Source: an uncultured Alphaproteobacteria bacterium (GTDB taxonomy: Bacteria > Pseudomonadota > Alphaproteobacteria > Rs-D84). From it: a stretch of DNA of 64,000 nucleotides. The number at the start of each line of letters is the position of its first letter. The first letter of the stretch is position 1. The stretch is from assembly GCA_905233975.1 (NCBI GenBank), contig CAJOGD010000002.1, positions 1,574 to 65,573 on the forward strand, given 5' to 3'. The notes under the pieces were generated by a model that had not been told where the DNA came from, searched no databases, and worked only from the letters and a program-made list of their open reading frames with translations. Below, piece by piece: positions 1 to 64,000 of the stretch. The position numbers and the translations under genes were made by a program.

Positions 1-116
1 CCGCCCGGCGGCGCCCATGTGCCAAAACCATGCGTTGAAAGTCGCCGCCCAAGCAACACTTGCCCCGCCGGATTAAAAATCCAACAACCAATTCCAACAC
101 GTGTGGTTTTGCCCAT
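1..116 (-). CDS. NUDIX (MutT-family) hydrolase, N-terminal fragment running off the left edge
   Basis: The reverse complement of 1..116 reads MGKTTRVGIGCWIFNPAGQVLLGRRLSTHGFGTWAPPGG, the typical lead-in to a Nudix box. An AAGGA-like RBS lies just upstream. It is absent from the track because it has no stop in the window. Confidence 0.5.
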   Translation of the reverse strand, partial: MGKTTRVGIGCWIFNPAGQVLLGRRLSTHGFGTWAPPG

Positions 117-245
117 TTTTTGTCCTTTTTATTAAAATTTATGCTATTGCAAACTTAAAAATTGTCAATCTATTTTCGAAATTTATAAAATAATGGACAA
201 ATGCTTTTTTGTGTGCTATACAGCCGATGAGTAAAGAAGGTTTAC

Positions 246-995
246 GTGATGGCCTATGACAAAATTGATGATATCAATAGTATTCTTTGTAGTGTTCATA
301 TGGCGGCGACCGACAAAATATCGCGCAAATCAGCCATGCGTTTTTTGATGGGGCGTAATATAGAAATTGTTTGTAATTTGGCATTGGGTGGTTATAAAAA
401 GTTATTAAATGTGGCCCCTGAAAAATCAATAGGGTGTAATTATATTTTGCATTTGTTGCTTTGGGTGTTGCAATATCAAGATCGTTCGGAAATGCTATCG
501 AAAATATCAAATGAAAATATCGAAAAATTAAAAAATGCGATATTATTTGTAAAAGGATACACGTGCCCAGAATCAGGCCCTGATAAGTCAGAAGCAAAAA
601 AATTAACCAAAGAGTATCATACGCAAAACCAAAAATTGAGTTTACCCCCAGACCAAAGAAGTAAAAATACCACCGCACGCTATTCAGATCTTATTAGGTA
701 CAAAGTTGCAGAAATTTGGCCTGATGTTGTTGCACAGTTGGATGAATGGCTGGGGGTGATAGATAATTATCAAAATGGTGTCGTTGTGGCCCAAGAAAAA
801 ATAAACGAACCAGTTTCAAAAAAAAACGAGGAAGCAATAGGAGTAAAAGAAATGCCAGAAATTGAACAAATATCGGTCCCAGAAAATAAGGTTGATGCTG
901 ATAAAAGTCTTTTGAGTATGGCGGAATTGGCGGTGGAACTTGGTTTGCCAAATGTTAAAGCGCTTTTTAATAAATTTCAATGGCTTAAAAAATAG
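246..995 (+). CDS. hypothetical protein (AT-rich, possibly acquired); C-terminus looks HTH-like
   Basis: 249-aa ORF (GTG 246 / ATG 249). It ends at TAG 993..995, which is in frame with ORF 1068..1547. It is visibly lower in GC than its neighbours. No family recognised. Confidence 0.4.
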   Translation: MMAYDKIDDINSILCSVHMAATDKISRKSAMRFLMGRNIEIVCNLALGGYKKLLNVAPEKSIGCNYILHLLLWVLQYQDRSEMLSKISNENIEKLKNAILFVKGYTCPESGPDKSEAKKLTKEYHTQNQKLSLPPDQRSKNTTARYSDLIRYKVAEIWPDVVAQLDEWLGVIDNYQNGVVVAQEKINEPVSKKNEEAIGVKEMPEIEQISVPENKVDADKSLLSMAELAVELGLPNVKALFNKFQWLKK

Positions 996-1067
996 GGGCG
1001 AATTATTGATAAAGATTGGTTTGTTGGGTCGGGTGGTCGGAAAGGTAAATTCTTTAAGGTTGAACAT

Positions 1068-1547
1068 TTGCTTGAATTAAAAGAAATCTTAAAACCAACC
1101 AAAAAGAAAGGGCGTCCGTCAAAATCAAATGGAATGTCACAAAAAGTATCCAATAAGGGAGCAGGGCAAATTATACCTGTTGAGAAAGAATATGTCCCCG
1201 TAGTGGTTGAAACAAAATCACTGGCAGATGCACCTGTGACGGAATGTCCGATAAATTTGGTTGATGTCAAAGGGTTTGAAGCATATTTAGCAAAATTGAT
1301 TCAGATGAAAGAAAGGGCTGGGGACACATTGGAAGAAGCAGAAAGTGAATACAATAAGTTACACACAAGGTTACAAACTGCAGAAAATAAAAAGGTCGAT
1401 GCCCAACAGAGATTTGATGAATTGAACGCTTTGGTTACGGAAGGAAAAAATTTGTTGAGTGAGTTTACAAATGCAGAAAAAGCTTTTGATAGTAGCAGGG
1501 CAAAAGTAATAGATTTTTTGAACGCAAATAAAACTTGCGTTAAGTAA
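1068..1547 (+). CDS. hypothetical coiled-coil protein; may be the 3' part of a TAG-interrupted gene
   Basis: Same frame as 246..995, and codons 996..1067 are also open (GRIIDKDWFVGSGGRKGKFFKVEH). There is no convincing RBS. The first in-frame ATG is at 1134. Confidence 0.3.
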   Translation: MLELKEILKPTKKKGRPSKSNGMSQKVSNKGAGQIIPVEKEYVPVVVETKSLADAPVTECPINLVDVKGFEAYLAKLIQMKERAGDTLEEAESEYNKLHTRLQTAENKKVDAQQRFDELNALVTEGKNLLSEFTNAEKAFDSSRAKVIDFLNANKTCVK

Positions 1548-1573
1548 AAAATAATATATAATTTGTGGCACAT

Positions 1574-1650
1574 CGGGGCGTAGCTCAGTCTGGTAGAGTG
1601 CTTGCTTTGGGAGCAAGATGTCGAAGGTTCGAACCCTTTCGCCCCGACCA
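1574..1650 (+). tRNA. tRNA-Pro (anticodon TGG)
   Basis: CGGGGCG/CGCCCCG acceptor stem, GCTCAG..GGTAGAGT D-arm, anticodon loop TTTGGGA, GGTTCGAAC T-loop and an encoded CCA. Confidence 0.9.
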
Positions 1651-1662
1651 AAGTTTGCAAAA

Positions 1663-1688
1663 ATGCCACCGAAATGGTGGCATTTTTT
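1663..1688 (+). terminator. rho-independent terminator after tRNA-Pro
   Basis: ATGCCACC-gaaat-GGTGGCAT hairpin followed by TTTTT. Confidence 0.7.
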
Positions 1689-1820
1689 CCAAATTATGTT
1701 CGGGGCCGCGGATTCGAACGGCAAAAGTATTTGCCGATGTTCGAACCTTTGCTGTTGACGTGTTGATATTTTGTGCTAGGCTCAAAGGCAACGTATGGTA
1801 TTTGAACAAGCGGGTTATGT

Positions 1821-2741
1821 ATGGAAATATTAAAATTAACTTCGAATTATGACATGTTGGATATATATGCCGCGGCGAGTTTCCCCAGGGAAACCCCATC
1901 GGCAGTTGTTCAAATTGTACATGGAATGTGCGGTTGCAAGGAAAGGTATCAGCCGTTAATGAATTTCCTGAGCGACAATGGGTGTTTGTGTGTCGCGTCG
2001 GACCTTCGTGGCCATGGTCAAAGCGTAAAAAGTCCGAATGATCGGGGATATTTTTATTCTGGTGGATACAAGGCACTGGTAGATGATGTAAGAATTGTAT
2101 CGGATTTTTATTTACAAAAATTTCCGGACGCCCCATTGTTCCTTTTGGGGCACAGTATGGGGTCAATGGCCGCAAGAATATACGCAAAGCAAGATGATTC
2201 CAAATTATCTGGATTAATATTGTGTGGCAGCCCCAGCAAAAATCCCGAATCAAACATTGGGGCGGCTTTGACCGGTATAATATGTATGGCCGGATTTGGA
2301 AAAAGTCGTCCGGGAATTATGCAAAATATGATGGATAACAAGTATAACAAAAAATTCGCATCAGAAGGCCACAGGGCATGGACATGTTCTGACACCGAAT
2401 CCAGGGAACAAAGTAATCAAATGCCCCAATGCAATTTTAATTTTACTATAAATGGCACAAACAATTTGATGAAAATGATGTGCGAAACATATAACCCGGA
2501 TGGATGGAAAGTTTCAAATCCGACTATGCCTATACTTTTTATTTCTGGGGGAAACGATCCATGTATGATTTCAAAATCAAAATTTTACGAGGCAATAAAT
2601 GCTATGCGTCGGGTTGGGTACACAAATGTGAAATATTTGATATATCCAGAAATGAGGCACGAAGTTTTACATGAAGTCGGCAAACAAAATGTATGGAATC
2701 AGATACTGAGTTTTGTCAAAACACACCAAAAACAAAAGTAA
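1821..2741 (+). CDS. alpha/beta hydrolase (lysophospholipase / monoacylglycerol-lipase-like)
   Basis: 306 aa. HGMCG..RY, DLRGHGQS and the nucleophile elbow GHSMGS are present, with C-terminal ..GGNDP.. and ..RHE.. acid/His motifs. Confidence 0.75.
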   Translation: MEILKLTSNYDMLDIYAAASFPRETPSAVVQIVHGMCGCKERYQPLMNFLSDNGCLCVASDLRGHGQSVKSPNDRGYFYSGGYKALVDDVRIVSDFYLQKFPDAPLFLLGHSMGSMAARIYAKQDDSKLSGLILCGSPSKNPESNIGAALTGIICMAGFGKSRPGIMQNMMDNKYNKKFASEGHRAWTCSDTESREQSNQMPQCNFNFTINGTNNLMKMMCETYNPDGWKVSNPTMPILFISGGNDPCMISKSKFYEAINAMRRVGYTNVKYLIYPEMRHEVLHEVGKQNVWNQILSFVKTHQKQK

Positions 2742-2763
2742 TATTTTGCTTTAATTGTTTTTA

Positions 2764-3450
2764 TTAACTGTTTGAATTTATTAAATGTTTTATTGCATAA
2801 TTTGCCGCGAATAAACCGAATGTCCCGGTGACGGTTATAATCGATCCCATGTTTTTATCGGGTGTTTTTTGTGGCGCCGGGGTTTCGGTCGAAAACACAA
2901 CCGGGAAATCTTTGATGTCATGTTCGCGGGCCAATTTTCGGATTTGTCGCGCAAGTGGGCAGGCGACCGTTTTCGATAGTTTCGCGACTTTAACCTGGGT
3001 CGGGTCGGTTTTGCGCGCCGCGCCCATTGATGATATAAAGGGTATATCATTTTGTTCGCACCATTCGTAAAGCGCAACCTTGGACGCGATTGTGTCGATG
3101 GCGTCGATTACGAAGTCCGGACGGACGGGGAGTGCGGTATTTTTATCGAAAAAAGTGTCAATTTCGGTCACCACTATGTCGGGTGATATTGCGGCAATGT
3201 GTTCGTGGGCCGCGGCGGTTTTTCGCCAATCTAATGTGTTTTGCGTTGCAAACAGTTGGCGGTTGATATTTGATTCTTCGATTTTATCGAAATCGACCAA
3301 AATTATGTGCCCGACGCCCGACCTGGCAAGTGCCGCGATGGCGAAAGAACCGACCGCGCCGCACCCGACGACCATGACGGTTGCGCGTTTCAGTTTTGCC
3401 AAGTTTTCTTCGCCGAATAACAGACGGCACCGGTGCAATCGATCAGACAT
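2764..3450 (-). CDS. tcdA: tRNA threonylcarbamoyladenosine dehydratase (ThiF/E1-like)
   Basis: VMVVGCGAVGSFAIAALARSGVG Rossmann motif, ..SNINRQ.., DFVIDAIDT and PTQVKVAKLSKT.ACPLAR resemble TcdA/CsdL throughout. It overlaps the upstream TatD gene by 8 nt. Confidence 0.8.
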   Translation of the reverse strand: MSDRLHRCRLLFGEENLAKLKRATVMVVGCGAVGSFAIAALARSGVGHIILVDFDKIEESNINRQLFATQNTLDWRKTAAAHEHIAAISPDIVVTEIDTFFDKNTALPVRPDFVIDAIDTIASKVALYEWCEQNDIPFISSMGAARKTDPTQVKVAKLSKTVACPLARQIRKLAREHDIKDFPVVFSTETPAPQKTPDKNMGSIITVTGTFGLFAANYAIKHLINSNS

Positions 3451-4123
3451 AGTTTATAACCCCGCTAAAATTCTTGTTGATTTGTTCGTTTAATTCGGCC
3501 ACGTCGCACCCGCGCAGTTTCGCAATCTCGCGCGTGGCGTCCGCCAATGCCCGTAATTGATTTTCGGGTGCGTCGCAATCGCTTTCGACCAAGATTTTGT
3601 CCGCCGGCGCATCTTGCGCGGTATCGCTTATGCGGCCATTTTGCATTTTGTATGAGAAATATACGTTGTATTCGGCAAGCGCGGCCATGATTTCCGCATT
3701 CCCGCCGAACGCGTGTGCGATTATCGGAATGCGGGGGCGGTGTGCCTTTAGTATCCGCAACACTTTGTCCCATGCACCGACGCAGTGCAGGTGCGCCGGT
3801 CGTCCAAATTCAATGGCGATTTCGATTTGGTGCGTAAAAAGTTCGATTTGCATTTCGATGTTTGGGTGAAATTTATCAATTCCGATTTCGCCAACCATAA
3901 CTTGCGGATTTAACGTCAGGATTTCGCGCATGCGCGTGTCCCAACCAACCGGCGCACCGTCAATGTGCCATGGGTGAATGCCGATACATACGTGCGTGCG
4001 GTCGTTCGCAATCTGAATAAGTTTCTCCCAATCGGCCGCGGTCGTCGCGTTGCAAATCTGACCGGCGATTTCGGCGTCGGTCGGTGCGGCAAAGATATGA
4101 CAATGGGCGTCGGTGTATTTCAT
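3443..4123 (-). CDS. TatD-family metal-dependent hydrolase
   Basis: MKYTDAHCHI.., ..PAHLHCV.. and ..VESDCD.. motifs. I moved the start from 4276 to ATG 4123, because the longer N-terminus overlaps the divergent promoter region. Confidence 0.8.
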   Translation of the reverse strand: MKYTDAHCHIFAAPTDAEIAGQICNATTAADWEKLIQIANDRTHVCIGIHPWHIDGAPVGWDTRMREILTLNPQVMVGEIGIDKFHPNIEMQIELFTHQIEIAIEFGRPAHLHCVGAWDKVLRILKAHRPRIPIIAHAFGGNAEIMAALAEYNVYFSYKMQNGRISDTAQDAPADKILVESDCDAPENQLRALADATREIAKLRGCDVAELNEQINKNFSGVINYV

Positions 4124-4240
4124 GTTTGTTAATATAGTATGCGCCGGCCGCGCATGCAACAAATGTTTTGTGTTTTTATTCATGTTGCCATGGGCGCGCA
4201 AATGTGTTATCATTCGCAATGAAAGAAAAGCGAGGTAAAA

Positions 4241-4858
4241 ATGCAAAAAGGTTTTGAACCCGGAACGAAACGCCAAAAAATCGGCGAAGTAATCAAAAGA
4301 ATTTATCGCAATACCGCACCGCTGTTGGTGGGCGAAGCATTGCTGTTTATCGTCGCCGGTGTGTTGATGTTGGCGCGACCGATTGAGTTTTTGTCGGTAA
4401 TAACCTTTATAATCGGTGCGGCGTTGGTGGTGTTTGGGCTGTATCGGGTTAGTATGGTTTTTGTTTCTAATTTGGGTTTTAGTATCGGGACATATGATGT
4501 GTTCTTTGGCCTGGTCACGCTGATATTGGGTGTGGTGTTTTGTGTTTATCCGTATGGCGCGGCAATCGGAATGATTTATGTGTTTGTGGTTTTGTTCTTG
4601 CTGAATGCGCTGCGCATGCTGTTTTTTGCGATAAATATGTTGCGCATAGGCTTTGGATACTATCGCGTTGATTTGATTGCGGCGGTTGTGATGTTGATAT
4701 TGTCCGCGGCGCTGTTGTTCTTTCCGTTGTTGGCGGGCGGTGTGTTGGTCGGCTGCCTGGCGGCATATCTGTTTGTCTATGCGGCACTGGATATTTATAT
4801 GTTTCTTAAACTTCTAAACCTGCATCATCAAATAAGGGCAGGGCGCAAGAAGGCGTAA
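4241..4858 (+). CDS. HdeD/DUF308-like integral membrane protein
   Basis: 205 aa with about 6 hydrophobic helices. The N-terminal pattern ..LLVGEALLFIVAGVLML.RP is typical of DUF308. A GAGG RBS precedes the start. Confidence 0.55.
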   Translation: MQKGFEPGTKRQKIGEVIKRIYRNTAPLLVGEALLFIVAGVLMLARPIEFLSVITFIIGAALVVFGLYRVSMVFVSNLGFSIGTYDVFFGLVTLILGVVFCVYPYGAAIGMIYVFVVLFLLNALRMLFFAINMLRIGFGYYRVDLIAAVVMLILSAALLFFPLLAGGVLVGCLAAYLFVYAALDIYMFLKLLNLHHQIRAGRKKA

Positions 4859-4872
4859 TTGGTTGCCGTCGG

Positions 4873-5991
4873 TTATTGTTGGTCTTGGGGAATATAGATA
4901 TTTGTGTTTGCCACCGGCCCGGCGGAGAAGTTCGTGTTCGGGGCCGAACTGGTAAAGAACCGCCGCGATACAGTATCATACATGCCGACCGCGTCGCCAT
5001 GTTGCGCCGGGATAAAATTACGAACCAGGGTATCGCCGTTATAAATACTTAATTCATATATTTTTACGCTATACGCATTTATAGTTAAATCGTTATTAGC
5101 GAATAAATACATGGTGGCATCACCACTAAAATCGTTATTGGTGGGAATATATACGGTGACGCCATCTATTATAAATGCGTTTTTATCTGCAGTAAACCTG
5201 TGTATATCTGTATTCACTGTAAGCGTGGGTTTGATAAAGGCCTGGCCGAAACCGAAAAAAGCTTCGGTCGAATAAGAAAATTGAAATCTGCCACTTCCTC
5301 TATTTGTTACGCCTATTATGTAACTCCTGTTGGCGGAAGTATCGATTATCGCAAATTTCCCTTTAACTTTTGTATTCTGATTTGGGGATATTTCCGTATC
5401 AATATACTGATGTCCGTCGGATTCAATCCATTCCAGTGGCGTATAATCATTTGGTAAAACGCCATTATCCGTTATTACATTATGTATCGAGTAAACCCAA
5501 CAAAGATTTGTGTTTGGGTCGGATTCCGAACAAATAAATTCACTATCAAGTCCCTTTCTAAGTGCGGCGTTAAATGTTTTCGCGTCAATCAGGTTATCCG
5601 ACTGGGCGGCATACGATTCGCTTGTTTGATAAATTCCTTTTTGTCCGATTGTTCCGGCCGTTCCGGTGTATGTGACCGCGGTATGATCGTTGACCGGGTC
5701 GATGTCGTCCTGTTTTTGATTTAACTTTGTGTTCACACCACCAACCATGGGGATCGATTCGGTTCCGCCATTATCCAAATCCGATGTGACGGCGCGTTTT
5801 TGCACCACGCCGGCCGCGTTTGTGTATTCCATGGCTTTATTCGTGTCCGCGTCGAATTTATTTTGTCGTGTTTCCAATTCGTGTGTGACGTATTTTAACG
5901 ATGTTGCGGTTTTGCGGTCCGTCGCTTCTTCGGCGAACGCCGGCAACGCCGCCGCCATCAACCCGAACACAAACAATTTTCCTAAATGCAT
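4873..5991 (-). CDS. secreted protein, paralog A (constant N-terminal half, variable C-terminal half)
   Basis: Signal peptide MHLGKLFVFGLMAAALPAFA and a strong AAGGAG RBS. Residues ~20-195 are nearly identical to 13314..14486. The C-terminal motif is LVRNFIPAQ..GMYDTVS..FF......F.AGP...NIYIPQ. Confidence 0.8.
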   Translation of the reverse strand: MHLGKLFVFGLMAAALPAFAEEATDRKTATSLKYVTHELETRQNKFDADTNKAMEYTNAAGVVQKRAVTSDLDNGGTESIPMVGGVNTKLNQKQDDIDPVNDHTAVTYTGTAGTIGQKGIYQTSESYAAQSDNLIDAKTFNAALRKGLDSEFICSESDPNTNLCWVYSIHNVITDNGVLPNDYTPLEWIESDGHQYIDTEISPNQNTKVKGKFAIIDTSANRSYIIGVTNRGSGRFQFSYSTEAFFGFGQAFIKPTLTVNTDIHRFTADKNAFIIDGVTVYIPTNNDFSGDATMYLFANNDLTINAYSVKIYELSIYNGDTLVRNFIPAQHGDAVGMYDTVSRRFFTSSAPNTNFSAGPVANTNIYIPQDQQ

Positions 5992-6015
5992 ATCGCTCTC
6001 CTTTTTTTCTTTCTT

Positions 6016-6112
6016 CTCGTCATACCGCCGAAAGGCGGTATCTCCTCAGGCTTTCCTGAGAACTGGCCCGCGACGGTTTCGACGGGATTCCGGCTTTCGC
6101 CGGAATGACGGA
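6016..6112 (-). repeat. two-hairpin REP-like module in the 5' leader of paralog A
   Basis: CGTCATTCCGGCGAAAGCCGGAATCCC plus GAGATACCGCCTTTCGGCGGTATGACGAG (minus-strand reading). It is near-identical to 14507..14592, and one hairpin recurs at 55372..55402. Confidence 0.7.
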
Positions 6113-6427
6113 GTTTTCGCGCAATCCCGCACTAACCCCAAATAAACGAAACCACCGAAACGCTTCTAGTGGTTGGAGGTTAACGACAATTCAAGCTGAG
6201 ATTGTGTGCTTATTCTGTGGGGTATGCCCCGCATTATTCACATCCCTCCAACCAATTCTGGTTGGAGTACTTTTCGCCTTTGAATCATAAGACGCAGCTT
6301 GAAAAAGGGTCGTTACACCCCATCGACGGAACACCCGCCGACAAGATTATTCTATCAGAAAATGAAAATAAAAAACAAGTGAAAAATAAACGCGCGGTGC
6401 ACCGATGTGTAAAAATACAAAAATATA

Positions 6428-6456
6428 TTGAAAAATGCGCGGGATTTATGTATAAT
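6428..6456 (+). promoter_or_regulatory. sigma70-type promoter for hisS
   Basis: TTGAAA, 17-nt spacer, TATAAT. This leaves a leader of about 135 nt before ATG 6597. Confidence 0.55.
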
Positions 6457-6596
6457 CGGGGCATGGTACAGGTAAAAAATTTCTTTCATGTGTTTCATCA
6501 CGCCCGTTCGGGTGTGCGGTACTAGCTATATTTTCAAAAAATCAGAGTGGGGCGAATGCCCAATCAACCATATAATAATAGAATAGGGGAAATAAA

Positions 6597-7889
6597 ATGG
6601 ATTTGAAACCAACAAAACCTTTGTCAGGATTTATAGAATTATTGCCGGCCCAACAACGGTGCTTTGACGAATGCGCCCGCCGGATGCAGGAAGTTTTAAA
6701 TTATGCCGGGTATTCGCGCCTTGATTTGCCGGCGATAGAGCGGGCCGAGGTGTTGACCGATAAAGATAACTGGGACGAAATCGAAACACAGATATTTTTG
6801 TTCCAAAAAGGCGATACGAAAATGGGCTTGCGCTACGACGGGACGGTCGGGCTTGCGCGATTTGTTGCGGGGCATATGAATGATTTGGCCTTTCCGTTTC
6901 GCGTATATCAATTCGCGCGCAACTATCGTGGCGAACGACCACAGCGCGGACGCTATCGTGAATTTTGGCAAATGGATATTGATGTTTTGGGAATTCAAAA
7001 TTTGTCAACAAATTATGACGCGGAAATTGTTGCGACGCTTGCGCAAATGTATGAATCGATCTCTGATATTGTTGGGTCGGTAAAGGTAAAGGTTGGCAAT
7101 CGTCGGTTTTGGAACGCAATGTTTGAATACCTGAATCTGACACCGGAACAGGCGCGCGCGGTTTTCATTCTGGTTGATAAAAAAGACAAGATTTCGGACT
7201 TTGTTGAAGGCCTGGTTGATACCGTCGGGGCGGACAAGGCAAATGAAATTAATTCAGTGTTCACGAATGGTTATCGGTCATTTTTAAACAAAACAATGAA
7301 CCTTGATGCCGCGATAAATGAAATGGATCATTTTATGGAATTGCTGCGTGTGATGGGTGTTAAAAATGCCGAAATTGACGTTTCTATTATGCGTGGGCAC
7401 GCGTATTATACCGGCATTGTGTTCGAATTTTTCTCGGTCGATTATCCGGAATTACCGGCGGTCGGTGGCGGCGGCCGGTACGAAGATTTGGTGTCTAAAT
7501 TTTCGAAAACGCGCATAGTTGGCGTGGGTGCATCGATTGGCGTGTCGCGTTTGTTGGTTGCATTGATGGAAATGGGCAAGATTAATCTGTCAAAATGGGA
7601 GCGACCGATAGATGTTGCGATTCTTGTTATGGGTGATGACAATTTGCAATATGCGCTGACGGTCGAAAGTGCCCTGCGGAATGCGAAAATTCCATCTGTG
7701 GCGTATTTAGATGCGGACAAAAAGTTCAAAAATCAAATCGAATACGCCGACAAAATTATGGCTAAATACAGTATGATAATTGGCGAAGATGAAGCGAAAA
7801 ATAATGTTGTGGCGTTAAAAGATATGGCGACCGGGGACCAGCAAACCGTATCTGTGTCTGACGCGATAAAATTAATTCAAGGACGGTAA
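6597..7889 (+). CDS. hisS: histidine--tRNA ligase
   Basis: Class II motifs: ..RYDGTV.LARFV.., FRVYQFARNYRGERPQRGRYREFWQ.D.DVLG and GGGGRYEDL. A C-terminal anticodon-binding domain is present, so this is not HisZ. Confidence 0.9.
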   Translation: MDLKPTKPLSGFIELLPAQQRCFDECARRMQEVLNYAGYSRLDLPAIERAEVLTDKDNWDEIETQIFLFQKGDTKMGLRYDGTVGLARFVAGHMNDLAFPFRVYQFARNYRGERPQRGRYREFWQMDIDVLGIQNLSTNYDAEIVATLAQMYESISDIVGSVKVKVGNRRFWNAMFEYLNLTPEQARAVFILVDKKDKISDFVEGLVDTVGADKANEINSVFTNGYRSFLNKTMNLDAAINEMDHFMELLRVMGVKNAEIDVSIMRGHAYYTGIVFEFFSVDYPELPAVGGGGRYEDLVSKFSKTRIVGVGASIGVSRLLVALMEMGKINLSKWERPIDVAILVMGDDNLQYALTVESALRNAKIPSVAYLDADKKFKNQIEYADKIMAKYSMIIGEDEAKNNVVALKDMATGDQQTVSVSDAIKLIQGR

Positions 7890-7892
7890 AAA

Positions 7893-8957
7893 ATGGTGAT
7901 TGACCAAAAGTTGTTGGATATAAAAAAGCGCGCCGCCGATATTCAGGCCCAAATGAATTCGGGTGATGTTTCGGGAACTGAATTGACGCGCCTGTCCAAG
8001 GAGTATTCGCATGTGGCGGAAATTTTGCCGCTGGTTGATGAATATTTTACGGTAAAGCAGGGCATTGACGACGCGACCGAAATGCAACACGATCCAGAAT
8101 TGCGCGACATTGCGGCGGAGCAGTTGGAAACGCTGAAACATGCGTTGCCGGATATTGAAAAACGGTTGCAGATTGCGCTTTTGCCGCGGGACAGTGCGGA
8201 CGACAACAGTGCGATTATGGAAATTCGTGCGGGTGTCGGGGGCGAAGAATCTGCGCTGTTTGCCGGCGATTTGTTTAATCAATATAAATCTTATGCGTTG
8301 CGGCATGGGTGGAAAATCGAAATTGTTGAAGAAAATGCGACGTCGCTGCATGGGTACAAGGAAATTATCTTTAAAATTGATGGCGATGGCGTCTATGCGC
8401 GCATGAAATTTGAATCGGGGATTCATCGTGTGCAACGTGTTCCGGAAACAGAGGCGGGCGGTCGTATCCATACCAGTGCGGTTTCTGTTGCCGTCATGCC
8501 CGAGGCAGATGATATCGATGTTGCGATCGAAGAAAAAGACATTCGTATCGATGTGTTTCGTGCATCTGGCGCGGGCGGTCAACACGTGAACAAAACCGAT
8601 AGCGCGGTGCGTATTACGCACTTTCCGACGGGGATTGTTGTCACGTGCCAAAATGAACGCAGTCAGATTCAAAACAAGGCGACGGCGATGGCGGTTTTGC
8701 GGTCCAAGTTGTATGAAAAACAGCGCGCTGAACAAGATGCGGCCCGGACGTCTTCGCGACGTAGCATGGTTGGTTCCGGCGACCGCAGTGAAAAGATACG
8801 GACGTATAATTTTCCGGAACAGCGCGTGACAGATCATCGTATTAAACTAACGCTGTATAAATTGGACGATATTTTGGCCGGCGGCGAAGGGTTGGACGAA
8901 ATGATTGACGCCCTGATAGCGGCCGATCAACTGGAACGGCTTGCCGCGATGGAATAG
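7893..8957 (+). CDS. prfA: peptide chain release factor 1
   Basis: [19 protein letters not shown] (PxT region) and [21 protein letters not shown] (GGQ). The start is 3 nt after the hisS stop. The gene ends with TAG. Confidence 0.95.
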
Positions 8958-8966
8958 GGCTAATTC

Positions 8967-8999
8967 AGTGTAAGTGATTAATGTAAGTAGTTAGTGATT
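8967..8999 (+). repeat. GT[AT]AGTG heptad cluster downstream of prfA
   Basis: AGTGTAAGTGATTAATGTAAGTAGTTAGTGATT begins 10 nt after the prfA stop. It is in inverted orientation relative to the cluster at 9779..9808. Confidence 0.7.
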
Positions 9000-9008
9000 T
9001 GAAAAATG

Positions 9009-9033
9009 GCGTACAATTGTGCGCTATTTTTTT
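9009..9033 (+). terminator. putative prfA terminator
   Basis: GCGTAC-aatt-GTGCGC hairpin followed by TATTTTTTT. Confidence 0.45.
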
Positions 9034-9198
9034 GTTTAGGAAATTTATTTGTGTGCGGGTTGTTGTGCGAAAGTTGAATAATTGTGTTTGGGTGTGAAAA
9101 TAATATGCTGTTTATACGGGGATATTTTTGTTTTTATAAAATGCGAAAATATGGTTGGGGCAGTGGTTTTTTTGTGGGCGCACAAAAGGCGCATAATA

Positions 9199-9600
9199 TA
9201 TATTATGTATAGTTTTATATGCTAACGCATGATAAAACTATACATAATATGAGTTCACAATAATGATATGCTGGGCGCATACAAACCTATACATAATATG
9301 GGGTTCACAATAATAAATTGTTTCGCGGTTGTTTTTACATGCTGACGCATACAAACCTATACATAATATGGGTTCACAATAATAAATTGTTTCGCGGTTG
9401 TTTTTATATGCTGACGCATACAAACCTATACATAATATGGTTCCATAATAATGAAATGTTTCTCAATAAGGTTTATATGCTAACGCATGATAAAACTATA
9501 CATAATATGAGTTCACAATAATAAATTGTTTCACAATAGTTTTATATGCCGTCGCATGATAAAACTATAATAATGTGGTTCAGAATAAATAATTCTTTTC
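9199..9600. repeat. tandem array of ~6 copies of a 69-71-bp AT-rich unit (first copy 49 bp)
   Basis: The unit anchor ATGC(T/C)..CGCAT recurs at 9219, 9268, 9339, 9408, 9477 and 9546. The unit is ATGCTGACGCATACAAACCTATACATAATATGGGTTCACAATAATAAATTGTTTCGCGGTTGTTTTTAT. Two sequence variants are arranged A-B-B-B-A-A. A decayed copy lies at 9709..9757. Confidence 0.85.
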
Positions 9601-9778
9601 ATATAATTTTATTTGCTTTAGGCTCGATACAAAAATGATTTTAAATTATTTGTGTTGTGATTTGATGAAACTTGCAAGTGTTAGATAAATGTTGGTGATA
9701 AAAATTTTTATGCTGGTGCATGATAATGAAACTTGTCGTGATGTGGTTCAATGATGTATTGCGCACGTGTATGGTCCG

Positions 9779-9808
9779 CTAACCACTAACACTAGTCACT
9801 TGCACTAA
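9779..9808 (-). repeat. GT[AT]AGTG heptad cluster (minus orientation)
   Basis: CTAACCACTAACACTAGTCACTTGCACTAA. A second cluster lies at 9928..9955 (CACTAACACTAACCGCCAACACTTACGC). Confidence 0.65.
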
Positions 9809-9967
9809 AACCGCCCTATTCTGTGCCAAAAAATGCAAAAGTGGCGGATTTCTGCGCCTTTGTGGCGATTTTTGACGTAAAAATATGTTTTTTATTGATT
9901 CTTTGAAGTCGGGGGAGAATCCCCCCCCACTAACACTAACCGCCAACACTTACGCTTCTTTTTACGC

Positions 9968-9997
9968 TTGCGCATGTGGTGGGTGCGGTGGTATAAT
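9968..9997 (+). promoter_or_regulatory. candidate promoter for the Cys-rich protein gene
   Basis: TTGCGC, 18-nt spacer, TATAAT (9992..9997), 22 nt upstream of GTG 10020. Confidence 0.35.
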
Positions 9998-10019
9998 TTC
10001 GGCGAAAGGATTTGAAAGG

Positions 10020-11012
10020 GTGGGATTTTTAATCAGGTTTTTTGCCATAACTGTTGCGGTTTTGTTTGGGCGTGGTGCATATGCGCAATGTTGTTGGTGC
10101 GATACGGATCCTTGTCCGTTTGGGAAAGAATTTGGTGGCTATAATAACGGGGTGCCAAATTGTGATAACCCTTGTTATGGTTATGATTGCGACTATTGTG
10201 GCGATGAACCGGGGCAATATTGCGATAGTTTTCCGGACCCCTGCCCTGGATTGGCGTCTAATTATAAATGCAAGGTTAAAAGTGGAATGTGTGGTGCGTC
10301 GTCGGGTTGTACGGGGTACCAGTCATGTGATTCCCAGACGGGCATTTTGGGGCCGGACGTGGTTTCCGAAAATTGCCACCTTGAAAACAGTACGTGTTAT
10401 GTGAATACACGAAATTGCAAAGATTTTACAAATCATACGGAAAATAATAGTTTGAGTTGTCCCAAATCTTCTCAACAGGGACAGGCGCAATGGAAATCTG
10501 ATAGGAACGCTTGGGATACCAAGGGATGTTATTGTAATCTTTTGCACCTGGTTCTTGGAAATGAAATGTGGGGTATTCCGGTATGGTGTGATGATTTAAA
10601 TGCGGAATATATTGTGTCGGACGCAAATAGGTATGTGACGACCCGGGTTTCGGCTGATATTGTTTACACCATGGAACGATTGTTTTGTGCAAAATGTCAC
10701 CCAGGTTATTTACCAACAATCAGTCAGTCGCCCGGGACAAATGGAATTTATTCGCGTCCCGATAACAATGGCACCTGGGGTGTTGCCATGTGTTCGGACC
10801 AAGTGACCATGCCCTATTACGCTGATGGGTGTGTCATAGATTTTGGTTTGTCGTCGGGTTCGGCCGCGGTTTCGGCGTGTCAAATGTCTTGTCCGGGCGG
10901 AATGACCATAACCGAAGATGGCGCAACCGGCATATCGCAATGCGTGCCAACGGGCCAAACGTATGAAGACGCCACAGGAACGTTTGTTATCGGGTCGGAT
11001 TTATGCCATTAA
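10020..11012 (+). CDS. secreted cysteine-rich protein, unknown function
   Basis: The track ORF starts at 9885, but that N-terminus covers repeat and promoter sequence. GTG 10020 follows GAAAGG and gives the signal peptide VGFLIRFFAITVAVLFGRGAYA|Q. The mature part has about 35 Cys (QCCWCDTDPCP..). Confidence 0.6.
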   Translation: MGFLIRFFAITVAVLFGRGAYAQCCWCDTDPCPFGKEFGGYNNGVPNCDNPCYGYDCDYCGDEPGQYCDSFPDPCPGLASNYKCKVKSGMCGASSGCTGYQSCDSQTGILGPDVVSENCHLENSTCYVNTRNCKDFTNHTENNSLSCPKSSQQGQAQWKSDRNAWDTKGCYCNLLHLVLGNEMWGIPVWCDDLNAEYIVSDANRYVTTRVSADIVYTMERLFCAKCHPGYLPTISQSPGTNGIYSRPDNNGTWGVAMCSDQVTMPYYADGCVIDFGLSSGSAAVSACQMSCPGGMTITEDGATGISQCVPTGQTYEDATGTFVIGSDLCH

Positions 11013-11607
11013 CTTTGGCGGGATATTCGCGCAGGAATTTAATCGTTTTAATGAGATTCTGGGCGCCTTTTGGTTGGGGGGCGTCCGCCGGCGTCGAGAT
11101 ATTCTTTAGTTCCGATAACGTTTGTTTTATTTCTGGTAAAATTTTATCGCCGCGCCTAAGCAAAGAGAACAAAGCGTGCAGGTATTTTGTTTGCTTTGGG
11201 TCAGAATATTCTTGATAGTATTGCCCGAATGTCGGGTTGTATGTGTTAACGGTTAATGCATATGTATTTGTTGGGTAAAGTTTGAACCAATGGCGGGCAT
11301 ATAGATTATGAATTTCGTATAATATATTATCCCCGTCCGGATAGTACATGCGCACTGTTTCGCCGGGGTTAATTCCGACCCTGACCCCGTCCGGCGCATA
11401 AACCAATGACTTGTCATTGGTTTGTTCGTATACATCGGCCAGTGCCAGAAACAACTGCAAGTGAAACGGTTCCAAGAGTTTTTCTTCCTGTTCTCTTTGT
11501 TTTTCCGCTTCTTTTCTTCTGTCATATATGACCGAGAATGGCCAAAATCCCGCCAAGATTAACTTTGGATTAATCCAATTTATCGGATAAATTGAATAAT
11601 TTTGCAT
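10987..11607 (-). CDS. hypothetical protein
   Basis: I chose ATG 11607 (MQNYSIYPINW..), which is preceded by an AAAGGA RBS. No family recognised. Its 3' end overlaps the convergent gene by 26 nt. Confidence 0.5.
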   Translation of the reverse strand: MQNYSIYPINWINPKLILAGFWPFSVIYDRRKEAEKQREQEEKLLEPFHLQLFLALADVYEQTNDKSLVYAPDGVRVGINPGETVRMYYPDGDNILYEIHNLYARHWFKLYPTNTYALTVNTYNPTFGQYYQEYSDPKQTKYLHALFSLLRRGDKILPEIKQTLSELKNISTPADAPQPKGAQNLIKTIKFLREYPAKVNGINPTR

Positions 11608-11670
11608 AAATTTGTGTCCTTTGTTTATATTAAGCAAAACCCCAGGGCGTACGGACCCTGGGGCGATTTA

Positions 11671-12987
11671 TTATTTTGCGGTTGCCTGTTGAAACAATTC
11701 TTCGGGCTTGACCGTTTTTTCCTTTTGCTTTACGCGGGTCAGCATTTCGTCCAACGCCTTGCGTTCGAACAGCATGCCGCGCAACATGGTAAGCGCATTT
11801 GGATTTTTGTTATAGAATTCAAACACCTGTTTCGGGTCCGGATAGCGTGATGCCTCGGCCCAAATTGCCTGTTGCAAATCGTCGCGCGAAACCTCTACTT
11901 TGTTTTGTGTGCCCCACTCTGCCAGCACCAGGCCCAATTTAACGCGGCGTTCGGCGTCCTTGCGTTCTTTCTTTTCGTCGAATTTGCAATCGCCGTCACA
12001 GTGTCCGTCGCAATCACAGTGTTTGTGATGATGTTCGTGTTCGTTCTTTGCCATTTGCAATTCTTGTTCGACAAGTGTTTCCGGCAATTCAAGTTTCACT
12101 TTGTCCGCCAAAATGTCCAACAATTCATTGCGCATTTCGGATTGTGCGGCCTGAATATATTGATCGTTCAAAATGTCGCGGATATGTTCGCGCAGTTTTT
12201 CAACCGACTCTTGGCCGATTTCACGCGCAAAATCGTCGTTTAATTCCGGCAAGATATGCTTTCTAACCTCATGCAACTTTATCGCGAAACGCGCCGGTTT
12301 TCCGGCCAAATTGTCGGCATGATAATCCCGCGGGAAATTTACATTTACGTCGAATTCGTCGCCGGCCCGATGCCCAATAACCTGATCTTCGAATCCCGGG
12401 ATAAAAGACCCCGAACCCAAGACCAAATGATGTTTCTCGGCTGCGCCGCCTTCGAACGGTTTGTCGTCCATGTATCCGGTAAAGTCAATGACCGCGGTGT
12501 CGCCATTTTCGGCCTTGTAGTTTTCGGGCTGTTTTTCTGCGACGCTGCGCGCACGACGCAGGTTTTCGATTGCTTTTTCAACCTCAGCCTCCGGCAGTGT
12601 TGTCACCTTTTTCGTGACGGTGAATTTTTCCAAATCAATCGCCGGCAGTGTTGGCAAAATATCGAATTCCAATGTGTATTCCGCATCCGACCCAATTTCC
12701 CATTTGGACACGTCCGCACGTGGTGCCCCCGCAAGGCGAATTTGCTTTTCGGCCGCGTATTTTTCCAAATCCGCGTTCATAAGTTTATCTATCGCATCGG
12801 CCATCGCGGTGGCGTTATATTTCTGGCGCAACACTGTTAATGGCACGTGGCCCTTGCGAAAGCCGGGCATTTTTGTGTCCGCACCGTATTTTTGCAATAT
12901 TTCATCGGCCGCGGATTGCAGTTCATCGGCGGTAATAACGCCGGCCACAGAATAATGTAAATCTTTGATTTTATCTTTTTTTATCAT
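11671..12987 (-). CDS. tig: trigger factor (with a His/Cys-rich insertion)
   Basis: N-terminal ribosome-binding GFRKGHVP and an FKBP PPIase core GD.AVIDF.GY.D..PFEGG......LVLGSGSFIPGFEDQ. The insertion NEHEHHHKHCDCDGHCDGDCKFDEKK is encoded at ~11981..12045. Confidence 0.9.
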   Translation of the reverse strand: MIKKDKIKDLHYSVAGVITADELQSAADEILQKYGADTKMPGFRKGHVPLTVLRQKYNATAMADAIDKLMNADLEKYAAEKQIRLAGAPRADVSKWEIGSDAEYTLEFDILPTLPAIDLEKFTVTKKVTTLPEAEVEKAIENLRRARSVAEKQPENYKAENGDTAVIDFTGYMDDKPFEGGAAEKHHLVLGSGSFIPGFEDQVIGHRAGDEFDVNVNFPRDYHADNLAGKPARFAIKLHEVRKHILPELNDDFAREIGQESVEKLREHIRDILNDQYIQAAQSEMRNELLDILADKVKLELPETLVEQELQMAKNEHEHHHKHCDCDGHCDGDCKFDEKKERKDAERRVKLGLVLAEWGTQNKVEVSRDDLQQAIWAEASRYPDPKQVFEFYNKNPNALTMLRGMLFERKALDEMLTRVKQKEKTVKPEELFQQATAK

Positions 12988-13313
12988 TATAATTTCCTTT
13001 GGGTCATATGTTTCGTGCCAGTATAGCGCATTTTTTCACAAATTCAACTTTTTTATGCTCGCGGGGATAAAATCCCAGGGTTGGGTATCGGGTGACGAAA
13101 AAACGCCGTCATACCGCGCTATCGGGCCCCGCAAAAAACGTGCAACATTGGGTGATTTTCCGGAGGGGAACTGTACCGCGACGGTAATAAAGAGATACCG
13201 GTTTCGCTCGGCTTGCAGCCTGCGCGCAAATTTGTAGTTGTTTGAACTTCGCTTACGCTTGTTCTCACATACAAATTTTCGCCGGGGTGACGAGAGCGAA
13301 ATGCGACATGACG

Positions 13314-14486
13314 TTATTGGTTCTGGGGAATATAAATATTGTCCGGAATGATTGGTCCGGCGATAAAGTCTGCGCCATTTCCTGCGTTTTCGAAAAAATT
13401 CCCCGATACTGTATCATACATGCCGATTGTGCCTTGGGCATTTTGGGCCGGTATGAAATTGCGAACAAGTATATCATTGGATTTTATATATGCGCCATAT
13501 ATTTTTGCCTTTGCGTATGTGTTAGGGCCACCGCCAATGCCAATGTTGGATTTGAATAAAGTAATTTGATTGGTTATGCTGGTAAAAACACCGTTAGTAA
13601 CATTCAGGTTGTATTCGACATTATCCATATAACATTTACGCAGGCCCGTATTCCACTTGATTTGGTGCCGGTCAAGGATACTGGCGACGGTTATTTTGGT
13701 TTCTGTAGCGCTAGCGCCGGCCTGTATACCAATCATTGTGGCTGATTTAACATCGGTTTTTAGCCAGAAGTTGGCGGCCTGGGCACCGAAAGCAGATGCG
13801 TAATTATAGTGTGCCGCATTGCCGTCAACGTATTGGACATCTATAAAAAATTCAGAATTTGTATTTAAATCGGCCGGATAGATGCCGGTATTAATATATT
13901 GTGTGCCATCGGATTGAAGATATCCCAACGGGGTATAATCGTCCGGCAAGAGGGTATTATCCGTTATTACATTATGAATCGAATAAACCCAACAAAGGTT
14001 TGTGTTTGGGTCGGATTCTGAACAGATAAATTCGCTATCAAGTCCCTTTTTAAGTGCCGCGTTAAATGTTTTTGCGTCAATCAGGTTATCGGATTGTGCG
14101 GCATACGATTCGGTTGTTTGATAAATTCCCTTTCGTCCGATACCGCCGGGTTGCCCAGTGTATGTGACCGCGGTGTGGTCGTTAACCGGGTCAATGTCAT
14201 CTTGCTTTCGATTTAATTTTGTATTCACACCACCAACCATGGGAAGTGATGTGTCGGACGTGCTGGTGCCCAAATCAGATTTGACCGCGCGTTTTTGCAC
14301 CGTTCCGGCCGCGTTTGTGTATTCCATGGCTTTGTTTTGTTCCGCGGTAAATTTATCCTGACGCGTGTCCAATTCGTGTGTGACGTATTTTAACGACGTT
14401 GCCGTCTTGCGGTCCGCCCCCTCTTCGGCCACCGCCGGCAACACCGCCGCAATTAGTCCGAACAACAAAAACTTTTTTAAAAACAT
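13314..14486 (-). CDS. secreted protein, paralog B (constant N-terminal half, variable C-terminal half)
   Basis: Signal peptide MFLKKFLLFGLIAAVLPAVA and a GGGGAG RBS. The 5' half (about 13960..14486) is about 90% identical by eye at nt level to 5470..5991. The 3' half is divergent except for the terminal LVRNFIPAQ..GMYDTVS motif. Confidence 0.8.
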   Translation of the reverse strand: MFLKKFLLFGLIAAVLPAVAEEGADRKTATSLKYVTHELDTRQDKFTAEQNKAMEYTNAAGTVQKRAVKSDLGTSTSDTSLPMVGGVNTKLNRKQDDIDPVNDHTAVTYTGQPGGIGRKGIYQTTESYAAQSDNLIDAKTFNAALKKGLDSEFICSESDPNTNLCWVYSIHNVITDNTLLPDDYTPLGYLQSDGTQYINTGIYPADLNTNSEFFIDVQYVDGNAAHYNYASAFGAQAANFWLKTDVKSATMIGIQAGASATETKITVASILDRHQIKWNTGLRKCYMDNVEYNLNVTNGVFTSITNQITLFKSNIGIGGGPNTYAKAKIYGAYIKSNDILVRNFIPAQNAQGTIGMYDTVSGNFFENAGNGADFIAGPIIPDNIYIPQNQ

Positions 14487-14506
14487 GTTTCTCCCCTTTT
14501 TCTTTT

Positions 14507-14592
14507 CTCGTCATACCGCCGAAAGGCGGTATCTCCCCGGGCTTTCATGAGAGTCAACTCTCGACGGGATTCCGGCTTTCGCCGGAATGACG
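14507..14592 (-). repeat. two-hairpin REP-like module in the 5' leader of paralog B
   Basis: Same two hairpins as 6016..6112, at the same distance from the RBS. Confidence 0.7.
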
Positions 14593-14876
14593 GCATTAAA
14601 AACTACCGCGGTGGAAATCACGCGGTCGGGGTGTTAGCAAATCAGGTTTTCAATAGATTCCACTGGGTTTTGGGGGTTAACCCTGTTCTATATCCCAATG
14701 GCACCCCGACTTTGTGTCAGGGGTTTGTCCATTCATGACGGTGCGAAACATGGAAACCACAAGAATCGTGAATAACAACACGTTCATAGATTACGATGCA
14801 ACGCACCGGAAAACCTTAGGCCTGCTACAGCCCCGAACCAGATTCCCATCTGATTCAACGCATATGTTATCAGAAA

Positions 14877-15407
14877 TTATAAAAGTCGGTCAAGTGAAAA
14901 AATTGCGCGCAATAAAAGCCGAATCTTTTCTTGGCGTTCTTGTTCAAGTTCGTCAAGGCGTTCAAACGCTTTTCGCCGGGCGTTTAATATTTGTTCTTCC
15001 GCATATTTGCGATTTTGTTCGTCGCCGTTTTCTTCGTAAATATAATATAGTTTTGTCCACCATCGGTCTTCCAGGTCGTATTTGAATATAAGCGTGTCCT
15101 GTTTGGCACCGACCGGCAGCCAAGGGATTTTGTAATACTTTGGATCGAAAACGTATTTGATGTTGTTGTCGCTATGGCAAATAATTCGCATTTGGTGCCG
15201 GTTGTCGTATATTGTGTCTATGCCATAGACCGGAACGGTAAGGTGGTTGTTTATGACAAGTTCTGTTTTGTTGTTTATAAACTTGCAATTTTGTGGGGTT
15301 GCCAAATACGTCGCGCTGTCTGCCTGGGCGGTCGCCCGCGACATTGTGATATACATTGCACAGATTGTTAAAATGGTTTTGGGACGCAGTGTCATGTTGG
15401 ATTTCAT
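14877..15407 (-). CDS. small secreted protein, tandem paralog 1
   Basis: Signal peptide ending ..SRATAQA. It shares CKFI..KT.(L/V)V(I/V)N......VYGIDTIY......(L/I).C.......(Y/L)VFDP.YY with 15473..15955. Confidence 0.65.
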   Translation of the reverse strand: MKSNMTLRPKTILTICAMYITMSRATAQADSATYLATPQNCKFINNKTELVINNHLTVPVYGIDTIYDNRHQMRIICHSDNNIKYVFDPKYYKIPWLPVGAKQDTLIFKYDLEDRWWTKLYYIYEENGDEQNRKYAEEQILNARRKAFERLDELEQERQEKIRLLLRAIFSLDRLL

Positions 15408-15438
15408 TGTGCGCGAAAAACGTATGTTGTCAATAAAA

Positions 15439-15456
15439 AACCGCCGAAAGGCGGTT
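15439..15456. terminator. bidirectional hairpin terminator
   Basis: AACCGCCGAAAGGCGGTT flanked by an A-run and a T-run. Relatives of the same hairpin lie at 16027..16044, 19703..19722 and 20948..20967. Confidence 0.65.
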
Positions 15457-15472
15457 TTTTGAAATCGGATTT

Positions 15473-15955
15473 TTAGTGTTGTCTACAATTATTCGCTGTT
15501 GCGCGTTGCTTCATAGCGGCCAGGTTGGCGATTATAAGTTGTTCTATATAATCGCACAAGTCGTCGTTTAGACCTTGGTTTTGGTATTTTTGATATAATT
15601 CCATTAATTGGGTATGGCGTTGAGCCATGTCATATGCTACTGTGTCGCCCTGGCGAATTGGTGGCAGGCGATACGTATAATAATAGGGATCAAAGACCAA
15701 GTGGTTTTTATTTCCTAAATCGCAAACTAATTTTTTCTTGCCGTCCTCGTATATTGTGTCTATGCCGTACACCTGTAAAGTATCGCGATGATTAACAACG
15801 ACTTGTGTTTTGTGACGGATAAATTTACAGTGTTGTTGTGTTTCGGAATATGTGTCAACTGGTGTTGCGTCTTGAGCCTTTGCGTTACGTGACACAAGAC
15901 CAAGTGCAAGCAATGCGCCAAGTTTAAGAGTGTTTTTTAGATTGTTGTGTTTCAT
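15473..15955 (-). CDS. small secreted protein, tandem paralog 2
   Basis: Start moved to ATG 15955 (MKHNNLKNTLKLGALLALGLVSRNAKA), preceded by an AAAGGAG RBS. Confidence 0.65.
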   Translation of the reverse strand: MKHNNLKNTLKLGALLALGLVSRNAKAQDATPVDTYSETQQHCKFIRHKTQVVVNHRDTLQVYGIDTIYEDGKKKLVCDLGNKNHLVFDPYYYTYRLPPIRQGDTVAYDMAQRHTQLMELYQKYQNQGLNDDLCDYIEQLIIANLAAMKQRATANNCRQH

Positions 15956-16069
15956 ATCTGCTCCTTTTTCTATATACATACAATATAATACTAAATCGCC
16001 AGGTTGTCAAGTTGTGGCGACTAAAAAACCGCCGAATGGCGGTTTTTGTTTGTTTCCAACAATAACGGA

Positions 16070-16603
16070 TTAACGTTTGCTGAACTGGGTCGAACGACGT
16101 GCCTTGCGGAAACCATAGTGTTTACGTTCGACAACGCGGCTATCACGTGTCAGGAAGCCGGCGGCCTTTAATGCCGCACGCAAATCCGGTTCGGATTTTT
16201 CCAATGCCTTGGAAATTCCATGTTTTACGGCGCCCGCCTGGCCCGACAAGCCGCCGCCCATAACCATTGCGAACACGTCATATGCGCCTTCGCGGTTGGA
16301 AACGGCAAACGGTTGATTCAAAATCATTTGCAACACCGGACGACGGAAGTACTCAGCCATCGGACGGTTGTTGATAACGATGTTGCCCTTGCCCGGAACC
16401 ATGTACACACGCGCGACGGAATCTTTGCGCTTTCCCGTTGCATAGATTGCGGTATTCAGTTTCGGGGTTGCCGAGGTTGCGGTTGCTTTTTTGGTCGCCG
16501 CGGCCTTGGTCGTGGTTTTTGCCGCGGTTGTTGTTTTCTTTGCCGGGGCCGCTTTCTTTGCTGTCGTAGCCTTGGCGGTTGTTTTCTTTGTTTCGGTTGC
16601 CAT
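16070..16603 (-). CDS. rpsI: 30S ribosomal protein S9 with an Ala/Thr/Lys-rich N-terminal extension
   Basis: C-terminal core ..[10 protein letters not shown]....G.G.I.IN.......F........GGG..GQAGA..HGISKAL...[16 protein letters not shown]. About 45 low-complexity residues precede it. Confidence 0.95.
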
Positions 16604-17076
16604 TATTCGCCCCTTTTGTTTTTACGATTTAAACCCGCAAAATCAATCACAATCGGATTTTGCGCGGCATGTTTGTGTTCGGCGCCCGCATACACGTGCA
16701 ATTTCGTCAGGCGTTTGTCCGCCAATGCGACCGCGGTGCGACGTCCCATCATGCGCTTTACGGCATTTTTCACGAGCAAAGTCGGCTTTTCAGTGCGCAT
16801 TTGACCCAATGTGCGTTCTTTGATTCCGCCGGGATACGTTGTGTGCCAATAGAATTTCGTCTTATCCGCCTTGGTCCCCGAAAGCGCCACTTTATCGGCG
16901 TTGATAATGATAACATGATCGCCGCAATCCATGTTCGGTGTCCATGTTGGTTTATTCTTGCCCCGCAGGATGTTTGCAACATACGCCGCCAAACGACCCA
17001 ACGTGCAATCGGTTGCGTCAATCAGATACCATTTGGCATCTAATTCGCACTTTTTTAACGATTTTGTCGCCACCAT
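16603..17076 (-). CDS. rplM: 50S ribosomal protein L13
   Basis: KWYLIDA....LGRLA..VA..LRGK.KP..TP..D.GD.VI.INA.KV..TG.K. Its stop overlaps the rpsI start by 1 nt. Confidence 0.95.
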
Positions 17077-17270
17077 TTTTGTTTTACCTTTGTTTTGTTA
17101 AAAGTTCGTGGCACATTATGTCGCAAGTGCGCAGAAAAGTCAAGAAAAATCGTTATGGTATTATTATACCGCAAAATATTTCGGCGTGTACAAAAACAGT
17201 TATAAAAAACTTGAAAAATTGGTGTGGTTTTGCTAGCCTTGGCGGGCAGACCCAAACATGGAGTATAAAA

Positions 17271-19673
17271 ATGGCAAATGACGATATGAAAAAAATAGTA
17301 GAACGTGAAGCCAAATGGCAAAAGCGTTGGGCGGATGAACGGGCTTTTGTACCAAAAAACGATGGTTCTAAGCCACGTTTTTATAACTTGGTGGAATTTC
17401 CTTTCTTGTCTGGTGCTGGATTGCATGCGGGTCATTTGTTGAATTACAGCGGTATGGATGTTATGGCGCGTTTTCGTCGCCATTTGGGATATGATGTTTT
17501 TTATCCAATGGGTTTCGATTCTTTGGGAATTGCCGCAGAAAAATATGCCACCAAGATTGGTAGGCACCCTGCGGATGTGTCAGAAGAATTAAAAAAATCT
17601 TATTCTGAAACAATTGATAAAGCGGGTTGGTCTGTGGACCCTGAATCGCGCGTTGCGACATCTGATCCGGATTATATTAAGTGGACCCAGTGGATGTTTA
17701 TCCAGTTTTTTAAGGCTGGGTTGGCGTATAAGTCTGAATTACCAATGAATTGGTGCCCAAATTGTCGGACTACGTTGACCAATGAAGAATTGGAAGATGG
17801 CTGCTGTGATCGTTGTCATGGGCCGGTTGAAAAAAGAATGAAACTACAATGGAATCTGGCGATAACGAAATACGCGGATCGTTTAATTGATGATTTGGCT
17901 TTGGTTGATTATCCTGAAAAAGTCAAAACTATGCAGATAAACTGGATCGGGCGTTCGTATGGTGCGGATGTGGATTTTCGCGTTGGTGACGACATTATGA
18001 CGGTCTATACCACGCGTGTTGATACTATATTTGGTGTGACGTTCTGTGTTATTGCGCCGGAACACAAATTGGTAAAGAAATGGATTGACGAAGGGCGGAT
18101 TAAAAACGTTGATGCGGCGCGCGAATATATTGCCGCGGCGCGGGCGAAATCTGAAATCGAACGCACCGATGTTACGAAAGACAAGACAGGCGTAAGGTTG
18201 GAAGGCGTTATGGCAACCAACCCATTTGACGGTCGCGAAATTCCAATCTTTATATCCGACTATGTTTTGGCGGACTATGGTTTTGGTGCGATTATGGCGG
18301 TGCCGGCGCATGATTCACGCGACTGGGACTTTGCTAAAAAATTTGGTTTGGAAATTATTCCTGTTTTGGCCGGTGGTGAACCCGACAAAGTGTGGGAGGG
18401 TGACGGGGTACATATAAATTCGCAATTTCTGAATGGAATGGATAAAGAAACGGCCATCGCCGCCGCGATAAAGTATGGTACCGAACATGGCTTTGCGCGT
18501 GGAACCAAGAAATATAAACTGAAAGATTGGGGATTTTCGCGGCAAATGTATTGGGGGGAACCAATCCCGATGGTGCATTGTGAAAAGTGCGGATGGCAAC
18601 CTGTACCCGAATCCGAATTGCCGCTGTTGCAGCCGCATATGACCGACTATAGACCGACCGAAGACGGCGAAAGTCCACTTGCGCGTGCGACAGACTGGGT
18701 TAGTACGACCTGCCCTGTTTGTGGTGCGGCGGCGCGGCGTGAAACGGATACTATGCCACAATGGGCGGGGTCTTCGTGGTATTTCCTGCGTTATCTTGAT
18801 GCCAAAAATGATAAAGAATTTTGTAGCCGCGATCAGATAGACAATTGGATGCCTGTTGATCACTATAACGGCGGTATGGAACATACAACGCGGCATGTGC
18901 TGTATTCGCGTTTTTGGTACAAGGCATTGCATGATATGGGGTTTGTCCCAGGGGTCGAACCATATAAAAAGCGTACTGCGCTTGGGACGTTATTGGGTAC
19001 CGATGGATACAAAATGTCGAAATCCAGGGGGAATGGATTTATGACTTTGGATTTAGTGGAAAAAGTTGGTGCGGATGCTGCGCGCGTTTCTGTGTTATCA
19101 TTGGGCCCTTGGGAAAACAATACTGTTTGGACAGAAGGCGCATTGGCCGGTGTTCAACGTTTCCTAAAGCGCGTTGAAAACCTGTCTGATAATTTGACCG
19201 ATGATGAATTGACGGGTGACCAAGATGTCTTGGTAAATCGTTTGGTTGCGGATATAACTGAAAGATTGAAAGACATGAAATTCAATACATCAATCTCTGC
19301 TATGATGGAATTTATCAATGAATTTCCTGGTGGGAAAATGCCGCGGCGGGCATATGAGGTTTTGATTCAGGTGTTAAACCCGTTTGCGCCGCATTTGACC
19401 GAAGAAATGTGGGAAAAATTGGGGCACAAGGAAATGCTGGTCTTTGAGCCATGGCCGACATTCGACGCGTCGAAATTGGTACGGACAACCGCGACTTTTG
19501 CAATAACGATAAATGGCAAGCGTGTTGGCGAATTCGTTGCCGATTTGAACGCGACCGATGCGGATTTGACACAAATTGCGCGTGATACGGTTGCCGCAAA
19601 ACTTGCCGGCGCGGAAATCATCAAAACTATCGTCGTGCCAAAGAAATTGGTGAATTTTGTGGTGAAAAAGTGA
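17271..19673 (+). CDS. leuS: leucine--tRNA ligase
   Basis: Start set at ATG 17271 (MANDDMKKIVE..). The track's 16938 start overlaps rplM on the opposite strand. HIGH-type motif LHAGHLLNY, a Cys cluster CPNC..C.RCHG, and KMSKS (GYKMSKSRGNG). Confidence 0.93.
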   Translation: MANDDMKKIVEREAKWQKRWADERAFVPKNDGSKPRFYNLVEFPFLSGAGLHAGHLLNYSGMDVMARFRRHLGYDVFYPMGFDSLGIAAEKYATKIGRHPADVSEELKKSYSETIDKAGWSVDPESRVATSDPDYIKWTQWMFIQFFKAGLAYKSELPMNWCPNCRTTLTNEELEDGCCDRCHGPVEKRMKLQWNLAITKYADRLIDDLALVDYPEKVKTMQINWIGRSYGADVDFRVGDDIMTVYTTRVDTIFGVTFCVIAPEHKLVKKWIDEGRIKNVDAAREYIAAARAKSEIERTDVTKDKTGVRLEGVMATNPFDGREIPIFISDYVLADYGFGAIMAVPAHDSRDWDFAKKFGLEIIPVLAGGEPDKVWEGDGVHINSQFLNGMDKETAIAAAIKYGTEHGFARGTKKYKLKDWGFSRQMYWGEPIPMVHCEKCGWQPVPESELPLLQPHMTDYRPTEDGESPLARATDWVSTTCPVCGAAARRETDTMPQWAGSSWYFLRYLDAKNDKEFCSRDQIDNWMPVDHYNGGMEHTTRHVLYSRFWYKALHDMGFVPGVEPYKKRTALGTLLGTDGYKMSKSRGNGFMTLDLVEKVGADAARVSVLSLGPWENNTVWTEGALAGVQRFLKRVENLSDNLTDDELTGDQDVLVNRLVADITERLKDMKFNTSISAMMEFINEFPGGKMPRRAYEVLIQVLNPFAPHLTEEMWEKLGHKEMLVFEPWPTFDASKLVRTTATFAITINGKRVGEFVADLNATDADLTQIARDTVAAKLAGAEIIKTIVVPKKLVNFVVKK

Positions 19674-19702
19674 GATAGTGGTTAGCGGATTGTGATTAGT
19701 GG
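19674..19702 (+). repeat. GT[AT]AGTG heptad cluster immediately after the leuS stop
   Basis: TGA-GATAGTGGTTAGCGGATTGTGATTAGTGG. It is followed by the hairpin AACCGCCCGAATGGGCGGTT (19703..19722) and a T-tract. Confidence 0.7.
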
Positions 19703-19802
19703 AACCGCCCGAATGGGCGGTTTGTTTTTTATTAAAGCAAACTTGACATTTATCGTTTTTGTGCTATACTGTGTGCAACAACAGGTAAAAAGGAGTAAAA
19801 AT

Positions 19803-20621
19803 ATGGACAAAAAAAGATTGTTCCCTGGTGTGACTCAAGAGGATCTTGATAAGCAACAAAGGGTCGCGGCTGCCAATGCGAATGCTGCGGAAGAAAAGAA
19901 ACAGGCTGCAAAAGATGCCGCAGAACGTGAAAGATTACTGAAAGAAGCGGCTTATGTGCATGTGGATTCCTTAGCAGGATATAAAAAAGAGGCGATAAAA
20001 GGCGGCTTGTTTGGACTTAGTCTTGGGTTTGCTGTATGGCTTGTTTTAAGTTTTTATGTGAATGGCTTTATTGATACATTCCAGGGTAAAGAAGCTGGGG
20101 GCCAGAAATGGATAAGGTCTGTAGTAGATCCTTTCGTTGATGGTAAGTTTGCCCCGACGGCTACGTGGTATCGACAAATCGCGTTTATGTTGGCGTCGCT
20201 TGGCATTGTTCTTGGTATGCAGTATGCATTCGGTTCGAGTTATGCTGACTCCAAAAAACGTATTCGTACGGTTGATATGATGTTGGGGTTGAAAAAATTT
20301 GGCGAGAAATATAATCTGAATACGCGTCAGGTTAAAAAGTTGGTAAAGGACCTGCGTTTTATCGTCAGCAATATGGCCGCGGAGGAACGTGTATATTTTG
20401 ATATGCTGATGAAGGGTAAGATTAATATCAGAAATAAAGAAACGTTTATGAATATGGCGGCGGCGATAATGGAAGGACATTTAAATAAACACCCAGAAGA
20501 CGCGCAATTGATATTGGATACGTTCGAAGAAAAATCTTTGCCAGACGATTTGTTCCGTAAATGTCAGAGTTGCAAAGAAAGTCTTTTGGGGAGTGACTGT
20601 TATGGTTTGGGTAGCAAATAG
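19803..20621 (+). CDS. hypothetical membrane protein (2 predicted TM helices)
   Basis: ATG 19803 after an AAAGGAG RBS. N-terminal coiled coil and two hydrophobic helices. AT-rich. No family recognised. Ends with TAG. Confidence 0.6.
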   Translation: MDKKRLFPGVTQEDLDKQQRVAAANANAAEEKKQAAKDAAERERLLKEAAYVHVDSLAGYKKEAIKGGLFGLSLGFAVWLVLSFYVNGFIDTFQGKEAGGQKWIRSVVDPFVDGKFAPTATWYRQIAFMLASLGIVLGMQYAFGSSYADSKKRIRTVDMMLGLKKFGEKYNLNTRQVKKLVKDLRFIVSNMAAEERVYFDMLMKGKINIRNKETFMNMAAAIMEGHLNKHPEDAQLILDTFEEKSLPDDLFRKCQSCKESLLGSDCYGLGSK

Positions 20622-20635
20622 ATAAAGGAACTAAA

Positions 20636-20944
20636 ATGAGAGCAACGAGTGATATACAATCGGATGAAGATAATAACACCAAAAGTCCGAAATCGTCTGG
20701 TGGTTCGAATTATTGGCTTGTTTTATTGGGCATTATCATAGCGGTTGAAGGAGCCCAAAGGAATAGAAGACTTTCTGAAATTCGGGACGCGATAAATATT
20801 CATAATATGTTAATACTTAAGTTGATGAGTGGTGATGATGGTGAATTGCCGGCCGATACAATGTCGTATGAAGAAGCACAAAGGTTGTATGTGCAAACTA
20901 CCCAAAAGCCCAAATTATTGCAACCTGTTGCGTATAATAAATAA
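20636..20944 (+). CDS. hypothetical small membrane protein
   Basis: 102 aa, AAAGGA RBS, one TM helix (YWLVLLGIIIAVEG). It lies 14 nt after the preceding gene. Confidence 0.55.
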   Translation: MRATSDIQSDEDNNTKSPKSSGGSNYWLVLLGIIIAVEGAQRNRRLSEIRDAINIHNMLILKLMSGDDGELPADTMSYEEAQRLYVQTTQKPKLLQPVAYNK

Positions 20945-20947
20945 TAT

Positions 20948-20971
20948 AACCGCCCGAATGGGCGGTTTTTT
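20948..20971 (+). terminator. rho-independent terminator (exact copy of the 19703..19722 hairpin)
   Basis: AACCGCCCGAATGGGCGGTT followed by TTTT. Confidence 0.7.
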
Positions 20972-20978
20972 ATGATCT

Positions 20979-20998
20979 CTCACTAACCACTTACACTA
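20979..20998 (-). repeat. GT[AT]AGTG heptad cluster at the rpiB stop
   Basis: The minus strand reads TAG-TGTAAGTGGTTAGTGAG, overlapping and starting at the rpiB TAG. Confidence 0.65.
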
Positions 20999-21442
20999 TG
21001 AAATTTTCTCTATCCGGCGGCGGCGTTTTTCGCAATCGTCAAATGGGCTTTCCAAAAATGCCCGGGCGCAAAGGAACGCCATTTCAATATCTATATCGTC
21101 CGACCCAAGTGCCAAGACGTTTATGTCATCATGAAACCTGTCGTCGCGGGCCTGGTCCGGTCGGTCACAGCGCGAGGCCCGTATATGCCGGTGACGATTT
21201 GCCGCAATTTGCACGCCCGCGCCGGTGCCGCATACCAAAATTCCACGTGTATCCGGCGCGTCACGCATTGCGTCGGCAAGCGTATTTGCCACGTCCGGAA
21301 AATCGACCGGCGTATTTAAATCGTCCGTCCCCAAATTCACCATGTTATATCCCAATGTGCCAAGCATTTCGATAAGATAGAGTTTCAGCCCCACCCCACG
21401 ATGATCGGCGGCGATAAATACTTTTTTTATGCTTTTATTCAT
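20996..21442 (-). CDS. rpiB: ribose-5-phosphate isomerase B (RpiB/LacA/LacB family)
   Basis: Start set at ATG 21442 (MNKSIKKVFIAADHRGV.LK). ..ILVCGTGAGV.IAANR. It overlaps the bactofilin gene end by 8 nt. Confidence 0.8.
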   Translation of the reverse strand: MNKSIKKVFIAADHRGVGLKLYLIEMLGTLGYNMVNLGTDDLNTPVDFPDVANTLADAMRDAPDTRGILVCGTGAGVQIAANRHRHIRASRCDRPDQARDDRFHDDINVLALGSDDIDIEMAFLCARAFLESPFDDCEKRRRRIEKIS

Positions 21443-21788
21443 GTTGTTTGTCCTTGCGCTTTGCCAATTTGCATTCAAGTCCCGTATTGGCGGTTATATT
21501 TAATGTTCGGTATGACAGTGTGCCAATCATTTGCGCGCGACTAAACACATTTGCAATGTCAACCGTTGCCGGACCGTTTAATGTCCCATGCAGGAACAGG
21601 TTTGTTGCCTGTATTTTGCCTTCGACGATGCCGCCACGACCGATAACGATGGTGTCGGCGGTGATGTCACCAACAACGTGCCCATGAATTTGAACGCTGT
21701 GGTCGGTTTTTATGTCGCCGGTTAACTTGCACCCCGCGCCAATTATGGTCGGTGATGTTTTTTCATCTGCGTTTGTAAATGCCAACAT
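21435..21788 (-). CDS. bactofilin (polymer-forming cytoskeletal protein, DUF583)
   Basis: 117 aa with repeated beta-helix pattern ..I.G.V.GDI.A....I...G.V.G.I.A.....G.. throughout. Confidence 0.8.
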   Translation of the reverse strand: MLAFTNADEKTSPTIIGAGCKLTGDIKTDHSVQIHGHVVGDITADTIVIGRGGIVEGKIQATNLFLHGTLNGPATVDIANVFSRAQMIGTLSYRTLNITANTGLECKLAKRKDKQHE

Positions 21789-21794
21789 TTTGTT

Positions 21795-23093
21795 TTATTC
21801 CTTTACGAATTTTTCGGGGTCAAATGGATTTCCCTTGTACCGTATTTCATAGTGCAAGTGCGGACCCGTTGACCGCCCCGAAGAGCCACCAAGTCCAACA
21901 ATCGTTCCGGGTCGCACCCAATCGCCGCGCGACACAGTAATCTTTGACAAATGGGCGTATAATGTTGTAAAGCCCAGTCCATGGTCAATTTCAACCGTTG
22001 TGCCGTATCCAACGCGTTCGCCCGCAGATATGACGCGCCCGGGTGCAACGGCCATCAATTCCGTACCAATCTTGCCGGCGAAATCGATACCCTTGTGCTG
22101 TTTTTTGACACCGGTAAATGGATCTTTGCGTTTGCCGTATTTCGACGTTATGCGAACATTTTTAATTGGTGCGCCCAACGGTAACGCCTTTTTGAGTTTA
22201 TTAAGTCCGTTCCAAAGTGTGATGTCGTCGGCCAATTTCTGGTATTTTGCGTCCAGATCTTTATCAACCTCTAGCGGATCAAAAACCGCGCCGACAAATT
22301 GGTTCGAAAACCGATTCGCATTTTTAACAAGTGTTCCTTCGGTAAGTCCCAGTGTTACAAGTGTTCCGTTGATATGGCGTAATTCGTCGCGCAGTTCCGC
22401 AACCTTGTCACCCGCAAGTTTGGATACCGCATCAACGATTTTATTATCCGCGTCTATGATTTTAGATATCGTTTCAAGCAATTCGATATCCCGCTTTTTA
22501 ATTTCAATGTTTTCCGCCAGTGTCAATTCGTATTCGACCGCAAGGTCCGACACTTTCGTGTATTCGGGCGCGTAATCTTCGTCGGTGAACATTTCCGTCA
22601 CGCGGGTTTTCAAAAAGTCCAATTCGCCCCATGTCTTAAGGCGTTCGTTGACCAATGCTTCCTTTTGTTCGTTGGTCAATTTTGGATCTTTTAGTAATTT
22701 GTCATCGATAACATTGATGTTTTTGGTTAATTCATTGTATTTATCAAGGTAGTTCCCAAGGTCAATCATATGGTGCGCGTATTTCTGTTTCATCTGTTCC
22801 AACTGAATCGTTCGGTTTTGCAACATTGGGCGATGATATAAAAATACATAGGTTGACCATGCCGCCCATACAAACAGACCGATTTTGCCACAGAATTTCG
22901 TGAAACGCCAAAAACTGCTCTGTTGAAAAGTGTAAACGTTCCCGCGGGGCGTGTCCATTACGGTAAATTCGCGCGGTGGAAAAATCCGCGTGATTATGCG
23001 CCAAATCGCCCGGAAAGGTGCGGTTATGAACGCCCAAAGTGATGTAAAATATCGTGTTATAAAATTTATCATAACTCTACAAGCATAGTGCAA
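21795..23093 (-). CDS. M23 (LytM-type) peptidase with N-terminal TM helix and coiled coil
   Basis: C-terminal ..KQHKGIDFAG..GT...AVAPG.V..A......GYG..V.IDHG.G..T.YAHLS.......G..V..G..(I/V)G..G.SGRSTGPHLHYEIR. The start is uncertain (23093 or 23072). Confidence 0.85.
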   Translation of the reverse strand: MHYACRVMINFITRYFTSLWAFITAPFRAIWRIITRIFPPREFTVMDTPRGNVYTFQQSSFWRFTKFCGKIGLFVWAAWSTYVFLYHRPMLQNRTIQLEQMKQKYAHHMIDLGNYLDKYNELTKNINVIDDKLLKDPKLTNEQKEALVNERLKTWGELDFLKTRVTEMFTDEDYAPEYTKVSDLAVEYELTLAENIEIKKRDIELLETISKIIDADNKIVDAVSKLAGDKVAELRDELRHINGTLVTLGLTEGTLVKNANRFSNQFVGAVFDPLEVDKDLDAKYQKLADDITLWNGLNKLKKALPLGAPIKNVRITSKYGKRKDPFTGVKKQHKGIDFAGKIGTELMAVAPGRVISAGERVGYGTTVEIDHGLGFTTLYAHLSKITVSRGDWVRPGTIVGLGGSSGRSTGPHLHYEIRYKGNPFDPEKFVKE

Positions 23094-23144
23094 TATTCTT
23101 AAATAGTCAAGGAATCACATTTATGGTTGTTTAATCCATTGTTT

Positions 23145-23819
23145 TTACATTCTTTGAACAATGTCTTGGATCGCGAGCCCGTCGCGTAAAATGGTGTCGC
23201 AATTCATGGGCAAACCAGAAAATATTGTTGTGTGTGGTGCGCGACCAACCCGGGCAGATAACAAAACCCTTTCGGCGGTGTTTTTATTGCTAAATAGTGG
23301 CAGAATTTTTATATCACCACAGTGTGCCGACATTTCGGCAATAACGGGCGATGCGGCCGCTGCATCAACAATTGTTGCAAATGTGCCATTTGGACGCGTG
23401 CGCGCGATACATTTGCGTGTCCAAAGGGTCAAATCGGCGTTATGGTGGGCGTTATGCGCGGCGGGCATGCCGCGAAAGTAAGGCGGGTTTGTTATAACCA
23501 AATCAAATGTCTTGTTCGTTCGCCAAGATAAAATATCCGCATTTATAAAATTGGCGGTTTTGTCGTTCTGTTTAAAATTTTCCTTTGCCGCCGCCAACAT
23601 TTCGTCGGACACGTCGATTGCGGTCATATCTATTCCGTCAAGGCGCGCCATAAGGCACAGTGCGACCGCGCCGGTTCCGGTGCCAACGTCCAAAACCGTT
23701 TTCGGGTGCGTATCAACGAATGCGGCAAGCCACACCGCGTCAGATGTTGGATTATATGGGCCGGATATCATTTTGACCCGACCGCCCATTATGGTAAAAA
23801 TGCCTTGTTTTTTAGTCAC
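23145..23819 (-). CDS. SAM-dependent N6-adenine methyltransferase, TrmN6/YfiC-like
   Basis: VLDVGTGTGAVAL (motif I) and DLVITNPPYF (motif IV, NPPY). The start is GTG 23819 or ATG 23789. Confidence 0.6.
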   Translation of the reverse strand: MTKKQGIFTIMGGRVKMISGPYNPTSDAVWLAAFVDTHPKTVLDVGTGTGAVALCLMARLDGIDMTAIDVSDEMLAAAKENFKQNDKTANFINADILSWRTNKTFDLVITNPPYFRGMPAAHNAHHNADLTLWTRKCIARTRPNGTFATIVDAAAASPVIAEMSAHCGDIKILPLFSNKNTAERVLLSARVGRAPHTTIFSGLPMNCDTILRDGLAIQDIVQRM

Positions 23820-23857
23820 ACATGTATAATAATCTTTTCAAATCAAAAGGCAAGTTT

Positions 23858-24877
23858 ATGTTTCAAGATAGTATGGTTGTGAATAGTGCAATTAGTGCAT
23901 TTAACAATGCCGCCATTGTTGCGCCGGCTTTTTTCTGGAATGCGATTTTATGCGCGCCATTGTTTATTGTGATATACATGTTTGGGCGGGTTTATGGTAA
24001 GAAACTTGGGCTGGACGGTTTTATGAATTCGTCGCGTGTGGTGTTTTGGAATATCGTGATGATATTGCTTTGGACCGTATTTATGGGCGGAAATTATGAT
24101 GTGCTGCGTGATGGGGTATCGTTGCTGCCCTGGGTGACGGCGGGTATTTTATTTGTGTCTTGTCTGTTTTTGGGAACGCGGACACGTGCGGTGCCGTTGC
24201 CGATATGGTATGGTAATGCGTGTGCGTCGTCGGCGCGCCGGTGGGTTGTGAATGTCGCCCTATTCTTGTTGCTGCTGGTGCCGGTGGGGTTCAGTGACAC
24301 CCTTTACTGGTGGGGACCAATTTTGCAGATTGGCGCCGTATGTGTGGGGCTTTTAATCGGGCGGTGGCGTGATTGGCATATCCATTCTGTATCTTGCATG
24401 GCGGTGTTGATGCTTGCGGTGACGATTGCATTGTTGATGCAGCCGGAATATTTCCGCTTTGGACAGTTGGGGAACCTGACGCCGGTGCATTTAATTGGGG
24501 TTATGATGACGGGAATATTGGTTGCGGCGATGGTTGCGGTTGATGTTGTGCCGGCGCATGGACGTATTCATAATAGCGCGTATGTGAAACTAAAATGGCT
24601 TGTTCGTTTTGGAACGGCGCTGTGTATGGTGTTGTTTTTGTTAACCGAAGCGGTGCCAATTTTCATTGCGACGACATTTATGGCGTTTGTCTTGTTTGCG
24701 ATGTCGGTTTGGCATGCAAAGTCTGTCGCGGACGGTTTGGCGCATAAAATGATGGGAATTGCGGTTGTGATGTTTGGAATTTTGGTAAATGTGCCAACGA
24801 TAACTGCGCTGGGGCTGTTTTGGCTTGCGGTGATAAAGTCCGATGGTGCGCGGTCGGATGCGCGGTTCTTGTTATAA
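23858..24877 (+). CDS. polytopic inner-membrane protein, unknown function
   Basis: About 10 hydrophobic helices. I prefer ATG 23858 (AAAGG RBS) over 23822. No family recognised. Confidence 0.55.
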   Translation: MFQDSMVVNSAISAFNNAAIVAPAFFWNAILCAPLFIVIYMFGRVYGKKLGLDGFMNSSRVVFWNIVMILLWTVFMGGNYDVLRDGVSLLPWVTAGILFVSCLFLGTRTRAVPLPIWYGNACASSARRWVVNVALFLLLLVPVGFSDTLYWWGPILQIGAVCVGLLIGRWRDWHIHSVSCMAVLMLAVTIALLMQPEYFRFGQLGNLTPVHLIGVMMTGILVAAMVAVDVVPAHGRIHNSAYVKLKWLVRFGTALCMVLFLLTEAVPIFIATTFMAFVLFAMSVWHAKSVADGLAHKMMGIAVVMFGILVNVPTITALGLFWLAVIKSDGARSDARFLL

Positions 24878-24949
24878 TTGGTTATATTTATTGAATAACA
24901 AAGTTTATGTTTGTGTAGTATTATTCGCCCAGAATATAAAGGTGAAGTT

Positions 24950-25750
24950 ATGACAGAAATACATCCAAGTGCGGTTATACATCCGGGCGCAAAGATAGGT
25001 GCGGACTGTAAGATTGGACCGTTTTGTATTGTTGGGCCCGATGTTGTGTTGGGTGATAGGGTTGAGTTGGTATCAAATGTTGTCCTTGGGGGCAAGACCA
25101 GTATCGGTGACGATTCTATTATCTATCCGTTTGCGGTTTTGGGCGTTATGAGCCAAGATTTAAAATGGCAAGATGAATCCACGATGACGGGACTGCGCAT
25201 TGGAAAACGTTGTCGTATTCGTGAATATGTGACGATTCATTCGGGAACGCCGGCGTCGGACGGAACGGTTATTGGCGATGATTGTCAAATTATGGTGAAT
25301 GCGCACGTTGGTCATGATTGCAAGGTGGGCAACAGCGTGGTTATGTCTAACCTGGTCCAGGTTGCCGGTCATGTTGAAATCGAAGACTATGCGATTTTGT
25401 CCGGTGGCGTTATGGTTTTACAATTTGCACGTATTGGACGTAATGCGTTTATTGGTGGAATGACGGGCGTGCCAAACGATATTTTGCCCTATGCAATATA
25501 TGATGGCGCGCGCGCAACATACCGAACGATAAATCGCGTTGGATTGATGCGGCATGGTTTCACAAATGAAGATATGCACGCAATTCATTCGGTGTATGCG
25601 GCGGTGTTTCGTGAAAAGGACGGCACTGTGGCGGAACGGCTTGCGCGGGTTAGAAAAGAAGTAAAAAATAATAAATATGCGATGGACGCAATCGATTTCA
25701 TAGAAAATCGTTCGAAACGCGGAATTGGGACGTCTGGGAATGCCGAATAA
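24950..25750 (+). CDS. lpxA: acyl-ACP--UDP-N-acetylglucosamine O-acyltransferase
   Basis: Start at ATG 24950 (MTEIHPSAVIHPGAKIG). Left-handed beta-helix hexapeptide repeats, with a C-terminal helical domain ..INRVGL.R.GF. Confidence 0.9.
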   Translation: MTEIHPSAVIHPGAKIGADCKIGPFCIVGPDVVLGDRVELVSNVVLGGKTSIGDDSIIYPFAVLGVMSQDLKWQDESTMTGLRIGKRCRIREYVTIHSGTPASDGTVIGDDCQIMVNAHVGHDCKVGNSVVMSNLVQVAGHVEIEDYAILSGGVMVLQFARIGRNAFIGGMTGVPNDILPYAIYDGARATYRTINRVGLMRHGFTNEDMHAIHSVYAAVFREKDGTVAERLARVRKEVKNNKYAMDAIDFIENRSKRGIGTSGNAE

Positions 25751-26894
25751 AAAAATCTTTATCATCGCGGGCGAGGTTTCGGGTGATGCCCTTGGGGCGC
25801 GTATAATGCGCCAGATGGAAAACGTAGAATTCGCGGGTATTGGCGGTGCAGAAATGACGGCCCAGGGATTACGGTCCATATTTCCAATGTCTGATTTGGC
25901 AGTTATGGGAATCATAGAGGTTTTGGTGCACGTTCGCACACTGACGGCGCGCATAAATCAGACGGTTGATGCGATTATTAAATATGCGCCCGATGTCGTT
26001 TTAACTATTGATTCGCCGGGTTTTGCGCGGTCGGTCATAAAAAAATTGCGAAAAAGTGCGGTGGGTCAGAAAATGATTGCGCGGGGGCTGCGTTTTCATC
26101 ATGTTGTTGCGCCCCAGGTTTGGGCCTGGCGCCCGGGACGTGCCAAAAAATATGCGCGGGTGTTTGACAAACTGTATGCGTTTTTTGATTTCGAAGTGCC
26201 ATATTTTACCAAGTACGGGCTTGATACTGTGGCGGTTGGACACCCGATTGCCGAAGGTTTGATTGGGTGTGATAAACCGTTTAAGAAAAGTGAGAAAATT
26301 ATAACCCTGGTTCCCGGAAGTCGTGCCGGCGAAGTAAGACGTTTGCTACCGGTATTTCGGGACTTTGTCGAAAAAATTCCAAATGTGGGCAGATATAAAT
26401 TTGCAATACCGGTTGTTGAAACAACCGCCGAATATGTCCGGTCGTTTGTGGCGGATTGGAAGGTGAAACCTGAAATTATTCCGGCCGCGGCGCGGTATGA
26501 TTTGTATCGACGGACGTATCTTGCGGTTGTGGCAAGTGGAACCGTATCGGCGGAACTTGCCATGTTGCATGTGCCGGCGATCGTTGCCTATAAGATGAAC
26601 AGGGTGACAACATGGATTGGGCATTTGCTGATACGTGTTCGGTGGGTATCTTTGGTAAATATATTGCTAAATCGTGCAATTTATCCTGAATTTTTGGGCG
26701 AAAAGGCAACGGCGGAAAATATCGTGCGCGCATTTAAGCAGATGAACGGCCTGGGCGCGCGCAAAAAAATTGCCTCTGAATTATGCGCCGCGGATAATAT
26801 GTGGGTCCGACCAGACGGCATGCCAAGTAAGATAATTGCAGAAAGTGTTAGTGCAAGTGGTCGTCCGTCTTCGTCCGTCACCGCGAAGCGGTGA
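25740..26894 (+). CDS. lpxB: lipid-A-disaccharide synthase
   Basis: MPNKKIFIIAGEVSGD.LGA..(M/I), ..GIGG..M...G, ..VVLTIDSPGF and ..LPGSR..E(V/I). The start overlaps the lpxA stop. The 3' end runs into a GT[AT]AGTG cluster (26844..26860). Confidence 0.88.
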   Translation: MPNKKIFIIAGEVSGDALGARIMRQMENVEFAGIGGAEMTAQGLRSIFPMSDLAVMGIIEVLVHVRTLTARINQTVDAIIKYAPDVVLTIDSPGFARSVIKKLRKSAVGQKMIARGLRFHHVVAPQVWAWRPGRAKKYARVFDKLYAFFDFEVPYFTKYGLDTVAVGHPIAEGLIGCDKPFKKSEKIITLVPGSRAGEVRRLLPVFRDFVEKIPNVGRYKFAIPVVETTAEYVRSFVADWKVKPEIIPAAARYDLYRRTYLAVVASGTVSAELAMLHVPAIVAYKMNRVTTWIGHLLIRVRWVSLVNILLNRAIYPEFLGEKATAENIVRAFKQMNGLGARKKIASELCAADNMWVRPDGMPSKIIAESVSASGRPSSSVTAKR

Positions 26895-26944
26895 CGCGAC
26901 TGCGTCGCGACTGCGCCAGGGCTTGCCCTGGCTTGGTGTTTAGT

Positions 26945-29560
26945 TTATAACCCTTGTTTTATTCCAATTGGTAAATCATCAGGTATGTTTTGTTGGCAAC
27001 TGTTGCTTGCGTCGCCGTTTGATGTGTCTTGATAATCAAATGGGCAAACCTGGTGCGTGCGCGAATAAACATTAGATTTGCACCATGCACCGATAGAAAC
27101 ACCGTTGGTGGTGCCAGATAGGTTGCCTTGGGGGCAATTTGCGTCATTGCTATCGGGGTCGTCTGTTGGTATAACGGGTGCGCATTTGCCGATGGTTCCG
27201 TTTTTGCTTCGATGTCCACCATTTTCCCAGCAAGAACATATACCCCATGCATACGTATCGACATCAAAGACATAATTTTGTGGGCACATATTTTCTTGGT
27301 ATGAATTATCTATGCCGTATTGTGCGAAAGAACCGGTTATTTGACAAAGTGTGCCGTTTGAAGAGGCCCCGTATCTGTCGTGGTCGATAAATTGTGCTTC
27401 GACAAATTTGCCATTAACGTTCATGCATTGTGTGGTCAGTGTGTCTATGATTTGGTTATACACCTCGGTCGCGACGCCTGTTGGACGCAGACGGCGGTTT
27501 TTGAATTTGTATGGTTTGCCCTGGCCTTCATAGTTATTGTCGCCCCATGGAATTACATCGTCGCCGTCGTGCAAATTGGCCCAACCGTATGCGTACGCGG
27601 CCATATTGCTATCGCTAATATAATCATATATGTATTGGCCATGAATATCGGTGTCGCGTTGTGCAATTACGGCGTCAAGTCCGCCGAACACCTGCTCTAT
27701 TTTGTCTTTACAACTATCGATTTCGGCGACACGTTGTGCGCATTTGGATTTATAGCCCGCCAATCTGTTCCCGTCGGCATCGTATTCATAAAGGCTGAAC
27801 CAATCAAGGGCCGATAAATCTTTTTGTGCCACAAAATGGTCAACAATATCGGATTGGAATAAACCACTTGCAGGATAGTAAAAGTTTTCATAATTTGTGC
27901 CACCAAAACTATCAAAACACTGTTGGACAACCGCGCGACATGCCGTTGTTGTGTCGGTGTTCGTCTGATTGTTCACGTATTCTGCGACAATGTCGTTGTC
28001 AAACATGTTGTTGCACGAATCTATATAATTTCGGCACATTTCCCGCGTAAGGACGATTTTATCCGGAACAAGGGACGTTTCCGATGTCCCGTCGATAAGT
28101 TCTGTCATGGCCGCGGTTATTGCGGTTTCGCGGTCATTATAACATTCCGAGATTAAATCAAAGCAACCGTTTTTAATTGTTTGAACCTTGGACTTTTGGG
28201 CATAATATATGTCCAACAACGCCTTGTCCAGGTATTCAGACCACACAGAATCCGCGATTTCTGTGCATTTGTCCAATGCGTCTGTGGCGAACTTTTTCGT
28301 TTTGCTTTCAAAGTTTTTGACAAAGCTACTATTGTTCGGATTTTGGGCCAACTTTTGAAGTGCGGCGTCTTTGCTAGAATCGAATTTCAACAGGTTTTGT
28401 AATTCGTAAAATCGTACCACGCCGGTAATTGGTGCGCCGGTGGTCACATCTATAAATTCGCCATTATCAAGACACCGGTGATAATTTGCGCCGCATACTT
28501 CTTCGCTAAGTATGGCGGATTCGACATTACCGATACAGGTTGCCATATCGTCAGAGTTATGTTTGTTGCGATTTTCGATTCGGGCAAGGTCTAACATCGC
28601 ACTGCCTTCGCGGACGGCGGCGCGTAAATCCTTTTGTTTGGATTCAAGTGTGGCCTGGACAGTATTACAATCTTGCTCTATCGCCATAAGGTATGCCGTC
28701 ACCGCACGTTGCAGTGAGGCGTCATTGCAATCGGCGGAAACGGCACTGCGGCATGACGGATAGACCGCATTATAAAGTTCGGTGCCGTTGTACGACGCAA
28801 TGGCCGCGGCCGTATCGTTAAGGCCGAACATGTTTGACGAATCGAAAGATATATTTATGCTATTTAAATCGGACATTTTCCCGCCAACGGTCGTGTCGCC
28901 GCCGCGGATTGAATTCATTATCGCGGTAAGTAAGGCCTTGGACGCAGATGTGTCTGCGGCAAGTGCGCTTTCGCCGTCGGACGCGGTGTGAATGGCGGTC
29001 GCCTGGGCCGCACTAAGGCCGACAACATCAAGATTTTCGGTGAATTCGGTTAATTTATTATTTGTATCGATTATGTTTTGCCGAACGTCACTCAGGTCAT
29101 ATACGCGCGCACTGCATGAACAGCGGCGATAGTCGTCATTTTTCAACTGACAAAATTGGTCCATGCATTGAAAGTATGCGGATTTGCAACGTGCATATGT
29201 GGCACCGGTACGTGTTTCAAGTATATCATTACTAACCTCTATGCCGGTGGTGGTTGCCGCGCGCCCAACCTGAATAATGCGGCGTGGTGTTTGGGTTGTG
29301 CCGACCGTACCGGCGCGGGATTTTACCGTTTGGGCATTTGTGCGTGTTGTGTTATCAAGCTTGATTGCGCCGGCGCGTGTGGTGGTGTTGCGGGTTGCAC
29401 GTGCGTTTGTTTGGTTGCCCCTGTTGGTGTCGCGTGTGGCACTTGTGCGCACAGTATTGCCCGTCGGACGTGTGCCGGCCGCCCCGTCGCGCAACGCGGA
29501 ATACGCGGGCGTGCCAAACCATAGACCGATAAAGGTGCATAAAATCAGAAGTTTATTCAT
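26945..29560 (-). CDS. large secreted Cys-containing protein, unknown function
   Basis: Start moved to ATG 29560 (MNKLLILCTFIGLWFGTPAYSA). A Thr/Arg/Asn-rich low-complexity segment is followed by about 800 aa with paired Cys (..CKSAYFQCMDQFC..RRCSCS..) and a Cys-rich C-terminus. Confidence 0.65.
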   Translation of the reverse strand: MNKLLILCTFIGLWFGTPAYSALRDGAAGTRPTGNTVRTSATRDTNRGNQTNARATRNTTTRAGAIKLDNTTRTNAQTVKSRAGTVGTTQTPRRIIQVGRAATTTGIEVSNDILETRTGATYARCKSAYFQCMDQFCQLKNDDYRRCSCSARVYDLSDVRQNIIDTNNKLTEFTENLDVVGLSAAQATAIHTASDGESALAADTSASKALLTAIMNSIRGGDTTVGGKMSDLNSINISFDSSNMFGLNDTAAAIASYNGTELYNAVYPSCRSAVSADCNDASLQRAVTAYLMAIEQDCNTVQATLESKQKDLRAAVREGSAMLDLARIENRNKHNSDDMATCIGNVESAILSEEVCGANYHRCLDNGEFIDVTTGAPITGVVRFYELQNLLKFDSSKDAALQKLAQNPNNSSFVKNFESKTKKFATDALDKCTEIADSVWSEYLDKALLDIYYAQKSKVQTIKNGCFDLISECYNDRETAITAAMTELIDGTSETSLVPDKIVLTREMCRNYIDSCNNMFDNDIVAEYVNNQTNTDTTTACRAVVQQCFDSFGGTNYENFYYPASGLFQSDIVDHFVAQKDLSALDWFSLYEYDADGNRLAGYKSKCAQRVAEIDSCKDKIEQVFGGLDAVIAQRDTDIHGQYIYDYISDSNMAAYAYGWANLHDGDDVIPWGDNNYEGQGKPYKFKNRRLRPTGVATEVYNQIIDTLTTQCMNVNGKFVEAQFIDHDRYGASSNGTLCQITGSFAQYGIDNSYQENMCPQNYVFDVDTYAWGICSCWENGGHRSKNGTIGKCAPVIPTDDPDSNDANCPQGNLSGTTNGVSIGAWCKSNVYSRTHQVCPFDYQDTSNGDASNSCQQNIPDDLPIGIKQGL

Positions 29561-29602
29561 CTCTGTGGTTAATTCTATCAAAAATCCCAAAATGGGTCAA
29601 GC

Positions 29603-29634
29603 GTTAGTGGAAAGAGTAAACACTAATCACTAAC
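29603..29634. repeat. inverted pair of GT[AT]AGTG units
   Basis: GTTAGTGG-aaagagtaaa-CACTAATCACTAAC could fold as a hairpin. Confidence 0.5.
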
Positions 29635-29664
29635 ACCCCGCACACCATTTTCTTAATTTTCTTG

Positions 29665-29693
29665 TTGCAAAGCGTGTGGATTTGTTGTAGTAT
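29665..29693 (+). promoter_or_regulatory. candidate promoter of the tRNA cluster
   Basis: TTGCAA, 17-nt spacer, TAGTAT, 11 nt before tRNA-Leu. Confidence 0.5.
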
Positions 29694-29704
29694 GACTGCG
29701 CGCT

Positions 29705-29789
29705 GGGCATATGGCGGAACTGGTAGACGCGCTAGTTTCAGGTACTAGTGGGGCGACCCTTGGAAGTTCGAGTCTTCTTATGCCCACCA
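29705..29789 (+). tRNA. tRNA-Leu (anticodon CAG)
   Basis: GGGCATA/TATGCCC acceptor stem, anticodon loop TTCAGGT, long variable arm, GTTCGAGTC T-loop and an encoded CCA. Confidence 0.88.
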
Positions 29790-29849
29790 TGAATTTTTGT
29801 TATTGGGCATGAAACGCACAATTAGAAAAATTCAGTGTAAAAGAGTTTT

Positions 29850-29925
29850 GGGGTTGTAGCTCAGTTGATAGAGCGCTACGTTCGCATCGTAGAGGTCGTG
29901 GGTTTGAGTCCCATCAGCTCCACCA
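29850..29925 (+). tRNA. tRNA-Ala (anticodon CGC)
   Basis: GGGGTTG..CAGCTCC acceptor stem with a G3:U70 pair, anticodon loop TTCGCAT, GGTTTGAGTCC T-arm and CCA. Confidence 0.88.
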
Positions 29926-30072
29926 CCAATTTTTGTTATCGCGCGCATCGCGCACGATTAAAAAAAATTGAGTGTCTCGCCGCAGCCTTTGGCGAAGGCG
30001 GACACAAAATTTTAGAGAAAAGGGTCTTTAATCGCGCGGCGCCGGACGCCGCATGATTAAAGTCAAGGGTCC

Positions 30073-30159
30073 GGGGATATGGCGGAATGGTAGACGCTGA
30101 GGACTTAAAATCCTTTGATCATTGCGATCGTGTGGGTTCAAGTCCCACTATCCCCACCA
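30073..30159 (+). tRNA. tRNA-Leu (anticodon TAA)
   Basis: GGGGATA/TATCCCC acceptor stem, anticodon loop CTTAAAA, long variable arm, GGGTTCAAGTCCCAC T-arm and CCA. Confidence 0.88.
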
Positions 30160-30274
30160 CCAAATTTTTTAAGCCTGCGCTTTCTGCGCAGGCTTAAAAA
30201 ATTTGAGTGTCTCGCCGTAGCCTTGGCGCTTGCGCCACGAAGCTTTAGCGAAGTGGCGCAGGCGGACAAAAATT

Positions 30275-30982
30275 CTAGTTATTTTCCCGGTCTTTTGCCA
30301 CCCGACTATAAACGTTCATCAGTTTTTCAACGGACGTGAGTTCTTCGTGTTCCGCTTGTGTCATGATGGCGGCGATTTGATATTCCCGTTTGCCATTGTT
30401 TGTTGCGTCAATTATTTCATTCAGTTTGCAATTCCCATCTATTTTTGCCCGGTTAAAATTATATGCGCCACTTGCCGGGTCCAGCATTTGCAACCCATGC
30501 GACATTTTTACCGCAACGATTTGGTGTCCGTTCATGTGCCGATTGCCAATATCAGGAATATAGACACTAACAACAATATAGACGTCTTTTATGCCCGCCT
30601 CTTTTGCGTATTTTGCAAATAAATTGGCGCGCCCCGAACAGCCGACAACGTATGACGGGATTTTATATTTATCTATTTCGTCGGTGGAAAAAGAAAACAT
30701 ATTTTGATTCGGTTTGATTTGGTTTTTTGCATCATGCAGCCATAAATTACGATAAAAGAACTCGTCATCGCTGGCTGCCTGCGTTTTCATGTGTTTGTAA
30801 TTTTCGGGTATAACATCGGCAGAAATGAAAAAATCATCTACGCGTTTTAGCACATTGTCCAATGTTGCGACAATTTCTTGGTCGGTCATGTTTTTTGCGG
30901 AACTCCGTTTGGCCGCGTGGATAAAGAAATAGCCAATTAGCCCCAGGATTATTATGATTAACACTATTATTGCCGGTTTCAC
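30275..30982 (-). CDS. membrane-anchored protein with a possible transglutaminase-like Cys-protease core
   Basis: N-terminal TM helix MKPAIIVLIIIILGLIGYFFI. GCSGRANLFAKYAKEAGI ... NGHQIVAVKM ... LDPASG fits a Cys/His/Asp papain-like arrangement. This is a weak call made by eye. Confidence 0.4.
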   Translation of the reverse strand: MKPAIIVLIIIILGLIGYFFIHAAKRSSAKNMTDQEIVATLDNVLKRVDDFFISADVIPENYKHMKTQAASDDEFFYRNLWLHDAKNQIKPNQNMFSFSTDEIDKYKIPSYVVGCSGRANLFAKYAKEAGIKDVYIVVSVYIPDIGNRHMNGHQIVAVKMSHGLQMLDPASGAYNFNRAKIDGNCKLNEIIDATNNGKREYQIAAIMTQAEHEELTSVEKLMNVYSRVAKDRENN

Positions 30983-31064
30983 AAGGTTCTCCTTTTTTTC
31001 GCGGTATATTATACCAAAAAAATATCATGCCGGCAAGACGGGGGTGATAAACACGATAAAAAAG

Positions 31065-31092
31065 TTGAATTTTACAAAAATCTGAATATAAT
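31065..31092 (+). promoter_or_regulatory. candidate promoter of tRNA-Val
   Basis: TTGAAT, 16-nt spacer, TATAAT, 12 nt before the tRNA. Confidence 0.5.
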
Positions 31093-31104
31093 ACGAATAC
31101 GCTT

Positions 31105-31181
31105 GGATGAGTAGCTCAGTTGGTTAGAGCATCACGTTCACATCGTGGGGGTCGCTGGTTCGAGTCCAGTCTCATCCACCA
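31105..31181 (+). tRNA. tRNA-Val (anticodon CAC)
   Basis: GGATGAG/CTCATCC acceptor stem, anticodon loop TTCACAT, GGTTCGAGTCC T-arm and CCA. Confidence 0.88.
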
Positions 31182-31266
31182 ATTTTTGTTGTTGCACGCG
31201 AAGACGGGCAAAAACAATATTCATATTATTTCGACAACAAACTTATCCAACCAAAGGAATTGCAAA

Positions 31267-32574
31267 ATGTTACAGGATGATTACATAGCTTTTATAAGCA
31301 AGTGCAAAACAGAACGTGAATGTATCGAATTTGTAAAGCGCGAATTGGATTCTTGCGGCTACGTGCCTTTGACAGACAAACACGATAAAAACAAGCGTTT
31401 GTTTTATATGATAAAAATGAATAAAGCTTTGATCGCCTTTAAACTTGGCAAACAGCCTATATCGCATGGCATGAACATACTTTGTGCGCATGTTGATTCG
31501 CCGCGTTTAGATATAAAGCAAAATCCAATCTTTACAAATACAGGTGTTGCGTATTTAAATACTCATTACTATGGCGGAATACGCAAATATCAATGGCTTA
31601 CGTTGCCGCTTGCAATACATGGTGTTGTTTGCAAAAAGAATGGGGAAACCAAAAGTGTTGTCATAGGTGAAAAAGAATCGGATCCGGTCTTTTGTATTTC
31701 TGATTTGTTGCCCCATTTGGCCAAAGAACAGGTTACCAAGAAAGTTTCGGAATTTGTAGAAGGAGAATCTTTGGACGTTATCATAGGTAATGAACCAGAT
31801 ATGAAAGACAACAAGAAATATAAAGAAAAAATCTTGGAAGTCATAAAAGACAAGTATCAAATAGAAGACAAAGATTTTTATTCTTCGGAATTAGAAATTG
31901 TTCCTGCGGGGCCTGCCCGGTATATGGGATTGGATAAATCCATGATTCTTGGATATGGCCAAGACGATAGATGCTGCGCTTTTTCCGCATTAAAAGCATT
32001 TGTTGCCGATAACGATACCCCCGAAATAACCCAATGTTTATTGTTGGTTGATAAAGAAGAAATCGGAAGTGTTGGTGCCACAGGATTGAACAGCCATTTA
32101 CTTGAAAATGCAGTGTCGGAATTGGTTTATAACCACTATTCCGAAAACGAATATTCGCTTAGGAAATGTTTAGAGAACAGCAATATTTTATCATGTGATG
32201 TCACCAGCGCATATGATTCAAAATATTCCGATCGTTTTGATATGGATAATGCAAGTTTCTTGGGCCAGGGACCGGTTTTATCAAAATTTACTGGTTATGG
32301 TGGAAAATACGAAGCAAACGATGCCAATCCAGAATATGTTGCAAAAATACGTTCCGTTCTGGAATCCAAAAACATACCGTACCAGGTTGCCGAATTGGGA
32401 AAAGTTGACGCGGGTGGTGGCGGAACAATCGCGCTATATGCTGCTAAATACGGAATGAACACAATCGATATGGGTATTTCTGTGATGAGTATGCATTCCC
32501 CATGGGAAATTATAAATGCAAAAGATATCGAATACACATTTCAGGCGTATAAAGAATTCTTATCCCTGGTGTAA
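31267..32574 (+). CDS. M18-family aminopeptidase
   Basis: Start moved to ATG 31267, because the track start 31120 lies inside tRNA-Val. Motifs CAHVDSPRLD, GQDDRCC, VDKEEIGS and MHSPWE. Confidence 0.8.
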   Translation: MLQDDYIAFISKCKTERECIEFVKRELDSCGYVPLTDKHDKNKRLFYMIKMNKALIAFKLGKQPISHGMNILCAHVDSPRLDIKQNPIFTNTGVAYLNTHYYGGIRKYQWLTLPLAIHGVVCKKNGETKSVVIGEKESDPVFCISDLLPHLAKEQVTKKVSEFVEGESLDVIIGNEPDMKDNKKYKEKILEVIKDKYQIEDKDFYSSELEIVPAGPARYMGLDKSMILGYGQDDRCCAFSALKAFVADNDTPEITQCLLLVDKEEIGSVGATGLNSHLLENAVSELVYNHYSENEYSLRKCLENSNILSCDVTSAYDSKYSDRFDMDNASFLGQGPVLSKFTGYGGKYEANDANPEYVAKIRSVLESKNIPYQVAELGKVDAGGGGTIALYAAKYGMNTIDMGISVMSMHSPWEIINAKDIEYTFQAYKEFLSLV

Positions 32575-32596
32575 GCTCATCTTTTGTACTGTTTAA

Positions 32597-32622
32597 TAAT
32601 CGCGCACGAAAGTGCGCGATTA
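32597..32622 (+). terminator. hairpin TAATCGCGCAC-gaaa-GTGCGCGATTA
   Basis: 11-bp stem downstream of the aminopeptidase gene. Related TTAATCGCGC...GCGCGATTAA palindromes occur at ~29936..29965 and ~30041..30077. Confidence 0.5.
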
Positions 32623-32662
32623 AACTTTTGTGTGCCGTTTCACTTTCCGCCACCGGACGATA

Positions 32663-32935
32663 TTATTTCTTTTTAAAATATGATTTGATTATCATGTACA
32701 ATATTATCCCGTTGAATACCAGGGTAATGCTGTTAAATAACATTATTTGAAAAGAGTGCAAATATACCCCATAAAGAATCCAAAACACCAGGCCTATGCA
32801 ATATATGATGTACATGTACAAAGAAAGCCCCGATACATTTTTTGTTCTAATTGACTTTATTGCCTGGGGTAAAAATGCAAGCGTTGTGCAAGTCCCAGAT
32901 AAATAGCCTATGATTTCACCCAAAAAATTACCCAT
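32663..32935 (-). CDS. SemiSWEET / PQ-loop sugar transporter
   Basis: 90 aa, three TM helices, ..AFLPQAIKSIRTK..SGLSL motif. Confidence 0.8.
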   Translation of the reverse strand: MGNFLGEIIGYLSGTCTTLAFLPQAIKSIRTKNVSGLSLYMYIIYCIGLVFWILYGVYLHSFQIMLFNSITLVFNGIILYMIIKSYFKKK

Positions 32936-33030
32936 AAGAATTCCTTTTTTTATTCGCCTTTTATTATACCATAAAACAGATATTTATTCAATTTAAATCA
33001 CACGAATGCGGGTGCGCATGTTATTATATA

Positions 33031-33059
33031 AAAATCCCCGTATTGAATACGGGGATTTT
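33031..33059. terminator. bidirectional terminator after the adhesin gene
   Basis: AAAATCCCCGTA-ttgaa-TACGGGGATTTT, with A and T runs on either side. Confidence 0.7.
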
Positions 33060-33085
33060 TTTACCACAAGTTGCTTTGACCCTTG

Positions 33086-34879
33086 TTAAAACAATTTGAA
33101 CTTGTAATTCGTTCCTGCGCGGAGTGTCATCTGGGTTTTGTCGCCCGTTGCCAAACCTGCGCCGACGTTTACAGACCAACGATTGGTTAAACCCATCGCC
33201 GCGCCCAGTGCAACGGCGGATTGGTTGTTGTAATAACCATAGCCGCCACCAAAGGATACTTCGCCTTTGCCTACATTGGATACCGCCACAGCAGATAATG
33301 CGGTTGCCGCTGCAACGCCACCCGAAACGTTCTTTTCAAGTGAATCTACTTTTTGGTCGGTATATGCGTTCGCACGTGCCAATGTCGCCGCATCAGCCGC
33401 CGCAAAGTCGTTGCGAATGGCCGCTTCTTGGGCGGTTGCGCGTGCAACTTCGTTGTCGATTGCGTTTTGCAATGTGGCATCGGCCGCCGCAAATTCAGAA
33501 CGAATAGCGGCTTCTTCGCCCGTTGCGCGTGTCACTTCTGCATCGATGTTGCTTTGCAATGTGGCATCAGCCGCCGCAAATTCAGAACGGATAGCGGCTT
33601 CTTCGCCCGTTGCGCGTGTCACTTCTGCATCAATATTGCTTTGCAATGTGGCATCGGCCGCCGCAAATTCAGAACGGATAGCGGCTTCTTCGCCCATTGC
33701 GCGCGTCACTTCTGCATCGATGTTGCTTTGCAATGTTGTGTCTGCAGCTTCGCGTGCAGTTGTTTCATTTGCAACGACCGATTCGGCGACCGACTGTGCG
33801 CGTGTATCGATTGTTGTTTCAATCGGCGAATTATAAAGATCTGATGCCGCATTGAACTTTTCTGTGTCTGCACCAAAGTTGGTCAATGCCTGTTGATAAT
33901 TGCTTTCTGCATTCGTTGCCGACGTATAGGCATTGTTTGCCGCGGTATATGTCGCAAAATTTGTGACCAGTGTCTCTTGGGCCGCTGTATCTGTGTTATA
34001 AGCACCCAAAGCCGCCGCATAATTTGCGTTTTCTGTGGCCTGTAAATCGCCCAACGCGTCGGTTGCAGCTGTTAATGCGGTGCCACTATCGGTCGCGTAT
34101 GCATCAAGCATGCCCTGGAGTGCAACCAACAAATCTGGATCAATTGCCGGGTTTGTTAAATCGACCGCCTGGCCATCGTTATCAAGGTCTTTGATACCTG
34201 TGCCATCATTAGACAGAACGTATGTATGGCCGCCTTCTGGTTGATATGAATACAGACTGATTAAATCTGTGGCAACTGTGCCACTGGTAATATCTGTTGA
34301 ACCGGCTGTATATGTCGCATTTGTGGCATAACTTGCAGACAATTCGCGTGCGGCGCCATTGCTGTCCAACGTGATGTATTGTTGGCTTTCTGGGTCGGTT
34401 GAATCATATTGTGGGTTTTCATAACTATATGCAGAATCAACGACCGATGTTCCGGCGTTCAATCCATAGCCATCGGCAACCACAACGGCGGTATAACCAG
34501 TCGTGCCGGCGACTGTGCTTGCCGTATAGTCAGAAGCCGTATATGTATTCCCGGCGTCCAATGTTTCTGATGTTCCGTTTGCCAAGGTGTATGCAAAGTC
34601 ATTCATATCGACACCATTTGTGGTGTTTGAATTGATGGCTGCGGTTGCGGTGCCATCTTGGTTTGTTCCCGTATAGGTAAAGTTATATGCCGCCGGTGTT
34701 CCGGTTGCGACATTTTCTATACCGGTGCTTGCAACATAATCACCGGCAAATGTGACATCTGTATTTGCGTTGGCAACCGAAGTTGTCAAAGCAACAACAC
34801 CCGCCAAGAACGCATGACGCAATACACTGCGGTATTGTGCAGACAATTCTTTGATAGTTGTCTTTGATTGTCTTATCAT
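33086..34879 (-). CDS. trimeric autotransporter adhesin (YadA-like C-terminal anchor)
   Basis: The C-terminus ..GGVAAATALSAVA......GE.SFGGGYGYY.NQSAVALGAA......W...VGAG........RAGTNYKF matches the YadA anchor pattern. It also has a coiled-coil stalk with 29-aa repeats, an N-terminal signal, and a strong AAGGAAG RBS. Confidence 0.8.
   Translation of the reverse strand: MIRQSKTTIKELSAQYRSVLRHAFLAGVVALTTSVANANTDVTFAGDYVASTGIENVATGTPAAYNFTYTGTNQDGTATAAINSNTTNGVDMNDFAYTLANGTSETLDAGNTYTASDYTASTVAGTTGYTAVVVADGYGLNAGTSVVDSAYSYENPQYDSTDPESQQYITLDSNGAARELSASYATNATYTAGSTDITSGTVATDLISLYSYQPEGGHTYVLSNDGTGIKDLDNDGQAVDLTNPAIDPDLLVALQGMLDAYATDSGTALTAATDALGDLQATENANYAAALGAYNTDTAAQETLVTNFATYTAANNAYTSATNAESNYQQALTNFGADTEKFNAASDLYNSPIETTIDTRAQSVAESVVANETTAREAADTTLQSNIDAEVTRAMGEEAAIRSEFAAADATLQSNIDAEVTRATGEEAAIRSEFAAADATLQSNIDAEVTRATGEEAAIRSEFAAADATLQNAIDNEVARATAQEAAIRNDFAAADAATLARANAYTDQKVDSLEKNVSGGVAAATALSAVAVSNVGKGEVSFGGGYGYYNNQSAVALGAAMGLTNRWSVNVGAGLATGDKTQMTLRAGTNYKFKLF
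33396..33743 (-). repeat. 87-nt (29-aa) in-frame tandem repeat, 3 near-identical copies plus 1 diverged
   Basis: Copies begin at 33483, 33570 and 33657, and each encodes DATLQSNIDAEVTRATGEEAAIRSEFAAA. A diverged copy lies at 33396..33482. Confidence 0.85.
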
Positions 34880-34947
34880 GATTTTCTTCCTTTTTTTTGT
34901 TTAACGTTAAATCCTTAAAAGGCCTCTCCTTTTAAGACACAAACGCA

Positions 34948-34974
34948 TGATATAAAAACCAAGGTTTTTTAACC
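34948..34974. promoter_or_regulatory. hix-like recombination site 1 (putative invertase crossover site)
   Basis: TGATATAAAAACCAAGGTTTTTTAACC. As I recall it, the 15-nt core AAAACCAAGGTTTTT (34955..34969) is identical to the core of Salmonella hixL. Confidence 0.55.
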
Positions 34975-35062
34975 CCCTGTGTATAAAAACTGTCAAAAAT
35001 AGGCTTGTTCATTGTTTTTAGAAGAAAAAATGATTTTTATTTTTTTGAAAAAAATGGTTGAT

Positions 35063-35086
35063 TTTATTCCTTGGTTTAATTTATAC
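35063..35086. promoter_or_regulatory. hix-like recombination site 2 (inverted relative to site 1)
   Basis: TTTTATTCCTTGGTTTAATTTATA. CCTTGGTTT (35069..35077) is the exact reverse complement of AAACCAAGG (34956..34964). Confidence 0.5.
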
Positions 35087-35189
35087 CACTTGAAACAATC
35101 GGATATATGATTATATCTTGGCTTGACCACAGGTGCTGATCTTTTTCGGCGCCCTGTTTTTTAATACAATATAAACAAAGGAAGCAACT

Positions 35190-35789
35190 ATGATTTATGG
35201 TTATTGTCGCGTTTCAACCGCGCATCAACACGAAGAAAACCAACACTTTGTCATAGAAAATTTTGCAAAGAGCAATGGATTAATTATCGATTCTTGGGTG
35301 GAAGAAAAAATTTCAAGCGGAAAAAGATTACAAGACAGAAAATTGGGCACATTGTTAAAACGACTTCAATCGGGCGACATTTTAATCACAACGGAAATAT
35401 CAAGACTGGGGCGCAGTTTGTTGGAAGTTATGGGAATTTTGCAGACGTGTCTTGAACGCGGTTGTCAAATATGGACATTGAAAGAAAATTTCCGGTTGGG
35501 AACGGATATACAATCCAAAGTTTTGGCCTTTGCATTTGGTTTGTCGGCTGAATTGTCGCGTTCGTTGTTGCAAGAGCGTGTGCGGGAAAGCCTTGCGCGG
35601 TTAAAGGCGGCGGGTAAAAAACTTGGACGACCCGTTGGCGCACACTCAAAAATATTAAAACTTAGCAAGAATAAAAAACGAATAAATACTTTAATCGACA
35701 AAGGGGTCAGCAAAAATGAAATTGCACGAATCATGCGTGTTAATAAAAGCACGCTTTATAATTATCTGCGGCATATGGACGCGATTTAA
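35190..35789 (+). CDS. small serine recombinase (resolvase/invertase family, Hin/Gin-like size)
   Basis: MIYGYCRVSTAHQ (catalytic Ser), GDILITTEISRLGRS and the C-terminal HTH VSKNEIARIMRVNKSTLYNYL. 199 aa, AAAGGAAG RBS, AT-rich. Confidence 0.85.
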   Translation: MIYGYCRVSTAHQHEENQHFVIENFAKSNGLIIDSWVEEKISSGKRLQDRKLGTLLKRLQSGDILITTEISRLGRSLLEVMGILQTCLERGCQIWTLKENFRLGTDIQSKVLAFAFGLSAELSRSLLQERVRESLARLKAAGKKLGRPVGAHSKILKLSKNKKRINTLIDKGVSKNEIARIMRVNKSTLYNYLRHMDAI

Positions 35790-35811
35790 AAACGCCGATA
35801 AAATCGGCGTT
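35789..35811. terminator. bidirectional terminator between convergent genes
   Basis: AAACGCCGAT-aaa-ATCGGCGTTT. Confidence 0.65.
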
Positions 35812-35818
35812 TAATAAT

Positions 35819-36136
35819 TTACCGCAAGCCCATTGCGCGACAGCATTCGTTTGCCGCCGTTTTCCAATCAGAAAATTGTTTTTCTGGGTTGCGCAAATCG
35901 CGCCAGCCTTGCCACCCGCCACAATTCTTGCGGACACCCGTTCCCGTACATTTAACATAACGGCGCAGTGAACACGTCTGGTTCGAAAGTTTGCCCATGT
36001 CCGTTGTGCATTTGACAACAACGTTCTGATTTTTTGCGTCGCCCTTGCCCAATTCGCGGGAAGATAAAACCTGGTACGCGTGGGCGGAAATTATTGTTGA
36101 AAGCGCGAAAACAAAACCGATGAATAATTTTTTCAT
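35819..36136 (-). CDS. small secreted Cys-rich protein
   Basis: Start moved to ATG 36136 (MKKLFIGFVFALSTIISAHA), preceded by an AAAGGAG RBS. 8 Cys in about 85 mature residues. Last gene of the 40384..35819 operon. Confidence 0.6.
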   Translation of the reverse strand: MKKLFIGFVFALSTIISAHAYQVLSSRELGKGDAKNQNVVVKCTTDMGKLSNQTCSLRRYVKCTGTGVRKNCGGWQGWRDLRNPEKQFSDWKTAANECCRAMGLR

Positions 36137-36201
36137 TTCTTTCTCCTTTGCCTTTCCGGATTTTATTTTATAGAAAAACGGCGAAAAAGACAACAGGTTT
36201 T

Positions 36202-38109
36202 TTATCGGGCGGTGGACCATGGTTCGTCATTCATGAACAACCAATACAGCGATTGACTTTCGCGGCCGGGGTTGCGAATGATTGGGCGGACGACGTATAT
36301 ATCGACATCGCATGCGTATCTGTTGTCGGCCTCTTGGGTTTCGACCAGGTCTTGGTAAAACTTTTGCGCGAAATCCATCGCTTGCAAATACGCGGCGTCA
36401 TCGTCCGCGGCGTCGGCCGAATCGCCTGCCCACATCAGCCACATGCCATAGTTCACGACGTTATCTTGGCCTTCGATATCATCGGCGGACAGCAATAAAA
36501 GTGGTTTCATGGTGAGTCCGTTTGTAAATTCGTCCGTCGATGTGTTGGTCCAATCATAGAAATCGCCAAGCAGCCCCAGCACAAAGTGCAACGCGGCAAT
36601 ATCTTCGCCGACGCGTGCGATTCGGCCGGCGTTGCGCATGCTGGAATGAAACAGCCAATCGCGCAACCAACCAGATTTTTCCCCTTGTCGTGCAACTTTT
36701 GCGGCCTTGTTCAAAGTTTTTGTGCCATTGTGTGCGGCCTTGTAAGTTTTGCCAACGTTTTTAAGCCCTTGCCATGCGCGGCTTACCATATTTCCTGTGC
36801 GCGCCTTTTTGTATGCTTTAAGTTCCCGCGCATATTTTATTACGTTTTCAAGTTCTTTGGATTGTTTCGCGTATTCGGCGACATCTTTATCCGCCCGCGC
36901 CATTTTGGACATTTCTTTTTCGGTTTCGGAAATGGCCTTGGTGTTTTCTTCTATCATTTTTGTGAATTTTTCAAGGTCTTCGACTTTATCTACGCCCTCG
37001 CCTGCCTTGCCCAGTTTCCACATATTGTCGGCCTTTAGTTTCCGCGCCGCATCAAGCTGTTTTGCAATTTTTTCATATTTTTTTGAACCTTTGGTTGCCT
37101 TGGCCAGTGCCTTTTCAAGTTTATCAATGGTCTTGATTGTTTTCGTCATGTCGTTCATGTTGTCGATTTGTTTGGTTAGCCGCGCAACTTTTACCGATTC
37201 GCGAACATATTTTTGAACGTTTTCTATTCGCGTTAGCGTCTTCATGTTTTTGCCGATTTTGCCAATTATTCGCGTTGCGCGTGCAGCCTTGGCGCCCGCA
37301 CTTACCGCCGCAAAGCCGCCGAAACTTACCACCGTAAGGGCGATGTCCAATGCGATTTCTGCAAACGATATCCAATGCAGATTTATGTCGCCGGCGATAT
37401 AGTAATTGTTTTTGTCGTTATCATGTTTTGCGGTGTGTTCGTGCAGAACCCGGTGTATCATGGCCCCCCGCATTTTCGCGGTCACACCGGAACGCGTTGA
37501 ACACATGCCGTCCATATCGCGCGGGTAAAGATCCGATATGTTATCGTCAATATATTTCATGGATACTGTATTATTTTTGCCCGGGCCGACCATGTCGCGC
37601 AGTGCGCCCGATTGCACAACCATAATTCCGTACCATGCGGGATCGGTATTCACCCATGTTGCGGTTGCGTCATCGGGCGAAACCGCGGGATTCGGGTCGT
37701 CGGTCGGCAATTCAGTCTTGGTGGCAAGTATAAAGTGTTGTTCCAAAACTTTGGGTTGCGTTTCATAATTCACAACAATTTCGCGGCCGTTTGGAAAGGT
37801 ATATTGTATCGGCAAAAAACGAATGGTTTCGTTTTCGTCGGCATTAATAATTTCCGGACATGACAACACCGTCCCCAATGTTTCGGCGGATTGAAAGGTA
37901 TCGTATATCCATTGTTTAACATCCGATTCGGGGGCGTCCTGAGTAATTTTGTCGGCATTATCGGTCAGTGCGTTCAAGAAAGCACCGCGAACACATGTTG
38001 TATTCATCGGGGCATTCGCGGCAAGTAAATCGCCGGTCTGCTCTATTCCGCCCGCCGCAAACGCAGAAAATGGGAAGAGAAGAAATAAAGACAGAAATAT
38101 ACTTTTCAT
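36202..38109 (-). CDS. large secreted/membrane protein with a Lys-rich coiled coil, unknown function
   Basis: Signal peptide MKSIFLSLFLLFPFSAFA, a central hydrophobic hairpin (..ISFAEIALDIALTVVSFGGFAAVSAGA..), about 200 aa of K/E-rich coiled coil and an acidic C-terminus. The start is 1 nt after the upstream stop. Confidence 0.65.
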   Translation of the reverse strand: MKSIFLSLFLLFPFSAFAAGGIEQTGDLLAANAPMNTTCVRGAFLNALTDNADKITQDAPESDVKQWIYDTFQSAETLGTVLSCPEIINADENETIRFLPIQYTFPNGREIVVNYETQPKVLEQHFILATKTELPTDDPNPAVSPDDATATWVNTDPAWYGIMVVQSGALRDMVGPGKNNTVSMKYIDDNISDLYPRDMDGMCSTRSGVTAKMRGAMIHRVLHEHTAKHDNDKNNYYIAGDINLHWISFAEIALDIALTVVSFGGFAAVSAGAKAARATRIIGKIGKNMKTLTRIENVQKYVRESVKVARLTKQIDNMNDMTKTIKTIDKLEKALAKATKGSKKYEKIAKQLDAARKLKADNMWKLGKAGEGVDKVEDLEKFTKMIEENTKAISETEKEMSKMARADKDVAEYAKQSKELENVIKYARELKAYKKARTGNMVSRAWQGLKNVGKTYKAAHNGTKTLNKAAKVARQGEKSGWLRDWLFHSSMRNAGRIARVGEDIAALHFVLGLLGDFYDWTNTSTDEFTNGLTMKPLLLLSADDIEGQDNVVNYGMWLMWAGDSADAADDDAAYLQAMDFAQKFYQDLVETQEADNRYACDVDIYVVRPIIRNPGRESQSLYWLFMNDEPWSTAR

Positions 38110-38110
38110 A

Positions 38111-39877
38111 TCATCTTATAACAAATGGTTCGGAAACAATGCGTATGGTTGTGGCGTCATCTTCGTCTGGTGCAACCTCCGCTGCTAAATAGACAACCAT
38201 ATTGTTGCTAGCGCATCCACCGTCTGCGATAATTCCTTCGGCAAATTTCTTTATTTGTTCCCGCGCCAATGCATAATTCTTTGTTTTTATTAAATGCATT
38301 CCTCCGGTTAAACCGGTAAAAGTTTGATGATAATTATATAACATTCCTGGGAAACTGACTCTGCCAAGTGCAAATCCCTCACCAGAGCCGCTTGGCTTGG
38401 GATATACTGGGCGCGCCGCAGCTTCAATGGCTGTCTTGGCACCAGAAAACGTGCTTATAACATTGTTTGTATGAAAAGGACCTGTGCATTGACGATTCCT
38501 TTCTGGTAATGAAGTGGTGGATTTTGATAATGTCGTTCCAATATTTTTTACACCATCGTTTCTTATGGCCAGTGGGTATGTCCAATAATTCGCATAGTCG
38601 AACAGTTCCATTTTATCTATACTAATATCTGTTGACGAGCCATTTGGTTCAATGTGAATCGGAATGACCTTGAATTGATCAAGGAAAGAATTGAATTCTG
38701 TCATGTCGGCAGGCGAAGCCTTTTTTAAACAATATTGGACAACGTAATCGGCAATAAAAGAATAAAAGCCGGTTTTGTTATTGTTAATCCATTTGTTTAA
38801 ATCCGTAACACCATTTAAATCGGTCGAAATCTTAGATTTAAATGCAGAATCTTGTGATATGTCCTTTAAACATTGTGGCATGTTTTGAGGATCCGGTGGC
38901 AGGGTTCCACCACCGTTACCACCGCCGTTTCCGCCTCCATTGCCACCGCCGTTTCCGCCTCCATTGCCGCCACTGTTACCACCGCCATTACCCCCACCTG
39001 TGGAACCGCCGCCATTACCACCGCCGTTACCACCGTTGGTGGTCGGGGCTTCTTCTTTTTTGCACTTTGGATCCGTCGGGTGTTCTTTGCAATATTTTTC
39101 CACACATTCCGCCTCATTCGGGCGACGGTTGCAGTATTCGTCGAAATTTTGTGCTTTTAGGCGTTCAAAGAAATTTGCGTCTTCGCCAAGGAAATTCGGT
39201 TTTTTGTATGATTTCAAATCTTTATATGGCTCATACCCTGCGGTGGTGTTAGCAAGCCGGTCTGTGAATGATAAATCCGCGGTTGTTTTTGGAAAATCCG
39301 CCGCACGCAGTGCTGGCGTGGCCGTCGTCATCGATTGTAATCTTTCCAATTCCGCCGCGCGGTCGGCAACGGCGCGCTGGTCCGCGGTGGGTTGTTGTTT
39401 AAACGGATTGGCAATTTCGATGTTTGTTGTTTGCTTTGTGGTTTTAACAGTATTGACCGCGGACGTATTGCCGTATTGTTTTTGAAATTTTTCAAACGTG
39501 GAATCGATATATCCACCACAAGATGTTGCAAAATTATGTCCGGGTAATTGCGATAGTTGCACCATAATTGTTGGGCGAACATCAGAAATGCGCAATCCCG
39601 CACAATAATTATGTTCGGCGCAATATGATGTGACCAGGTTTTCAACAACACGATTGCAATCGCCGGTATTCAAATCCGCACCGTTTGCATAAATTGGCTT
39701 TGGAAAGTTTTGATTATAAGGACTGTTTTTATTCCAAAATGGATTGGACGAGTAATTTTTTACCGACTGAATTTCCCCGTATTGCGAAAGAATTGCCGGT
39801 GCCGTTCCAACCGCATGTGCCGCCCCGGCGCACAACGCCGCGACCGATAATGTCAACAAACAATTGGTTTTTTTCAT
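38111..39877 (-). CDS. large secreted protein with a (GGGN)n tract, unknown function
   Basis: Signal peptide MKKTNCLLTLSVAALCAGAAHA, Cys pairs, and NGGNGGGNGGGSTGGGNGGGNSGGNGGGNGGGNGGGNGGGNGGG encoded at 38907..39042. Confidence 0.65.
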   Translation of the reverse strand: MKKTNCLLTLSVAALCAGAAHAVGTAPAILSQYGEIQSVKNYSSNPFWNKNSPYNQNFPKPIYANGADLNTGDCNRVVENLVTSYCAEHNYCAGLRISDVRPTIMVQLSQLPGHNFATSCGGYIDSTFEKFQKQYGNTSAVNTVKTTKQTTNIEIANPFKQQPTADQRAVADRAAELERLQSMTTATPALRAADFPKTTADLSFTDRLANTTAGYEPYKDLKSYKKPNFLGEDANFFERLKAQNFDEYCNRRPNEAECVEKYCKEHPTDPKCKKEEAPTTNGGNGGGNGGGSTGGGNGGGNSGGNGGGNGGGNGGGNGGGNGGGTLPPDPQNMPQCLKDISQDSAFKSKISTDLNGVTDLNKWINNNKTGFYSFIADYVVQYCLKKASPADMTEFNSFLDQFKVIPIHIEPNGSSTDISIDKMELFDYANYWTYPLAIRNDGVKNIGTTLSKSTTSLPERNRQCTGPFHTNNVISTFSGAKTAIEAAARPVYPKPSGSGEGFALGRVSFPGMLYNYHQTFTGLTGGMHLIKTKNYALAREQIKKFAEGIIADGGCASNNMVVYLAAEVAPDEDDATTIRIVSEPFVIR

Positions 39878-39901
39878 TCTCTGTCCAATTTTATAGACTT
39901 A

Positions 39902-40384
39902 TTATATCAAAAACGCAATCGTAATCAAAGACAAAATTCCACCGATTATGAAAAAAGGTGCAAAAGGAATAAATCTCTGTTTTTTTCTGTACGCCCATGT
40001 CGCACCAAATATGCAGGCCAGCACCAGCGCAATCGCCAAACCCGTCGGCCCACACCAAAGTCCGCCCACACTGATCAGTTTTATGTCGCCCATGCCGATT
40101 GGGCTTTCGGCCCTTGGGTTTCGTTTGGTCAAGATTTTATCGAAAATCAAACCGATGATTGTTGATAACAAATATCCAAACGTCATGCCGACCACGCCCG
40201 ATTCGATGTTCGTTGGCCATGGAAAAAATGTCGTGATGATAAGTCCGATGATAAGGACCGGAACCAGGTATGCATCCGGAATAATGCGCCGCCGCATGTC
40301 GGCCCTTGCGATTTTATAGCAAAGCCCCAGTGCCATAAGAATTAATACAGAAAAAAAAGACCAAAATATGTATAAAAACATCAT
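39902..40384 (-). CDS. A24-family prepilin peptidase (CpaA-like, short form)
   Basis: 160 aa, 5 TM helices, both catalytic Asp contexts (RRIIPD and GMGDIKL). Confidence 0.75.
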   Translation of the reverse strand: MMFLYIFWSFFSVLILMALGLCYKIARADMRRRIIPDAYLVPVLIIGLIITTFFPWPTNIESGVVGMTFGYLLSTIIGLIFDKILTKRNPRAESPIGMGDIKLISVGGLWCGPTGLAIALVLACIFGATWAYRKKQRFIPFAPFFIIGGILSLITIAFLI

Positions 40385-40412
40385 TTCCTCCTTGCGTTTC
40401 GAATCGGTTATG

Positions 40413-40430
40413 TGATACTATATAGTATCA
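40413..40430. promoter_or_regulatory. perfect 18-bp palindrome in the divergent peptidase/gcrA intergenic region
   Basis: TGATACTATATAGTATCA is identical to its reverse complement. A GANTC site (GAATC) lies about 12 nt upstream. Confidence 0.5.
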
Positions 40431-40457
40431 TAATATATGGATTGAGGCCAAAATAAA

Positions 40458-41039
40458 ATGAGTAAATCGTGGGATAACAGTATATTAAAAAAGCTAAAAA
40501 CCTTGGTGGGCAAGGGTTTGTCCACGTCGGAAATTGGTAAAAGGTTGGGTCTTTCGAAAAATGCCGTTGTGGGTAAGTTGCACAGACTTGGATGGAACGC
40601 CAAGGCGTCTGACGCCGAAGTTGTAAAACCCAAGGTGGCGGACAAGAAACCGGTCGCGGCGAAAAAGACGGCACCCCGGGCGGCCGCAAAGGTTGAAAAA
40701 AAGGCGGCGCACGTGAAAAAGTCCGGTGATGCGGCGGTAAAGAAATCGGCGGTGGCAAAACCGGCCAAGGAAACAAAATCGGCGGAAAAACCAAAAGAAC
40801 CCGCGCCGAAAAAGACCGGCGGGCATGCGATTGCCGGTAAAGGGGTCGCGGTGCATCAACGTATGGTTCAACATGCGTTGGAAATGGCAAACCTTAAACC
40901 GAATCAGTGCCGTTGGCCAATTGGGGATCCGGATTCCGAAGGGTTTCATTTTTGTGGGCATCCGGTATTTGTTGGCAAACCGTATTGTTATGAGCACTGT
41001 AAACAGGCATATCAATTTGCGCCACCAAAGAAAAAATAG
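40458..41039 (+). CDS. gcrA: GcrA cell-cycle regulator
   Basis: N-terminus W....I..LK.L...GLS.SEIG..LG.SKNAV(V/I)GK.HRLG, a Lys/Ala-rich linker, and the C-terminus C.WPIGDP....F.FCG......KPYC..HC..AYQ. Confidence 0.9.
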   Translation: MSKSWDNSILKKLKTLVGKGLSTSEIGKRLGLSKNAVVGKLHRLGWNAKASDAEVVKPKVADKKPVAAKKTAPRAAAKVEKKAAHVKKSGDAAVKKSAVAKPAKETKSAEKPKEPAPKKTGGHAIAGKGVAVHQRMVQHALEMANLKPNQCRWPIGDPDSEGFHFCGHPVFVGKPYCYEHCKQAYQFAPPKKK

Positions 41040-41060
41040 TGTGTCGGGGGGATTATAAGA

Positions 41061-43352
41061 ATGTCAGGAGAGAATACAGAATTTCGTGACCTATCCTTGC
41101 GTGAATACGACATCGTCGGAAACGTGTTTCGTGCGTGGTTTGATGATGACGGGTTGGCGGTTGTCGTTGATGAAACCATCGATGAATATAAACCAAATGT
41201 TTTGTTGGTTGTGCGGCCGCGGGATTCGCGCAAGTGGGACGATTTGCTGGCGAACACATATAATATAGATTTGGAATTGGTGCGCCCAAAGAAAGATAAC
41301 AAGTATCAAAAACTTGATGTCGAATACGGTGGTACAGAAATTTATGAAAAATTAATTCGTGAATATGAAAATCATGGCGATATCAAAGGCGCGCTTGCGA
41401 ATTTAATGGATTTTCGTGATGCGGCGGTGCGGCGGTCGGCCCTGGGGCGGTTGAATGCGGCCCAAGAAGAAATGGATTTGGCGACCGCAACCGCGACCAA
41501 GGCGCAAAATTCTATTCGGGGACTTGGGGATCGTGTGCGCAGTTTGCGTGGCAAACTTGCCCGGCAAAAGGAACGTATCGGGCGCGAACCCGCGAAACAG
41601 TCTGCATCAAGAATTCTGCGAACGGAATCCCAAATTGAATCGACCGAAGAAAAAAAAGAACGTGCGGAAAAACGTTTGGAAAATGCGCGGCGGCGTATTG
41701 ATGCCGCAACCGAAGAGATAAATGCCATTAATGCGTTGCTTGCGCGGCGGCGTCCGTCGGTTGATGATGTGGGCGCAAAACCCAAAGTTATAGAGGCCAG
41801 GACCAAAAAAAATAATGTGGCCAAAATGCCTGTGCCCGAAAATGAAAATAAAACAGAAGAAATTAATGAACCCGAGGAATCAGAAATGTCAAAAGAATCA
41901 AATGAAGTCAAACCATTGTTGGACAAAGACCCGGAAATAATGGACGAAGAAATCGCTTTCAAACCGGTTAATTTTGACGATTTACCATCGCCGTATGCGG
42001 ACGAACCGTCGCGTCCTTTGTCGCCGTACGATTCCACCGCGGACGACGAACCAAAGCCAGAGGTTGCTGATGATGCGGGTGACAAAAACGATAAACCTTT
42101 TGGGTTCCCAGAAATGACCACAGAGTCAAGTGCAGAGTTAGAAGCCAAGGACGATGATAAGGCGGTTGATACGCCAGAGTCCGCTGATGTTAATAATGAT
42201 ACAGAATCCAATGTGGCTGAATCCGATTCTTATGCGGTTGAAGAAAAAACTGAATCGGAAGAACCACAGGCGGAAGAAAGTGAGCCTGAAAATGATGGCG
42301 CGCCCGAATCTGATTCAACGTCTTTGACCGAATTTACTGATAATTTTAGGCATGATGATTTGAAAATACACGAATACGCCGATGCGGATAATACAGAAAC
42401 AGATAATGCCGCAACGTCCGTTGAAACCCCGTCGGATTCAGAACATCATAATAATGTCGATGAAGCGCCAAAGCGTCCTTTTACACCAGTGGAGGTTCCA
42501 AAAATGCCTGTTAATAATACAAGACCGATGTCGCCAATTAGTGCCGACGAAAGACCGCGCCCGGTTGGTGGCAAACGTTCAAGTTTTGCGTATTATGTTT
42601 TGTTGATTTTGTTAATTGCATTGTCTGTTTTCACTTTGTGGCTGTACCAGAACAAGCATGGTGGAACGGTGCCTTTCCTTGGCATGGGTGAGCGTGTTGA
42701 ACAACCTGTGTCGAAAGATGCGGACGTTGAACCGGATGTGCCGGTGGTGCCCGCGGTACAAGAGGAACCGGACGAGCCGGTTGTGTTGCCAACGCCGGTG
42801 GTCGAACCGGTACCGGTTGTTGCGCCCGCGCCGGTGGAAAAACCAATAGAGGTACGTTTCCCGAACGATGACATTTTGCGTGGCCCGGAACCAGAAGTCC
42901 CGGTGGTTGAATCAGAAGAAGATGTGTTGGCACGCAAGGCGCCGTATGGGGTTTCGCGTGATGATAAGCCTGTATTCATAGAGGCACCAGAGCCGGTTAT
43001 TGAAACGGTTGTTGAAACTGTGGTTGAAGAACCGGTGATTAATGTGACGACTGTGACAGCGCCTGATGTTATTTTCGAAGACGACGTTGTTTCGGTTCCA
43101 ATGCCGATGATGAATGAAGATGTGGATTTTGAATATGAAAATTCGGCAAATGTTCCGTATGTTCCTGAACCATACGTTGTGGAACAACCGCGTCAGTATG
43201 TCCCGGAACCCCAGTATGTTCCAAAGCCGCAATATGTTGAATCAAACTATGATTATGTGGAAGAGCCCATGGAAGAAACGCGTCGCAATTTGACGATACA
43301 CGACGGTGGGCAATACAGTGTGACGGAAACTGTGGTATACCGGGCAAATTAG
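41061..43352 (+). CDS. large acidic coiled-coil / Pro-rich protein with one central TM helix
   Basis: 763 aa, starting 21 nt after gcrA. Coiled coil at aa ~120-230, a D/E-rich region, the TM helix SFAYYVLLILLIALSVFTLWLY, then a PV/PE-rich segment (..PEPQYVPKPQYV..). No family recognised. Confidence 0.6.
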   Translation: MSGENTEFRDLSLREYDIVGNVFRAWFDDDGLAVVVDETIDEYKPNVLLVVRPRDSRKWDDLLANTYNIDLELVRPKKDNKYQKLDVEYGGTEIYEKLIREYENHGDIKGALANLMDFRDAAVRRSALGRLNAAQEEMDLATATATKAQNSIRGLGDRVRSLRGKLARQKERIGREPAKQSASRILRTESQIESTEEKKERAEKRLENARRRIDAATEEINAINALLARRRPSVDDVGAKPKVIEARTKKNNVAKMPVPENENKTEEINEPEESEMSKESNEVKPLLDKDPEIMDEEIAFKPVNFDDLPSPYADEPSRPLSPYDSTADDEPKPEVADDAGDKNDKPFGFPEMTTESSAELEAKDDDKAVDTPESADVNNDTESNVAESDSYAVEEKTESEEPQAEESEPENDGAPESDSTSLTEFTDNFRHDDLKIHEYADADNTETDNAATSVETPSDSEHHNNVDEAPKRPFTPVEVPKMPVNNTRPMSPISADERPRPVGGKRSSFAYYVLLILLIALSVFTLWLYQNKHGGTVPFLGMGERVEQPVSKDADVEPDVPVVPAVQEEPDEPVVLPTPVVEPVPVVAPAPVEKPIEVRFPNDDILRGPEPEVPVVESEEDVLARKAPYGVSRDDKPVFIEAPEPVIETVVETVVEEPVINVTTVTAPDVIFEDDVVSVPMPMMNEDVDFEYENSANVPYVPEPYVVEQPRQYVPEPQYVPKPQYVESNYDYVEEPMEETRRNLTIHDGGQYSVTETVVYRAN

Positions 43353-43419
43353 CAAATGGTTTTGATATAAAAAAATATCACACGTTTTGTGTGATATTTT
43401 TTGCTTTGACATAAAAATG

Positions 43420-43797
43420 TTATTGTTTTTCAATTACGACCATTGCCACAGAAAAATTATCCTGGTCAGAAATGGAAAGATGAACCGCGGCCGTTATTCC
43501 GGCAAGTTCTTTCAACGCGTTACGCGCGCCACCCGCAATCATTATTTCGGGATGGCCATTGTCGTCATGAATAACGGATATATCAGAAAACGCGATGTCG
43601 TCACCAAACCCGGTGCCAAGCGCTTTTAAACATGCCTCGCGCGCGGCCCAAAAATTGGCAAGATGCTTTTCCGCGTTTGCACTATCCGCGTCCGCGTATT
43701 CAAGTTCTTTTTTTGTAAATATGCGTTGTTTTTTAAATGCGGACCAATCAAGAAAACGACCTGATTCGACCAAATCAATTCCGATACCAACGATCAT
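43420..43797 (-). CDS. acpS: holo-[acyl-carrier-protein] synthase
   Basis: Start moved to ATG 43797 (MIVGIGIDLVE), preceded by a GGGAGGAAAG RBS. ..FAAREA.(L/F)KA.G.G... motif present. Confidence 0.85.
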   Translation of the reverse strand: MIVGIGIDLVESGRFLDWSAFKKQRIFTKKELEYADADSANAEKHLANFWAAREACLKALGTGFGDDIAFSDISVIHDDNGHPEIMIAGGARNALKELAGITAAVHLSISDQDNFSVAMVVIEKQ

Positions 43798-43964
43798 AAG
43801 GCTTTCCTCCCTTTTTTTAGTATCTGTTAAATTTGACATGTGAATATAGAAACTTTTTACCGATTCGTGCAAGTGGAAATTTTTGTAATTTACAGTTTAT
43901 AAAATAATTGTTGATTTTTATAATCATTATATATTATAATGAATTTGAACCAAAGGAGATAAAT

Positions 43965-44255
43965 ATGAAAAAAACCAATTTGTTTATTGTTTCTGTGGCT
44001 TTCGTGGCGGCGTTGTTTGTTGGTGCGGCAAATGCGGCGCCGAATCGCGGTGGCGGACATCATGCGCCGCGGCAGTTCGTGACGCATACACATGGTGCCG
44101 CATCGCGTCATGGTGGTCATCATCAAGTGGTTCAGGTTGTGCCTACACCTGTGGTGATACCGGCGACGCCACATCATCACCACCATCATCATCATAGAAC
44201 GCGTGCGGGCGATATTATCGTTGCGACGGCCATATTATTATCAGCGTTTATGTAA
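43965..44255 (+). CDS. small secreted His-rich protein (H8 tract)
   Basis: ATG 43965 after an AAAGGAG RBS. Signal peptide MKKTNLFIVSVAFVAALFVGAANA, 21 His in about 70 mature residues including HHHHHHHH, and a hydrophobic C-terminal tail. The terminator AAACCGCCCCGGCGGTTT lies at 44261..44278. Confidence 0.65.
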   Translation: MKKTNLFIVSVAFVAALFVGAANAAPNRGGGHHAPRQFVTHTHGAASRHGGHHQVVQVVPTPVVIPATPHHHHHHHHRTRAGDIIVATAILLSAFM

Positions 44256-44337
44256 AAAAGAAACCGCCCCGGCGGTTTTTTTAATGCTTTATATGATTGC
44301 AAATCGTTAAAATTTATATTAACATGGTATTTGTCGT

Positions 44338-44414
44338 CGGGGCGTAGCTCAGCCTGGTAGAGTACTTGCATGGGGTGCAAGGGGTCGCAGGTTCGATTCC
44401 TGTCGCCCCGACCA
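44338..44414 (+). tRNA. tRNA-Pro (anticodon GGG)
   Basis: CGGGGCG/CGCCCCG acceptor stem, anticodon loop ATGGGGT, GGTTCGATTCC T-arm and CCA. A candidate promoter TTGCAA-17-TAACAT lies at 44297..44325. Confidence 0.9.
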
Positions 44415-44594
44415 TAAAATTCAAATCGGTCTAGTGTCGATTTGAATTTTATCGTGGGTATAACGGATCGAACATCGCGTTGCGAAGCAAGGCCAGGTTC
44501 GGAACAAGCGCACAAAGTGCGCGCAGTGAAAGGGGCCCGCGAGCAAGGCGAGTGGGAATTACATTCCTGTCGCCCCGACCATAAAATTCAAATC
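44396..44594 (+). repeat. 32-bp perfect direct repeat (tRNA-Pro 3' end plus 13 nt) bracketing a 135-bp insert
   Basis: ATTCCTGTCGCCCCGACCATAAAATTCAAATC occurs at 44396..44427 and again at 44563..44594. Confidence 0.85.
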
Positions 44595-44604
44595 TGGTTC
44601 GCAC

Positions 44605-45291
44605 ATGAATGGCATTGAGTATATAAAGCAATCTGTTTCGGAATTATTGGGTAACGGTTTTGGCGGGCATGATGATAAACATGTTTTTCGTGTTTATAAC
44701 ATGGCCATGGGGTTCTGTGATGATATCCCGACGGCCAATCGTGATTTGGTTGCCGCGGGCGCGCTGTTGCATGATTGCGATGATTATAAATTGTTCGGCG
44801 CGGAATCTGCGCGGTTGCTGACAAATACGCGGCATATATTGGCGGGTTCTGGGTTTGATGATGAATTTGTGGATAAATGTATTGAAATTGTAAAAACTAT
44901 TGGATACAGCAAACGTCTGGACGGCATTGTTCCGAATTCCATCGAAGGCCAAATTGTTTCTGATGCAGATATGGCGGACGCCACAGGGCTGATTGGTATT
45001 ATCCGGTGCATTGAATATCGTGCGTATCGTTCTGAACGCGGGGAACCGTTTTTTGACCCCGATTGTTTGCCGGTTGAAATGGATGCAGCAAAGTATAAAC
45101 AGACAACGTATTGCCCGATTGTAAATCATTTTTTTGATAAACTTTTCCGGCTGCGCGACATGGCATTAACGGACCCCGGGCGCAAGTGCATAGTCAAAAG
45201 ACACGAAACAATATTCAATTTCTTGCAAACATATTTTGATGAAGTTGACGCGCCCCAGGTTTGGCGGGAATTGCTGGCGCAATACGCGTAA
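44605..45291 (+). CDS. HD-domain phosphohydrolase
   Basis: ..GHDDKHVFRV.. and ..GALLHDCDD.. (H..HD..D signature). 228 aa. Confidence 0.7.
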   Translation: MNGIEYIKQSVSELLGNGFGGHDDKHVFRVYNMAMGFCDDIPTANRDLVAAGALLHDCDDYKLFGAESARLLTNTRHILAGSGFDDEFVDKCIEIVKTIGYSKRLDGIVPNSIEGQIVSDADMADATGLIGIIRCIEYRAYRSERGEPFFDPDCLPVEMDAAKYKQTTYCPIVNHFFDKLFRLRDMALTDPGRKCIVKRHETIFNFLQTYFDEVDAPQVWRELLAQYA

Positions 45292-45370
45292 ATATGGGTG
45301 CGGAAAAAACTTGCCCTGCCCGACTTGGAATTGGTAAAGTTAAATATGAATTAAACAAAGGAATATAATT

Positions 45371-45979
45371 ATGCCAAAGGTTATATTTAATTTTAAAATT
45401 TGTGATAAAAGTCCGGCATGTGGCGGGGTTGAGGTATGTCCCACCGGTGCGCTTTATTACGATGACGGAATTAAATTTGATGAATCTAAATGTGTCGGCT
45501 GTGGCGCATGTGTGGGTGCGTGTCCGATTATGGCGATACACCTTGCAAAAACGAAAGCTGAAGAATTAAAGATTCAATCCGAAATTGACGCTGATACGCG
45601 GCGTTCGGAAGATTTGTTTGTGGATAGATATGGCGCCGATATTGTCGAAACAAAATTGACAGAATCGGACGATGTTGCGTCGGAAATTAAAAACAGCACT
45701 GGATTGCTTGCCATAGAGGTGAATGATGAAGAACTGTTGCATTGTTTGTTGAATTCTATACCCATGAAAGAATTGTTTGCGGGTTATGATGTAAAACATA
45801 TCAAGGTTTTTAATCCAAGTGATTCTTTGCGGCGGGAATTAAATATAGAATCAACCGAATTGCCATGTCTTGTTTTCTTTAAAGATGGACAAAACATTGG
45901 GACGATAAGTGGATATTTTGAAAATGCCGCAACCGAGAAAGCTTATCTGATTAAGAAAATAAAAGAAATTTTGCAATAA
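45371..45979 (+). CDS. 4Fe-4S ferredoxin-domain protein fused to a thioredoxin-like fold
   Basis: C..SPACGG.EVCP ... CVGCGACVGACP cluster motifs at the N-terminus. The C-terminal ~110 aa have a thioredoxin-like pattern (..LPCLVFFKDGQ..) but no CxxC. Confidence 0.55.
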   Translation: MPKVIFNFKICDKSPACGGVEVCPTGALYYDDGIKFDESKCVGCGACVGACPIMAIHLAKTKAEELKIQSEIDADTRRSEDLFVDRYGADIVETKLTESDDVASEIKNSTGLLAIEVNDEELLHCLLNSIPMKELFAGYDVKHIKVFNPSDSLRRELNIESTELPCLVFFKDGQNIGTISGYFENAATEKAYLIKKIKEILQ

Positions 45980-45989
45980 TGTTATAAAA

Positions 45990-46011
45990 ATGCGGGGCTC
46001 CTGCCCCGCAT
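45990..46011. terminator. bidirectional terminator between convergent genes
   Basis: ATGCGGGGC-tcct-GCCCCGCAT. Confidence 0.65.
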
Positions 46012-46028
46012 ATTCGTATTATGGATTT

Positions 46029-47741
46029 TTACATTTCCACCGGTATGCGCAGTCCCATCAGGTCCAATGCCCCGCCCAACACATCAACCGCGGTTTTAAT
46101 GAGGCTAAGGCGCATATTGCGCGTTTCCGCATCCACATCATCACGCAGAATCGGGCAATTATGATAGAACGTGTTTACCAATTGACACACGTCGTATGCA
46201 TAATTCGCGACCAAATCCGTTGCGCGTGAATCGAACGCCGATTGCACAGTGCGATCAAAATCTAACAATCCCATGACAAGGTTCCGTTCGTCGGCGCCCA
46301 TATTTGCGTTTTGTGGAACCGTAAAATCGCCTGCGCGTTTTAAAACGGAATTTAACCGGACGGCGGTGTATAATATGTATGGGCCGGTGCGACCTTCGAA
46401 TGAAGTGATTTGCGACGGTTCAAATATATAATCCGACCGTAAATCGTGCGACAAATCATTGAACTTTAATGCCGCAAGTGCGATTTCATCGATTGTTGCG
46501 TCGTCAAGTTTCTTGCCCGATTCGGCCACGCGATCACGAACCGCCGATTGTACCATGTCGATAATGTCATTTAATCCCGCGGCGTTGCCATCGCGCGTTT
46601 TGAATGGCTTGCCGTCCGTCCCATTTATTGTGCCGTATCCGATATGTTCCAATGAATCGGCCGGAAACATCCCCAGCAATTCGGCAACGCGGAACAGTTG
46701 TTCAAAGTGCAGACTTTGACGGCTATCGGTCAAATAGATAACTTTGTCCGGGTTATCAGTAATTTTGCGATAATAAAGCGCCATAATATCCGTTGCATCG
46801 TATGTCAGTGCCTCGCGTGAGTTGCGGAACATAACCGGGGGCATTGGCTTTTTATCGTCGTTGCGTTTTACAACAACAATTTCTGCGCCGTCACTTTGTT
46901 GCAATAAATTTTTATCGCGTAATATTTTTTCAACAGGTTCTGCATATTTGGCCGCGTTGCGTTCCCCAAGGTTATTGTCAAAAGAAAGCATGTTTAACTT
47001 TCTGATAATTTTATCCATGGATTGCAACGATATGGGTATAAACACGTTATAAAGTGCGTTATATCCGGGGTGGCCGTTTTGCAATTCGGCGGTTATGATT
47101 TGTGCGCGTTCCATGAATTTTTCATCTGTTTTTGCAAGTGCCGCCGCCGATGGATAGTATGTGTCTAATTCTTCGATTGGCATCGCGTATTTTGAATAAT
47201 CCGCAGATGCGTCAAAATTATCCCTGAAGAATGGCCAATCGGGGTGTAATTTTTCAATCCACGCGATCACCATGCCCATCGAACGTCCCCAATCGCCCAT
47301 GTGATTATAGGAAATCATTTTGTGGCCAATCGCGCGCCCAAGCCGGTATAATGTGTCGCCAACAATTGATGTGCGCAGGTGCCCGATATGCAACGATTTT
47401 GCAACATTATATGCGCCATAGTCCATGTCTATGGTCATAGGTTTATCTGATTTCGTTATGTTCGCGGCGGTTTGGACGGCGTTCCATAAAAAGTCATCGC
47501 GGATTTTCAAATTTATAAATCCCGGCCCCGCAATAGACGCGTCGGACACAAAATCTAATTCGCGGATTTTAGGTAAAAGTTCGGTCGCAATTTCGCGTGG
47601 ATTTTTACCGGCCGATTTTGCCATAACCATTGCGGCATTCGTAGAAAAATCGCCAAAGTCACGATTGCGCGGTATTTCCAACTTTGCGTCAAACCCAAGT
47701 TTTTCATTTAGTTTCTCAGATACGTATTTGTAAAGATTCAT
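46029..47741 (-). CDS. argS: arginine--tRNA ligase
   Basis: N-terminal Arg_tRNA_synt_N pattern, HIGH-type AKSLHIGHLRTSIVGD and the C-terminal DALR domain ..RL.L......VL...LDL(M/L)G(L/I)..PE.M. Confidence 0.93.
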   Translation of the reverse strand: MNLYKYVSEKLNEKLGFDAKLEIPRNRDFGDFSTNAAMVMAKSAGKNPREIATELLPKIRELDFVSDASIAGPGFINLKIRDDFLWNAVQTAANITKSDKPMTIDMDYGAYNVAKSLHIGHLRTSIVGDTLYRLGRAIGHKMISYNHMGDWGRSMGMVIAWIEKLHPDWPFFRDNFDASADYSKYAMPIEELDTYYPSAAALAKTDEKFMERAQIITAELQNGHPGYNALYNVFIPISLQSMDKIIRKLNMLSFDNNLGERNAAKYAEPVEKILRDKNLLQQSDGAEIVVVKRNDDKKPMPPVMFRNSREALTYDATDIMALYYRKITDNPDKVIYLTDSRQSLHFEQLFRVAELLGMFPADSLEHIGYGTINGTDGKPFKTRDGNAAGLNDIIDMVQSAVRDRVAESGKKLDDATIDEIALAALKFNDLSHDLRSDYIFEPSQITSFEGRTGPYILYTAVRLNSVLKRAGDFTVPQNANMGADERNLVMGLLDFDRTVQSAFDSRATDLVANYAYDVCQLVNTFYHNCPILRDDVDAETRNMRLSLIKTAVDVLGGALDLMGLRIPVEM

Positions 47742-47758
47742 CTTTCTTGCCCTTTTAT

Positions 47759-49042
47759 TTATTGAATTGGTAAAACCACACGAACACGCAACCCACCAAG
47801 GTCGCCATCTTCCAAGAATATGCGACCGCCATGGTTTTCAATTGCCGTTTGTGCAATGGATAGCCCAAGTCCCGTTCCGCCGGTGTCCGCGCCACGTGCA
47901 TCATCAAGACGGACAAATGGTCGCATTGCGTCGGCCTTTTTGTCGTCCGGGATACCGGGACCGTCGTCTTCGATTGTAATAACCGTTTCGTCCGTACCGT
48001 CGGTTTCGGTCATCTTTATTGTTGTTTTTGCATAGCGGGCCGCGTTTTCTATGATGTTGCTAAATGCGCGCGCAAGTGCCATTGGGCGCGCATAGAATTG
48101 AACCGGGGTTTCGGGGAAATCCGTCACAATTTTCTTGGTTGGTGCGGCATCACGCGCAATACGCAAAAGCATTGGTGGAAGTTCGGTTGTTTGCTCTATT
48201 TCCGGCATTTCACCGCGCGCAAACGATAAATATCCATTTATCATTGATGTCATACGGTCGATGTCGGCAAGCAACGCGGCTTTATTACTGTCGTCCGTTT
48301 CGATTGCCAAACGCATACGGGTAAGTGGGGATTTTAAATCATGGCTAACCGCATTCAGCATATCGGTTCGTGTGCGGTTATATCGGTCGAGCCTGTCTTT
48401 CATTGTTATCATGGCGGTGGCGGCTTCGCGTATTTCTTTGGATCCGGTCGGTTGGAATCCCGGCGCATCCAGCCCACGCCCGAAACGATTTGCCGCATGT
48501 GCGATGCGCCTAATGCTGCGATTATGCAATATTATAAATGGTGCGGTTAGTGCGGATACAATCAAAATTGCGCCGATTAGCCAGATTATAAAAACCTCGG
48601 TACTGGTGGAATAAATGCGATAAAGACTTGTTCCAAAAGTGGCGATAGTGCCGTTTGCGGTTGGAATATCGATTGTAATTAAACGATGTCCCCTATCGAC
48701 ATAGATTTCGCTTTGACGTTTAATACGCTTTGATAGTTCTTGGGAAAGCAGACCCGCTTCGTGGGAATGGTTATCGTTTTTTGCGCCACGATGAATTTCC
48801 GGTGCAACCGTCACATTTATCCCAATGTCGTGCGCCAATGTTTCGGCCGTTTTCATGTCGCCCGAATCCATAAAGTTCATAATGGTTGCAATTTCCACAG
48901 ATAATGTTCGGGCAAGTGTTGCATGGACGCGCGCCCAATGATTACCAAAGAACGCGTTGGCAACGATAATCAACGCCAAGATAAGTGGAACAAGTATCAA
49001 TAAAATTGTGCGCCAAAAAAAACTACGTGGAATCAATCGCAT
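47759..49042 (-). CDS. sensor histidine kinase (EnvZ-like)
   Basis: Two TM helices, H-box NAVSHDLKSPLTRMRL, N-box ..NIIENAARYA.., G-boxes DDGPGIP and GGTGLGLSIA. Confidence 0.85.
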   Translation of the reverse strand: MRLIPRSFFWRTILLILVPLILALIIVANAFFGNHWARVHATLARTLSVEIATIMNFMDSGDMKTAETLAHDIGINVTVAPEIHRGAKNDNHSHEAGLLSQELSKRIKRQSEIYVDRGHRLITIDIPTANGTIATFGTSLYRIYSTSTEVFIIWLIGAILIVSALTAPFIILHNRSIRRIAHAANRFGRGLDAPGFQPTGSKEIREAATAMITMKDRLDRYNRTRTDMLNAVSHDLKSPLTRMRLAIETDDSNKAALLADIDRMTSMINGYLSFARGEMPEIEQTTELPPMLLRIARDAAPTKKIVTDFPETPVQFYARPMALARAFSNIIENAARYAKTTIKMTETDGTDETVITIEDDGPGIPDDKKADAMRPFVRLDDARGADTGGTGLGLSIAQTAIENHGGRIFLEDGDLGGLRVRVVLPIQ

Positions 49043-49043
49043 G

Positions 49044-49697
49044 TTAGATCCTGTGTGTTGTTCGGTCTTTGTTCGGACATACTAATTTATAGCCATGACC
49101 GCGTATGGTTATGATGTCCATGCCTAATGATACATTATTTATTTTTTCGCGCAAGCGTTTTGCGACCATTGGTTTCGCCGGGGCGATATTGCCCACAGGT
49201 GTGGTCAGGTTTTTTAATAACTTTTTTTCTTCGCCGGATAATGACAGGATTTGTTGCCCGCCATTTGAATCAGAAACAAAGAATTCGTTATCCGCGAACA
49301 AAATGCCGTCAATGGTTGTTGGACGTGGTTCGGGTGCAAAGCGCGTCATGTTTTCGATACGTAATATTAATTCTTGCAATTGGAACGGTTTGTCCAGATA
49401 GTCGTTCGCACCGTTTTTAAGTCCGTCTATGGCATTTTCGGCGCCGCCCATCGCAGTTAGCATTATTACCGGCGTATTATTGCCCGCCGCGCGCAATGTC
49501 TTTAGGAAAGTTAAACCATCGATTCCGGTCATCATTCGGTCCAAAACAATTGCGTCAACAGACACGCGACAAAGTATCCGATTGGCTAAGTCTGTATCGG
49601 GCGCGGTTAATACAGAATAACCCGCCGCACGCAATCCGCGCGCCAATGTGTCGCGCAGTGCATCGTCGTCATCAATAATCAATAATGTTTTGTTCAT
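49044..49697 (-). CDS. OmpR-family response regulator
   Basis: Receiver LIIDDDD..., ..LDRMM.G.DGL and ..LTA.., with the winged helix ..ITIRGHGYKL. Its stop is 1 nt before the kinase start. Confidence 0.88.
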   Translation of the reverse strand: MNKTLLIIDDDDALRDTLARGLRAAGYSVLTAPDTDLANRILCRVSVDAIVLDRMMTGIDGLTFLKTLRAAGNNTPVIMLTAMGGAENAIDGLKNGANDYLDKPFQLQELILRIENMTRFAPEPRPTTIDGILFADNEFFVSDSNGGQQILSLSGEEKKLLKNLTTPVGNIAPAKPMVAKRLREKINNVSLGMDIITIRGHGYKLVCPNKDRTTHRI

Positions 49698-49766
49698 AAA
49701 ACCGCCATGATTTATACAACTTAATCATAGCGGTTTTTGGTTTGTTTTTCAAGTAATGAAAAATTT

Positions 49767-50681
49767 TTACTGTTTCAGTAGGGGTTCGACCGCATATTCG
49801 CCCGGCTGAATTGTTTGTATAAGGTTGTTGTTATCGTCATAGGCCGCCCTAAATTGCATGCCGCCGGTCGTGAATTCTGTTTTGAATAATGCATATCCGG
49901 TTGCGCCGCCGGTGGTTGTCCCCTGGGTTCCCAATGAATAGTATCCGCCCAAAATTCCATAATCCAAATCGATATAGTCCAAGTTCAGCATTAATGACAC
50001 ATTACTGAAACCGTCACTGGTCATATTACATGTAAATTCGCGGTTTGATAGTATTGCCGACGAATTATTAGGAATAACCAGGTCCATAATCGTTGGTTCG
50101 CATATACGACTAATGCCATTAACCAGCAATTCATAGGTCATATTTATCGTGGCGCGCGAAAGGCCGGTTGAAACATTTACCTGGGATATTGTGGCCTTTG
50201 GAATTTTAACAAGTGCGTTTGCGATGCCCGACCGTACCGGGAAAGATATGCCAGATTGCAAACAGTCACGCGAAAACGGGTCCGCTTCACATATATAAAC
50301 ACGCGAATGCGCATTCATCATGAACATGTTAACAAGGCTATTGAACAAGAAATTGCGCGTAATTTTGTCATTTAAACGTGTGCAGCCGAAATTACGACAG
50401 ATAACCATTGGGCGTTCCGCGAACATTACGCCGGGGTGTTCTTCGGTTTCCGCGGTACGCATGTCAACAATATTTTGATCGTAATCAAAATCATAATCTT
50501 GGTCCATAAACTCCGTTTCCGGGATAAAGTTCGGATCGTCAGGGTACGCATAGTAAGATTGGACCGGTGTTTCGGTATATACGGTTTGAAAATTTTCCTG
50601 AATATACTGGGTCGTGGCGAACGCCGCAGACGCCGAAAGTATGCCACAAACCGCCACCAGATTAAGCTTTGATGTATTCAT
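49767..50681 (-). CDS. secreted protein, unknown function
   Basis: Signal peptide MNTSKLNLVAVCGILSASAAFA, 304 aa, several Cys. No family recognised. Confidence 0.6.
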   Translation of the reverse strand: MNTSKLNLVAVCGILSASAAFATTQYIQENFQTVYTETPVQSYYAYPDDPNFIPETEFMDQDYDFDYDQNIVDMRTAETEEHPGVMFAERPMVICRNFGCTRLNDKITRNFLFNSLVNMFMMNAHSRVYICEADPFSRDCLQSGISFPVRSGIANALVKIPKATISQVNVSTGLSRATINMTYELLVNGISRICEPTIMDLVIPNNSSAILSNREFTCNMTSDGFSNVSLMLNLDYIDLDYGILGGYYSLGTQGTTTGGATGYALFKTEFTTGGMQFRAAYDDNNNLIQTIQPGEYAVEPLLKQ

Positions 50682-50805
50682 TTCTTCCTTCCTTTTGTAT
50701 TATTCTAAAACATTATCTATATTCGTGTCAAAGCAAAAATTTTTATTGAAAAATGATAAAGGTTTGTTCTATAAATGTTGGCGATAGAAAGAAAAGGTGT
50801 TTTCA

Positions 50806-51465
50806 ATGGTTGATATTATAATATCTGGGGAAATGGGAAAATTGCACGCGGTTTATCACAAGGCGGCGGATGATGATGCGCCGCTCGCGGTTGTGTTGTC
50901 TGGGAACCCGCGGCAAAAGTGTCATATGAATGACCGTATTTCATATGCGATGTTTCGGGCGTTTATGGATATTGGCTTTTCGGTGGTGCGGTTTAACTAT
51001 CGCGGTGTGGGTGATTCCGAAGGTGCGCTTGGGACGACGGCGGACAATATGTTGGATATCGCGACGGTTATTGATTGGATTCAAAATCATAACGAAGATA
51101 GCGATAAAATATGGATTGCCGGACATCAATTGGGCGCGTGGTATGTATTACAGATGTTAATGCGGCGGCCGGAAATTTCGGGCTTTGTGTTGGTGTCGCC
51201 CGATATGGCGGTTTCGGATTTTGCGTTTTTGTCGCCGCGTCCAAATCGCGGATTATTGCTCCAGGGGGCCGAAGAATCGGACGAGGCAAAACATTTCTCG
51301 GAACATCTGACTCAGGTTTTGAAAAAACAGGCGCAGATAAGTTTGGAAACAATTCGTATCAAGAATGCAAATCAAACCTATGCGGCGCCCGCCGATTTGC
51401 GTCAGTTATATAATGATCTAAAGGCGTATGTTGGACGCGAAAACGCGGATACTAAATTGTTGTAA
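50806..51465 (+). CDS. alpha/beta-fold protein (COG2945-like) with a non-canonical nucleophile elbow
   Basis: ATG 50806 after GAAAAGG. G.LHAVYH......PLAVVLSGNP, ..FSVVRFNYRGVG.SEG and ..IWIAGHQLGAW. The expected Ser of G-x-S-x-G is Gln here. Confidence 0.6.
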   Translation: MVDIIISGEMGKLHAVYHKAADDDAPLAVVLSGNPRQKCHMNDRISYAMFRAFMDIGFSVVRFNYRGVGDSEGALGTTADNMLDIATVIDWIQNHNEDSDKIWIAGHQLGAWYVLQMLMRRPEISGFVLVSPDMAVSDFAFLSPRPNRGLLLQGAEESDEAKHFSEHLTQVLKKQAQISLETIRIKNANQTYAAPADLRQLYNDLKAYVGRENADTKLL

Positions 51466-51477
51466 TGGGCGAATGCG

Positions 51478-52473
51478 ATGGAAAGTGCGATAAATGACCG
51501 TTTTATGAATCCAAATTTGCCGGACGAAATGGCCGGTTCGATTCGTCCAAAGACGTTGGCGGATTTTATCGGGCATGAATCATTAAAGCAGAATTTGTCG
51601 GTATTTATATCCGGTGCGCGTGCGCGCGGTGAACCGATGGACCATGTTTTGCTTTATGGACCGCCGGGATTGGGTAAAACAACGCTTGCCCATATTGTCG
51701 CAAACGAACTGGGGGCGAATTTTCGTGCAACTTCGGCGCCGATGTTGACCAAGCAAGGTGATTTGGCGGCGATACTTACGGCACTGGAACCGATGGACGT
51801 TTTGTTTATTGATGAAATTCACCGCCTGCCGACGGCGATAGAGGAAGTTTTGTATTCCGCAATGGAAGATTTCAAACTGGACATTATGTTGGGCGAAGGG
51901 CCGTCGGCGAAAAGTGTGCGTATCGACCTGCCCCCGTTTACCTTGGTCGGGGCGACGACGCGGACGGGACTGCTATCGAATCCGTTGCGCGATCGGTTCG
52001 GAATTGATCTGCGGTTAAGTTTTTATTCGCCAGATGATTTGGCAAAAATTATTCGGCGCAGTGCAAATATTTTGGGAACGGAAATTGACGGGGACGGGGC
52101 GTTGTTATTGGCGAAAAGTTCGCGCGGAACACCGCGTATTGCGAACCGTTTATTAAAGCGTGCGCGCGATTTTGCCGCGGCAACCGGGAACAGTATAATA
52201 ACGGAAAACGTGGTACGGACAACGTTGGAACAACTACATATAGATTCCGATGGTTTGGATCAGGTTGATCGTGAATACATAAATGCGATTATAATGCACT
52301 ATGCCGGCGGACCGGTTGGGATTGATAATTTGGCGGCGGCACTTTCGGAACCGGCGGACACAATCGAAGATGTGATTGAACCGTATTTAATGCAACTGGG
52401 GCTGATACAACGAACACCGCGTGGCCGAATCGTTACCGACGCGGGTTATAAACATATGGGATTGGAAAAATAA
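51478..52473 (+). CDS. ruvB: Holliday junction branch migration DNA helicase RuvB
   Basis: [36 protein letters not shown] (Walker A), [11 protein letters not shown] (Walker B), ..GATTR.G.L..PLRDRFG and [11 protein letters not shown](K/R)R. Confidence 0.95.
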
Positions 52474-52490
52474 TAACAAAGGGGAAAAGT

Positions 52491-53306
52491 ATGACGTCGA
52501 TAAGCATAAAACAACCTGGGGTTTGTGTGGATGAAGAAATTTATAATAAAATAGTGGCCGATTTGAAGGCTGGTAAGAGGAATGAGATAATTCGTTTTAT
52601 TTTGAATAATCGTAATTGGGTTCAGATAAAACATGCTTCTATACAATATCCTGGTATTTCCCAAACGCAATTTGTGGAAGATATGGTCAGTTTCTCGCAA
52701 GCAAAGCGGCTAATGAACATCTATCGCACTGCTATAGAGTTGTTGCGCTATACTACGGGTAGAAAAGCAAACCTTGACGATGATCGGACCGCCGCTATTA
52801 TGGGACATCGTGGCTGGTATTTAGATGACTATATATTCTCGCCTATTCTTGAAAAGATATGGAAGAATACGAGGAATGAAGATTTGGTGGATTTAGGGGT
52901 TTTTTATAAACGTTTCGCGCCACAATCGAACCCAAAGTATGATGTTGTTCAATCGATTTTGATGGCGAAAGATTTTAATGAATATCTTGCGAAATGGAAT
53001 GATGCCGGTTTCTTTGACGATAAATATACGCGGGCAAATTATATGGACGATTTACAGCTTGTGTTTGATAATATTATAAAGGGTCGGTCAATTGTTTTGA
53101 TGGAACAGGGGTCAATAAACGCCTTTAATAAATTTGGCAAGTTTTGTTGTGATAAAACCAATCCGTATTTTAAACCAGAATATCTAGAAAAAGCCAAGGC
53201 CGCGGCGGCGGTTGTTCAGGAAGATTGGACTTTTGAAAAAAATCGATTGGCGGGATTGCGGCAACCAAATCAAGGATATAATAGGGGTGGATATGGGCGT
53301 TCATAA
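52491..53306 (+). CDS. hypothetical protein (AT-rich insert between ruvB and ybgC)
   Basis: 271 aa, AAAGGGGAAAAG RBS. No family recognised. C-terminal GYNRGGYGRS tail. It overlaps the ybgC start by 14 nt. Confidence 0.55.
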   Translation: MTSISIKQPGVCVDEEIYNKIVADLKAGKRNEIIRFILNNRNWVQIKHASIQYPGISQTQFVEDMVSFSQAKRLMNIYRTAIELLRYTTGRKANLDDDRTAAIMGHRGWYLDDYIFSPILEKIWKNTRNEDLVDLGVFYKRFAPQSNPKYDVVQSILMAKDFNEYLAKWNDAGFFDDKYTRANYMDDLQLVFDNIIKGRSIVLMEQGSINAFNKFGKFCCDKTNPYFKPEYLEKAKAAAAVVQEDWTFEKNRLAGLRQPNQGYNRGGYGRS

Positions 53307-53673
53307 ATTCAAATTTTCGGTGGCGTATGCGGATACTGATGCCGGGGGCATAATGTATCATGGGCGGTATATTGAAATTGCCGAACGTGCGCGTATGAAT
53401 TGGCTTGGACGCAATGCGCGGCCGAATCCGGCCGATGTCGGTTTGGTTATTCGTGATCTTCAGGTTCGGTATCTGCGGCCGTTATTTCTGTGTGATGAAT
53501 TCGTTGTGGAAACGCGGCTGACCGGGATTGGGGCGGCGTCGGTTTCGGTTGAACAAAAGTTCGTGAAAAACGATGAAATTTGTGCTATACTTACCGGGAC
53601 GGCGGCGTATTTGGATGCAAATGGTCGGCCGACGCGCATGCCCGATGTTTTGGCGGGGGCGTTGAAAAAATAA
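53293..53673 (+). CDS. ybgC: acyl-CoA thioesterase, YbgC/4HBT family (Tol-Pal associated)
   Basis: Start at ATG 53293 (MGVHKFKFSVAYADTDAGGIMYHGRYIEIAERAR), the hot-dog-fold catalytic Asp context. It sits directly upstream of tolQ. Confidence 0.8.
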   Translation: MGVHKFKFSVAYADTDAGGIMYHGRYIEIAERARMNWLGRNARPNPADVGLVIRDLQVRYLRPLFLCDEFVVETRLTGIGAASVSVEQKFVKNDEICAILTGTAAYLDANGRPTRMPDVLAGALKK

Positions 53674-53689
53674 TAAAAAGGAAGGGAAT

Positions 53690-54142
53690 ATGAATACATT
53701 TTCGTTGTGGAAACTTTTTACAACCGATGTGGTGACGGCGGTTGCGTCGATTTTGTTGGTTGTGTTTAGTATATTGTCTTGGGCGGTTATTGTGGAAAAA
53801 ATTCGGCTTTTCCATTTGGCGCGCCGGCATAAACCGACCGGAAATCCGGATGTGGCGATTCGGCCGTTTGATAGAAACCTTTGGTTTTTGGCGATGGTTG
53901 CGTATATTTCGCCGTTCATTGGGCTTTTTGGAACGGTTTGGGGCGTTATGGATTCTTTTTCGTCCATTGGTGCGAACCAATCGGTAAGCATTGGTGTTAT
54001 TGCCCCGGGACTCGCAATCGCGCTTGGGACGACGGCGTTGGGTTTGATTGTGGCGATACCTGCGGCAATCGCACACCAGGTTTTCTCTAAACGTGCCGAT
54101 GATTTATACGATTCGTTGGGGGATAAAAAAGATGCCGCGTAA
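53690..54142 (+). CDS. tolQ: TolQ/ExbB-family proton channel, compact form (150 aa)
   Basis: ..PFIGLFGTVWG(V/I)M.SF........IAPG(L/I)A.AL.TTA.GL(I/V)VAIPA..A.. and three TM helices. The cytoplasmic loop is much shorter than in the ~230-aa TolQ I remember. Confidence 0.75.
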   Translation: MNTFSLWKLFTTDVVTAVASILLVVFSILSWAVIVEKIRLFHLARRHKPTGNPDVAIRPFDRNLWFLAMVAYISPFIGLFGTVWGVMDSFSSIGANQSVSIGVIAPGLAIALGTTALGLIVAIPAAIAHQVFSKRADDLYDSLGDKKDAA

Positions 54143-54533
54143 AAGACGCTTTGTTTCGGACGCAATGATAACACTAACGCCGATGATTGACGTTATGACG
54201 GTGTTGCTTGCGGTGTTTATGGTGACGACGCCGATGATGACGAATGGAATCGATTTGGATTTGCCGAATGCCGGGACAACGGTTCTGACCGGGACCGACC
54301 ACGCAATGCAAATAAGTGTCGATTCGGCCGGCCGGTATTATATCGGGACGTTAATGTTGCCTGTGGACGAAGTTGTGACGCGCGCGGTGGCGATGCGTGG
54401 TGAAAATCCGAACCTGACGATTGTTATCAATGGCGATACGCATGCGGATTATGGTGCGGTCATGAATGTTATGGGCAAATTAAAGACCGCGGGATTCCAA
54501 AAAATCGGTCTGCGGACAAAACTGGAAAATTAA
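54132..54533 (+). CDS. tolR: TolR/ExbD-family protein
   Basis: Start at ATG 54132. The sequence MPRKRRFVSDAMITLTPMIDVMTVLLAVFMV contains the conserved TM Asp. It overlaps the tolQ end by 11 nt. Confidence 0.8.
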   Translation: MPRKRRFVSDAMITLTPMIDVMTVLLAVFMVTTPMMTNGIDLDLPNAGTTVLTGTDHAMQISVDSAGRYYIGTLMLPVDEVVTRAVAMRGENPNLTIVINGDTHADYGAVMNVMGKLKTAGFQKIGLRTKLEN

Positions 54534-54536
54534 AAC

Positions 54537-55292
54537 ATGGCGGGTTTTAATCATTTTACGTCTGAAAACATCGGCCTTTCGGTGCTGGGGCACCTGGTAC
54601 TGATTGGTGTGTTGGTGTTTGTCGCGGGCGTTGTTATTGGCACGCGCGAACGATTCATCGCACCCGACCGGGTTCAGATTATGATGATAGATTTGGCCCA
54701 GGTAAAAGTGACCGGTGATGAGTCCATGTTGTATAATACCAATGTGCCGGATAAAAATGAAAAGCAAGATGTGAAAGAGCCGGAAGTGAAGCCAACACCG
54801 GAACAAGATGCCGCGGCAAAAAGCGAAGAAAAAATTGAAACGCCGACCGTTATCCCCGAAGAAAAACCAAAGCCGGCGGCGGAAAATAAACCCAGGGAAG
54901 AACGGCCTGATGATAAACCGGCGCCGATTAAAAAGACGGTTATTCGCGTAAATCGGAACACAACGACGCTTAATACGGGGCTTTCGGTGTCTATTATTGA
55001 TGCGTTGCGACATAAGATGACGAATTGCTGGGTCATTGACACGTCGCGGCCCGATATTTCGGATATTCGTGCGGTTGCGCATTTAACTATGCGGACGAAT
55101 GGGACGGTTGCAGATGTGTGGTTCGAAAACGCGTCCGCGGCGGATACGAATCCGGCGTTCGCCTATGTGTTGGAAACAATACGTGCCGCAATAAATACGT
55201 GTCAACCCTTGGACATGTTGCCGCGTGGGGAATATAAAACCTGGCGACAAATTCAACTTACTTTCTTTCCATCACAGGGAACGGTGATGTAA
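54537..55292 (+). CDS. TolA/TonB-like protein
   Basis: N-terminal TM helix, a K/E/P-rich linker (..EPEVKPTPEQDAAAKSEEK..) and a C-terminal ~90-aa globular domain. It sits in the position of tolA. Confidence 0.6.
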   Translation: MAGFNHFTSENIGLSVLGHLVLIGVLVFVAGVVIGTRERFIAPDRVQIMMIDLAQVKVTGDESMLYNTNVPDKNEKQDVKEPEVKPTPEQDAAAKSEEKIETPTVIPEEKPKPAAENKPREERPDDKPAPIKKTVIRVNRNTTTLNTGLSVSIIDALRHKMTNCWVIDTSRPDISDIRAVAHLTMRTNGTVADVWFENASAADTNPAFAYVLETIRAAINTCQPLDMLPRGEYKTWRQIQLTFFPSQGTVM

Positions 55293-55322
55293 GTGGTTAG
55301 CGCAAGTGATTAGTGGTTAGTG
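55289..55322 (+). repeat. GT[AT]AGTG heptad cluster overlapping the tolA-like stop codon
   Basis: G-TAA-GTGGTTAGCGCAAGTGATTAGTGGTTAGTG. Confidence 0.7.
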
Positions 55323-55371
55323 CGGGCGCGTTTGTGCCCGTTTTATTTTTTTGTTATCCCGCGGAAAATCC

Positions 55372-55402
55372 GAGGAGATACCGGCTTTCGCCGGTATGAC
55401 GA
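55372..55402 (+). repeat. REP-like hairpin (third copy of the GAGATACCG..CGGTATGAC element)
   Basis: GAGGAGATACCGGCTTTCGCCGGTATGACGA. Compare the minus-strand copies at 6018..6044 and 14509..14535. Confidence 0.65.
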
Positions 55403-55408
55403 TTTTTA

Positions 55409-55440
55409 CTAACCACTAACACTAACCACCTGCACTAAAC
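55409..55440 (-). repeat. GT[AT]AGTG heptad cluster downstream of rnpB
   Basis: The minus strand reads GTTTAGTGCAGGTGGTTAGTGTTAGTGGTTAG, directly after the rnpB terminator hairpin (55445..55464, CCGTCCCCGTCGGGGACGG). Confidence 0.7.
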
Positions 55441-55467
55441 AAAACCCGTCCCCGACGGGGACGGATT

Positions 55468-55803
55468 GCCGTAATAGCTGAATGATAAGCCGGATTCTGT
55501 TCCGCCCAAATCCAGTGTCGTTCCGGCGCGTGCGACACCAAACAATTGGGTGGCAAGCATAATTAATCTGCACAATGTGTTGCCACAAAGCGTCAAGCCC
55601 TCTACCCGTTTCCGATTCGGGACAAATCATTGGAAACCTATTTGAAGTTGCTGCACACAGAGATTGCCCGTTTCACTCAGGTTTTCACCTGCTTCGTCAC
55701 TGTTGCTCTAATCGTCAGATTGCTCTGCCCGGCCGTTAACCGGTGTGCCGTCCCGCGCAGTCCGGACTTTCCTCCGCCGCGGAAACCGCGACAGCTATGC
55801 TTT
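55468..55803 (-). ncRNA. rnpB: RNase P RNA (bacterial type A), ends approximate
   Basis: The minus strand contains the universal GAGGAAAGTCCGGAC (rc of 55760..55774) near the 5' end and ACAGAATCCGGCTTATC near the 3' end. P1 pairing is ATAGCTG/CAGCTAT. A terminator hairpin follows. Track ORFs 55409..55630 and 55630..55836 lie inside it. Confidence 0.85.
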
Positions 55804-55950
55804 ATTCAACTATTCGTGATTATAATACGTAAATGAAAAAAAATTGCAAATACTTTTTATAAAAAATTCAAAAAAAAGATATTTTTTGGTTGCGCAATTT
55901 CATGTGATTTTCTACACTGAGTTTCATAGGAATGGATGGAAAGGGATTAA

Positions 55951-58900
55951 ATGTCACGTTTTTTGCGGTTTTTAAAGGTTTTTGTTGTCGCAACCATTTG
56001 CACATTTAGTGCGCTTTCGGCACATGCATGGACCGTTACATTGGTGGATACATCTGCGAAGTACCCCAGTGAGGGTGCCGGGCTTACTCATACGGGCACT
56101 AACGTGACGACATTTCAATCCGGCAGTGTAAATTCTTTCACCCGTCCGTATAGGCCGGGGTATGGTTATGGTGGACACTGGACGGGACAGAATTGTACCG
56201 GAACCCGTATGATAGAACCTAACTTGTTCTATAATACGACGTATTTCCCGGCCGGAACGACTTTTACCGAGGATACAACACTTTACGTCTGTTGGAAATC
56301 GATATTGTCGGCGGTTGGGACGGAATATAGTACCGGGGCAACATGGACACCGCGTGCGATTTTGTTACTTGATGTGAATGGTGGAACCGGCGGAAAATAT
56401 GCTGAGGGGCTTTCTTTCTGGTCGTATAATTCTAACAGTTGGTATGGTGGCGGTACGAGTGGTGTAAATGGTACATGCTATATGGAAAATGTCGGCGGTG
56501 TGGATTTGGTTGGTTTTGATAATTATGGCGATTGGCTTTTACTGGCCACCAATAACAGCGGGACCACCAATTGGGTACGTGTGCATAAACTTGGCTTCGG
56601 TGGCGCCGGCCAGTCGGATCGGTGTTATTTCGCAACCGGTGTCTTTGGGTCGGCCGGTTATACACCACAGCGTGCGAATTATGTCTTTGATGGATATAAC
56701 CAGAATCAGAATGGGAATGGCTTTGGTGTAATCGTCGCGGATGAGACCTATGCCCCATGGAAATTACATGGCGCGGATTATGTGATGAATAACATGCCGG
56801 GTTCTTTTGGCCAGGGTTCAACAAATACCATTTATGCCAAGTGGAAACCGGCGGTGTATCGGGTGAATCTGGCCGGGGCCGGGGTTAGTCCATCGGTGGT
56901 TTATTTGCGGTATGGTGCAACGGATGGCGGCTGGTATGATACCCAGGCGCATGCCGAGGTCGGTGGAAATACTGGTAAATTGACCAGTTTGACCACACAA
57001 CCGTCCAATGGGGACAAGATATTCAAAGGCTATCATGTTGGACAAAATGGTGCCGGGACCCAACTTGTTAGGCAGAATAAGACATTTGTTTATTCATCTG
57101 AGGCGTTGACCGCCATAACAACCAATGGTCAAACGATTTATCCGTATTGGGAAGAACCGCCGGCCGTTTGGTACACATTGACGTTGAATGATAATGGCGC
57201 GCAGACTTCGTCCAATCCGCAGGTGCTGTATTATTCGTCATCGTGTTCGTCAACCGGGTATAGAAGGGTTATGGATTGTTCCTATCCGGTGGTGAACAGC
57301 ATAGTTACCCCGAAAAAGACCGGGTATGCATATGGCGGACATTACAATAATGGGCAAATGTATGTGACCATGGGTGGGGCAATATCGTTTCACCAATTGA
57401 CGAGTGATGTAACCGCCACCGCCACTTGGGCCGCGTTACAGTTTGATGTGAATTATGCGTCCGGTTGGAATGGCAATATTGGTGGTTCGGCGCCAACGAA
57501 TCCAATTCGTTGTACTTATGGTCAGTCGTGTATTGCGCCGGGCAGCGGTTGGACCCATCCGACGGGTTACGTATTCGCGGGCTGGTCCTGTGTTGTGAAT
57601 GGGTCCGGTTATCGTGACGGGGGACAGCAAAACCCCAATGGGACCGCAACGGCCCCATGTGCCCAGGCTGTGTATCACGAGGGCGATTCGCTGAGTGATG
57701 CAACCAATGTTGAAACGGTCGCGGGTATAACCAGTATTACCCTGACGGCGCTATGGATGCCGGATGGAAATAACTATCATAAATTTACTTTGAATAGTAA
57801 TCGTCGTGATGCCGGTGGTAATGATGGCGAAGGTCGGGCCGGAAGTACCGAATCCGCGTTTTATTCGGTTGAAAATGTTGGGTGGTTCCGCGCCAAAGAT
57901 ATTGATGCCCAGATAACCACGACGCCGCCAAACATATTTAGGCCGGTTTCCGAAGGTGGTGGCGGTTTGAACGCCCCAACCCCACCATCGGGCAAGTGGT
58001 TTGTTGGTTATTTTACAAGTCCAGATGAAGGCCAGGGTGTCAAGGCGGTTGACTATGCCGGAAATATATTGGTTACTACCACTCAAAATGGGTTTACCGC
58101 GGACAGAACGTTATATGCGCATTATGCGGATCCGATAACGGTGACATTGCATGCATATTGTGATGGTTATGATGAGTTTAACTGCTATCCTATGCAACCT
58201 AACTGGACCTGTTCAGAATGCAGTGTGACATCAATTCAGGCTGTGCCTGGGCGTCCGTTGCCGGCGATAAGTTGCGCACCAACCAGGAATCAATCGCAGT
58301 TTATCGGGTATTCCAATTCGCGTGAACCGTATCCGCAGGCTGGAACATTGTATTACTATAGCTATGGTTCCGGCAGTGTGAATCCGGCCCTGAGTGTATG
58401 GCCGGATGACGGACCAACAGATTTATGGGCGGTTTGGGAACGCGTGCCGTCCAGTATTCAATATGTTTGTGATACCGGTAACGGGCGAAAAGATCAGGCG
58501 TATTTTAAATGTCCGGAATATACAGTCCTGACGGGTGGAACGCCGGATTTGTGCCCGGGGACCGCGGCAACAAGTTCAAGTACCGGTAAAAAGTTTGAAC
58601 ATTGGCTTTTGGATAATAATCGTGTTTTTACATCGGGACAGCAAGTCAGTTGGGAATATCAGGTACCAAAGGATCTTGTGGCGGCATATCGTACAATTTA
58701 TCGTGTGCAATTGAATCATAATGGCGCCGATAATGCGGCCGGACCAAATGTTGCCTATTTTGCCGGCGGAAGTTGGTATAGTGACGAATATGCCACAGTT
58801 CCGTTATCGGCGATGAATACGGTGCCAACAAAACTTGGGTATCAATTGCGCGGGTATAAAGTGGATGGGACCGATGTGTTTGCGATTGATGAAAATGGTA

Positions 58901-61900
58901 ATTTTATTTCCAATAACAATAACCTTACTTCTGCGATTAATACGAATAATATCACAATAACCGCAAATTGGACGGTCAAGACGTATATAGCGGCGTTGGA
59001 TCCGCAATTCGAAAACGGGGCCACGAACACATCAACCGGAACACAAAAGATTTTCTATAATATAACGCATGGTTGGGTGGCAAGTAATGGTTCAACAACC
59101 CCGGCGTTGCCAATTACGATACCGACCCAGGCGTATAAAATATTTAATGGGTATTATTTGAATCAAAATGGTTCGGGCTATCCAATCATTGATTCGACGG
59201 GTCAAATATTGGTGACGGGTGATGATGCATTGGCGTTGTTTGCGGGCGGCGACGATATAACCCTGTATGCGGCATGGCAAAATATGCCAACGCCACCGCA
59301 AGATGAAAATAGTTATTTTAGGGTGACAACAACGACAAATATGCCCGCGAATACAACGTTTACATTCGGAATGTCGGCGGAAGGTGACTTCTATGTGGAT
59401 TGGGGTGATGGTATCGTTGAAAATATTAGTCGTACCGGTTATGACCAGGCGCCACAGAAATATTCACATACCTATACCGCGGCCTCTGCCGAGGCAAGGG
59501 TTATTAAGATTTGGGGTCTTGCGACGCGTTATAAACCATATTGGTATGCGGCAACGGCGGGAAGTGCAATATCTTTTGGACAAACCTTTGAAGGCCCGAA
59601 TCTTACCGTTATTAATGGTGATGCCCCGATGACACCGGGATTGGTTGCCGGAATATCTGGGTCACTGGGCGCGGTGTTCCCTACGGTTAATGGTGGTGGA
59701 AACCTGAATAATGTTCCCGGGTTCCAGGGTGCGTTTTCTGGCTGTACAAATTTGGCGGGGACCATACCATATAATTTGTTTAGTGGCGTGACCGGTAATC
59801 GTCAAAACATGTTCCTTAAAACTTTTGAGAATACCGCTGTGACGGGTATATCGGGAAATGCTACGCAACAGGCGCAACTGTTTAGTGGTATAACCGGTGC
59901 GGCCGAAGGTTTGTTCCGCGAAACTTTTAGTGGGACGAATATAACGCAAATACCGTCGGCCATATTCAGTGGTGTTTCCGGTGCGGCGGACTATCTGTTT
60001 TATGGAACGTTTTCGGGATGCCGGAGTTTTACCGCCGATGGTAATGGTGACGTGGTTGTTCCGTCTGGCTTGTTCAATGGCGTTTCTGGGGCGGCCAATG
60101 GCATGTTTATGAATACTTTCTATAATACGAATATAACGAAAGTCCCGGCGGATTTGTTTGGTCGTGTTGTTAGTGGGCAATATCAAGGTGTTTCTGGTGC
60201 GGCAGAGTTGATGTTTGCGGCCACGTTTAATGCATCAGACCTTGCAGAAATACCGTCGAATTCATCGGGCAGTTTGTTTGCCAAGGTTATTAATGGGCAA
60301 TATTATGGTGTGACCGGTGCGGCATCACAACTGTTTGCAAGCACGTTCAACAATACGGATATCACAGAAATACCATCTACTCTGTTTGCGGGTATTTCGG
60401 GCGCGGCACCGGAAATGTTTAGGGACACGTTCGGTGGTACGGATATAACGCAAATTCCATCAAGTTTGTTCTCTGGGGTTTCTGGGGCGGATTCGGCAAT
60501 GTTTCAATGGACGTTCCGGGGTTGTACACACCTGACGGGGTTGCCGCATGGGTTGTTTAGTGGTGTAAGGGGAACTGCAGATAAATTGTTTGATAGTACT
60601 TTCATGAACTGTGCAAATCTTACGGGTTATGTGTGGAAAGATCTCTTTAACCTGGGGTCGGGTGGTCTGACATATAATGCAAGTAATAGCATGATGGTTG
60701 ATATATTTAAAAATACCGGTCTTGCGACGTCATGTTCGCCGTATAATCTGACGGAATATACAACCAATTTCAGTTCGTATTGGGAAAACCCGCACAAGGT
60801 GATTTGTGCACCGGAAGTGACGTTTAGTTGCACAATGTCTGGCGTTGGTGGAACGGGAACACCAAATCCGGCAAATGTATGGATGGATCAGATTTCTACG
60901 TTGTCCGCGATGCCCGCATCATCGAATTGTACGGCGCCGGCAAATCACACCGCCACAGGATATTGGAAATGTACCGGTTCAGATAATTGTTCCGGCACCC
61001 CGAATCGTTGGGTCGCGGGCGGTTCATTGCCAACCTGGTTGACCAGTGCCACAACACCGAATGTTCATTTCTATATGGAATATAATCCGAATACGTATGC
61101 TGTGACGTTGAATCCAAATAATGCCAATGGTGGGGCGTCCGGTAATACCAATATGACATTGTATGAAAAATATGGTATTGGTTGGCATACTAATAGCAAT
61201 GGCGCGTTTTCTCCGACTTTTGTTGTGAGTTCATTGCCGGAACCGCAAACGGGTAAGCTTTTTGGTGGGTATTATACCAGTGCGACGGATAGTAATGCCA
61301 CCATGGTGATAAATGCCAGTGGTCAGGTTATTGCAAGCCCGAATACTATCACCAGTAATGGAACGGTTTGGTATGCGCGCTGGAATGATAATAATGGACC
61401 GTTCACAGTGACATTTAAGTGTGAAGAAGGTGGTTCGGCGATTTCTGGTTATAGCTATAGCATAAATCATGGTGCCACTATAAACGTGCCGGCGGCGAAT
61501 AGTTGTTCCAAGGAAGGTCATACGTTTAGCAATTGGAAGATTTTGGCAAATGATGCAACGATTGCCAATACGACGACCACATATCAATGGAATAATCGTT
61601 TTGGTTCGGATATTGTGCCCGATTGGCAGCCGATTCAAACAACGATTACGCTTAATCCGAATCTTCCGACCATTGCGTCCGGGGAACATGCGGGTGAAAT
61701 TGATGGGTCGTTGGTAAATGCGACATACAGTGATTTCGGTCAGACGGCGATATATACACGCTATGACGACGGTGTGTATCGCAGGAATGAAGGTGGCGTG
61801 CTTAGCGAACAGATGTTGTCGGGGCAAAATCCGTTGACATCGTCGCCGGACAAGGCGGTGAATATAACCTTTAATGCGAATGGTGGCCAAATGGTCTTTG

Positions 61901-64000
61901 ATGGCACCACATATCCGAACAATGGTGCACAGTTCAATGTGGTGTTGTATTTACCGTTCCAAGGTTATTTCCTTAGTGGTATGAACACGCCATATATCGG
62001 AACAAGTGGTTACCTTACCGCCCAGGGACATAATCGCGGGAAAAGCAGAACGACCCCCGAAACGTGGGACGCGCGTTGGGAAGATATCAATTTAACAAAC
62101 ACCTATTTCCAGGCCCAAAATATGCTGTTCAACAGCCTGATTCCAACGCGTTCCGACGGTTATGTCTTTGACGGTTGGTATACCGCGGCAACGGGCGGAC
62201 ATCGTATCATGCAAACCGGTACAGGTCAGATAGTGGAAGTAATCGATTCGGATACGCACGAACAGGTGGTCGTAAGCCAGAATATAGAATGGTATGCGCA
62301 CTGGACACCATGCGCCGCCACCGCGAACGCGGATGCGCACGCGGTTCGTGCGGGCGCGACATCGGAAAATGGTCAGTGTGTGTATAACCTTGTCTGCGAA
62401 TTGTGCCCGGACAATGCCCAGGATTGTTATAGTCAACTTGGGGGAACCGATACGACATATTCGTTTAACTTTACCACCGCCCAAACATCTGGAACATTGC
62501 CGTTGTCTTCGGGCGACCAAGTGGCGTCTTGTTCGGCGCGGTCGTATAATATTAACTATGTTATTGGTGATAATGCGACATTGCCGTCCAGTGGAACACC
62601 GATGACATATACATATGGCGAAGGTGCAACAATTAATGGTGTGCCAACCAAGCCAAACGAAGAGTTCCAAGGTTGGTGCACGAGTGATAGTGCACAGACC
62701 TGCCCTATGACACAGACACTGGACAGCGAAGCACATGGTCATAAGACATTCTGGGCACTGTGGGATTGCGCATTTGGGTATAGAAAATATGCCTATGATA
62801 CGATAACGACCGTATATGATGGCAATGGCGGTTACGCGGGTGGATTTTTCGCGGCGGGAACATGTGCACCAATTCGTTATCGGGTGATGTGCGACAAGAA
62901 TTGCCCCAGCGGCGAAACGTGTAATGCGTGTTTGGAAGACTTTAATTTCGGTGCAGCCAATACTGTGAATAAATATAGTTTGGGTTTTGCCTATAATGGT
63001 ATAACCATCAATCAATCAAATTGTGACTCGATGTGGGCTGGGGATCCTTTGCCTGCGCCGGTATATCATGTGGAACAAGATCCACAGCTCTATATTAATA
63101 ATTTCACACAAACGCCTGATCCAAAGTATGCGGAATTGGCCTGTTGGATATATGATAGCGAGCATTTCACTAATCCTGTTGGTAATTATACTAATGGAAA
63201 TTATGTGACGTTTATGCAGACACTTGCAGGTGAAACATATAACCAAAGCATCAATTTTGGCGCAACGCACTATGAATTTGATGGGTTGTGGACGGCGGAC
63301 GGAAGCCAGCAGAATGGTGACGGTATTCAATACGTTAATTCTAGCGGTTGGGTGGGCCAAGGCAATCAGGCCATAACCAGTGAATATGCTTCGAAATTCT
63401 TTGTTCAGGATACACCGGTTTATGCGCATTGGAAACCAAAAGTATATACCATCACATTGGACAAGCAAGATGGAAACGGTGGTTTGTCGCATATATATGA
63501 AAAGTACAATACTGGATGGTCATACCAGGTCCCATCGTCGACAAATCCAAATGTGACGTATCAGCCGGCGGAAGATTTCACATTCAGCAGTTCCCAAATT
63601 CCGTCGAAAACCGGGCATGATTTTGGTGGATATTGGACAGAGACATCTTGTGGCGGAACATTGGTTGTAAATGCCAATGGGACGATGAACGTTAATGCAA
63701 ATAACGGGACGGTGACAGAAACGGTTGGAAATGCCAAGTTCTTTGGTGCCGCAGGCACGCTTTATGCATGCTGGAATCCACAGAGTTTTGAAATAACTTT
63801 GGATAATGCAAATGCGACAACAAATGGAACCGCAACGATATATACCAAGTATGGTGTCGGGGTGTATTTGAATTCTGGGCTGACACACCAAATGACCCCA
63901 AATCCAGATGGGACGTATCCGATAACGGCGCCGGCGCGTTCATACACCGTCACCTATGACCTGAATTATACGGGCAAGCCGAATGATCATCCGGCGGACG
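55951..64000 (+). CDS. giant secreted repeat protein (adhesin-like), 5' partial: InlB-B-repeat-like modules plus an LRR-like block; continues beyond the window
   Basis: It is not in the ORF track. I translated ATG 55951 (GGAAAGGG RBS, in-frame TAA at 55948) by hand through 64000 and found 2,683 sense codons and no stop. Signal peptide MSRFLRFLKVFVVATICTFSALSAHA. Recurrent Y.(V/I)T(L/F)..N.G...P..(T/K)G..F.G(Y/W)..(T/L)(L/W)YA.W modules. Confidence 0.85.
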   Translation, partial: MSRFLRFLKVFVVATICTFSALSAHAWTVTLVDTSAKYPSEGAGLTHTGTNVTTFQSGSVNSFTRPYRPGYGYGGHWTGQNCTGTRMIEPNLFYNTTYFPAGTTFTEDTTLYVCWKSILSAVGTEYSTGATWTPRAILLLDVNGGTGGKYAEGLSFWSYNSNSWYGGGTSGVNGTCYMENVGGVDLVGFDNYGDWLLLATNNSGTTNWVRVHKLGFGGAGQSDRCYFATGVFGSAGYTPQRANYVFDGYNQNQNGNGFGVIVADETYAPWKLHGADYVMNNMPGSFGQGSTNTIYAKWKPAVYRVNLAGAGVSPSVVYLRYGATDGGWYDTQAHAEVGGNTGKLTSLTTQPSNGDKIFKGYHVGQNGAGTQLVRQNKTFVYSSEALTAITTNGQTIYPYWEEPPAVWYTLTLNDNGAQTSSNPQVLYYSSSCSSTGYRRVMDCSYPVVNSIVTPKKTGYAYGGHYNNGQMYVTMGGAISFHQLTSDVTATATWAALQFDVNYASGWNGNIGGSAPTNPIRCTYGQSCIAPGSGWTHPTGYVFAGWSCVVNGSGYRDGGQQNPNGTATAPCAQAVYHEGDSLSDATNVETVAGITSITLTALWMPDGNNYHKFTLNSNRRDAGGNDGEGRAGSTESAFYSVENVGWFRAKDIDAQITTTPPNIFRPVSEGGGGLNAPTPPSGKWFVGYFTSPDEGQGVKAVDYAGNILVTTTQNGFTADRTLYAHYADPITVTLHAYCDGYDEFNCYPMQPNWTCSECSVTSIQAVPGRPLPAISCAPTRNQSQFIGYSNSREPYPQAGTLYYYSYGSGSVNPALSVWPDDGPTDLWAVWERVPSSIQYVCDTGNGRKDQAYFKCPEYTVLTGGTPDLCPGTAATSSSTGKKFEHWLLDNNRVFTSGQQVSWEYQVPKDLVAAYRTIYRVQLNHNGADNAAGPNVAYFAGGSWYSDEYATVPLSAMNTVPTKLGYQLRGYKVDGTDVFAIDENGNFISNNNNLTSAINTNNITITANWTVKTYIAALDPQFENGATNTSTGTQKIFYNITHGWVASNGSTTPALPITIPTQAYKIFNGYYLNQNGSGYPIIDSTGQILVTGDDALALFAGGDDITLYAAWQNMPTPPQDENSYFRVTTTTNMPANTTFTFGMSAEGDFYVDWGDGIVENISRTGYDQAPQKYSHTYTAASAEARVIKIWGLATRYKPYWYAATAGSAISFGQTFEGPNLTVINGDAPMTPGLVAGISGSLGAVFPTVNGGGNLNNVPGFQGAFSGCTNLAGTIPYNLFSGVTGNRQNMFLKTFENTAVTGISGNATQQAQLFSGITGAAEGLFRETFSGTNITQIPSAIFSGVSGAADYLFYGTFSGCRSFTADGNGDVVVPSGLFNGVSGAANGMFMNTFYNTNITKVPADLFGRVVSGQYQGVSGAAELMFAATFNASDLAEIPSNSSGSLFAKVINGQYYGVTGAASQLFASTFNNTDITEIPSTLFAGISGAAPEMFRDTFGGTDITQIPSSLFSGVSGADSAMFQWTFRGCTHLTGLPHGLFSGVRGTADKLFDSTFMNCANLTGYVWKDLFNLGSGGLTYNASNSMMVDIFKNTGLATSCSPYNLTEYTTNFSSYWENPHKVICAPEVTFSCTMSGVGGTGTPNPANVWMDQISTLSAMPASSNCTAPANHTATGYWKCTGSDNCSGTPNRWVAGGSLPTWLTSATTPNVHFYMEYNPNTYAVTLNPNNANGGASGNTNMTLYEKYGIGWHTNSNGAFSPTFVVSSLPEPQTGKLFGGYYTSATDSNATMVINASGQVIASPNTITSNGTVWYARWNDNNGPFTVTFKCEEGGSAISGYSYSINHGATINVPAANSCSKEGHTFSNWKILANDATIANTTTTYQWNNRFGSDIVPDWQPIQTTITLNPNLPTIASGEHAGEIDGSLVNATYSDFGQTAIYTRYDDGVYRRNEGGVLSEQMLSGQNPLTSSPDKAVNITFNANGGQMVFDGTTYPNNGAQFNVVLYLPFQGYFLSGMNTPYIGTSGYLTAQGHNRGKSRTTPETWDARWEDINLTNTYFQAQNMLFNSLIPTRSDGYVFDGWYTAATGGHRIMQTGTGQIVEVIDSDTHEQVVVSQNIEWYAHWTPCAATANADAHAVRAGATSENGQCVYNLVCELCPDNAQDCYSQLGGTDTTYSFNFTTAQTSGTLPLSSGDQVASCSARSYNINYVIGDNATLPSSGTPMTYTYGEGATINGVPTKPNEEFQGWCTSDSAQTCPMTQTLDSEAHGHKTFWALWDCAFGYRKYAYDTITTVYDGNGGYAGGFFAAGTCAPIRYRVMCDKNCPSGETCNACLEDFNFGAANTVNKYSLGFAYNGITINQSNCDSMWAGDPLPAPVYHVEQDPQLYINNFTQTPDPKYAELACWIYDSEHFTNPVGNYTNGNYVTFMQTLAGETYNQSINFGATHYEFDGLWTADGSQQNGDGIQYVNSSGWVGQGNQAITSEYASKFFVQDTPVYAHWKPKVYTITLDKQDGNGGLSHIYEKYNTGWSYQVPSSTNPNVTYQPAEDFTFSSSQIPSKTGHDFGGYWTETSCGGTLVVNANGTMNVNANNGTVTETVGNAKFFGAAGTLYACWNPQSFEITLDNANATTNGTATIYTKYGVGVYLNSGLTHQMTPNPDGTYPITAPARSYTVTYDLNYTGKPNDHPAD
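59731..60648 (+). repeat. about 10 protein-level LRR-like repeats inside the giant gene
   Basis: LF(S/N)G(V/I)(S/T)GAA..(L/M)F..TF.(G/N)T(N/D)IT(Q/E/K)(I/V)P(S/A) units of 24-36 aa. Confidence 0.7.

Follow-up and report, generated by a model that had tools for sequence, protein, structure and literature searches.

Exported paralogous proteins with a constant frame and an exchangeable, predicted lectin-like domain in an uncultured gut alphaproteobacterium

Two genes carried within a 64,000-nucleotide stretch of the genome of an uncultured alphaproteobacterium (hereafter the window) are probably members of a recombination-diversified repertoire of exported, lectin-like recognition proteins. The original prediction had described a pair of secreted paralogues in which a constant N-terminal half is joined to swapped and unrelated C-terminal halves, and took these for a family of ligand-binding proteins with exchangeable specificity domains. 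The idea of a family of exported proteins with an exchangeable domain of binding type is supported, the variable domain having a predicted lectin-type fold, and structure modelling indicates that what distinguishes the two genes (A and B) is the replaced core of one lectin-type domain and not a pair of unrelated halves. The products would be exported by the Sec route and would consist of a signal peptide, a constant N-module of ~150 aa that closes with a disulfide-loop beta-hairpin, an exchangeable domain of ligand-binding type and a tail of the form (V/I)Y(I/V)PQNQ, with the variable domain sitting between the last hairpin strand of the frame and the tail. The family genes, of which there are at least 56, appear to be monocistronic and dispersed, and the source of their diversity would be homologous recombination and not point mutation or a retroelement. 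Crossovers would fall where the sequence is conserved, in the leader and N-module, in the LamG strands at either end of the domain and in the tail, and the expected outcome would be short-patch mosaics of the N-module together with the replacement, between strains, of the whole LamG core or of the N-module and leader.

The sequence occurs in sequencing runs from bovine and gut metagenomes. The host is an uncultured alphaproteobacterium of the cattle gut with a genome of ~1 Mb, and it fits the published description of the order Rs-D84 (PMC12306168). Such tiny-genome lineages are without most biosynthesis (PMC12306168). A run search found no RNA-seq runs containing gene B, and a search of genome contigs for relatives with gene B as query returned no relative. 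The neighbours of A and B in the window are the genes for DUF308, HisRS, RF1 and trigger factor; GcrA is also encoded within the window.

Both open reading frames exist as predicted (372 and 390 aa) and both lie on the minus strand. Their parts, and those of the regions upstream, are as follows.

4873..5991, minus strand: gene A, 372 aa, a family member with a LamG-like (type A) insert.
5932..5991, minus strand: gene A signal peptide, residues 1-20, hydrophobic core and AxA.
5479..5931, minus strand: gene A constant N-module, residues 21-171, helix/beta-hairpin repeats.
4915..5478, minus strand: gene A predicted LamG/ConA-like beta-sandwich, residues 172-359 (pLDDT 85-98; Foldseek: agrin, SHBG, neurexin LG).
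5041-5394, minus strand: gene A hypervariable core, residues 200-317, exchanged between strains.
4873..4914, minus strand: gene A conserved C-terminal tail, ...NIYIPQDQQ and stop codon, a motif confined to the family.
5992..6357, minus strand: gene A 5' leader, ~350 nt, beginning at the extended -10 box TGATAGAAT (6349-6357).
13314..14486, minus strand: gene B, 390 aa, a family member with a LamG-like (type A) insert.
14427..14486, minus strand: gene B signal peptide, residues 1-20, cleavage site between AVA and EE placed by eye.
13971..14426, minus strand: gene B constant N-module, residues 21-172, with a paralogue-like version in its place in a second strain.
13353..13970, minus strand: gene B predicted LamG/ConA-like beta-sandwich, residues 173-378 (structure model and Foldseek).
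13314..13352, minus strand: gene B conserved C-terminal tail, ...NIYIPQNQ and stop codon, the same family-only motif.
14487..14893, minus strand: gene B promoter and 5' leader, ~370 nt, its proximal part having the three-hairpin module also found at gene A.

Aligned end to end by BLASTP the two proteins are 55% identical (E 4e-133). The signal peptides share 64% identity, the N-module (residues 23-172) 85%, the first LamG strands (residues 173-199) 67%, the core (residues 200-317) only 22%, the last strands (residues 318-345) 64% and the tail 44%. A sliding window along the codon alignment gave nucleotide identities of 85-93% up to codon ~170, down to 60-67% at codons 175-195 and ~20-40% at codons 200-305, returning to 55-73% from codon 310. 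The drop is therefore step-like, in two steps between codons 170 and 200, and not gradual. This pattern is far beyond chance and is seen again in 48 intact paralogues. The sharp junction that had been proposed is thus borne out, while the stretch of ~170 unrelated residues said to follow it shrinks to ~118. The first ~195 residues are indeed shared, at a measured identity of 80% where near-identity had been claimed, and the DNA of 5470-5991 and 13960-14486, put by eye at about 90% identical, measures 82.5%. The common terminal motif LVRNFIPAQ..GMYDTVS..FF..AGP..IYIPQxQ is present in both genes as described. Cleavage of the gene A signal peptide, between AFA and EE, was placed by eye, and the N-module of this gene ends in a Cys-loop hairpin, C..C-WVYSIHN.

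The conservation continues upstream of the coding sequences, where ~110 nt ahead of both start codons are also conserved. Extended -10 promoters lie ~350-370 nt upstream of A and B, that of gene B being TTGACC-18-TGnTAACAT with the end of the -10 box at 14864. The proximal ~150 nt of the gene A leader (5992-6150) forms three hairpins and is common to gene B. Across the family the leaders are conserved in classes and are themselves mosaic, and the last hairpin ahead of the ribosome-binding site is always paired, with two compensatory pairs.

The nature of the variable domain was addressed with AlphaFold2 models of A and B built on 71-sequence alignments. In both proteins the C-terminal domain is modelled as a confident all-beta sandwich (pLDDT ~85-98 in A, 75-97 in B) with an identical order of strands, in which the conserved first and last LamG strands flank the hypervariable core. 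Foldseek searches of the PDB with both models returned LamG, neurexin, agrin, SHBG, galectin, GH16 and other ConA-like jelly-rolls, the matches 1pz7, 1f5f, 3b3q, 1qu0 and 7zc9 having target-normalised TM values of 0.47-0.54 for both proteins with E ~1e-4. The Foldseek lists also include large multi-domain proteins containing such jelly-rolls, and the likeness is at the level of fold only. The C-terminal halves of A and B, which had been taken as swapped and unrelated, are on these models predicted to be LamG-like with the same strand pattern, that is, divergent versions of one LamG-like domain. The original prediction had set against itself the case of a common fold with a conserved binding surface; the fold appears to be common, but the surface is not conserved, since the whole core varies. 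Hypervariation limited to the loops was considered and rejected, core strands and loops being equally variable (top-residue frequencies 0.30 and 0.27). The LamG/ConA-like fold is a classic scaffold for the binding of ligands and glycans, and binding of a glycan or of a partner may be the role of the variable domain here.

The predicted jelly-roll fold is the same as that of the LamG/ConA-like superfamily and can be superposed on LG/LNS domains. The catalogued families of this superfamily differ from the type A domain, which is covered by no Pfam or NCBIfam model and has other hallmarks, namely LEYIESTGTQYIDTG at its start and LVRNFIPA..G.GMYD.V...FFTN.GTG.F.AGP at its end. The whole proteins matched no family in Pfam-A (E <= 1) or NCBIfam (E <= 0.1), glycoside hydrolases included, and gave no match to PHROGs or to PDB sequences (PDB E <= 10). 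A HMMER search of 1.84 billion cluster representatives nevertheless identified 10,950 proteins with a type A match at E <= 0.001. Most of these matches cover residues 176-360 only, and many are to proteins of 600-5000 aa with 3-10 tandem copies. One such tandem-copy protein also has Listeria-Bacteroides repeats. The analysis brings to light a very abundant, uncatalogued family of LamG-like domains (~11,000 cluster representatives), which occurs in gut bacteria, in giant surface proteins and in tail-region genes of phages.

The genome-wide search for further paralogues that had been suggested was made in the 1.04-Mb assembly (11 contigs, 94.8% complete) and found 48 intact copies together with 8 fragments; three frameshifted copies and fragments at contig ends were recorded beside the intact ones. 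Intact family coding sequences make up 5.5% of the assembly. The proteins range from 313 to 572 aa and all have the signal peptide and N-module, conserved up to ..C-WVYSIHN at about residue 172, and a C-terminus of the form (V/I/L)Y(I/V)PQxQ; a hydrophobic core and AxA are kept in 48/48 signal peptides. The tail motif is found at the C-terminus of 56 open reading frames, all 56 belonging to the family, and occurs neither internally nor elsewhere in the genome. Between N-module and tail, 19 copies (A and B included) have a single type A domain, 12 have type B and 6-8 have type C; nine have tandem inserts with another domain ahead of type A, and one singleton has a different inserted domain. Real swaps of domain type therefore do occur among other members of the family, in the form of types B and C and the tandem arrangements. 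The genes are dispersed singly, 10-40 kb apart, and no conserved neighbour of the kind of a chaperone, immunity gene or secretion partner was found beside them. Silent C-terminal cassettes, which had also been suggested, were not found: there are no silent or promoterless arrays, start codon, leader and signal peptide are present in 48/48 copies, and the partial matches to the family are pseudogenes, contig ends or domains within other proteins. Silent-cassette antigenic variation of the pilE/pilS or vlsE kind is ruled out by the lack of promoterless partial-copy arrays among the 48 copies. A polymorphic toxin system (CDI, Rhs) does not fit either, the variable domain having a predicted lectin fold and the family genes no conserved downstream or neighbouring gene.

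Comparison of the mature N-modules gave a median dN of 0.125, a dS of ~1.0 and a dN/dS of 0.12. These figures show that the copies are old and that purifying selection, not recent homogenisation, maintains the frame. In the alignment, alternative patches are combined into a mosaic, for example DLDNGGTE or DLGTSTSDTS, DIDPV, DIAAV or DIAPI, and five versions of the Cys-loop. Of 522 aligned sites 239 are informative, and 75-88% of site pairs are incompatible, a fraction that grows with distance and is inflated by saturated synonymous sites. The PHI statistic was 1.403 against 1.458 +/- 0.014 in permuted alignments, with 0/1000 permutations as low. The most similar pair of N-modules (90.6% identity) consists of one type B gene and one type A gene, and similarity of the N-module does not track the type of C-terminal domain. 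Long recent conversion tracts between paralogues were looked for and none was found beyond the longest exact run of 97 nt, which suggests that exchanges are short or old. Recombination among the paralogues is thus demonstrated by mosaic structure, and is to be read from the mosaics because exact repeats reach at most 97 nt.

The strongest evidence in the analysis is the comparison between strains. In a syntenic contig that comes from a different sample (L041), protein identity to the window is 99.1% for HisRS, 100% for RF1, 99.5% for trigger factor and 100% for DUF308, and the background pS in these neighbouring genes is 0.02-0.09. The gene A protein of the same contig is only 64% identical to the window copy. 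Its distal leader is 92-100% identical, its proximal leader (6001-6150) has been replaced, its N-module is 78-96% identical and the junction peptide VITDNGVLPNDYTPLEWIES is unchanged; the core (5043-5400) is then unrelated, and the sequence rejoins at VGMYDTVSRRFFT and the tail. In gene B the pattern is different. Here the LamG domain has 97% nucleotide identity (pS 0.048, pN 0.026), while the N-module has a pS of 0.57, about 10 times the background, and is nearer to tandem-class paralogues of this genome than to its positional counterpart, and the leader is replaced entirely. The cassette exchange that had been proposed is in this sense upheld, with replacement between strains at sharp boundaries.

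The comparison of alleles across metagenomes that had been called for extends this finding. In 10 metagenome contigs the gene A locus has at least three unrelated LamG alleles beside an identical DUF308 gene. Alleles 2 and 3 are nowhere in this genome, and a search of the genome for donors of the replaced segments gave best values of 85% for the N-module and 36-40% for the LamG domain, with no donor of high identity. Between two samples, allele 1 has a LamG dN/dS of 0.16 and a pS four times that of its flanks, which indicates functional, conserved alleles that predate the strains in which they occur. In two further samples of the same strain gene B shows no differences; variation is therefore on the timescale of strains, with no sign of rapid switching. 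As read from these contigs, the data demonstrate allelic replacement at fixed loci.

The frame in which the variable domain sits is an orphan. Its modelled structure has low to moderate confidence (N-module pLDDT 45-77), and the C-terminal tail is unstructured in both monomer models. There is no recognisable relative of the N-module in the PDB, Pfam, NCBIfam or PHROGs, a profile of it gave only weak or spurious matches to PDB sequences and PHROGs, and it was absent at E <= 1e-5 from 40 sampled relatives. A profile search recovers it from 16 of the 151 genomes of the order. The N-module is expanded in five further species of the genus, to 21-31 or more copies; one family member from such a species shares the architecture, its insert being of type C and its tail ...FIPQNVQ. 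In this genome 3-4 secreted proteins consist of a distant N-module alone, one stand-alone protein being encoded at C8:54018-54677. These end a few residues past the Cys-loop hairpin with a tail-like strand, ...CLIYEVHTNMASGTYVPHN, and a stand-alone protein of a related species ends ...CLLWNVNNLSGTYMPENQ. The ending in a hairpin and a tail-like strand suggests that the variable domain of the family occupies what in the stand-alone proteins is a four-residue turn, and insertion of a domain into the hairpin agrees with the existence of such proteins. In LamG-type domains the termini are adjacent. The tail may pair with the hairpin of the N-module, and the Trp variant of the hairpin goes with the YVPQ variant of the tail (Fisher p = 4e-4, uncorrected for relatedness); as the tail is not a strand in the AlphaFold2 models, this pairing has no support from them and is proposed from these indications. 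We read the N-module and tail as a frame for display or anchoring.

A related frame is used in another form of diversification. The original prediction that no diversity-generating retroelement (DGR) acts on A and B holds for these genes, but elsewhere in the genome a DGR acts on a distant relative. The sole reverse transcriptase of the genome (C4:962-2020) has the DGR-type motif IGNLTSQ, and near it a 132-bp template repeat (C4:239-370) has as its partner the 3' end of a gene (C8:52853-52984). Template and variable repeat differ at 14 positions, and the template has adenine at 14/14. In the target protein a signal peptide is joined to a distant N-module (32% identity), and the Cys-rich end is C-type-lectin-like. 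No repeat of the reverse transcriptase region (C4:1-6000) is found in genes A or B, C8:52853-52984 being its sole partner. Use of the same kind of frame for DGR variation supports the view that the frame is a platform for the display of binding domains. The C-type-lectin-fold proteins diversified by DGRs (Bordetella phage Mtd, Treponema TvpA) likewise combine massive variation of a binding domain with a constant frame; unlike them, A and B have no template repeat or adenine-specific pattern, have another predicted fold and appear to vary by recombination.

The link to phage receptor-binding proteins or tail fibres, which had been only loosely drawn, holds for the domain family. Structural matches in BFVD are far stronger than those in the PDB, with E values down to 1e-16 to uncharacterised proteins of gut phages and, for one match, a TM of 0.77 and an rmsd of 2.6. 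IMG/VR contains 302 stretches that encode the domain, and in both of the viral contigs that were inspected the tape-measure and minor-tail genes precede its gene and the endolysin gene follows. These viral loci are matched by types B and C as well, at identities of 30-43%, so that the same domain families are found in viral tail-gene regions as in the genome. With PHROGs profiles type A is undetected and type C is detected weakly, as a tail fibre. A tblastn search of GenBank phages with two type A domains gave no match, and the link appears in IMG/VR and BFVD only. The viral identities are no higher than those between paralogues, which argues for a shared pool of domains and not for recent transfer. 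A and B themselves do not lie inside a tail morphogenesis module but among the neighbours listed above.

It might be argued from these observations that the proteins are receptor-binding proteins of a phage, prophage or tailocin, and so belong to a particle and not to the cell. The domain types common to viral tail-region genes would favour this, but each gene encodes a Sec signal peptide and is preceded by a promoter and leader of its own, the copies stand singly among housekeeping genes (HisRS, RF1, trigger factor) with no adjoining phage structural genes, the N-module has no PHROG match, and 56 copies in 1 Mb are implausible as prophage remnants; we regard this as very unlikely. Some weight, though not much, can be given to the possibility that the products are secreted or periplasmic carbohydrate-binding or GH16-like active proteins that scavenge nutrients for an auxotrophic cell and are not adhesins. 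ConA-like folds include glucanases and the lectin domains of sialidases, the genome is reduced and the habitat rich in glycans, and no path by which the proteins could cross the outer membrane was found, a point that also counts against the preferred reading. Such a role is nevertheless improbable, as glycoside-hydrolase matches are absent in Pfam and NCBIfam, the same domain is found in a phage tail-gene region and a DGR-diversified lectin is carried on the same frame. Unrelated allelic cores at one locus also speak against it, since they suggest diversifying or balancing selection of a kind typical of interaction surfaces and not of housekeeping uptake.

The remaining alternatives concern the origin of the variation. 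Ordinary duplication followed by gradual divergence, with a C-terminal domain that merely evolves faster and no exchange of cassettes, would account for paralogues that are old (dS ~1) and without long identical tracts between them. It is contradicted by the step-like identity profile, by the presence of non-homologous domain types on one frame, by the PHI test and patch mosaic, which point to recombination, by a pS 10 times the background in segments replaced between strains whose neighbours are 99-100% identical, and by the fact that the closest pair of N-modules (90.6%) joins a type B to a type A gene. This explanation is already largely refuted and has very little probability left. Programmed hypervariation, by a DGR or by an expression site with silent cassettes of the pilE/pilS type, is scarcely credible. 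A DGR with 14 adenine-specific differences is present in the genome, yet its variable repeat is in another gene and no template-region repeat exists in A or B, the alleles differ over whole cores and not at adenine-templated sites, the copies are all complete, each with start codon, leader and signal peptide, there are no promoterless arrays, and independent samples of one strain agree exactly in gene B. The preferred reading thus remains a repertoire diversified by homologous recombination.

The family resembles known families of variable adhesins. In Helicobacter pylori Hop (BabA-BabB) and Neisseria Opa, dispersed and complete paralogues exchange segments by homologous recombination, and mosaic genes and strain-specific repertoires with that apparent origin are what is found here. 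Hop and Opa proteins form beta-barrels in the outer membrane, vary in their exposed regions and often undergo phase variation by means of repeats; the frame described here, by contrast, would be a soluble N-module and tail on which whole domains of different folds are exchanged, and a repeat-based phase switch is not seen. By analogy, the closest system in logic is that of the mosaic adhesive trimer (MAT) fibres of Bdellovibrio bacteriovorus, which have 21 members (Caulton et al., 2024; PMC10769870), yet the structural features that define these are lacking here. MAT fibres are trimeric beta-helices of ~1000 aa, often with an S74 chaperone-protease domain (PMC10769870). Like the present family they are multigene and Sec-exported, with a conserved domain directly after the signal peptide (48/48 here) and C-terminal binding domains that are exchanged in evolution and resemble phage proteins (PMC10769870). 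The proteins described here are of 313-572 aa and have short helices and hairpins followed by one beta-sandwich, with no beta-helix shaft; there is no S74 match in Pfam, and a conserved tail follows the variable domain. No similarity to solved MAT fragments was found among PDB sequences (E <= 10). In size the family, with at least 56 copies in 1 Mb, exceeds the 21 of Bdellovibrio.

A more specific reading can be put forward tentatively, and is rather less likely than not to be right in full. Here the N-module and six-residue tail would form a split display scaffold, particular to a sub-clade of tiny-genome gut Alphaproteobacteria and carrying LamG-like, B or C inserts. Binding domains would be inserted in the turn of the last beta-hairpin of the scaffold, would come from the same pool as the domains of phage tail tips and would be exchanged at the level of the population; a separate, tail-less relative of the frame carries the DGR-diversified C-type lectin. 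If this is true, the repertoire of at least 56 genes would be the apparatus by which an obligately partner-dependent bacterium recognises its partner or host. The analysis also reveals an orphan N-module on whose frame recombinational and DGR-based diversification alike are built.

For the preferred reading, in which A and B belong to a recombination-diversified repertoire, the products would probably be exported to the cell surface and the repertoire may be under diversifying selection and help the cell to adhere to, or recognise, a host or partner. A genome of 1 Mb devotes at least 5.5% of its DNA to one variable, lectin-like exported family, and its genes turn over between strains whose housekeeping proteins are near-identical. 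This share of the genome, together with the turnover between strains, makes the family most likely the interface between the lineage and whatever it depends on, and the family offers a handle for finding the partner or the host ligand of this uncultured lineage.

The type-A domain, the LamG/ConA-like insert predicted as a beta-sandwich and carried by genes A and B, corresponds to residues 176-360 of gene A and was matched by 10,950 proteins in public sequences. Public metagenomes and genomes contain this domain in great abundance; giant surface proteins frequently carry it as tandem repeats, and it is marked by the motifs LEYIESTGTQYIDTG ... LVRNFIPA..G.GMYD.V...FFTN.GTG.F.AGP. Neither a Pfam nor an NCBIfam model exists for it. 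The type-A domain is a candidate new domain family. The same domain was also seen just past the end of the window (contig C2:67184-67780 of the genome assembly), inside a 4702-aa ORF encoding a giant surface protein that has its start at the window's end. A second sub-type, at C1:68706-69749, combines a shorter N-module with a type-A LamG domain; its product ends ...GPVAQ without the YIPQNQ tail and is similar to the NCBI MAG protein P0033, and the gene is adjoined by one encoding the N-module only.

Secreted proteins consisting of a stand-alone N-module were found as follows:

C8:54018-54677, N-module-only secreted protein
C4:168941-169591, N-module-only secreted protein
C4:227512-228228, N-module-only secreted protein
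C1:69740-70174, N-module-only secreted protein
L056:1258-1989 (a further locus), N-module-only secreted protein

Some N-module-only proteins are closed by a tail-like strand (GTYVPHN, GTYMPENQ) lying four residues past the Cys-loop hairpin, and this suggests that the variable domains of the family are insertions into a hairpin turn.

A complete-looking DGR is present elsewhere in the genome, beyond the window, at C4:239-2020 and C8:52838-53992:

C4:239-370, template repeat
3' end of gene C8:52838-53992, variable repeat

The reverse transcriptase, on C4, is a 352-aa ORF with IGNLTSQ and YCDDF motifs, and all 14 differences between the cores of the template and variable repeats fall on template adenines. 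The target protein contains a distant version of the family N-module, along with a C-type-lectin-like end.

Genes A and B also have part of their leaders in common:

5992-6150 and 14487-14600, minus strand, three-hairpin module of the proximal leader

The hairpins include ATTCCGGC-GAAA-GCCGGAAT; after the last one come a conserved AUGACGAG, an A-rich tract and then GGAG. A short upstream ORF overlapping the start codon could begin at the AUG of this ending, which is found in about half of the family; in the remaining half the leader closes with a terminator-like, U-rich hairpin and, after it, (T)AGTG repeats.

Many contigs of the assembly start or stop within a family gene:

C1:3-1127, contig edge inside a family gene
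C2:1-720, likewise
C2:80679-81326, likewise
C3:61851-62600, likewise
C7:1-339, likewise
C9:21278-22021, likewise
C11:4295-4975, likewise

The assembly therefore breaks at the family, and its true copy number is probably greater than 56.

Two further features of the window are listed here:

9885-11012, plus strand, 375-aa ORF between RF1 and trigger factor
39902-40384 (minus strand) and 40458-41039 (plus strand), prepilin (type IV leader) peptidase gene divergent from gcrA

The 375-aa ORF, which has no match in Pfam, is another fast-changing gene: it and the corresponding ORF of the second strain (332 aa) share only 83% identity. Its neighbours are 99-100% identical between the two strains. The prepilin peptidase gene is a hint of an apparatus of the Tad, type IV pilus or type II secretion-like kind, which could bear on the export of surface proteins.

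Follow-up and report, generated by a model that had tools for sequence, protein, structure and literature searches.

Promoters that are inverted by serine recombinases (Hin, Mpi) or tyrosine recombinases (FimB/E) are well known. In Escherichia coli, the type 1 fimbrial adhesin is turned ON or OFF by inversion of fimS, a promoter-bearing element beside the recombinase genes; the element is 314 bp long, has 9-bp inverted repeats, contains a complete promoter, and is inverted by tyrosine recombinases. In Bacteroides fragilis, the small serine recombinase Mpi flips short intergenic promoter segments that turn surface structures ON or OFF. Each of these polysaccharide promoters is contained entirely within its segment, and the inverted repeats have the consensus ARACGTWCGT. 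Hin, with its hix sites, and the Din family (Gin, Cin, Pin) are serine recombinases with a C-terminal HTH that act on imperfect palindromes around a 2-bp centre, in ON/OFF or alternate-expression switching of surface structures. Haemophilus influenzae hif takes another route, in which slipped-strand mispairing of dinucleotide repeats changes the spacer between the -35 and -10 elements. The targets of Mpi are 13 dispersed regions (PMC4747536), and short invertons have been compiled in large catalogues (PMC11602134; PMC11868660).

Here we analyze a locus in a 64-kb stretch of DNA, referred to as the window, from an uncultured Alphaproteobacteria bacterium. We consider it likely, with a probability of roughly three in four, that this locus is a site-specific inversion switch (inverton) for a trimeric-autotransporter adhesin. 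As at fimS, the switch would turn an adhesin ON or OFF by inverting a short promoter-bearing element beside a recombinase gene, and as with Mpi and Hin, the enzyme would be a serine recombinase and the output a surface structure.

The gene pair and its recombinase

The predicted target of the switch is an adhesin ORF of the trimeric-autotransporter type (34879-33086, minus strand), which encodes a 597-aa protein that has an extended signal peptide (MIRQSKTTIKELSAQYRSVL...) and ends in a YadA-like anchor. The match of residues 538-594 to Pfam YadA_anchor PF03895 (E 1.1e-8) identifies the anchor as that of a trimeric autotransporter; the Pfam search found no head or stalk domains in the passenger region. 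The ORF is intact, and its length differs among strains of the window species (539, 568, and 597 aa). The recombinase ORF (35190-35789, plus strand) encodes 199 aa, starts MIYGYCRVSTAHQ, and is divergent from the adhesin gene across an intergenic gap of 310 bp (34880-35189). Residues 2-144 matched Pfam Resolvase PF00239 (E 1.2e-30), and residues 159-194 matched the C-terminal domain HTH_7 with 23.4 bits, marginally under the cut-off of 23.8. Ser9, in the GYCRVST motif, aligned with Ser9 of Gin, which places the protein among the small serine recombinases. A preliminary description of the locus had already reported an adhesin gene that starts at 34879 on the minus strand, divergent across 310 bp from a 199-aa serine recombinase with a GYCRVST catalytic motif and a C-terminal HTH, and the ORFs and Pfam domains agree with it on all of these points.

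The same description had called the enzyme a Hin-family invertase, an assignment that did not hold. By far the best curated family was NCBIfam NF009949 (Mpi, "master DNA invertase"), with an alignment covering 1-196 of 203 and a score of 263.1 bits, a near miss under the cut-off of 272. The best PDB matches were Gin structures (4m6f/3uj3), which aligned over the full length with 55.7 bits and an E value of 6e-14, a distant relationship. To judge from its sequence, the recombinase is an Mpi-like DNA invertase and not a close relative of Hin or Gin. Public sources give its relatives no names other than "recombinase family protein" and "DNA invertase Pin-like."

The likeness to Mpi thus includes a match to NF009949 over the full length, albeit with a score below the cut-off. 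The differences are that Mpi is found in Bacteroidota and serves a capsule locus, whereas the locus here belongs to Alphaproteobacteria and adjoins an adhesin gene, and that the promoters of Mpi are wholly inside their segments, whereas the segment here has an UP-like tract and a -35 only, with the -10 outside. ARACGTWCGT had no match in the 64-kb window, where the sites are hix-like, of the form AAACC-WW-GGTTT.

The recombinase gene appears to have a promoter of its own outside the invertible segment (35090..35119, plus strand). This fixed promoter, with TTGAAA, a spacer of 16-18 nt, and TATATC/TATCTT (also written TTGAMA, 16-18 nt, TATATC/TATCAT), was recovered when the window and two rumen genome bins, L017 and L018, were scanned for promoters. 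The sequence ACCACTTGAMA was kept in all recombinase-side flanks of a set of 26 distinct recombinase-linked switches. In the recombinase leader, the terminator scan called a terminator-like hairpin with a T-run (35132..35163, plus strand) in the window, L017, and L018. When leaders were folded one by one, a hairpin of -7 to -21 kcal/mol followed directly by 4-8 T was found in all 22 distinct orthologous leaders. The stem sequences differ, and RNAalifold aligned just 4 basal pairs because the stem lengths differ as well. The leader terminator is probably an attenuator that holds invertase levels low. Together, the fixed promoter and the leader terminator would give a low invertase level and a low switching rate.

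Crossover sites and natural inversion in relatives

Two putative crossover sites lie in the gap. Site 1 (34949..34974) reads GATATAAAAACC-AA-GGTTTTTTAACC, with its AA centre at 34961-34962, and is conserved in orthologues. Its core, AAAAACC-AA-GGTTTTTT at 34954-34970, includes AAAACCAAGGTTTTT, 15 nt that are identical to the centre of Salmonella hixL (TTCTTGAAAACC AA GGTTTTTGATAA; Table 3 of PMC3241671), with the same AA centre. Site 2 (35059..35084) reads TGATTTTATTCC-TT-GGTTTAATTTAT, with its TT centre at 35071-35072 and the core ATTCC-TT-GGTTTAA. From its centre outwards, site 2 has an inner arm that starts, beside the cleavage point, with GGAA in the window versus GGTT family-wide, and the window alone deviates among the 26 switches. 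The two sites share an exact inverted 9-mer, AAACCAAGG / CCTTGGTTT, at 34956-64 and 35069-77; the arms are 104 nt apart. The segment between the central dinucleotides (34963..35070) is 108 bp long, and in the window its -35 end points towards the recombinase gene, the predicted OFF orientation. At the segment midpoint is a conserved block, CATTGTTTTTA (35010..35020), which is the attGtTTTt block in an alignment of 26 segments; that it is a bend or a site for an architectural protein is a guess.

AAACCAAGG was found in 3 copies in 64 kb versus 0.63 expected. The third copy, at 15573, lies within an ORF without a partner and was set aside as a chance match. The 23-nt family motif, TGGTTGAYWWTWAACCWWGGTTT, had 1 match with 2 mismatches in the window versus 0.01 expected, and the family-motif scan indicated only one switch in the 64 kb.

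The sites resemble hix in the inner 16 bp, and the inner AAACC-AA-GGTTT fits the Din consensus. In contrast, the outer TTC/GAA triplets of the 26-bp consensus for Din sites, TTC---AAAC- -A -GTTT---GAA, are absent here (GAT... / ...ACC; GGT/ACC-type arms). The preliminary description had drawn the comparison with hix sites. The 15-nt hixL core that it gave agreed with Table 3 of PMC3241671, and its exact inverted 9-mer, its AA and TT centres, and its distance of about 105 bp between the sites were found again; the broader resemblance extended to the inner sequence and not to the outer triplets. All Din sites in that table have AA or GA centres, whereas half of the family here has a symmetric TA centre. 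The locus also differs from Hin and the Din family in the distance of its recombinase from Gin, in a segment of 108 bp versus about 1 kb, and in the position of the recombinase gene outside the segment. No Fis-type enhancer was evident by sequence in the segment, which showed just the central block at 35010-35020 and A/T tracts.

A recombinase scan with one genome per species yielded 80 loci, all in uncultured Alphaproteobacteria of the gut or rumen, of which several carry the label Candidatus Enterousia, and a scan of JGI metagenomes with the family DNA motif added 19 loci. In about 25 further Alphaproteobacteria of the gut or rumen, orthologous loci with recombinases 72-90% identical in protein sequence share the architecture of the window locus. 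The order is a secreted-protein gene, a leader of about 75-85 nt, an AAACC-WW-GGTTT site, the segment, the inverted second site, the recombinase promoter and leader, and the recombinase gene. The 26 distinct recombinase-linked switches have two AAACC-WW-GGTTT sites each, separated by 106-121 nt, and the orthologous segments measure 105-121 nt. The targets are mostly proteins of 490-800 aa with the same YadA-type C-terminus and hypervariable passenger regions. Contigs ending shortly upstream of genes for more distant homologues of the recombinase, inspected for breaks at the sites, have repeats of other types.

The segment is found in both orientations in nature. Among the 26 switches, 21 are oriented as in the window and 5 are flipped. 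For example, the flanks of L017 and L018 agree at 149/150 and 150/150 positions (about 135 nt identical on each side), and their segments are identical (107/109) only with one of them inverted, the breakpoints being the central dinucleotides. Two further near-identical pairs, L019/L098 and L106/L102, show the same exact inversion at the central dinucleotides, making three such pairs in total. This result demonstrates that orthologues of the window locus occur in both natural orientations with breakpoints at the sites, as is characteristic of invertons. Inversion was also seen among contigs that share one identical recombinase: 2 flipped and 8 unflipped contigs for one such protein (P0019), and 1 flipped and 9 unflipped for another (P0022), for about 15% flipped overall. 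The start of contig L091 is a perfect palindrome of flank, segment, and reverse-complemented flank. An assembly-graph walk of this kind needs both junctions, and thus both were present in one read set. Inversion was seen even in the roughly half of the family that has a symmetric TA centre.

Three switches (L091, L096, and L099) are orphans without an adjacent recombinase, a possible parallel to the dispersed regions of Mpi. Two of them share a segment with a recombinase-linked locus from the same metagenome (L099/L100 and L091/L106); the end of contig L100 coincides exactly with the distal central dinucleotide. The orphan switches hint that the recombinase may act in trans.

The putative split promoter

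The segment appears to carry only one part of a promoter. Towards the recombinase side, the A-tract AAAAAAATG (35048-35056), which we take to resemble the proximal UP-element subsite consensus AAAAAARNR, is followed by G and the putative -35 TTGATT (35058-35063). These elements (35048..35063) are on the plus strand at present and would be on the minus strand, directed at the adhesin gene, after inversion. The -35 stops 7 bp short of the crossover point, and no -10 can follow it inside the segment. In the present orientation it faces a pseudo -10, TATACC (35082..35087, plus strand), at 18 nt. A better candidate, TATCAT (34947..34952, minus strand), lies outside the segment on the adhesin side. 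The -35 position for TATCAT now reads GGGTTA, which comes from the other inner arm (CGGTTA-like in unflipped relatives). Flipping the segment in silico gives TTGATT-17-TATCAT (the reverse complement of 34947-52). The preliminary description had given these hexamers, both spacings, and a predicted OFF state, and rereading and recomputing the sequence returned the same values.

Conservation across the 26 switches is concentrated at these elements. After all segments were brought to a common orientation, the conserved parts were the two inner arms, the midpoint block ATTGTTTTTA, and, at one end, A/T tracts with AAAAAA-R-TGG-TTGAY. The promoter-end inner arm TGGTTGA reached 2.0 bits per position, as did the A-tract, and in the outer arm of the same site the positions corresponding to TGGTTGA are variable. 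In the target-side flank, TAnnnT is placed exactly 17 nt from the -35 after the flip in 24 of the 26 switches and at 16 or 18 nt in the remaining two. The target-side hexamers are TACCAT (13 switches), TATACT (9), TATCAT in the window, and TAATAT (1), with 1.5-1.7 bits at positions 1, 2, and 6 (T, A, T) and 0.6-0.9 bits at the middle positions. On the recombinase side, none of the 26 flanks has TAnnnT at 17 or 18 nt; the consensus there is ..tagACC.., TAKACC-like at 18 nt. A consensus promoter scan called TTGACT-17-TACCAT (minus strand) in flipped L018 and no adhesin-directed promoter in unflipped L017 or in the present orientation of the window. The invariance of the inner TTGA versus its variable mirror positions, together with the -10 T, A, T specific to the target side, suggests a promoter function beyond recombinase binding.

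We accept the reading that the promoter is split, with a crossover site in its spacer, so that inversion would assemble or dismantle it. This was the central proposal of the preliminary description, in which inversion joins an internal -35 to an outside -10 at the adhesin gene, and the orientations of the orthologues, the conservation among the 26 switches, and the scans of L018 and L017 lend it support. As at H. influenzae hif, the relationship between -35 and -10 would be altered without moving a whole promoter; the difference is that hif depends on repeat slippage and the locus here on site-specific recombination. One further candidate, a complete promoter inside the segment with a minus-strand TTGACA (the reverse complement of 34991-34996), was rejected: it has no suitable -10, was not called by the scan, and is not conserved.

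In the mechanism that we propose, the recombinase would bind the two hix-like sites, cut at AA (34961-62) and TT (35071-72), and invert the 108-bp segment, which would bring with it no whole promoter but only the UP-like A-tract and the -35. In the window orientation, the -35 would face TATACC; because TATACC has no T at position 6, there would be no promoter and the adhesin would be OFF. Inversion would place TTGATT 17 nt from TATCAT (34952-34947, minus strand), which would create a sigma-70-type promoter and an mRNA with a 5' UTR of about 60 nt, turning the adhesin ON. The predicted 5' UTR of the ON state (34880..34946, minus strand) contains a putative RBS, GGAAG (34886-34890), and a 5'-proximal hairpin (arms 34914-34922 and 34928-34936). 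The hairpin is a perfect 9-bp inverted repeat (-9.8 kcal/mol) that is weak evidence on its own and not significant (z -1.3). A by-eye comparison of relatives found a stem in the same place of the 5' UTR with another sequence.

State of the window copy and significance

In the window species, the OFF orientation has the junctions AAACGCATGATATAAAAACCAAGGTTTTTTAACCCCCTGTGT and AAAATGGTTGATTTTATTCCTTGGTTTAATTTATACCACTTG, and the flipped ON orientation would have AAACGCATGATATAAAAACCAAGGAATAAAATCAACCATTTT and ACACAGGGGGTTAAAAAACCTTGGTTTAATTTATACCACTTG. The preliminary description had called for both orientations to be sought. In assemblies, both were found in orthologues, and none of about 16 independent assemblies of the window species (with the identical recombinase or a 99% variant) was flipped; all are OFF. 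Assemblies report only the majority orientation, with minority orientations hidden in the consensus. At a background of 15-20% flipped, the chance of 0/16 is about 3-7%, a suggestive figure that does not settle the matter. JGI metagenome contigs, scanned for the left junction of the window species, had no match in either orientation and are therefore uninformative on this point. With none of about 16 assemblies flipped and GGAA in site 2, the window copy may be strongly OFF-biased or locked. The odds that it still flips at a useful rate seem roughly even or a little better.

It is conceivable, if on balance unlikely, that the switch is real in the family while the window copy is a relic, either locked or biased very strongly to OFF, in which the change from GGTT to GGAA in site 2 crippled recombination and the adhesin is silent or otherwise expressed. 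The uniform orientation of the window-species assemblies, compared with about 15-20% flipped in relatives, would fit such a relic, as would the fact that no other switch among the 26 deviates at arm positions 3-4. However, the recombinase ORF is intact, with 99-100% conservation among samples, and the adhesin ORF is intact with lengths that vary among strains, as expected of an expressed, selected surface protein. Furthermore, Salmonella hixR is a known recombination site despite one strongly deviating arm (sequence in PMC3241671), and consensus assemblies would conceal a minority orientation in any case.

We consider it improbable that the segment inverts but that its output is something other than a split promoter, for example, recombinase expression or DNA architecture, with TGGTTGAY and TAnnnT kept only as portions of extended binding sites for the recombinase or an accessory protein. 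The -35 and part of the -10 do overlap the recombinase-binding arms, and some of their conservation could for that reason reflect the needs of recombination and not of transcription. Each of the two sites is an extended palindrome, and ACC recurs in all four arms, at 10-12 nt from the centre in site 1 and 13-15 nt in site 2, so that binding constraints overlap the putative promoter hexamers. This reading is opposed by an inner-arm TTGA that never changes although its mirror positions in the outer arm of the same site do, by -10 hexamer positions 1, 5, and 6 that are conserved on the target side only, and by a spacing fixed at 17 nt with an A-tract where an UP element would sit. In addition, no other promoter candidate lies in the 68 nt that separate site 1 from the start codon, and the flank signature persists though the target genes differ between loci. 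Far less credible still is the explanation that the sites are chance inverted repeats in AT-rich intergenic DNA at which no recombination occurs. The gap region is AT-rich, with 30 inverted pairs of at least 8 nt in the 500 nt around the gap, so the 9-nt inverted repeat by itself is weak evidence. Yet the sites are conserved across species, natural inversions occur exactly at them, and the family motif is expected only 0.01 times per window. A site-specific inversion switch for the adhesin remains the preferred reading, with the recombinase encoded beside it as the presumed enzyme.

Several features of the locus are unusual: a -35 inside and a -10 outside the segment, a very short segment of 108 bp, an Mpi-like enzyme combined with hix-like sites, and a TA centre in about half of the family. 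A limited literature search found no published precedent for this family or for an inverton split between -35 and -10, which does not prove that none exists; the word "spacer" is absent from a review of phase variation (PMC11868660), and no paper matched in a literature text search for the site 1 15-mer. We tentatively suggest, at somewhat less than even odds, that the family represents a previously undescribed class of minimal inverton. In such a class, the crossover would fall in the promoter spacer, and a segment of about 108 bp with only an UP-like tract and a -35 would be swapped between a productive and a dead -10 by an Mpi-related invertase at hix-like sites. Apparently no room would be needed for a Fis-type enhancer, the often TA centre means that directionality would not be set by the central dinucleotide, and one enzyme may serve several dispersed switches in gut Alphaproteobacteria with reduced genomes.

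A recombination site between -35 and -10 would be an economical design, in which a 108-bp cassette gives clean ON/OFF control. For synthetic recombinase logic, such a cassette would make an attractive compact component. The family also offers natural material on how serine invertases achieve synapsis of sites just 110 bp apart and on how inversion stays directional when the TA centre is symmetric. Its hosts are apparently uncultured Alphaproteobacteria of the gut and rumen with kinship to Candidatus Enterousia, in the order Rs-D84, a lineage whose genomes are smaller than about 1 Mb and which is considered partner-dependent (PMC12306168). In such cells, a phase-variable, hypervariable trimeric adhesin would likely be central to attachment and to immune and phage evasion.

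Recombination sites and the segment between them

The two recombination sites that bound the invertible segment differ in construction (window 34949-34974 for site 1 and 35055-35088 for site 2). A conserved trinucleotide, ACC (GGT when the opposite strand is read), is found 10 to 12 nt from the centre in each arm of site 1 but 13 to 15 nt from the centre in each arm of site 2. This difference recalls the res subsites of resolvases, among which arm spacings differ. In approximately half of the switch family (L019, L022, L024, and L094-L109, all loci fetched from other genomes or metagenomes), both sites are centred on the symmetric dinucleotide TA. The published table of sites from the Din family lists no centre other than AA or GA (PMC3241671). 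Switches with TA centres also occur inverted, as in the near-identical pairs L019/L098 and L106/L102.

The exact midpoint of the invertible segment is occupied by a conserved block, ATTGTTTTTA (window 35010-35020), which is bordered on the promoter side, the end with the A-tract and the -35 element, by alternating A- and T-tracts. The block could be a bend, or a site for an architectural protein, that aids synapsis across only 110 bp.

Genes flanking the switch

The recombinase gene is preceded by a dedicated, conserved promoter and by a leader (window 35090-35163), with equivalents in L011-L109. Between this promoter and the ribosome-binding site there is a hairpin followed by a T-run, resembling an intrinsic terminator. 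The hairpin and T-run were found in all 22 distinct orthologous recombinase leaders, with stems that differ in sequence. The probable role of this element is to restrict invertase expression, as an attenuator or insulator.

On the other side of the switch, the adhesin (window 33086-34879) is 539, 568, or 597 aa long, depending on the strain, within one species (L001-L010 and L110-L119). Many metagenome contigs break within the gene, a sign that the passenger region is hypervariable at the strain level or contains repeats.

Downstream of the recombinase, two large neighbouring open reading frames lie on the minus strand at 36202-38109 (635 aa) and 38111-39877 (588 aa). The 635-aa product, which ranges from 635 to 653 aa among strains, had no Pfam match. 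For the 588-aa product, the precomputed annotation lists no family.

Related switches in other contexts and without an adjacent recombinase

Two further loci, L025 and L026, have a switch of the same type, with a segment of 124 nt, about 180 nt ahead of the recombinase gene. Rather than an adhesin gene, these switches adjoin genes for helix-turn-helix (HTH) proteins: an XRE-like protein of 90 aa in one case, and in the other a protein of 335 aa that contains several HTH domains. The two genomes have the switch in opposite states, and the AA and TT centres are exchanged between the two loci. Another recombinase homologue is more distantly related (57% identity); upstream of it, at the very start of the contig (L080:1-257), about 130 nt are enclosed by a perfect inverted repeat about 50 nt long. 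This is probably a different type of inverton associated with the same recombinase superfamily.

Switch-like elements at L099, L096, and L091 had no recombinase gene in the fetched DNA around them. The L099 element (L099:1060-1200) precedes a gene whose product, a secreted protein of 187 aa, has a weak match to the Listeria-Bacteroides repeat (25.9 bits; Pfam cut-off, 27 bits), and the gene behind the L096 element encodes a 267-aa secreted protein. The start of the L091 contig (L091:1-330) is a perfect palindrome, in which a flank and the segment are followed by that flank in reverse complement. Such a palindrome is a walk through the assembly graph, which requires reads with the segment in both orientations. 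For two of the recombinase-less elements, the same metagenome also contains a switch that is linked to a recombinase and has almost exactly the same segment (L099 with L100:2020-2149, and L091 with L106). The occurrence of such elements suggests that one invertase may serve several dispersed switches.

Follow-up and report, generated by a model that had tools for sequence, protein, structure and literature searches.

A giant repeat-protein gene beside rnpB in a Candidatus Enterousia-like alphaproteobacterium, and its probable role as a fibrillar adhesin-like surface protein

Introduction

BspA of Tannerella forsythia is an example of the BspA-type LRR surface proteins. The Flg_new module has been classed as a stalk domain of fibrillar adhesins (PMC9210967), proteins with a high Thr and a low Leu content (PMC9210967), and is taken to mark adhesin-like proteins of the gut (PMC9723798).

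The DNA considered here is a stretch of 64,000 nucleotides (the window), at the 3' end of which an earlier note had described a giant, truncated gene for a secreted repeat protein. Bacteria of the Enterousia/Rs-D84 group, none of them cultured, are common in the guts of animals and humans. [quoted passage not shown] The LeuS encoded in the window is 82% identical to that of Enterousia-type metagenome-assembled genomes, and the sequence thus assigns the host to the Candidatus Enterousia-like alphaproteobacteria of gut or rumen (order Rs-D84). Outer-membrane markers within the window are TonB-ExbBD and a separate autotransporter with a YadA anchor.

Results

The open frame and its locus

Direct translation of frame +1 from the ATG at 55951–55953 gave 2,683 codons with zero stops up to the window end at 64000, in agreement with the earlier note, and the remaining five frames of 55951–64000 contained 35–199 stops. 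With a probability of a stop per codon of 0.055, as follows from the regional base composition, the odds of such a stop-free run are about 1e-66. The in-frame TAA reported just upstream was found at 55948–55950, so that this ATG is the earliest possible start, and the ribosome-binding site said to precede it corresponds to the sequence given in Table 1. The frame is indeed missing from the supplied list of open reading frames, which excludes those running off an end; the gene was rightly described as a real one cut by the window end.

Table 1. Features of the giant gene and its upstream flank (positions in the window; aa, residues of the giant protein).
Feature	Position	Strand	Evidence or remark
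tonB	54537-55292		together with rnpB marks the conserved insertion site
RNase P RNA gene rnpB, directly upstream of the giant gene	55470..55813	-	Rfam RF00010, 190 bits
Shine-Dalgarno-like GGAAAGGG	55938..55945	+	5 nt 5' of the start codon; read from sequence
Start codon and predicted Sec-type signal peptide, aa 1-26, cleavage after SAHA	55951..56028	+	inspection and orthologue conservation
N-terminal array of ~10 diverged Flg_new/InlB-B-repeat-like modules, aa 27-1117	56029..59301	+	self-trained HMM
PKD-like beta-sandwich head, aa 1118-1245 (approximate boundaries)	59302..59685	+	AF2, Foldseek/BFVD
Ten-rung BspA/LRR_5-like solenoid, aa ~1246-1585	59686..60705	+	rung register, AF2, BFVD
Cap at the C-terminal end of the solenoid block, aa 1586-1640	60706..60870	+	family conservation; AF2 pLDDT 49-87
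Second module array, aa 1641-2120	60871..62310	+	self-trained HMM, Pfam, AF2
Segment shared with the L001 orthologue, 90.6% DNA identity	61611..64000	+	blastn, per-segment dN/dS
Two Cys-rich stretches (aa 2121-2197, 2271-2351) around a Pfam-detectable Flg_new module (aa 2198-2270)	62311..63003	+	Cys positions, Pfam
Three to four more Flg_new-like modules, aa 2352-2683, frame still open	63004..63999	+	translation, HMM

The same tonB and rnpB neighbours were present on two further contigs (L082 and L083), and the order of the locus in relatives is conserved as argS...ruvB-exbBD-tonB-rnpB, the giant gene, a lipoprotein gene and secA. At this site relatives encode giant proteins of 4,590, 3,114 and >3,500 aa, with the length of orthologues ranging from 2,560 to 4,590 aa. 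A search of 5.8 billion proteins with the giant protein returned four homologues only, the product of the window itself not being among them. Across all 2,683 aa the order of modules is collinear with that of the 4,590-aa orthologue (P0001), whose residues 2240–2570 align with the last modules of the window. A scan of genome contigs with the giant protein, meant to extend the gene past 64000, matched no relative, and the best relative of the last 583 aa among metagenome contigs was 41% identical; the full-length product probably comprises 3,000–4,600 aa. The GC content of the gene is that of the rest of the window. DNA repeats within the gene do not exceed 36 nt and tandem arrays are absent, which makes a collapse of repeats unlikely for the sequenced part.

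Flg_new/InlB B-repeat modules

The product holds about 13–19 diverged modules of 75–120 aa each. The three parts of the module signature proposed earlier, written as regular expressions, matched 0, 1 and 2 times, so that the literal signature is over-specified and a self-trained module HMM was used in its place. This profile found 13 strong copies (i-E <1e-9) and about five weak or partial ones, by which the claimed number of at least 15 modules is about right, and the four modules that had been given as examples (56860..57150, 58699..58971, 61096..61383 and 63445..63777) are in frame and can be aligned with each other. In the N-terminal array the HMM matched aa 6–126, 168–299, 285–406, 400–504, 580–736, 891–1014 and 999–1117, with weak matches at aa 497–585 and 744–840; some modules of this array, which forms the hypervariable part of the allele, have long insertions or paired cysteines. 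The second array begins with a short Cys-containing module, continues with a long module (aa 1716–1811) and a short one (aa 1818–1892), and extends to aa 2118. The Cys-rich region following it is 97–99% identical to P0001 and is kept in two other orthologues (P0002 and P0003).

Segment-wise scans and self-built profiles were needed because searches of Pfam and of PDB sequences with the whole protein were nearly blank. The Pfam model PF09479 (Flg_new), proposed in the earlier note as a check, scored 35.4 bits on aa 1821–2200, above the cut-off of 27, and 23.3 bits on the whole protein; both the Flg_new and the Flg_new_2 matches in the second array and Cys-rich region lie within aa 1821–2200. 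TIGR02543 reached 22.2 on the whole protein (cut-off 20.95), and orthologues gave Flg_new scores of 59–101 bits. Only about three of the approximately 18 modules are individually detectable by the Pfam model, the rest being too diverged. A profile made from ten window modules and compared with PDB sequences had InlB as its sole match (E 3.4e-4). The structure of one 100-aa module (aa 1714–1813), predicted with AF2 as had also been suggested, is confident (pLDDT 91.6), and Foldseek placed the 72-aa InlB B-repeat 2y5p_D first among PDB entries, with a probability of 0.97, a TM-score of 0.61 on the target and a weak E-value of 0.086; after the InlB entries came other ubiquitin-like folds. Judged from these profiles and this model, the modules are relatives of the InlB B-repeat/Flg_new type with a predicted beta-grasp fold, and the match of a 100-aa module to a 72-aa repeat fits the earlier description of an expanded version of that fold.

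The PKD-like head and the solenoid

An LRR-like block, also described earlier, was located at aa 1118–1640 as a block of 520 aa in which a PKD-like head is followed by ten rungs of 28–40 aa. The head carries the motif FRVTTT...FTFGMSAEGDFYVDWGDG...YSHTY...IKIWG, and its AF2 model has strands at block residues 6–76 (pLDDT 84–97). The predicted fold resembles PKD-annotated phage proteins in Foldseek/BFVD and a WGDG motif is present. The Pfam PKD models (PF00801 and PF18911) had no match on the window copy; among members of the block family, sub-threshold PKD matches occurred in 12 of 50 (best E 0.002), and some homologues carry a precomputed PKD match.

The rungs follow the motif G[VI][ST]GAA..[ML]F..TF..C..LT.IP..LF, and the solenoid was modelled with a pLDDT of 86.5 and a pTM of 0.87. 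In Foldseek/BFVD the model matched an LRR protein (E 1.4e-9), a 26-residue-repeat protein (4.4e-9), an LRR_5 protein (2.9e-8) and a BspA-family protein (5.2e-5); these targets are predicted viral structures with automatic names, so the matches give the fold class only. Against the PDB the solenoid had no significant neighbour, the best being the LRR of LGR4 (E 5e-3). Even at E<=1, LRR_5 (PF13306) had no match on the window protein, whether searched whole or in segments, with sub-threshold matches in five of 50 block-family members (best E 0.0022), and no Pfam or NCBIfam match was obtained for DUF285 or the 26-residue repeat (PF03382, TIGR02167), the measured period being 28–40 aa. Of the Pfam models named in the earlier note, LRR_5, DUF285 and PKD thus all remained below threshold on the window copy. 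The cap motif ...MMVDIFKNTGLATSC.P...Y....WE...V.C is kept across the block family, for which a limit of E<=1e-3 gave 8,704 representatives and one of E<=1e-30 gave 1,910. The family is diverse and paralogous; its unnamed members number in the thousands and many are giant, the longest having 7,626 aa. In P0001 the head-solenoid block is present twice.

Export signal, composition and C-terminus

At the N-terminus, MSRFLRFLKVFVVATICTFSALSAHA followed by W, the n-region is basic, the hydrophobic core spans 13 residues and an A-x-A site is present. The first 24 residues are the same in P0001, with similar ones in P0002 and P0003, and both inspection and this conservation in three orthologues favour the predicted Sec signal peptide of the earlier note. 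The ATIC at residues 14–17 was checked as a lipobox and is not canonical, for which reason the giant protein was not called a lipoprotein. The part of the protein within the window has a high content of T, G, N and S and a low one of L, K and E; its 49 Cys bear out the Cys-rich linkers noted before.

The full-length orthologues P0001 and P0003 both end in one 65-aa C-terminal domain, which small family members share. This domain had no Pfam or PDB relative, and a word-indexed search with it returned unnamed fragments only. In Pfam searches the orthologues lacked an autotransporter barrel, RTX, LPXTG and any further known anchor, as well as a known outer-membrane export domain for a protein of 300–500 kDa; the YadA-anchor protein elsewhere in the window was picked up normally. 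Type I RTX adhesins have RTX repeats and a T1SS signal at the C-terminus but lack a Sec signal peptide. Export by the type V autotransporter or type I RTX route was rejected, as neither a T5SS barrel nor RTX was seen by Pfam in the window part, P0001 or P0003, and a Sec signal peptide is predicted.

A mosaic allele

Compared by blastn with the orthologue on contig L001, the DNA is 98.4% identical from rnpB across the promoter to the signal peptide, and over the next 5.5 kb identity is undetectable or at most 72%, with dS saturated. Similarity returns in the 3' segment of Table 1 and reaches 98% DNA identity within aa 2101–2500. Some segments have a dS of 0.05 relative to the orthologue, others one of more than 1.5. 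Compared with its closest relative, the allele is a mosaic. The dN/dS ratio lies between 0.24 and 0.41 in every segment, dS being saturated in the variable part, and the giant frame is a real coding gene under purifying selection.

Discussion

Giant adhesin-like proteins of the Flg_new/LRR type are a familiar class, and the presence of one in a gut microbe is expected. We infer, with a probability of about 0.7, that the gene encodes a surface-displayed, recombining, fibrillar adhesin-like protein for attachment to a partner or host; a long protein with a predicted secretion signal and a repeated array of stalk domains, as found here, is the description by which fibrillar adhesins are recognized. 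The protein would be exported via Sec and displayed on or outside the outer membrane. Its beta-grasp Flg_new modules, strung together in a long and flexible chain, would serve as a stalk and might in addition bind weakly. On this chain at least one putative ligand-binding unit, the PKD-like head followed by the BspA/LRR_5-like solenoid, would be borne together with Cys-rich inserts presumably stabilized by disulfides. The metabolically dependent bacterium could thereby attach to host mucosa, mucus or partner cells, and the exposed N-terminal 5.5 kb would be swapped between strains by recombination. A binding role of the LRR and Flg_new folds is suggested only by analogy.

The variability could also be read as that of a surface coat or decoy antigen with no specific ligand, which shields the cell or permits escape from host IgA or phage. 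Such a function would suit the abrupt mosaic, in which a saturated N-terminal 5.5 kb lies between conserved flanks, as well as the large, diverse and paralogous block family, but the dN/dS of 0.3–0.4 even in the variable part leaves no positive selection visible, though dS is saturated there. Furthermore, LRR and Flg_new folds are typically ligand-binding, and a single elongated chain differs from the lattice-forming S-layer type, so that a pure coat is considered unlikely. That the protein is a stalk which delivers an effector or toxin, situated at the C-terminus past the window end in the manner of polymorphic toxins, CDI or MAFB, is very improbable. Giant filamentous proteins with variable parts often bear toxins, the C-terminus does lie past the window end and, in relatives, the gene next to the giant one on its downstream side is small and conserved; the full-length P0001 and P0003, however, contain no toxin, hydrolase or pre-toxin domain detectable by Pfam, and they terminate in the 65-aa domain that also terminates small family members. 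The variable part is moreover N-terminal instead of C-terminal, and the downstream gene codes for a lipoprotein and no obvious immunity protein.

An origin as a receptor-binding or tail-fibre-like protein of an integrated phage element can be given hardly any credence: the best structure matches of the solenoid are to phage LRR/BspA/PKD proteins (E down to 1.4e-9), but hits in a viral library identify a fold class only, the gene is surrounded by housekeeping genes whose synteny is conserved (argS, ruvB, exbBD-tonB, rnpB, secA) and by no phage genes, the GC content matches its surroundings and a Sec signal peptide is predicted. Finally, the probable origin of the sequence from a metagenome assembly, and a frame break adjoining an internally duplicated stretch in the giant gene of L082, might suggest an assembly chimera or a decaying pseudogene open by accident, which is next to impossible to reconcile with the odds of the open frame, purifying selection in all segments, the collinearity with P0001 and the lack of long DNA repeats that could be mis-joined.

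For the favoured adhesin-like protein, a rather doubtful extension may be formulated, in which it would be the main attachment device of a tiny-genome, partner-dependent gut alphaproteobacterium and part of a large uncatalogued system (PKD-like head, 28–30-aa BspA-like solenoid and 65-aa C-terminal domain), that domain marking an undescribed surface-sorting or outer-membrane export route like the T9SS C-terminal domain in Bacteroidota. The gene, with at least 8 kb, would account for about 1% or more of a genome smaller than 1 Mbp, and in the closest relative it measures 13.8 kb. A surface-protein locus that is conserved yet recombining is a candidate for a function in contact with host or partner, and such a role would bear on how Enterousia/Rs-D84 bacteria obtain metabolites. 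Two annotation gaps, each of which could be filled with a family model, emerge as well: the head-solenoid block, which has cluster representatives in the thousands but is covered by neither Pfam nor NCBIfam, and the shared, unannotated 65-aa C-terminal domain.

Comparison with known systems

The closest described modules are those of Flg_new/List_Bact_rpt (PF09479, TIGR02543; prototype InlB B-repeat 2y5p), with which the window modules share the core motif P.k.GY.F.GWY...G...YA.W, the predicted beta-grasp fold and the occurrence as tandem modules in large surface proteins of gut-associated microbes. Most window modules are longer, however (90–120 aa against 65–72 aa), owing to residues inserted behind the first strand and to a long loop preceding the last one; several have paired cysteines, and the host is an alphaproteobacterium and not a Firmicute, Bacteroidete or archaeon. 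The head-solenoid block has in common with BspA-type LRR proteins (LRR_5 PF13306; TIGR02167/DUF285) a solenoid of short rungs with an F..C..L..I.IP-type core in a secreted, host-associated context. It differs from them by a rung of 28–30 aa (up to 40) against about 23–26 aa, by its own motif GISGAPA..MF..TF, and by a fixed PKD-like head before and a Cys-containing cap after the solenoid.

As a whole, the predicted protein resembles the fibrillar adhesins or periscope proteins of Monzon and Bateman (PMC9210967) in its very great length, its N-terminal export signal, its chain of stalk domains with a distinct putative binding module, its Thr-rich and Leu-poor composition and the difference in length between strains. 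In contrast to these, with their near-identical tandem copies and a binding module at the tip, it has highly diverged repeats and an internal putative binding module, and the host is a diderm without a recognized outer-membrane export domain. The giant surface proteins Giant1-5 of Apilactobacillus kunkeei (PMC12863079), a host-associated symbiont, are likewise extracellular and encoded by multi-kilobase genes, a gene of this kind occupying about 1% or more of the small genome, but they belong to an unrelated lineage and have another domain content, and in the Enterousia-like bacterium a single such gene occupies the locus.

The giant gene and its locus

Translation of frame +1 from window position 55951 to 64000 gives 2,683 stop-free codons, a run expected by chance at about 1e-66 given the local base composition, and the remaining five frames of the region contain 35–199 stops. 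This confirms the main observation of the earlier note, a giant gene open to the window end; its absence from the ORF track is likewise borne out, since the lister leaves out ORFs that run off an end. The start of the gene is well defined (see table). The N-terminus of the product, MSRFLRFLKVFVVATICTFSALSAHA/W, shows the tripartite build of a Sec signal peptide and a Sec-type signal is kept in the orthologues, in agreement with the export signal predicted earlier. Within the window part of the gene neither DNA repeats above 36 nt nor tandem arrays were found, so that collapse of identical repeats is no concern there; an assembly artefact or a pseudogene is very improbable. The spacer between rnpB and the giant gene (55814–55950, 137 nt) is AT-rich and carries a promoter-like site for rnpB (55850–55822, minus strand), and the promoter scan of this upstream spacer gave nothing sigma-70-like that would serve the giant gene.

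The gene lies directly after tonB and rnpB, an arrangement also present in the related contig L082, and in two further contigs, L001 and L083, a conserved lipoprotein gene comes directly after it, with an opposite-strand gene of 71 codons and secA next. The lipoprotein (lipobox LVGC or AAAC, shared motif LRPR[IF]ALS.NV.G), for which no family match was found, is a possible partner for the giant protein. The orthologues P0001 and P0003 comprise 4,590 and 3,114 aa, and the window protein aligns collinearly with aa 1–2,570 of P0001, which together make a full length of more than 3,000 aa likely. The third orthologue, P0002, has 2,560 aa, after which the frame breaks and continues for at least 954 more codons. 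In L082 the break lies at about 17424–17470, after ...KEYTINPLGSRG*, and the stretch ...KEYTINLDKN...EKWGETW... from this site recurs within the following codons; a genuine frameshift or deletion is one possible cause of the break, mis-joining of long internal duplicates another. Extra inserted domains beginning ...GY..L.YI...G.QYIDTGI... occur in P0001 (aa ~2760–2900 and ~3100–3290) and P0003 (aa ~2290–2440); they have no Pfam match and are absent from the window part of the giant protein.

Features of the window and of the orthologous loci
Feature	Position	Strand	Remarks
rnpB, RNase P RNA	55470–55813	-	RF00010, 190 bits; 137 nt upstream of giant gene, opposite strand
Giant-gene start	ATG 55951; TAA 55948–55950; GGAAAGGG 55938–55945	+	GGAAAGGG 5 nt upstream; read from sequence
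Head-solenoid block	59302–60870 (aa 1118–1640)	+	three parts: head, rungs, cap
Lipoprotein gene after giant gene	L001 14145–14795; L083 9956–10546	+	about 200–216 aa; outside window
YadA-like anchor ORF	33086–34879	-	597 aa; C-terminal PF03895, 35.4 bits (cut-off 22.7)
ORF	36202–38109	-	635 aa; signal-peptide-like N-terminus
ORF	38111–39877	-	588 aa; signal-peptide-like N-terminus
ORF	26945–29590	-	881 aa; signal-peptide-like N-terminus
ORF	41061–43352	+	763 aa

Repeat modules and the head-solenoid block

The four example modules proposed earlier are in frame and align with one another; the literal signature given for them is too strict, its three parts matching 0, 1 and 2 times as regular expressions. 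An HMM refined iteratively with the window protein and its four homologues detected 13 strong modules in the window protein, besides about five that are weak or partial; the rest of the window gave none. TIGR02543 (Listeria-Bacteroides repeat) scores above its cut-off, Flg_new (PF09479) reaches 35.4 bits on aa 1821–2200 (cut-off 27) besides a trace of Flg_new_2, and the orthologues score 59–101 bits with Flg_new. Internalin B was the only match when a profile from ten window modules was compared with PDB sequences (E 3.4e-4). An AlphaFold2 model of one module (aa 1714–1813, 26 paralogous modules as input; pLDDT 91.6) had the InlB B-repeat entries as best PDB matches (prob 0.97, E 0.086, TM 0.61 on the 72-residue target); other ubiquitin-like folds ranked next. 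The HMM scores, the profile match and the model thus support the suggested kinship with InlB B-repeats, and the modules are predicted to be enlarged, strongly diverged beta-grasp B-repeats.

The head-solenoid block, previously described as LRR-like, opens with a beta-sandwich head that bears the PKD-like motif FYVDWGDG...YSHTY, continues with ten rungs of 28–40 aa (motif G[VI][ST]GAA..MF..TF..C..LT.IP..LF) and closes with a Cys-containing cap. Its AlphaFold2 model (50 homologues; pLDDT 86.5, pTM 0.87) found no significant neighbour in the PDB, the best being the LGR4 LRR ectodomain (E 5e-3), and matched predicted viral protein structures significantly (E 1.4e-9 to 5e-5), annotated as leucine-rich repeat, 'bacterial surface protein 26-residue repeat', LRR_5, BspA-family and PKD. 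Among 50 family members, five give a sub-threshold score with the Pfam model for LRR_5 and 12 with that for PKD; neither model scores on the window copy, and NCBIfam found nothing on the block. The block is therefore, as modelled, of BspA type by fold, in keeping with the LRR-like description, and an uncatalogued variant by sequence.

A word-indexed search for the block family returned at least 230 matches, all unnamed or 'hypothetical protein' entries of Alphaproteobacteria MAGs, and an exhaustive profile search returned 8,704 cluster representatives at E ≤ 1e-3 (1,910 at E ≤ 1e-30). Proteins as long as 7,626 aa are among them, and a single protein can contain as many as 18 matched stretches. 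A domain of about 65 aa (C...C...LH.G.....L.....TP.L.V...G...CYVPL.........N......YH...), without a Pfam or PDB relative, is shared by P0001, P0003 and 80 of the 266 family proteins that were retrieved, and lies nearly always at the extreme C-terminus; the proteins ending in it range from about 540 to 7,626 aa. Located beyond the window in the orthologues, it is a candidate sorting or anchoring signal.

Mosaic evolution

Compared with L001, positions 55709–56027 (rnpB through the signal peptide) show 98.4% DNA identity, the next 5.5 kb of the giant gene is undetectable or at most 72% identical, and identity is 90.6% from 61611 to the window end. Correspondingly, dS is 0.05 for aa 1–26 (dN/dS 0.31), saturated at >1.5 in all four sub-segments of aa 27–1890 (dN/dS 0.31–0.41), 0.55 for aa 1891–2100 (0.25), 0.05 for aa 2101–2500 (0.24) and 0.42 for aa 2501–2683 (0.27). 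These values indicate a functional gene whose segments have different histories, the simplest explanation of which would be that recombination between strains has replaced the presumably exposed N-terminal part.

Host and candidate role

The window carries the housekeeping genes leuS, argS, ruvB, hisS and trigger factor, together with an EnvZ/OmpR-like pair, ExbBD-TonB, tRNAs and RNase P RNA. Its LeuS shares 82% identity with that of gut MAGs, ruminant and other, which carry the label Alphaproteobacteria or Candidatus Enterousia. For Enterousia (order Rs-D84), PMC12306168 reports genomes of <1 Mbp, a lack of respiration and of most biosynthesis, and a lifestyle probably at the expense of other cells. 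The listed leuS ORF (GTG 16938; 16938–19673, plus strand) matches the LeuS family only from residue 122, its upstream part overlaps ORF 16603–17076 on the other strand, and translation probably begins some 360 nt downstream of the listed start.

The 597-aa ORF with a YadA-like anchor encodes a trimeric-autotransporter-type adhesin, which demonstrates an outer membrane and type Vc secretion in this organism. The 635-, 588-, 881- and 763-aa ORFs, without Pfam or NCBIfam matches, may encode additional proteins that are secreted or lie at the surface; a low-complexity start rich in Thr/Arg/Asn and a Cys-rich end mark the 881-aa product.

Flg_new modules, which form a long chain in the giant protein, are treated in the literature as fibrillar-adhesin stalk domains (PMC9210967) and as markers of gut adhesin-like proteins (PMC9723798); the LRR-type solenoid is, by analogy, a binding fold. 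Taken with predicted Sec export, many cysteines, a composition rich in Thr/Gly/Asn/Ser, variability between strains and a partner-dependent host, these features suggest, with a probability of roughly 70%, that the giant protein is fibrillar, adhesin-like and displayed at the cell surface. In the orthologues, neither an autotransporter barrel nor RTX repeats nor any other known anchor was found. A non-adhesive variable coat or decoy is an unlikely alternative reading of such a protein. Much less probable is a stalk for a C-terminal toxin, as the full-length orthologues contain none, and a phage origin is hardly credible, because the gene sits among housekeeping genes in conserved synteny and the structural matches to viral proteins identify the fold only.

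The interpretation of the gene in the earlier note is thus supported overall, and giant Flg_new/LRR surface proteins of gut microbes are an already known kind. What is new is the lineage of the host, a tiny-genome alphaproteobacterium, the uncatalogued BspA-like solenoid family with 28–30-aa rungs and a PKD-like head, the unannotated C-terminal domain of this family, and the sharp, apparently recombinational mosaic within the gene.
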